Source of the DNA: Rhodospirillales bacterium
Lineage (GTDB): Bacteria > Pseudomonadota > Alphaproteobacteria > Bin95
NCBI GenBank assembly: GCA_038143065.1
Contig: JAYQLI010000048.1
Location: forward strand, 1-18,733
DNA: 18,733 nt
Direction: 5' to 3'
Below the pieces are notes generated by a model. It had not been told where the DNA came from, searched no databases, and saw nothing but the letters and a program-made list of their open reading frames with translations. The position numbers were made by a program, and so were the translations under genes. Numbering within the stretch: position 1 is the first letter of the stretch; every line of letters begins with the position of its first letter. This document shows, one piece after another, positions 1-18,733 of the stretch.

Positions 1-414
1 ACAAAACCTCACTAAATAAATACTCTTTTGTGTTTGTGGGGTGAACACCAGGTACTAGAAGCTGTTCTTTAATGTGGTAAAACGGCACATGCCTTAAAGT
101 TTATGATTTGCGCTAAAATACTTTAAGAGCACCTGAAGCAAATGTATTTGGTTGGTTCAATTCGATACCCTAACGACTTACGATTATGGTAACATGCCTG
201 TCAGAAATGGTCAGGTTATTAATAACATTTTTAGGCATATAAACTATAACACCACCTTCAAATAACGGAGGCTTTTGTTTGAATGTTTGTAAGGAAAAGT
301 TCGCGAACAAAGCCTTTTTTCTGGAATTGACATTAGTTCGGTCGTAGATCTTGTTAGGTGATCGCAAAATTGCCAGTGGACTTAAAAAGCGAACCCGTTT
401 TTATTCCGAAAACT

Positions 415-1096
415 TTACTTGTTTGCAAAAAGTGTCTTGCGAGCCTCGTCATCTAATTTTTCATTGGGGTTCCTCAGGTCGCTTCCGACTTTGTAGCCCC
501 GCCGCAACGCTGGACGACATTTCAAAAGATCGTACCAACGCCGGACATTGGGAAATTGCTCAAGGTCGATTTTCTGGGCCTTGTAAGTCAGCACCCAAGG
601 CCAACATGCGATGTCGGCAATGGAGAAATCACCGCAGATATGTTCGCGTCTCTCCAGCCGTCGGTCAAGTACAGTGTATAGCCGAAGCACTTCGTTGGCG
701 TACCGGTCGATCGCATACTGAATGGGTTCAGGAGCATAAACTTGAAATGACCGGCTTGCCCGATCATCGGCCCCATCCGCTCGTCTGCCACATCAGCCAT
801 TCCATGACCTCGGTACGCCCACGCAGATCGGAAGGCATGAATTTTCCCGTCTTTTCGGCCAGGTAGACAAGAATGGCGCCGGATTCGAATACTGAAATCG
901 GATCACCGCCGTCTGTAGGATCGTGATCGACTATCGCGGGGATGCGATTGTTAGGACTGATCTTCAAATACTGTTCTGCGAATTGATCGCCCCGCCCGAT
1001 ATTGACGGGTTTCAGACGGTAATCTAGCTCCATCTCTTCCAGTGCGATGGAAAGCTTCCAACCATTTGGCGTCATCCAGTAATAGGCATCGATCAT
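415..1096 (-). CDS. yfcG: Glutathione S-transferase, YfcG/YghU (Nu-class, disulfide oxidoreductase)-like; split by at least 2 frameshifts
   Basis: The N-terminal part reads WMTPNGWKLSIALEE...ISPNNRIPAIVD...VFESGAILVYLAEKTGKF (764-1096). GPMIGQAGHF is in a second frame (588-800), and RLYTVLDRRL...FSIADIACWPWV...FPNVRRWYD is in a third (415-690). A GGAGGA RBS lies upstream. Confidence 0.85.
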
Positions 1097-1120
1097 ATCG
1101 GATTCCTCCGTTGACTACTT

Positions 1121-1161
1121 TTGTAGCAAACGCTAACAAATGGAAAATGCTGTTGCAACAG
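1121..1161. promoter_or_regulatory. Palindromes in the divergent GST/TetR intergenic region; candidate TetR operator(s)
   Basis: Imperfect inverted repeat TTGTAGC-AAAC-GCTAACAA (1121-1139) and perfect 12-bp palindrome CTGTTGCAACAG (1150-1161), both in the 72-bp divergent gap. Confidence 0.45.
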
Positions 1162-1168
1162 GTGAAAA

Positions 1169-1779
1169 ATGGCGCGTCCGCAGAAGCTGAAAACAGAGGA
1201 TATTCTAGATCGTGCAACGGATCTTTTTGGAAACATGGGTGTGATGCGGTATCGACACGCGATCTTGAAGTCGCGCTCGATCTGAAGGCGCCAGCCATAT
1301 ATCGTCGCTTCGAAAGCAAGAACCTATTTCTGGCACGAAGCATAGAGTACTATGTCGAAACCGTTGTTGACAAACGTATCAGGCAGGTCTTGGACAGCAC
1401 CGAACACCCGATCAAAGGTCTGCGCGACTTTTTCCGGGAGATGCTCGAGCAGCACAGCGGTGAACCGGAATTGCGAGGGTGCCTGCTGACCAACACTGCC
1501 GCCCATCAGGAAACAAAAACCCCGAAGTCAGCGCCGCGTTGGAATCGTGGTTTCGAAGTCATTCGCTCTGCGTTTCGGCGACAGATCGAACGAGCCAAAG
1601 ATGCCGGGTACATCAATGAAAATGAAGATGCGGGAGCGCTGGCTCAGGCGCTTTTCATTTCGCTACAAGGCCTGCTGACGCTTTCCAGAATCGGCGCCCC
1701 TGACCTGATGGCTGGCATTGACAAAACATTTCAATTGCTCGGCGCGTGCGGCGTTGAAACGACACGGAAAGGAACCTGA
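1169..1779 (+). CDS. TetR/AcrR-family transcriptional regulator (NemR/ComR-like); frameshifted near 1225
   Basis: ATG at 1169 gives MARPQKLKTEDILDRATDLF. Adding one T to the T5 run joins it to WKHGCDAVSTRDLEVALDLKAPAIYRRFESK (HTH). The C-terminal domain has GCLLTNT. Confidence 0.88.
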
Positions 1780-1780
1780 A

Positions 1781-2104
1781 ATGGCCGACACCAAAGACCA
1801 AACAAGACCAGCCCATATTCTGGCGCACATCTCTGTTACCGATCCCAAAAAATACCGGGAGTATGAGAAGGGCTTCTTTCCAGTTTTAAAGCCATATGGT
1901 GCACGCTTCATCACCTATGACGACAACGTCACGGTCCTGGAGGGCGCACGCGCTGAAGGGCGGACCGTTTTGGTCGAGTTCCCATCGGAAGAAGCAGCAC
2001 TGAACTGGTGGAACTCTCCCGATTATCAGCGGATTGCGGAAATGCGCCGTGCGGGAGCGACTTGCCACTCCATCGTGCTTGTTCACGCAATTGCAGATCG
2101 ATAA
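1781..2104 (+). CDS. DUF1330 family protein (dimeric alpha+beta barrel)
   Basis: VTDPKKYREY...YGARF...VLEG...RTVLVEFPSEEAALNWWNSPDYQRIAEMR is the typical DUF1330 pattern. The ATG directly follows the TetR stop. Confidence 0.85.
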   Translation: MADTKDQTRPAHILAHISVTDPKKYREYEKGFFPVLKPYGARFITYDDNVTVLEGARAEGRTVLVEFPSEEAALNWWNSPDYQRIAEMRRAGATCHSIVLVHAIADR

Positions 2105-2146
2105 GCGTTCGCCAAACGGCGGCACGTATGAACCGACAAAAACTTG

Positions 2147-2181
2147 TGGCAGTTTTCACCAAGTTTATGTCGATTTCGCCA
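2147..2181 (+). promoter_or_regulatory. Candidate GlxA/AraC binding site (two half-sites, 21-bp period) upstream of the NMO operon
   Basis: TGGCAGTTTTCACC-N7-TGTCGATTTCGCCA; the same architecture recurs at 6619-6653 and 9683-9717. Confidence 0.6.
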
Positions 2182-2245
2182 CTGGAGGAAGTCACGCGGC
2201 CCTCTACCGTCTTCCCAATAGTGATAAACAGGGAAAGATTCCAAG

Positions 2246-3226
2246 ATGTTGCCTGACATTCTCAAAGATCGCCTCAGCATCCCGGTGATCGCCGCACCTA
2301 TGTTCCTGGCCTCCGGGCCGCAATTGGTCATCGAGTGCTGCAAGGCCGGGGTAGCTGCGGGCTTTCCTGCGCTTAACCAACGTAGTTCTGAAGGTTTCGA
2401 GGAATGGCTGATTGAGATCAATACAGCCCTTGAATCCTATGAGCAGGAAACCGGCAAAGCACCTGCTCCTTTCGGGGTCAACCTTGTGGTGCACCCGTCC
2501 AACCCACGCCTTGAAGCGGACCTTGCGCTGTGCGTCAAACACAAGGTGCCACTGATCATGTCCATCCTCGGGGCAGACCCAAGAGTAGTGGATGCAGTGC
2601 ATTCTTATGGTGGGCTGGTCTTTCATGACGTCGTCAACGCCAAACATGCCCGCAAGGCTGTTGAGGCGGGAGTAGATGGGTTAACGGCTGTCGCCGGAGG
2701 TGCCGGAGGTCATGCTGGCAATCTCAACCCCTTTGCCCTGATCAACGAAATTCGCCAATTCTTCGATGGTACGGTCTTACTCGGCGGTGCACTGTCCACT
2801 GGGGGCGATGTAGCCGCTGCCCAGATGATTGGCGCGGATCTGGCCTATGTCGGCACCCGGTTCCTTGGCACCAAAGAGTGCATGGTCTCTGATGCCTACA
2901 AACAGATGCTGATCGACTCGGTGTCCACCGACATCGTCTATACCCCAGTCATATCCGGCGTACCGGCGAGTTTTCTGTCAGGCAGCCTGAAAGAGGCGGG
3001 AATAGATCCGAAGACCGCCGAGAAACCAAAGATGGACCTGGGTCTGGAACTGGCAGGCGCCACGGAAGGTGGCGAGAAAAAGCCCTGGCGAGACATCTGG
3101 TCCGCAGGCCAAGGCGTAGGCAGTATCAATGATCTGCCGACCACATCCGAACTCGTTGCCCGGATGAAAGACGAATACCAAGCCGCGATCACCGCACAAA
3201 ACGCGCGTGCGGCGCACTGGTCGTGA
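2246..3226 (+). CDS. Nitronate monooxygenase / FabK-like FMN-dependent oxidoreductase family protein
   Basis: Intact 326-aa ORF with PVIAAPMFLASGP, GAGGHAG, IGADLAYVGTRF and WRDIWSAGQGVGSI motifs. Confidence 0.9.
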   Translation: MLPDILKDRLSIPVIAAPMFLASGPQLVIECCKAGVAAGFPALNQRSSEGFEEWLIEINTALESYEQETGKAPAPFGVNLVVHPSNPRLEADLALCVKHKVPLIMSILGADPRVVDAVHSYGGLVFHDVVNAKHARKAVEAGVDGLTAVAGGAGGHAGNLNPFALINEIRQFFDGTVLLGGALSTGGDVAAAQMIGADLAYVGTRFLGTKECMVSDAYKQMLIDSVSTDIVYTPVISGVPASFLSGSLKEAGIDPKTAEKPKMDLGLELAGATEGGEKKPWRDIWSAGQGVGSINDLPTTSELVARMKDEYQAAITAQNARAAHWS

Positions 3227-3245
3227 ACGCGAAAAGGAAACACTA

Positions 3246-3855
3246 ATGAAACTCTATTTTGCACCTGACACCCGTGCTGTTCGTACCGCGTGGCTCATGT
3301 TCGAACTTGGGCTTGAATTCGAATTACACCGCTTTGAACGGCTGGGCGACCCGGCCATGAGGTCACCCGAGTTCCTTGAGATAAGTCCGAATGGGCGCAT
3401 CCCCAGTGTTGGTTGACGGTGAAATACGCATCTTCGAAAGCCCGGCCATCGCCGAGTATCTGGCTGCGCGATACGGTGAAGGCAAATTGGTGCCTGACGT
3501 CAACTCGAACGCATTTCCCGTATACCTGCAATGGCTGCACTACGGCGAAGGCATGATTATGGGCCCAATGAACAATTTTGTGGTCGAAACCATACTGCTC
3601 AAACCCGAGCGCCGGTCGGAAGAGCACGCCAACCGGGCGCTGAAGTTGATGATGCGCATGGTGCAGACCGTGGATGCTCACATGGTGGATCGAGAGTATT
3701 TGGCTGGCGATTTCACCGTAGCCGATACGATCACTGGCCATGCCTGCTATATGTGCCAGAAATTTGGCGTTGATTTCTCGGGTTTGCCAAACTTGCAGGC
3801 CTACGTGGACAGGTTGAAGGAACGCCCAGCTTTCCAGAAAGCCCTGGCACTCTGA
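3246..3855 (+). CDS. Glutathione S-transferase family protein; frameshift (extra C) at ~3400-3404
   Basis: MKLYFAPDTRAVRTAWLMFELGL...ISPNGRI joins PVLVDGEIRIFESPAIAEYL...YLAGDFTVAD...PNLQAYVDRLKERPAFQKA. An AAGGA RBS precedes the start. Confidence 0.88.
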
Positions 3856-3923
3856 TTTTCTTGGGCGGCAGAGGGGCAGCCGCTCAAACACCCTATCATG
3901 ACGACTCTGGGAGGAGGCGAACG

Positions 3924-5459
3924 ATGATTTCATCGATCGGACAAGTATTGCCAAATGCCGCCGCGAAATTCGGAAAGAAGACGGCACTGATAACCGAAAA
4001 CCGCAACCTGAGTTTCGAGGAAATGGAAACACTTTCGAACCGGGCAGCGAACGGGCTGGTCGCATTGGGGGTTTCCAAAGGGGATCGTGTCACGATCTAT
4101 GGCGCCAACTCTTGGGAATGGCTGGTGGCTTATTACGCGGTTTTCAAGGTGGGTGGCGTTGCCAATCCTATCAACTCGATGCTGACGTCGCAGGAGGTGG
4201 CATACATCATAGAAGACGCCGGTGCGAAAGCCGTGATCGCGGCTTCAGACAAAGCGCAGATCCTAATGGACGCAAACTGTGCTTCGCTGGAGCATGTCAT
4301 TCTTTGGGGGGATGACATTCCGGCAGGTGTCGTTCCCTTCCATACCCTTTTGGAACAGGGCAAGGCGCTGTTCGCTCCGGTCTCGGTTGAAGGCGATGAT
4401 CTCGGTAAAATTTGCTACACATCGGGGACAACCGGGAAACCGAAAGGTGCGATGCAGTCACAGCGCAGCCTGATATTGAACCCGGCCTACACAGCCCTAA
4501 TGCAAGGCCGCAACAAGCATGATGTGTTCCTCAACCCGCTGCCGTTCCCACATGTGTATTCTTCGGTTTTGTTCAACGCAAATTTCCTGTGTGGATCGAC
4601 ACTGGTTATGCTGGAACGCTTCTCTGAAGAAGGAATGCTGAGTGCTGTGCAGGAACATGGTGTCACAGTGATGGATATCGTACCGACCGGATATTACTAT
4701 CTGCTGGCCCATCCCGATTTCGAGAAATATGACCTGTCGTCACTGACACGCTGTACTGTTGGCGGGCAAACCCTGCCCGCAGCCAAATCGCTTGAGTTCA
4801 CCGAGAGAACTGGTGTTCCCGTGCTTGAAATGTGGGGCATGACTGAACTATCCGGCGGCGGCGCGGCCAACCCGTTTCTTGGGATCAACAAGCCCGGAAC
4901 GATTGGTCCTGCCTATCCCGGACACATGGCTAAGGTGGTTGACGCTGAAAATCCGGATCGTGAACTGGATAACGGCCAACCCGGTGAATTGATGATCCGT
5001 GGACCGCTGGTAATGCAGGGCTACTACAACAACCCAGATGCGACTGCCGAAACCATCCGGCACGATGGTTGGATGCATACAGGCGATATTGTGACCAAAG
5101 ACGATGACGGCTATCTGACGATCGTCGATCGGAAGAAGGACATGATTCTGACCGCCGGGTTCAACGTTTATCCGGTGGAACTTGAACGCGCTCTTTGTAT
5201 GCATCCGTCCGTTGCTCTAGCCGCAGTCGGCGGCGTCGCTGACGACGCCAAGGGAGAGATTGCGAAAGCCTATGTTGTTCTTCGACCAGGGCAGGAAGTA
5301 AGTGGTCGCGCCTTGGTCGATCATTGCCGCGAACATCTTGCCGCCTACAAAGTACCTCGCGCTGTCCAGTTTGTGGCCGAAGTGCCGATTACGCCAACGG
5401 GTAAGATCATGCGCCGCCTGTTGTCCGATTTGGATGACGGCACAAGAGCAATAACCTAG
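3924..5459 (+). CDS. AMP-dependent acyl-CoA synthetase (long-chain fatty acid/aryl acid-CoA ligase family)
   Basis: A GAGGAGG RBS precedes the ATG at 3924. Motifs: YTSGTTGKPKG, WGMTE, GELMIRGPLVMQGYYNNP, HTGD, DRKKDMI and the terminal TGKI lysine. Confidence 0.92.
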   Translation: MISSIGQVLPNAAAKFGKKTALITENRNLSFEEMETLSNRAANGLVALGVSKGDRVTIYGANSWEWLVAYYAVFKVGGVANPINSMLTSQEVAYIIEDAGAKAVIAASDKAQILMDANCASLEHVILWGDDIPAGVVPFHTLLEQGKALFAPVSVEGDDLGKICYTSGTTGKPKGAMQSQRSLILNPAYTALMQGRNKHDVFLNPLPFPHVYSSVLFNANFLCGSTLVMLERFSEEGMLSAVQEHGVTVMDIVPTGYYYLLAHPDFEKYDLSSLTRCTVGGQTLPAAKSLEFTERTGVPVLEMWGMTELSGGGAANPFLGINKPGTIGPAYPGHMAKVVDAENPDRELDNGQPGELMIRGPLVMQGYYNNPDATAETIRHDGWMHTGDIVTKDDDGYLTIVDRKKDMILTAGFNVYPVELERALCMHPSVALAAVGGVADDAKGEIAKAYVVLRPGQEVSGRALVDHCREHLAAYKVPRAVQFVAEVPITPTGKIMRRLLSDLDDGTRAIT

Positions 5460-5490
5460 GAGCACGCCCCCAGCAAACGGGCCAAGAATC

Positions 5491-5518
5491 AACCGGTGTC
5501 GAACCAGACGCCGGTTTT
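5491..5518 (+). terminator. Probable intrinsic terminator hairpin between the convergent ligase and AraC genes
   Basis: AACCGGTGTC-GAACCA-GACGCCGGTT stem (one G:U pair) ending in a short T run. Confidence 0.45.
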
Positions 5519-5604
5519 GCCATGTCTAGCCTGACTGCATCGACAGGCCATTGTATTGCTCACCTTAAAATGTCTGATCAAGTTTCGAACGGTATTGGTT
5601 CGTT

Positions 5605-6604
5605 TCACTCTTCGATTCTGAGCCGATTGAACCGCTGACGATAGGCATGCGGCGTCACTCCAGTCATCTTGCGGAACAGTCGCGAAAACGAACTGGCGTC
5701 AAGATATCCCACCCGCTCAATGATCTCCGCAAGAGGGTCTCCGGTGTTTTCCAACAATCGCTTCGCAGCCTCGATGCGGACCGCCTGCAGGTAAGCCAGC
5801 GGCGTTGTGTCCAGTTCTTGCTTGAATCGACGGATCAGGGTGCGCTGGCTTACGTTCAGATGATCAGCAAGCGCCTTTTGTTCGATGGTCTCGCTCAGGT
5901 GGTTTTGCAGCCAATACTGTGCCTTGGCCACGACCGGATCGCGACTGTATTCGTTGTCAAAAAAGCTCCTGGTATGGCGTCTGCGAATTGGGCCCGGCGT
6001 CGATCAGCATCGTCTTAGCACAACTACCAGCGAGGTGAGGTCCGGCATAGCGCTCGATCAGGTGAACTGCCATGCTTAGATGTGCCGTCATGGCGCCGCT
6101 TGTCATGAGCCTCTCGTCTTCGACCAGTAAGGCATTGGCATCCAAATCAATCTTTGAAACCGCCTGCGGGAAGGGCCGTTCAAGCCACCAGGCAGTGGTA
6201 GCACGTCGGCCATCCAAAAGCCCAGTTTGTGCCAATAGTAGCGGCCCGGTGCAGTTTGCACAAATCGTGCTGCCCCGTTGCCAGCTTTCTTTGATCCACT
6301 CTAGAAGAGGGCGCTGTTCCTTGGTCAACACATCAAGATCGGCCATGCCTTGGTAAGAATACGCGGGCAGATAGATGAGATCGAAATCCTCAGCATCCGG
6401 CAGCGCCACATCACCGTTCATTCTCATGCCGCCGCTAACCGTCACAGGTTCAGCGGAACATGACACGATACTGCATTCAAACAGTCCAAGATCATCCCCG
6501 TTTTGACGCCGTACATGATCGTTCGCTATCTGGAACGCATCCATCAACCCGCCAATACTGTAGAGGTAGGAGTTCGGATAGAGAACAACGGCTACTCGGG
6601 GCAT
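5605..6604 (-). CDS. GlxA-family transcriptional regulator (DJ-1/PfpI-like domain + AraC HTH); frameshifted near 5960
   Basis: An AGGAG RBS precedes MPRVAVVLYP at 6604. It contains CANCTGPLLLAQTGLLDGRRATTAWW, and a C-terminal SQRTLIRRFK...VRIEAAKRLLE...VGYLDASSFSRLFRKMTGVTPHAYR. Confidence 0.9.
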
Positions 6605-6618
6605 AAAGGTCTCCTGAA

Positions 6619-6653
6619 TGGTAAATCTGACACAAGGTGTGCCAGATTTGCCA
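6619..6653 (-). promoter_or_regulatory. Candidate autoregulatory GlxA/AraC site
   Basis: The minus strand reads TGGCAAATCTGGCA-N7-TGTCAGATTTACCA, immediately upstream of the RBS. The two 14-bp halves also form an inverted repeat with 2 mismatches. Confidence 0.6.
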
Positions 6654-6695
6654 ATCCGCGGCAAATCATTCGCCGCAGGGTTTCTGTCTATCTTG

Positions 6696-8007
6696 CTAAC
6701 GTAGCAAACTTGGCAACCACAGAGCCGCGGTCGGGAATATGGCCAAAGCGATCATAACCGCCAGCTCTATCAGTACGAAAGGCACGGCTGCGGCATATAT
6801 CTGCCCAAGCCCGATATTCTTTGGCGCTACACCGCGCATTACGAAAAGAAGCAGTCCGAATGGCGGCGTCAGAAGGCTGATTTCCATTGCGATCAGCATC
6901 ATCACCATCAGCCAGGTCGGGTGAATGCCAAGGGTCTCCGAGATTGGAAGAAAGAACGGCAGAGTTAGAAGGATCATGCTGATCTGATCCATGAAGCAGC
7001 CAAGAAACAGCAGGACCAGCATCATCAGCAGCATCGCCGTGACCACATCGAACTGGATGGTGCTGATCGCTTCAGGACACCACTTGTGGCCCCCGAAACC
7101 TGCAAAACCTGCGCGAAAGTCAGCGAACCCGCGATGATGAATAGAAGCATGCCCGTGACCTTGGCCGTCTCTCTGAGCGCTTTGATCAAGTTCGAACGAG
7201 TTAGCTGGCCGTAAATGGCACTGATCACGACAGCAGCAATGCATCCCAATGCAGCGGCCTCTTCCGGCGCGGCGATGCGGGCAAAGATGCTACCGACAAC
7301 CACAACAAAGATCGTGAACAGAGGTAGTACATCGAAAACGAAAGGTTTCCAGCGCTCCCAACCGTCTACATCAACGGTTTCGATGGGGGAACCAACGAAG
7401 GGTTCAGACGGCAGCGGATGTAAATATAGACCACGAACAGCCCTGCCATCACCAATCCGGGTAAGATGCCGGCAATCAACAGCTCCGAGATAGAACGTTC
7501 TGCCAGACTCGCCAGCAGCACCGCCAATGCCGAGGGAGGTATCAGCATGGCGATGCCGCCGACGGCTGCGATCGGCCCCATGGCCAACTTGGAATCGTAG
7601 CCTCGCTTGATCATGTCGGGCAGCAACAGATTTCCCAGGATGGCGGTGTTGGCGATGGTCGAACCGGACAGCGAGGAAAACACAGTGCCTCCAGCAATGG
7701 AGACCATGCAAAGCCGCCCTGGAACACCTGAAATCAGCCGGTCGATGGCCGCAATAGATCGGAAAGCTACCCCTGTCTGAAACAGGATTTCCCCCATCAG
7801 GATAAACAACGCCACGGGCACGAGCGAATACTTCGAGATTGAAAAGACATATTCCATCGGCATCAGACTGAGGCCGACTTCACCGCGGAGGAAAACAAAT
7901 GTGCCGACGATGTTGGCGGCAAAGAAAGCAAATGCGATCGGGGCACCGGCAACCATCAGAACGACGACGCAGCCCAGCAGCATTGTTAGAGCGAAATACC
8001 ATTCCAT
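6696..8007 (-). CDS. dctM: TRAP transporter large permease; split across three frames
   Basis: Motifs VPVALFILMGEIL, FSSLSGSTIAN, GGIAMLIPPS, PEEAAALG, GCFMDQISMILLT and EISLLTPPFGLLLFV; hydrophobic throughout. Confidence 0.9.
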
Positions 8008-8010
8008 GGG

Positions 8011-8535
8011 TCACATCCCCTCGTTCAGATGATCCAGTTCTTCCGCGACATGGTCGGCCCGGAAAAAGCGGAAGACAAACTCGATAGCCAGAAGGGCGAA
8101 GCTGACCAATACGATGGCCAGCAGCAACCATTCGGGCACGTTGAAGTACTTCATTAGCATTGCCTCGAACATCCGGCTGTTGGCCAGGTTCACCCATGTG
8201 AACCAGGCCATGGCGATACAGATGACACACCCAAAAACATCTATGGCCCGTTCAACAAGGATCAGAACCTTGCGTGGCAAGGCGCTCAGCAACAGATCGA
8301 CCCGCACATGAGCTCCCAGTCGCAGCAACCATGGTGCCGTGAGAAAGACGCAGGCGAATAGCGCGTATTCGATGATTTCCTGCACCCCAGCGAGCGTCCC
8401 CAGACCAAACAGGCGCAGAAACAGATCGACCGAAATTCCAATCACGAAACCCGCAATTACAAGTCCAACAAGCGTTCCTATGGTTTCGTAAAGTCGGCCA
8501 AATGCCGTATCGATTTGTTTGAAGCTGTTCAGCAT
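8011..8535 (-). CDS. dctQ: TRAP transporter small permease
   Basis: Intact 174-aa ORF with about 4 TM segments and the APWLLRLGAHVRVDLL motif; lies between dctP and dctM. Confidence 0.9.
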   Translation of the reverse strand: MLNSFKQIDTAFGRLYETIGTLVGLVIAGFVIGISVDLFLRLFGLGTLAGVQEIIEYALFACVFLTAPWLLRLGAHVRVDLLLSALPRKVLILVERAIDVFGCVICIAMAWFTWVNLANSRMFEAMLMKYFNVPEWLLLAIVLVSFALLAIEFVFRFFRADHVAEELDHLNEGM

Positions 8536-8563
8536 CTGACTACCTCAAGACCAGAAATGTCAG

Positions 8564-8588
8564 GCCCGCAGCCAAACGGACTGCGGGC
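8564..8588. other. GC-rich hairpin between dctP and dctQ (possible mRNA-stabilising or attenuating stem-loop)
   Basis: GCCCGCAG...CTGCGGGC form perfect 8-bp arms in the intergenic gap. Confidence 0.5.
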
Positions 8589-8603
8589 GACAGTGCAATA
8601 TGC

Positions 8604-9567
8604 TCAATGCGAGAAGAGCGGACGGAGTTTTTCAGCAAACTCAGCATTGATTTCAGCCACACCAGCCCAGCCCGCATCACGGGATGCTTGAACGAAGACC
8701 TCGGCATCAGCGTCAGAGAACGTAATGACCTCAAAATGCTCTTCAGCCTGCTTTGCAGCTGCTCCGGCTGCAAGTTTCGGATCACCCACTGTGGCCGCCT
8801 GTTGATCTTGATCGCCTCTTCCTCGATCAGGTTCTGCACGTCTTCCGGCAAACTGTCCCAGGCCCGGGCATTCATCAGAATTGCAGATCGACATCATAGA
8901 AACCAGGGTCGACACGATACTTGGTAACGGTCTCCCAGCCGGGCTGATGACCGATGACTGGCCAGCCGTACCCGTTCACGGTGCCGTTTTCCATCAGCGT
9001 GAAGATCTGGGCTGCGCCGGAGTTTTGCGTCGTCGCCCCCAGCGCTTTAAAGAAGCTGGTATAAATCGGCACCACGCGCAGGTGCTTGCCGGTCAGGTCC
9101 GGTTTGTCGATCTTGTGCCCTTCGGCCAGATACAGGTGGAATTTTACACCGTGGTGGACACGTGATATCGGCACAAGATTCTTGGTCCGATGCACGTCAA
9201 CCATCATCTGCCAACCGCCGTTTTCACGGATCTCAGCAGGGGATTTCTCCATCAGTTTCCAGGCGTCGGCCTCGGGCAGGACGTTGGTATAATACCCGCC
9301 CGTGCATACGGTGAGGTCATAGACCCCCTGTGCAGTTTTCTGAACGACAGTAAAGGGGCTCCCGATAGCCGGGGCTCCTCCCTGATAGTCGATCTTGATC
9401 TTGCCTGCGCCTTTTTCATTCACGGCTGCGATAAGCGCCTCGATCCGCTTTGAAAAGAACGACCCTTCCTGCCAGCAGCTTACCGCGCGAATGTTGGCTT
9501 CTGCGAATGCCGTACCTGCGGTTACAACGATCGCCATTGAGGCCGACGCCATCAGTTTCTTGAACAT
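8604..9567 (-). CDS. dctP: TRAP transporter substrate-binding protein; frameshifted in the 3' third
   Basis: A GGAGG RBS precedes the signal peptide MFKKLMASASMAIVVTAGTAFA. It contains DLTGKHLRV (conserved Arg) and IFTLMENGTVNG, with MNARAWDSLPEDVQ in the next frame. Confidence 0.88.
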
Positions 9568-9682
9568 TGGTTTCCTCCCTTGGCAATGCAAACGATTGCC
9601 GGTCTTGATCGCTCTCCTTGCATCGAAAGAGGCGATATTTTCAGTGAAACCAGTGTTGTGGAAACTCCCCATTCCCCTCAAT

Positions 9683-9717
9683 TGGCGTTTTTGACATATA
9701 CATGGTCATTTTTTACA
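9683..9717 (-). promoter_or_regulatory. Candidate GlxA/AraC site upstream of dctPQM
   Basis: The minus strand reads TGTAAAAAATGACC-N7-TGTCAAAAACGCCA, with the same 21-bp period as the other two sites. Confidence 0.55.
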
Positions 9718-9819
9718 CCCCATTTTGAACGCCTGAATTGTGGATGAGCCCCAATGTTTATTGGGATTTTCATAAACGGTCTTAAAAAAATAATAGGAAT
9801 TTAAGTGGCCGTAACAGGA

Positions 9820-9987
9820 ACTCAGCCCAAAAACAGGGCTCACTTGTTCTGCCCAATCAAGTGGAACATCTTTGGAAATCAGCATCTCGATAGTCAGTTC
9901 TTTTATTGTCGTGCCGTTGATAATCTCTGCAATGAGTTTTGGGGATAAGAAAGCCAGCGATATTCGCTTCCATATCATCGTAGAAGA
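9820..9987 (-). pseudogene. C-terminal stub of a large serine recombinase of the DUF2924-associated type, truncated by IS6
   Basis: IWKRISLAFLSPKLIAEIING...LT...L...VPLDWAEQ matches the LAFL(S/A)P...LP(L)DW.EQ tail I recall for these recombinases. It starts exactly at the IS6 left IR. The 3' end is approximate. Confidence 0.7.
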
Positions 9988-10805
9988 GGCACTGTCAGAT
10001 TAAACCGCCTTGCCTGATTTCGATACTGGAACGTAGCCACTAGCCATGCCTAATTCTTTATCTTTCCGTTATTTCAAAACCAGCCCTGAGATCATCCAAC
10101 TTGCAGTTATGCTGTATGTGAGGTTCCCACTCTAACCGAGAAATGTAGAAGACCTCCTGCATGAACGCGGTGTCGATGTGAGCTATGAATCTGTAAGGTA
10201 CTGGTGGCATAGATTTGGTTCTCAGTTCGCAAGCCAGATCAAGAAGCGCAGGGCAGGGGGAATGCAACTCCAGTCATTGGAAATGGCACCTAGATGAAGT
10301 CTTCGTGAAGATAAATGGTGAAAGGCATTACCTGTGGCGTGCAGTCGATCATGAAGGTGAGGTGCTAGAAAGCTATGTCACCAAAAAGAGAGACAAAAAA
10401 GCAGCTTTAAAGTTCATGAAGAAAGCCATGCGGTGCTATGGATCACCCAACGAGATCGTCACAGATAAGCTTTGGTCTTACAGTGCAGCAGCAAGAGAAC
10501 TGGGTTGTCTCAGAAAAGCAAGTTACTAAGCGATGGGCAAACAACAGAGTTGAGAATTCACACTTACCATTTCCAACGAAGAGAAAAGGCTATGCTTCGA
10601 TTTAGACGCATGCACAGCCTACAGAAGTTCGCCTCGATGCATGCCTCGTTTCACAATCTATTCAACTCGCAAAGGTCACTCTCAAAACGCAGTACATTCA
10701 AACTAAACCGTGACGCTGCTCTCACCGAGTGGCGCTCTTTAGTGATCTCGTAGAAATAGCCATCAACTAAATACTGATGCTTGGGCTCGTTTGTCTGACA
10801 GCACC
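9988..10805 (+). mobile_element. IS6-family insertion sequence, copy 1 (818 bp)
   Basis: IRL is GGCACTGTCAGATTAA (9988). IRR reverse-complements to GGTGCTGTCAGACAAA (ends 10805). The length is typical of IS6 and it contains a DDE transposase. Confidence 0.88.
10046..10753 (+). pseudogene. IS6-family DDE transposase, disrupted
   Basis: FRYFKTSPEIIQLAVMLYVRFPL*PRNVEDLLHERG has an in-frame TAA. Further motifs: WHLDEVFVKINGERHYLWRAVDHEGEVL, IVTDK and NNRVENSH. Additional frameshifts are present. Confidence 0.9.
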
Positions 10806-11357
10806 GCCATATAAAGCCACAAGTTTTTGATATTGCTAATATAATTTATGGGTAGCGCGTCATACCCTCCAACCCACCCCCCAAAAACAAAGATTTGGTT
10901 CAAAAAGGTTCCATCAAACCATTGAGCGTCGTTACTCCGCTTTAACAAAACTTTCTTGTTTTTCATGTTTCTCCTCGCCAAACCATTAAAGTCTTCACCT
11001 TCAGAGCGGATTTAAATGGCTGTAACCATGATTTTTTATCGGTCCATTTTCACTTGGTTCAACGACTGAATAGTAAAAAATACTTGGAACACATGGGGAT
11101 ACCATGGATTGCATCTAACCTATCTAATCGCTTTTTGCCAAGTTCATTGTATTCTCAAAAATGATTAACCAGGTGAAAATGTAATTTCGGCTTGAACCTG
11201 CTTGTCGCCAAGAGATTTGCGCTCTGCAAGGCTGTCTAGATAGTGATAAAAATATCAAGGAACGCATTTTCTTGTTCTGCTGTGAAAAGGAGTTGGGTTT
11301 TCAGCTCAAGGGTTTTTAGTCGTGCTTTGCCCCAGTTATGCATCTAATTCAGTCCTA

Positions 11358-11972
11358 TTATAAAAAAGGCTTGAAAGCGCCTCTCAACCAAACAAAGATT
11401 GTCTTGTCCGTAAAACATATCGCCATCTACAAAATAAGTTGGCGAACCAAATACAAGAATGCTTTATAGCTGTACTTGTATTTGCCTCATATTCATTAAT
11501 AACTTCCGGTGCTTTGGATAGCTGAATCAGCGTATCTGCATCTAAATCTATAGATTTTAGTTTTTCAACCATGGCATCTGCATTGTTCAAGTCCAAGTTA
11601 TTCAACCAGTGGCATTGCATAAATTCAGATGAAATCATTTCTAAATCCAGCTCAAGTTTTTTAGCGGCTATGAGGATCAAATCTGCTATTTCAGCTCCAT
11701 TATTGTGGCTACTAGGAGTAGCTTTCGGCATTGTAAGAAGCCAGTATTATTGACCACCTGTCTCTTTGACGTCCGAATTGATAATCCAACGTTGCTTGTG
11801 TTCGTTCTTCCAAAGGATGATAACCATTTTCGTTTAGACATTTCATTAGATCAAAGGGCCGATGAACAACGTCCCGTCCTGCTTTCTCCGCTAATCGGAG
11901 AAAATGAAAATGCCCGATGTACGCATATGCTGAATAAGCACTGTAGAAGTATTCAAGTGGCTCAACTTTCAT
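11358..11972 (-). CDS. 2-hydroxychromene-2-carboxylate isomerase / GST-kappa (DsbA-fold) family protein; frameshifted
   Basis: N-terminal LEYFYSAYSAYAYIG...VVHRPFDL. The C-terminal YEANTSTAIK continues, in another frame, as FGSPTYFVDGDMFYGQDNL. The end coordinate is approximate. Confidence 0.8.
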
Positions 11973-11991
11973 CGTTGACTGGCCTTTTTTG

Positions 11992-12277
11992 TTATTCCAT
12001 TAAATTACCAGATAAGGGTAGCGTATGTCTATTTACGGGATCGTATTCTTGAAGCATTGGGCGTCGCTCATCTAGCCAATTCACTACGCCATCCTGCGCG
12101 CTTTGTTCAAATCCATCTGCATCTCTGATGACCACAGCGATTACCTCATCAGCAGTTGTTACTGTGAAGTGTGTATTAAAGGTCTCTTTCTTTCCCATTT
12201 TCTATTACATCAGCCAAAAATTGGTCAAAGTATTCGGGCTTCGGCTTAAAGCGGATGATGCTTAGTTTTTTGCTCAT
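11992..12277 (-). CDS. Small (~95 aa) putative dimeric alpha+beta barrel protein; one frameshift
   Basis: An AGGAG RBS precedes MSKKLSIIRFKPKPEYFDQFLADV, which joins NTHFTVTTADEVIAVVIRD...NWLDERRPMLQEYDPVNRHTLPLSG. The IRFKPKPE...F start is ABM-like. Confidence 0.7.
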
Positions 12278-12281
12278 TTTG

Positions 12282-12579
12282 CTACTCCTGTTTAATTACA
12301 AATGTTGATGCGATACCTTCTTCAGCGCGAACTGATATGATTTTTCCTTCATGTTTTTTCATGGCTTCTTTTTCGCTGTTCTGTTGCACGCTCATAACTT
12401 TCCTTACTCGGATAAACAGAAGTTAAAGATGCAGTTGTTGGGCCAGTCCGTAAGAACACTAAGCATAGTGCGTCTGGAAAATTTTTAGGCCCATTAACGG
12501 TATAGGCTTTTTCAAGTTCATCAGCGATGTCTTTGGAAGCGTACTCTGATGACTAGATTCATACGCGTCTGTAACTCAT
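12282..12579 (-). CDS. Small (~97 aa) putative alpha+beta barrel protein absent from the ORF track; frameshifted
   Basis: An AAAGGAG RBS precedes the ATG at 12579. Hand translation gives YASKDIADELEKAYTVNGPKNFPDALCLVFLRTGPTTASLTSVYPSKESYERATEQRK / EAMKKHEGKIISVRAEEGIASTFVIKQE*. Confidence 0.7.
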
Positions 12580-12604
12580 TGCTACGGCTCCTTTCAAATA
12601 TTTC

Positions 12605-12618
12605 CTCAGAATTCTGAG
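12605..12618. promoter_or_regulatory. Perfect palindrome CTCAG-AATT-CTGAG; candidate operator
   Basis: Lies about 25 bp upstream of the 12579 start; a related palindrome is at 13390-13409. Confidence 0.4.
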
Positions 12619-12697
12619 CGGACAGCGAAGTGAGACAAAACAACTTCATATTTTAGCCTATTGCTAATCAGCCCAGTCTTTAGTTGTGACACAGCGT

Positions 12698-12961
12698 TCA
12701 CCGATCGTCTGGTGAAAGTTTAAAGATTTGGTGTTTCATGCCCATCTTAGAAGCCATGTCTCTTACAAATTTCATGTGTTCAGTAAGTTTTTCTTCATCG
12801 TTGATTTGTGCTAGTATTATTGCGCTATTTTCACCGCTCTTACCTACATGCTCAGGCCCCCACCAATCAGCGCGTTTGGTTTGGTTTTCTGGTGCTGAGT
12901 ACATTGCGTGCCATTTGTCATAGGGCATGTCACCCAAATCAATATGAAATGCGTAATTCAT
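12698..12961 (-). CDS. Small (87 aa) hypothetical protein, loosely DUF3764-like / alpha+beta barrel
   Basis: A GGAGGA RBS precedes an intact ORF: MNYAFHIDLGDMPYDKWHAMYSAPENQTKRADWWG...SAIILAQINDEEKL...MGMKHQIFKLSP. Confidence 0.65.
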   Translation of the reverse strand: MNYAFHIDLGDMPYDKWHAMYSAPENQTKRADWWGPEHVGKSGENSAIILAQINDEEKLTEHMKFVRDMASKMGMKHQIFKLSPDDR

Positions 12962-12989
12962 GATTTCCTCCAATTAATATCAAGTGAAA

Positions 12990-13370
12990 CTAGAAAATAT
13001 CCCAGATAACCTGCAGTTGCGTTAATGCTAGTGCGCCAAAAATCAACGTTACTACTCCCTTGAACATTCCCCACGGGGCATTCAAAAAACTTGTTACCAA
13101 AATTTGTTGCAGCTTCTTCTTCATCCATCGTCAGCATTCGCTTTGAGGTCATCCATACAGTCAAAAGAATTGATCATGACAAAGATGAACGTACCCATGA
13201 TCATCGCGGTCATAGCCCAACCCATAGTCCCAACACTTGAGTGCAACATGAATATGGTGGCCAAATTACTTAGTATCCAAGCGTGAACCCCAATACAAAT
13301 CTCTCCCACGCACTTGGCCATTACGTTGTCTGCGATCGCGATCAGCCGCTGTATTCATTTTATTTGTCAT
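12990..13370 (-). CDS. Small hypothetical membrane protein (~125 aa, about 3 TM); frameshifted
   Basis: An AGGGAG RBS precedes the start. Segments IGVHAWILSNLATIFML, GWAMTAMIMGTFIFVMINSFDCMDDLKANADD, DEEEAATNFGNKF and NAPWGMFKGVVTLIFGALALTQLQVIWDIF* join across frames. Confidence 0.65.
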
Positions 13371-13389
13371 AAATTTTCTCCCTGTTGGC

Positions 13390-13409
13390 TTTCTAAGATA
13401 GCTTAGAAA
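13390..13409. promoter_or_regulatory. Inverted repeat TTTCTAAG-ATAG-CTTAGAAA; candidate operator
   Basis: Perfect 8-bp arms about 20 bp upstream of the 13370 start. Confidence 0.4.
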
Positions 13410-13494
13410 ACTGCCAAATGGTCTCTAGTACAGAAAGTGTACTGGGGCGGAGATATGTTGGGAATACTAAATTTAGGTGGCGAGAAACAGGAAA

Positions 13495-13782
13495 TTAAAT
13501 TCCTACGCTTGCAACCATTGGCCCAGCTTCTGCCTTAACCAAAGTTGCGCCGAATGTATCCGAACATTCAGAACGTATCTCAGCTATTCGTTGCGATGCG
13601 GCAATGAAAGTCGCTTCATCAGGATATACGGCGATAATACTCACCGTGGTATCGCTTGTCTGAACTTCAAAACATTGAGTTGCGCCTAATGACTTTATCA
13701 TAGGCATGAAATGGTTTTGCATTGTATCGTACATTTCGTCAGTAATTTCTGGTGCTTCCCAGTGTGACATACTTACGTGCAT
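13495..13782 (-). CDS. Small (95 aa) putative dimeric alpha+beta barrel protein
   Basis: An AAGGAG RBS precedes an intact ORF with a beta-alpha-beta-beta-alpha-beta-like pattern, including FEVQTSDTTVSIIAVYPDEATFIAA...VKAEAGPMV. Confidence 0.75.
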   Translation of the reverse strand: MHVSMSHWEAPEITDEMYDTMQNHFMPMIKSLGATQCFEVQTSDTTVSIIAVYPDEATFIAASQRIAEIRSECSDTFGATLVKAEAGPMVASVGI

Positions 13783-13795
13783 CGTTTGGCTCCTT

Positions 13796-14103
13796 TTACT
13801 TCAAATCTAAGACCAGAGGGTAATTAATAAACGCTTCGTCAGTTATTGGAGTAAACGTGCCTGTTTCTACGATTGCCCCAGCTTCTGCCCTTAATCGTGT
13901 TAGTTCCTCATCTTCGCTGAAACTTTTAAGATGTGCCTCACTTTCAAAGTGAATGACTGTGTGCAGCATACTGTCATCATCTTTTGCGTTCCAGCGAAGA
14001 TAAAAGTCATCCCGTGTTCCTTCATCTTATCGCCAACGGAATGCACCATATCCTTCCACGCTTGGAAGCCTTTAGATAAACGTATTGTCGTTACTACAAG
14101 CAT
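13796..14103 (-). CDS. Small (~102 aa) DUF3764-like / alpha+beta barrel protein; one frameshift
   Basis: MLVVTTIRLSKGFQAWKDMVHSVGDKMKEHGMTFIFAGTQK joins DDSMLHTVIHFESEAHLKSFSEDEELTRLRAEAGAIVETGTFTPITDEAFINYPLVLDLK*. Confidence 0.72.
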
Positions 14104-14132
14104 TGTAATTTTCTCGTTTGATAAGCTGCGAT

Positions 14133-14590
14133 TTATACTGCTGTGCTTTGAACCTTGATTATGGTTCTGAGATTTACATCAAGTGCATTATAAATTTTAG
14201 CAGCAACGGGGTTTGGCGATCGCATCGTATGTTGCTTCAATTTCTGATCATGGACGGATAGGTTACGCCTAATAAGAAATCATGCATTGTTGCCCGTCAT
14301 TATTCTGGCAACCTGAAAGTTTTTGCCCCAGATTTGAAAACATCGGGGATGCTTCTGCCATCAAATCATTAAGGTCTGGTTGTGAGATGTGCGATTTACC
14401 GCGGGTCAAAAGACAAAGCAGCTTTAAAGTTCATCAAAAGGAAATCCAAACTTAGCTATGGATTCCGCATTGAGTTAATCCTGTACCATAATTGAGCTGT
14501 AGGTATTAGATTTGGCAAATGCGTCCATGACATCTGCAAAATCATTTAAAGTATCAAAAATTGCTGGAAAACTACGCTTCCCAAGTTGTT
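14133..14590 (-). pseudogene. Degraded or mis-assembled two-domain alpha+beta barrel protein, 5' end lost at the IS6 remnant
   Basis: Hand-read fragments: NNLGSVVFQQF/DTLNDFADVMDAFAKSNTYSSIM (domain 1) and GAKTFQVARIMTGNNA/DFLLGVTYPSM/EIEATYDAIA/NPVAAKIYNALDVNLRTIIKVQSTAV* (domain 2). Confidence 0.55.
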
Positions 14591-14670
14591 AATTCACATT
14601 TACCATTTCGACGATGAAAGGGCCTTACTTCAGATTTAGACGAATGAAACAGCTTCTACAGAAGTTCGCC
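14407..14670 (+). mobile_element. Patchy third IS6 remnant (3' part of the transposase)
   Basis: AAAGCAGCTTTAAAGTTCAT (~14415-14434) and AATTCACATTTACCATTTCGACGA...GATTTAGACGAATG...CTACAGAAGTTCGCC (~14591-14670) match IS6 copy 1. Confidence 0.6.
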
Positions 14671-15341
14671 TGATGTCGATGGGGAACGTAGCTTTTTAGC
14701 CATGCCTCCTTTATCCTTCCGCTATTTCAACTAGCCAAAGATCATCCAACTGCAAACGCAGTACATTCCCTTCACTGAGAAATGTAGAAGACCTTCTGCA
14801 TGAACGCGGTGTCGTGACGGTACTGGTGCAGGTTTGGCGCGCAGCTCAAGCCAGATCAAGAAGCGCAGGGCAGGGTGGGGCGGCTAGTAATTGAAATGGC
14901 ACCTGGATGAAGTCTTTGTGAAGATAAATGGAGAAAGGCATTACCTGTGGCGTGCAGTTGATCACTGAAGGCGAGGTATTAGAAAGCTACGTCACCAAAA
15001 GAGAGACAAAAAAGCAGCTTTAAAATGAAGAAAAGCCATGCGGCGCCATGGATCACCAAATGAAATAGTTACATGGGTCCTACGCGGTGCAGCAGCAAGA
15101 GAACTGGGCTCGATGGGCAAACAACAGAGTTGAGAATTCACACTTCTTTCGACGACGAGAAAGGGCCATGCTTCGATTTAGACGAATGCACAGTCTACAG
15201 ACCTTCGCGCTAATCCATGCCTCGCATAACTACGGGCTTCAACTGTCACCAAAAGCAGTTGAAACTTAACCAACGTTGAGTGGCGCTTTACGGGTCGTAG
15301 CGTCAAATGAATACTGACTTGGGCTCGTTAGTCTGACAGCA
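14668..15341 (+). mobile_element. IS6-family insertion sequence, copy 2; same orientation as copy 1, lacks IRL, many internal deletions
   Basis: Collinear with 10012-10803, e.g. GAAATGGCACCTGGATGAAGTC, GAAAGGCATTACCTGTGGCGTGCAGT and CTTGGGCTCGTTAGTCTGACAGCA. Confidence 0.85.
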
Positions 15342-15346
15342 TGTGC

Positions 15347-15703
15347 TCACCCCAAAGAACTTAAGACGTTGTAGCTCGTTATTGCGCGTGCCGTTCCATT
15401 CCACACGAAGCGCCCATCGTCATTAACCTCAACCACATGGGTCACCCCGTGATACTCCCGCACAAAGCGGCTGCCTGGTTTGAAGGCAGGGCGCATCACA
15501 TCGCGCCGGGCGGCACTCTTGAGCCGACGATCCAAACGCTTGGTATATCCACCGACCGTATCCAGCTGATAGGCGTGGCTCAAAATCTGCACCATCAGGG
15601 GCTTACTTAAATGCTTTGGGGGAGGGCGCCCCACGACCTCGCGCCACTCTGTCATCAGTGCCTCACGCGAGGCCGCTGCTAATCTATCCAAATCTAATCT
15701 CAT
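15347..15703 (-). CDS. DUF2924 family protein; 3' end damaged
   Basis: EWREVVGRPPPKHLSKPLMVQILSHAYQ...GG...KPGSRFVREYHGVTHVVEV..DGRFVWNG, with remnants ARAIT and (other frame) KFFGV. A GGAG RBS precedes the start. Confidence 0.85.
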   Translation of the reverse strand: MRLDLDRLAAASREALMTEWREVVGRPPPKHLSKPLMVQILSHAYQLDTVGGYTKRLDRRLKSAARRDVMRPAFKPGSRFVREYHGVTHVVEVNDDGRFVWNGTARAITSYNVLSSLG

Positions 15704-15808
15704 GCTCTACTCCGTACCAATCTCTCGTACTGAGCAGAGCCCGACGCTATTCGGGCACATCAACACACAAGCTTGCGGAAGACAGAAAGTCCAGTGGAAA
15801 GAGCAAGT

Positions 15809-15854
15809 GGATTGAAAATCCTCGTGTCGGTGGTTCGATCCCCCCCGAGCACCA
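15809..15854 (+). tRNA. 3' fragment of tRNA-Phe(GAA); probable attR of the island, not a complete tRNA
   Basis: Anticodon arm GGA-TTGAAAA-TCC (GAA at 15814-15816), then TCGTGTC, T-arm GGTGG-TTCGATC-CC and a ...GCACCA end. No complementary 5' acceptor strand is found upstream. Confidence 0.8.
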
Positions 15855-16046
15855 CTTTCCAAAGTAATATCAATGACTTAATTTTTTTGCACACTAACGC
15901 TAGCGTGTGCGATTCGCTAACACACCAAACACACACTTTTTCGTGTGTTTGAGAAGAGAGATTCCGGGGTTCTACACTGTGTCTCGAACCTAGTGAAAGA
16001 ACGCAGCTTTCCTGGAATGCATTTGATTTTGCGGCTTTTCAACTTC

Positions 16047-16277
16047 TCAATCGAACATTTCTGGATACTCTTTATGCAAGTAAGTCAAAAGCTGTTCGAA
16101 GCTCTTGAAACTGGGATAGTCGATTGGGACGATTGATCTCCAACCCATAGGATCCTCAGGATCTCTCCTGAAAACCTCAAAACAATATCTTCCATTTTCG
16201 TATTTATATAAGTCTATGCATCTAGTTTGATTGTGATCCTCCAAAGACTTAATCACTATCCGGGCATTTTTCTTCAA
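16047..16277 (-). CDS. Small conserved hypothetical protein (~76 aa)
   Basis: TTG start, then KKNARIVIKSLEDHNQTRCIDLYKYENGRYCFEVFRRDPEDPMGW. The ORF track fuses it to the upstream gene because of an indel. Confidence 0.65.
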   Translation of the reverse strand: MKKNARIVIKSLEDHNQTRCIDLYKYENGRYCFEVFRRDPEDPMGWRSIVPIDYPSFKSFEQLLTYLHKEYPEMFD

Positions 16278-16281
16278 ACGG

Positions 16282-17157
16282 CTACTTTCTCTGGGAACTC
16301 GTGTAGGCTTCGAATTTTCATAGTACTCATCGAAGCCGATATCTTTCCGTAACTCGCCAAAATCCAGCAATAAGTCATTTCTGGGCTGATCAACTTTCAT
16401 GCGGTCTAATGTCATCTTCATAGCGTTCATGGCAGCTGAAAGCAGAGTGAGAGGATAAGCTGCAATCTGGTAGCCCAGCTCTGAGATCTCGTTCATTGCC
16501 AGGTTCGTGTGGTCCACCTTCGACAATATTTGCCATTTTACAGCCAGGAAGTTCTGAACAATTGTACGCATTTCATCTATGTTTTTAGGAGCTTCGACAA
16601 ACAGAATGTCAGCTCCCATTTCGTGAAACCTGTGTGCGCGTTCGATAGCTTCCTTTAATCCATGTGTATGATTTGCATCGGTTCTTGCCATAATGAGAAT
16701 GTCAGTGCCTCCTCGCGGGCATCAACTGCTGCTTTAATTCTATCGAATGCTTCTTCTCGGCCAACTACGTCTTTACCAGGAGTATGTCCACAACGCTTGG
16801 GAGCTAATTGGTCTTCTATCAATACCGCAGCGCATCCGGCGCGAGCAAAGCCACCAACTGTCCTACGAACGTTCATGGCATTACCATATCCAGTATCGCC
16901 ATCTGCAATCATTGGTATTGATATCGCTTCATTAATATTCCGAGCTTGATCAACAACTTCAGCATAAGACATGAGACCCAAATCTGGGGCCCCAAGCCTT
17001 GAGGCAGATGTTGCAAAACCAGACATAAACGTCAGCTGAAAATCTGCTTGCTCTATTAACTTTGCAGACAGAGCATCAAAACAACATGGCATTGGCAAAA
17101 ATTGACCAGAATTGATCAATTTTACGAAGATTGTCTGCAGCTACATTTTGATTTCAT
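16282..17157 (-). CDS. Isocitrate lyase / PEP mutase superfamily enzyme (methylisocitrate lyase / dimethylmalate lyase-like); frameshifted
   Basis: Motifs CFDALSAKLIEQ, FMSGF, PDLGL, IADGDTGYGNAMNV, IEDQLAPKRCGH (catalytic loop), ARTDA, GADILFVEAP and AAYPLTLL. Confidence 0.9.
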
Positions 17158-17166
17158 AAGAGATCC

Positions 17167-18439
17167 CTAAAGTTTAAATGGAATGTAGAGAACTAAGTCA
17201 GACCAAACATACATGACGAAAACTGTGAACAGCATCAAGAGTAAGAACGATACCCCCTTTGCTACTTCACCGAGTTTAGCGTTTGCTACAGATTGTATCA
17301 TATAAATTCAGACCTACTGGAGGTGTGATTAAAGCACATTCAACCATAACAACCACATGAAAATGCCGAACCAAATTGGGTCAATACCCATACTCATCGC
17401 TGCGGGTAGCAGAACTGGAACCATGATTAGAACCATGGATAAAGTCTCAAATACAAGCCCCATTGCGATCAAAACAACACAAACGACGATGATAAACAAT
17501 GTTTTGCTATCGACATAAGTTTGTATCAGTTGCGAAATATCCTGGAGGATCCGGTATAGCGTAATCGCTTTGCCGAATATCTTTGCCCCGGCGATGATAA
17601 TCAAGATAGCGGCTGTTGTTACCATTGCCTCAAATATTGCTTTCTCTTGAAATTTGCCATACTTAGCGAACGCATGATTACCACGGTCAATATCATTGAT
17701 AAGGCAAAACCTACAGCAGCGGCTTCGGTAGGCGTGAAAATACCAGGTAAATACCGCCCAAAATAAGTGCTGCAAGTGCAATTGTTGGTGCTACTTTTAT
17801 ACTATGTCTTAAGCGCTCATCCCAACTGGCTTTTTTCAGTGGGTGTGTATCCACCAAATACATGAGCATAGATGATCGAGTAGAGTATGAATAACCCAAT
17901 TAGGAAGATACCTTTGGGCCTACCGGCCAAGAATAGAGAGATGACACTTTCTTCTGTGATAAAACCATACACGATCATTGGTAGGCTTTGTGGGATCAAG
18001 ATACCAGAGGTGCCGCCAGCAGCCAACAATCCGTAAACAAAGTTCTTATTGTAGCCTCTAGAAATCATTTCAGGGATAGCGACAACGCCGATAGTTGCTG
18101 CGGTTGCAACCGAAACTCCAGAGATTGCGGGCAAAGATACCACAAGAAACAATTGTTGCAATTGCTAGTCCCCCAGGCCAATGCCCGACCCAAGCTTGGA
18201 CAGCACTGTATAGGTCCTTACCACAACCACCGTAAAGAAGAACGTTGCTCATTAATAAGAAGAGTGGAACGGCTAATAATATAAAACCATCAAGGGTTGA
18301 CAGAATGGCTTGTGGAGCCATTAACGGTGAAAAGCCTTCTGCCAAGAGCATACCTAATCCAAGCCCCCCAAAGAGAAGGCGACAGGTAAACTTGCCAGAG
18401 AAGCGCAAACATTACGAATAAGATCGTTACAAGTTTCAT
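17167..18439 (-). CDS. dctM: TRAP transporter large permease; heavily frameshifted
   Basis: MKLVTILFVMFALL start, then LLAVPLFLLMSNVL, AISGVSVATAATIG, AAGGTSGILIP, FETLSMVLIMVPVLLP and GIDPIWFGI. Confidence 0.88.
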
Positions 18440-18733
18440 TCATGGCCTCCACTAGGGATTGGATCACCTGAAATTAGCTTGAAGATTTCAATCAAAGCTT
18501 GCACAGCAACGAAAGCAAAAAGTAATGGCACTGGTAACTCTGCTATCCAAGCAGGAGATCCAACAAGCTTCCAGTCGTTCGACCTCGTTCAAACGAGTCG
18601 TGAAAGATCGTCCATCCGAAATAGGTCATACAAGCTGAACCATACCAAAATGAGCATAGTAATTACACCACTAGTCTCTGGGCCTACCATCGCTTAGTAA
18701 ACCAGTTACCATTAATTTGAATAGCAATACGTA
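18436..18733 (-). CDS. dctQ: TRAP transporter small permease, 3' part (runs off the window)
   Basis: Hydrophobic segments with PAWIAELPVPLLFAFVAVQALIEIF. The stop overlaps the dctM start (ATGA). Confidence 0.75.

Follow-up and report, generated by a model that had tools for sequence, protein, structure and literature searches.

A leader element repeated ahead of small-gene units in an IS6-flanked array with relatives in marine Rhodobacteraceae

Two of the protein families considered here have had crystal structures since 2007, when they were presented as "novel" ocean proteins. The JCSG structures 2OD4 (dimeric ferredoxin-like) and 2PGC (uncharacterized, 207 aa) were among five solved from novel Global Ocean Sampling (GOS) clusters, and the accessible portion of the article reports no function, partner, or gene context for either (PMC2557142). 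A second point of comparison is the group of cofactor-free enzymes of the ABM or dimeric alpha+beta barrel type (SnoaB, ActVA-Orf6, LsrG, IsdG/MhuD, EthD, and PA0709), which resemble the modeled array proteins in their beta-alpha-beta-beta-alpha-beta topology and length of about 95 aa. The locus described below brings the two crystallized families together in an array of small genes and carries a leader element that recurs ahead of related units in other loci.

Organization and state of the array

Direct reading of the window (the whole stretch of DNA that was analyzed, 18,733 nt) and comparison with intact relatives gave nine co-oriented minus-strand genes, B to I over positions 11344 to 14590 and the J remnant. 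The tandem array of small co-oriented minus-strand genes described in the original prediction was confirmed, with nine genes rather than eight. The features were as follows, with protein lengths as in intact orthologues.

10012-10803, plus strand: IS6-family copy 1, transposase frame in at least four pieces
10865-11343, minus strand: J, remnant of a small gene or genes; starts with an ATG directly adjoining the stop of I and is cut by IS6 copy 1
11344-11972, minus strand: gene I, DsbA-like (2-hydroxychromene-2-carboxylate-isomerase type), spread over three frames
11992-12277, minus strand: gene H, from a 94-aa family that lacks a Pfam model; a single added base near 12180 breaks the frame
12282-12579, minus strand: gene G, 96-aa paralogue of D; frame breaks in the window
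12698-12961, minus strand: gene F, 87 aa and intact; its family lacks a Pfam model
12990-13370, minus strand: gene E, 127 aa with three hydrophobic segments (hydropathy computed); frame breaks in the window
13371-13447, minus strand: leader (EL) of unit 2, with palindrome (13428-13442), TAnnnT box, and AGGGAGAA ribosome-binding site; 57 nt to the ATG of E
13495-13782, minus strand: gene D, intact, 95 aa; dimeric-ferredoxin-like, 2OD4 family
13796-14103, minus strand: gene C, a 102-aa DUF3764 protein whose frame is broken once, near 13981
14136-14590, minus strand: gene B, tandem DUF6854, 207 aa in two domains; 5'-truncated with many frame breaks in the window
14584-14675 and 14668-15341, plus strand: IS6 end fragment and degenerate IS6 copy 2, respectively (self-blastn, tblastn)

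The GC content was 0.38 to 0.44 over positions 11001 to 14500, compared with 0.53 to 0.57 over positions 501 to 9500. Intergenic gaps were short between C and D (13 nt), E and F (28 nt), G and H (4 nt), and H and I (19 nt) and measured about 120 nt between D and E and between F and G. The AGGAG-type ribosome-binding sites and short gaps that had been predicted were present, with AAGGAG, AGGGAG, or GGAGG motifs 5' of D, E, F, G, and H and gaps of 4 to 28 nt in four pairs.

Only D and F were intact in the window, and frame breaks were found in B, C, E, G, H, and I. A relative, L022, was free of the indels that B, C, E, and G carry in the window, and E and G were whole in both L022 and L039. Eight indel places, all of them in B, C, or E with G and I unrepresented, and including that of C near 13981, were missing from contigs of four public runs. 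The break in H near 12180 was also present in L022, but not in L039, and both forms occurred in public runs. Intact versions of the array were detected at 84 to 96% nucleotide identity in Rhodobacteraceae MAGs and marine metagenomes. The dN/dS values of 0.04 to 0.20 showed that the array genes are real genes under purifying selection. The array was covered by contigs from three RNA (metatranscriptome) libraries, which came from three studies, and from one DNA library, although contigs cannot reveal a transcription start and RNA libraries can contain DNA.

IS6 sequences were present on both sides, in agreement with the proposal that the array had been mobilized. Copy 1 matched DDE_Tnp_IS240 at 10215 to 10526 (E=1.9e-30), and the IS6 transposase of L069, used as a tblastn query, matched four pieces of it. 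Nucleotide identity between copy 1 and positions 14668 to 15341 was 73%, in direct orientation. The repeat was also found on contigs C10, C32, and C38 of the assembly, and IS6 transposase genes lay near B-C-D in L024, L050, L069, and L070. Similarity of the B region to all relatives ended at 14590, the 5' end of B being replaced by the IS6 fragment; B in the window matched only residues 50 to 206 of its orthologue, with some 48 N-terminal codons and the leader lost. The IS6-flanked segment is a relic and not an active transposon.

The original prediction had overlooked the truncation of B, the shared leader, and the 2007 crystal structures of two of the families.

Families and folds of the encoded proteins

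The B orthologue in L023 matched DUF6854 (PF21614) over two stretches (E=1.6e-33; 115.3 bits versus a cut-off of 27) and PDB 2pgc_A by sequence (E=6.3e-27), so that the one two-domain protein that had been foreseen was identified as a tandem DUF6854 homologue of 2PGC. We take the fold of 2PGC to be a tandem dimeric barrel. DUF6854 was carried by 8 of 251 genomes, with two matches in a single frame of 207 to 266 aa in each case, one fragment excepted.

The match of the C orthologue to DUF3764 (PF12594) was marginal (24.9 bits versus a cut-off of 24), and a paralogue, C', reached 39 bits; the two window pieces of C, searched separately, gave no match to this family. Two DUF3764-like proteins had been proposed, C and F. 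Assignment to DUF3764 held for C and was not supported for F, as none of 24 F-family members matched at E<=0.1; hhalign of F with C gave 23 to 24%, and the sole DUF3764 lead for F was one Atlas match (0.92).

An AF2 model of D (pLDDT 86) had a beta-alpha-beta-beta-alpha-beta order and resembled 2OD4 in Foldseek (2od4_A; E=1.4e-5, TM 0.76) and VIA (Z 12.0, rmsd 2.2 A over 91 residues); the D profile also matched 2od4 (E=5.8e-4). The F model (pLDDT 91) had the order beta-alpha-alpha-beta-beta-alpha-beta, which was read as beta-alpha-beta-beta-alpha-beta, and its top Foldseek match, SnoaB, reached only E=2.7e-3. The next best structural neighbors of D (Z 9 to 10.4), and the dimeric-barrel matches of F (TMq 0.49 to 0.64), were ABM or dimeric alpha+beta barrel enzymes. 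The fold pattern predicted for all the small proteins was supported for D and F, the two proteins modeled. Unlike the genuine ABM enzymes, no array gene was matched by PF03992 (cut-off 23.1 bits), a six-frame search of the whole genome giving six matches, none on contig C48.

D and G were homologous (hhalign 92%, E=6e-7), with a VYP-x-x-E motif in register, and H continued this chain more distantly through G (hhalign 82%). A strand-YP-helix signature had been proposed for three of the proteins; D and G proved to be paralogues, and sequence-level paralogy of B with D or G was not supported (hhalign 0.3%). Nor was a significant sequence relationship detected between B, C, or F and D, G, or H. 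The suggestion of an ABM-like start survived in weak form for H, which gave 60% against ABM with a deeper H alignment, while two distant H relatives scored 19.7 and 18.2 bits against PF03992, below its cut-off; shallow alignments gave 1 to 8% against genuine ABM proteins. At 90% identity, the F family comprised 214 metagenome clusters and the H family 245, the latter mostly of 94 aa. At the DNA level, C and D had in common a 26-nt stretch of 85% identity which, together with the repeated leader, qualified the earlier statement that DNA-level repeats were absent.

Pieces of I scored 17.1 and 16.1 bits against PF01323, below the cut-off of 25.6, and an intact paralogue on C35 (46% identical) scored 97.6 bits. 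The J remnant had 72 to 81% nucleotide identity to L038 and L036, where the similar region lies 3' of a hydrolase unit, and its peptide resembled, by reading, a 68-aa ORF of L038.

A leader shared by variable units

The leader is about 75 nt long and consists of the palindrome AGTACA-N5-TGTACT, a -10-like TAnnnT box 21 nt 3' of it, and the ribosome-binding site. The distance from the end of the palindrome to the first ATG was 51 to 72 nt, mostly 57. One match to the leader pattern was found in the window versus 0.02 expected, and 25 of 136 loci carried the leader, with a maximum of six copies in L039. Over 14 copies heading different genes, positions G6 to A10, T12 to T21, G23, T43, A44, and T48 were invariant. 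Nine copies, four of them inside 3.9 kb, were present in the Rhodobacteraceae genome G293, the only one of 251 Rhodobacteraceae genomes with more than one copy of the palindrome; single matches elsewhere were at the level of a reversed-pattern control. The exact palindrome is restricted to a narrow lineage, and the paralogous islands on contigs C7 and C5 had no leader copies.

Behind each leader in relatives came between one and five small genes of like orientation, as in the leader-headed units B-C-D and E-F-G-H. The gene directly behind it could be B, C, D, E, GYD, cupin, or another gene, and D stood alone behind its own leader in L039. Leader-headed units held D, F, H, X, GYD, DUF1330, DUF3303, YdhR, cupin, SnoaL, DsbA-like, and alpha/beta-hydrolase genes, the DsbA-like gene lying 3' of D in a G293 unit. 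Rfam gave no match in the window, L022, L023, L039, or L008, and RNAalifold detected only a 6-bp hairpin in the leader, with no pairs changed on both sides. No published description was found, and the shared leader of these units is new here. Its presence ahead of different units suggests, from sequence, that they are switched on together.

Array membership differed between loci, and 49 of 89 D-seeded loci had at least one other tracked family, bearing out the expectation that homologues cluster in arrays of variable membership. All strong copies of C, F, G, H, and A in the genome that holds the window sat in an island. Glutathione-linked genes (GST, GFA, and DsbA-like) were among the neighbors. 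Genes for an EamA transporter, a pentapeptide-repeat protein, and an ATPase inhibitor zeta subunit were seen there as well.

Interpretation and comparison with known systems

Our preferred reading, to which we give a probability of roughly 0.55 as a whole, is that a flexible island circulating among marine Rhodobacteraceae supplied the two gene units of which the region is a damaged, IS6-bracketed copy; that the members are for the most part single-domain alpha+beta barrels, ferredoxin-like in kind (ABM/DABB); and that they form a co-regulated, recombining battery of independent small proteins for cofactor-free binding or conversion. Unit 1 would be B, C, and D, its leader and the start of B lost to the IS6 fragment, and unit 2 would be leader-E-F-G-H-I(-J). 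The palindrome, centered about 42 nt upstream of the presumed transcription start, may be the operator of a single regulator that would turn on many leader-headed units together. The products would act independently, probably as homodimers, and would need no cofactor to bind or convert small metabolites; the neighbors with links to glutathione point to electrophilic or aromatic compounds. The repeated leader would also supply homology for swapping units, which would explain their variable membership; in keeping with this modularity, breakpoints between variants mapped either to the palindrome or to the ends of genes (13423-13485, 12697, and 11983).

The palindrome could instead be mainly a site-specific recombination site and the arrays an integron-like or dif-module-like platform for capturing small barrel genes. 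Variant breakpoints did coincide with the palindrome, and loci with B-C-D only kept the palindrome after D and diverged beyond it. Gain and loss of units was precise, E being missing from L056 and from an RNA-library contig with a joint at 12968>13494; several palindrome copies were spaced 0.5 to 2 kb apart; and L047 had a chimeric GFA::C ORF. We consider this reading unlikely, however, as scans of the window ORFs of at least 80 aa and of genes in the G293 arrays turned up no integrase or recombinase, and the set distance to the ATG and the conserved TAnnnT box and ribosome-binding site resemble a promoter leader. Moreover, the palindrome arms are only 6 to 8 bp, and one element serves several genes whose gaps of 4 to 30 nt leave no space for a per-gene site.

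It is also improbable, in our estimate, that the units have no common function and are small accessory genes, unrelated to one another, that gathered at a recombination hot spot, with the leader a portable promoter or repeat spread locally. The units had a strong bias in fold class (DUF6854, DUF3764, D, G, H, F, GYD, DUF1330, and YdhR, with further NIPSNAP-like and ABM-like matches below cut-off), and C, D, F, G, and H recurred in the second island, on C7/C5, at only 19 to 50% identity. Such accretion would nevertheless fit the varying membership, the unrelated neighbors, the narrow lineage of the leader, and the scattering of H and B homologues elsewhere; for H copies in four genomes, G lay within 1.5 kb in just one of eight loci.

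A bolder conjecture, for which we see slim odds, makes the palindrome-led units an unrecognized integron-like, promoter-carrying cassette system of marine Rhodobacteraceae, in which a regulator and/or recombinase recognizing the palindrome would assemble, shuffle, and co-express a combinatorial library of half-barrels pairing into pockets for algal or environmental metabolites.

A reading along the lines of the original prediction is a dedicated multi-component system, in which hetero-oligomers of the barrels would share a single substrate with membrane protein E and isomerase I. Co-orientation, gaps of 4 to 30 nt, the tight B-C-D trio in 17 to 19 loci, and the adjacency of G and H in three diverged loci of the window's genome are consistent with it. 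Yet E is dispensable, being truncated in L036 and L038 in addition to the two losses noted above, and I follows H only in the window, L039 carrying other genes there, so that E and I are optional members and not fixed partners. Of 34 loci with room, C adjoined D in 19, and the others were mainly in a group of 70 to 76% identity; none of five distant B homologues had C or D nearby; linkage of B-C-D is limited to close relatives. With D also able to stand alone behind a leader, such a system seems quite doubtful. Very unlikely is an immunity- or antitoxin-type array (poly-immunity locus) against polymorphic toxins: diverse small proteins in tandem, variable membership, mobile DNA, and a match of one G-like protein to Imm44 below the cut-off (E=0.041, 14.6 bits versus 25) would suit it, but no toxin, Rhs, CDI, or T6SS gene was found in the window or scanned loci, PADLOC gave no meaningful matches, and the structural neighbors are enzymes and ligand binders.

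The array families are common in ocean metagenomes and are represented by contigs in RNA libraries from three studies, and the shared units, upstream element, and single fold class provide a concrete handle for study. Such work could show what a large share of the marine protein "dark matter" of the Roseobacter group does physiologically, and could reveal how small-gene arrays are built and exchanged.

Among known systems, integron gene-cassette arrays are similar in having runs of small, co-oriented, AT-rich, mostly uncharacterized genes of variable membership with a repeated element at unit borders. Unlike theirs, the repeat described here lies upstream of units at a set spacing to the ATG, includes a ribosome-binding site, occurs once per up to five genes, and has short arms. 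An integron cassette array was rejected, since no integrase/IntI domain was found among the 30 window ORFs of at least 80 aa, the intergenic gaps are too short for attC, and the repeat does not follow each gene. IS26/IS6 pseudo-compound transposons likewise have two direct IS6-family copies, here around 10804 to 14583, but the window copies are degenerate with broken frames, one is shortened, and the insertion truncated B. The closest likeness to proteins of known structure is that of D to 2OD4 and B to 2PGC; what differs is that here a single shared-leader unit, B-C-D, contains both families.

Gene layout and damage in the window copy

The window comprises all of contig C48 of a 4.63-Mb assembly of 52 contigs. 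A three-frame reading of the minus strand was set against intact relatives, and nine genes, all co-oriented, were detected:

14136-14590, minus strand: gene B, tandem DUF6854
13796-14103, minus strand: gene C, DUF3764
13495-13782, minus strand: gene D, 2OD4-like
12990-13370, minus strand: gene E, three hydrophobic segments
12698-12961, minus strand: gene F
12282-12579, minus strand: gene G
11992-12277, minus strand: gene H
11344-11972, minus strand: gene I, DsbA-like
from 11343, minus strand: gene J, a remnant

The GC content of the array was 0.38 to 0.44 versus 0.53 to 0.57 at positions 501 to 9500. Intergenic gaps were 4 to 28 nt but reached ~120 nt downstream of D and of F, and an AAGGAG-type ribosome-binding site preceded each of D, E, F, G, and H. 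The original prediction, which described co-oriented genes with short gaps, low GC content, and ribosome-binding sites, was therefore accurate as to layout, both on reading of the sequence and by comparison with intact relatives. A 26-nt direct repeat (85% identity) was present inside D (13509-13534, encoding AEAGPMVA) and inside C (13864-13889, encoding AEAGAIVE), and a similar AEEG strand motif occurred in G; the repeat is a possible sign that the DUF3764 and D families are distant kin or have exchanged sequence by gene conversion.

Only D and F were unbroken in the window copy. Alignment with L022 (a MAG contig of 5.2 kb, independent and from Rhodobacteraceae, with 84% nucleotide identity and a mostly intact array) indicated bases missing from the window at 17 places and extra at 11 (alignment-end gaps counted); many of these length differences were of 1 to 2 nt and lay within genes. 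Contigs from four public runs (one of DNA and three of RNA libraries, array coverage in the latter being no proof of transcription) agreed with L022 and not with the window at positions 13084, 13126, 13276, 13981, 14114, 14213, 14248, and 14282. Frame breaks were contig-wide, since two DctM TRAP permease genes, a PEP-mutase-family gene, and a GST gene were also split, in overlapping frames (6696-8535, 16047-17119, 17329-18408, and 764-1096 with 3391-3855). As L022 and the run contigs lack the breaks and the damage extends to genes elsewhere on the contig, the breaks are peculiar to the assembly or strain of the window and represent sequencing error or real decay.

Two defects are real: the truncation of B and an extra base in H. 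The window B aligned only to residues 50 to 206 of a 207-amino-acid orthologue; similarity to all relatives ended at 14590, and an IS6 end fragment was located at 14584-14675. H was split by one extra base near 12180 (12175-12200), which was common to L022 and absent from L039, another locus with E-F-G-H. Both split and unsplit alleles were seen in public DNA-run and RNA-library contigs, and an intact 94-amino-acid H was the norm among 245 metagenome clusters. The substitution pattern to either side of this position resembles that expected under purifying selection.

The array was flanked by two IS6-family copies (10012-10803 and 14668-15341) in direct orientation, 73% identical and both with broken transposase frames. 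Just past the second copy was a DUF2924 gene (15347-15703); DUF2924 is often found with serine recombinases of integrative elements. A DUF1330 protein, of a dimeric-barrel family, was encoded at 1718-2101 among TetR, nitronate monooxygenase, and GST genes in a part of the contig with 54% GC. A DNA search of 41 genomes related to that of the window did not find the array, and nothing closely similar to the contig backbone (400-9700) was present in the four Rhodobacteraceae genomes compared. Membership of C48 in its own genome bin is uncertain, because estimated contamination was 5.5%, the closest relatives of the array were from Rhodobacteraceae, and B-like matches were detected in 3 of 37 genomes of the bin's own family, one of these being the truncated copy itself.

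Families and folds of the encoded proteins

Intact relatives were required for family assignments, as Pfam searches with the broken pieces of the window were uninformative for B, C, G, H, and E. An orthologue of B matched DUF6854 in two stretches (E = 1.6e-33) and was homologous to PDB entry 2PGC (E = 6.3e-27). C scored 24.9 bits against a DUF3764 cutoff of 24, a paralogue scored 39 bits, and weak DUF1330 matches were also observed. The original prediction of two DUF3764-like genes held for C; F was rejected as a second on sequence, none of 24 F-family members matching.

The AlphaFold2 model of D (pLDDT, 86) had a beta-alpha-beta-beta-alpha-beta order, and the same strand-helix order was present in the F model (pLDDT, 91), in agreement with the predicted barrel pattern. 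The best structural match of D, 2OD4, comes from an uncultured marine organism and is described as a "dimeric ferredoxin-like protein" (Foldseek E = 1.4e-5; VIA-align Z, 12.0; root mean square deviation, 2.2 Å over 91 residues); it was followed by EthD, ABM, SnoaB, PA0709, HapK, and LsrG (Z, 9 to 10.4). The best matches of F were weak (SnoaB, ABM proteins, and 2OD4; TMq, 0.49 to 0.64). G proved to be a homologue of D (hhalign, 92%; E = 6e-7), and the VYP-x-x-E motif aligned between the two. H had no Pfam family; a deeper alignment tied it to G (hhalign, 82%) and to the genuine ABM proteins of the genome (60%), and two distant relatives scored 18 to 20 bits on ABM. Profiles of B, C, and F had no significant kinship to D, G, or H, and hhalign comparisons of H with D, C with D, B with D or G, and H with F were not significant. 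PDB profile searches with G, F, C, and H produced no significant match, and an NCBIfam search found nothing. Exact copies of the F and H sequences were present in the Atlas, where they had no models. Values of dN/dS between orthologues of B, D, E, F, and G were 0.04 to 0.20.

Six H-family relatives (P0194, P0223, P0235, P0236, P0260, and P0265) were 242 to 335 amino acids long, and all except P0235 contained two H-like stretches. They had no informative Pfam domain, and their extra N-terminal part gave only a weak DUF4177 match; possibly these are fused forms.

Linkage of the families and the shared leader

The array recurred in estuarine and marine metagenome contigs at 92 to 96% nucleotide identity. 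At 89 D-seeded loci, which held 39 D orthologues, at least one other tracked family was present in 49 (32 of 48 loci of at least 5 kb). Among D orthologues with room for the neighbor, C was adjacent in 19 of 34, and the corresponding counts were 17 of 31 for B, 6 of 31 for E, and 5 of 31 for F; where B and C were missing, D was mainly of the group at only 70 to 76% identity. The families form arrays as proposed, but they cluster only loosely and their linkage is not fixed. In the window's own genome, all strong matches to C, F, G, H, and a 128-amino-acid family, A, lay in islands on C48, C7, C5, or C42, and contig C12 carried D, E, and family X together. The C7/C5 island held paralogues of C, D (twice), F, G, and H at 19 to 50% identity, with GFA, SnoaL, and others. 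Against a fixed linkage, DUF6854 was present in 8 of 251 Rhodobacteraceae genomes, none of five distant B homologues had C or D nearby, and at eight H loci in four genomes G and F were each within 1.5 kb only once.

The two island copies (C7:19400-24600 and C5:16700-21900; L008 and L009) are near duplicates that lack the palindromic element described below and contain, in divergent orientation, GFA, X, C', G', H', D'', the 128-amino-acid family, D', SnoaL, and F' (primes denoting paralogues); additional frame breaks were present in the C5 copy. The open reading frame at L047:1365-1748 is a chimera, in which the N-terminal portion of a protein of the GFA (glutathione-dependent formaldehyde-activating-like) type is followed by the C-terminal half of C, and is a product of deletion or recombination within an array.

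When the sequences flanking D were compared across its various settings, a ~75-nt leader consisting of a palindrome, a TAnnnT box, and a ribosome-binding site was detected. The pattern GTACANNTTCTGTAC matched the window once (13428-13442, 57 nt upstream of the ATG of E; 0.02 expected by chance) and was present in 25 of 136 loci, with six copies in L039, four in L042, and three in L022. The palindrome ended 51 to 72 nt, mostly 57 nt, before the first ATG of a unit. In an alignment of 14 copies, from units headed by B, C, D, E, GYD, cupin, and other genes, the invariant positions were the palindrome and three letters spelling TAnnnT, 21 nt downstream, with a AGGGAGAA site beyond the box. The units were as follows (u, unnamed small gene):

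L022: leader, u110; leader, B-C-D; leader, E-F-G-H
L042: leader, D''; leader, B-C-D; leader, E-F-u84; leader, u87
L039: cupin-u102-SnoaL; YdhR-X; u206; D alone; E-F-G-H; GYD
G293 (a Rhodobacteraceae genome): GYD-D-DsbA-like-alpha/beta hydrolase; u219-D-F; cupin-X; cupin-DUF3303-SnoaL; D-DUF1330-H

The window's own genome had four exact palindrome copies (C38, C41, C48, and C49) against an estimated chance number of ~0.14. Among 251 Rhodobacteraceae genomes only G293 stood out, with nine copies, four within 3.9 kb; single matches elsewhere were no commoner than those of a reversed control pattern, which matched in ~26 genomes, and single matches in four other Rhodobacteraceae genomes were at control level. 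In G293, a palindrome-led unit included a DUF1330 gene (L138:8294-8584), and two palindrome copies in different locations were each immediately preceded by a gene for a 136-amino-acid DUF5681 protein (L137:6396-6803 and L138:1537-1944). A 219-amino-acid protein beside D (L137:3833-4489), with homologues in L077, L078, L083, L090, and L138, had below-cutoff matches to NIPSNAP and DUF6854 and is possibly a further tandem-barrel protein related to B.

Interpretation of the leader-headed units

The leader may be a promoter, as TAnnnT is invariant in it, its distance to the ATG is fixed, and a -35-like hexamer is lacking. RNAalifold returned a 6-bp hairpin alone without covariation, and no Rfam match to the leader was found; a consensus promoter and terminator scan of 11200-14800 gave fewer promoter-like sites than shuffled sequences and none at unit borders. 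A putative regulator would bind the palindrome, whose center lies ~42 nt upstream of the inferred start. On the promoter reading, the window contains two units, B-C-D, whose leader was lost to IS6, and a leader followed by E to J, which would be complete in outline. The units would then be induced together and encode a battery of small-molecule binders or cofactor-free enzymes that act independently, a reading of putative function that fits the bias of unit content to small ferredoxin-like proteins, with NTF2-like and cupin proteins, and the recurrence of glutathione-linked neighbors (GST, GFA, and DsbA-like). The repeated leader would also supply homology for unit swapping.

In favor of a cassette platform with the palindrome as its recombination site, loci with only B-C-D kept the palindrome downstream of D and diverged directly past it. 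A repeat search detected no attC-like repeats, and we consider this reading unlikely. Plain accretion of genes with no common function is similarly improbable, given the biased content of the leader-headed units. A fixed hetero-oligomeric system appears more doubtful still, as D also stands alone in L039. An array of immunity genes is very improbable, PADLOC having returned only chance-level Cas1 rows.

A co-induced battery under a shared leader is the reading that we favor. No description of such arrays or of the leader was found in the openly accessible literature on DUF3764 and DUF6854, the PDB entries, dimeric barrels in Roseobacter, and Planktomarina islands. The available text of one report (PMC2557142) gives no function for 2OD4 and 2PGC, the structures related to D and B, which were among five solved from novel ocean-metagenome clusters.
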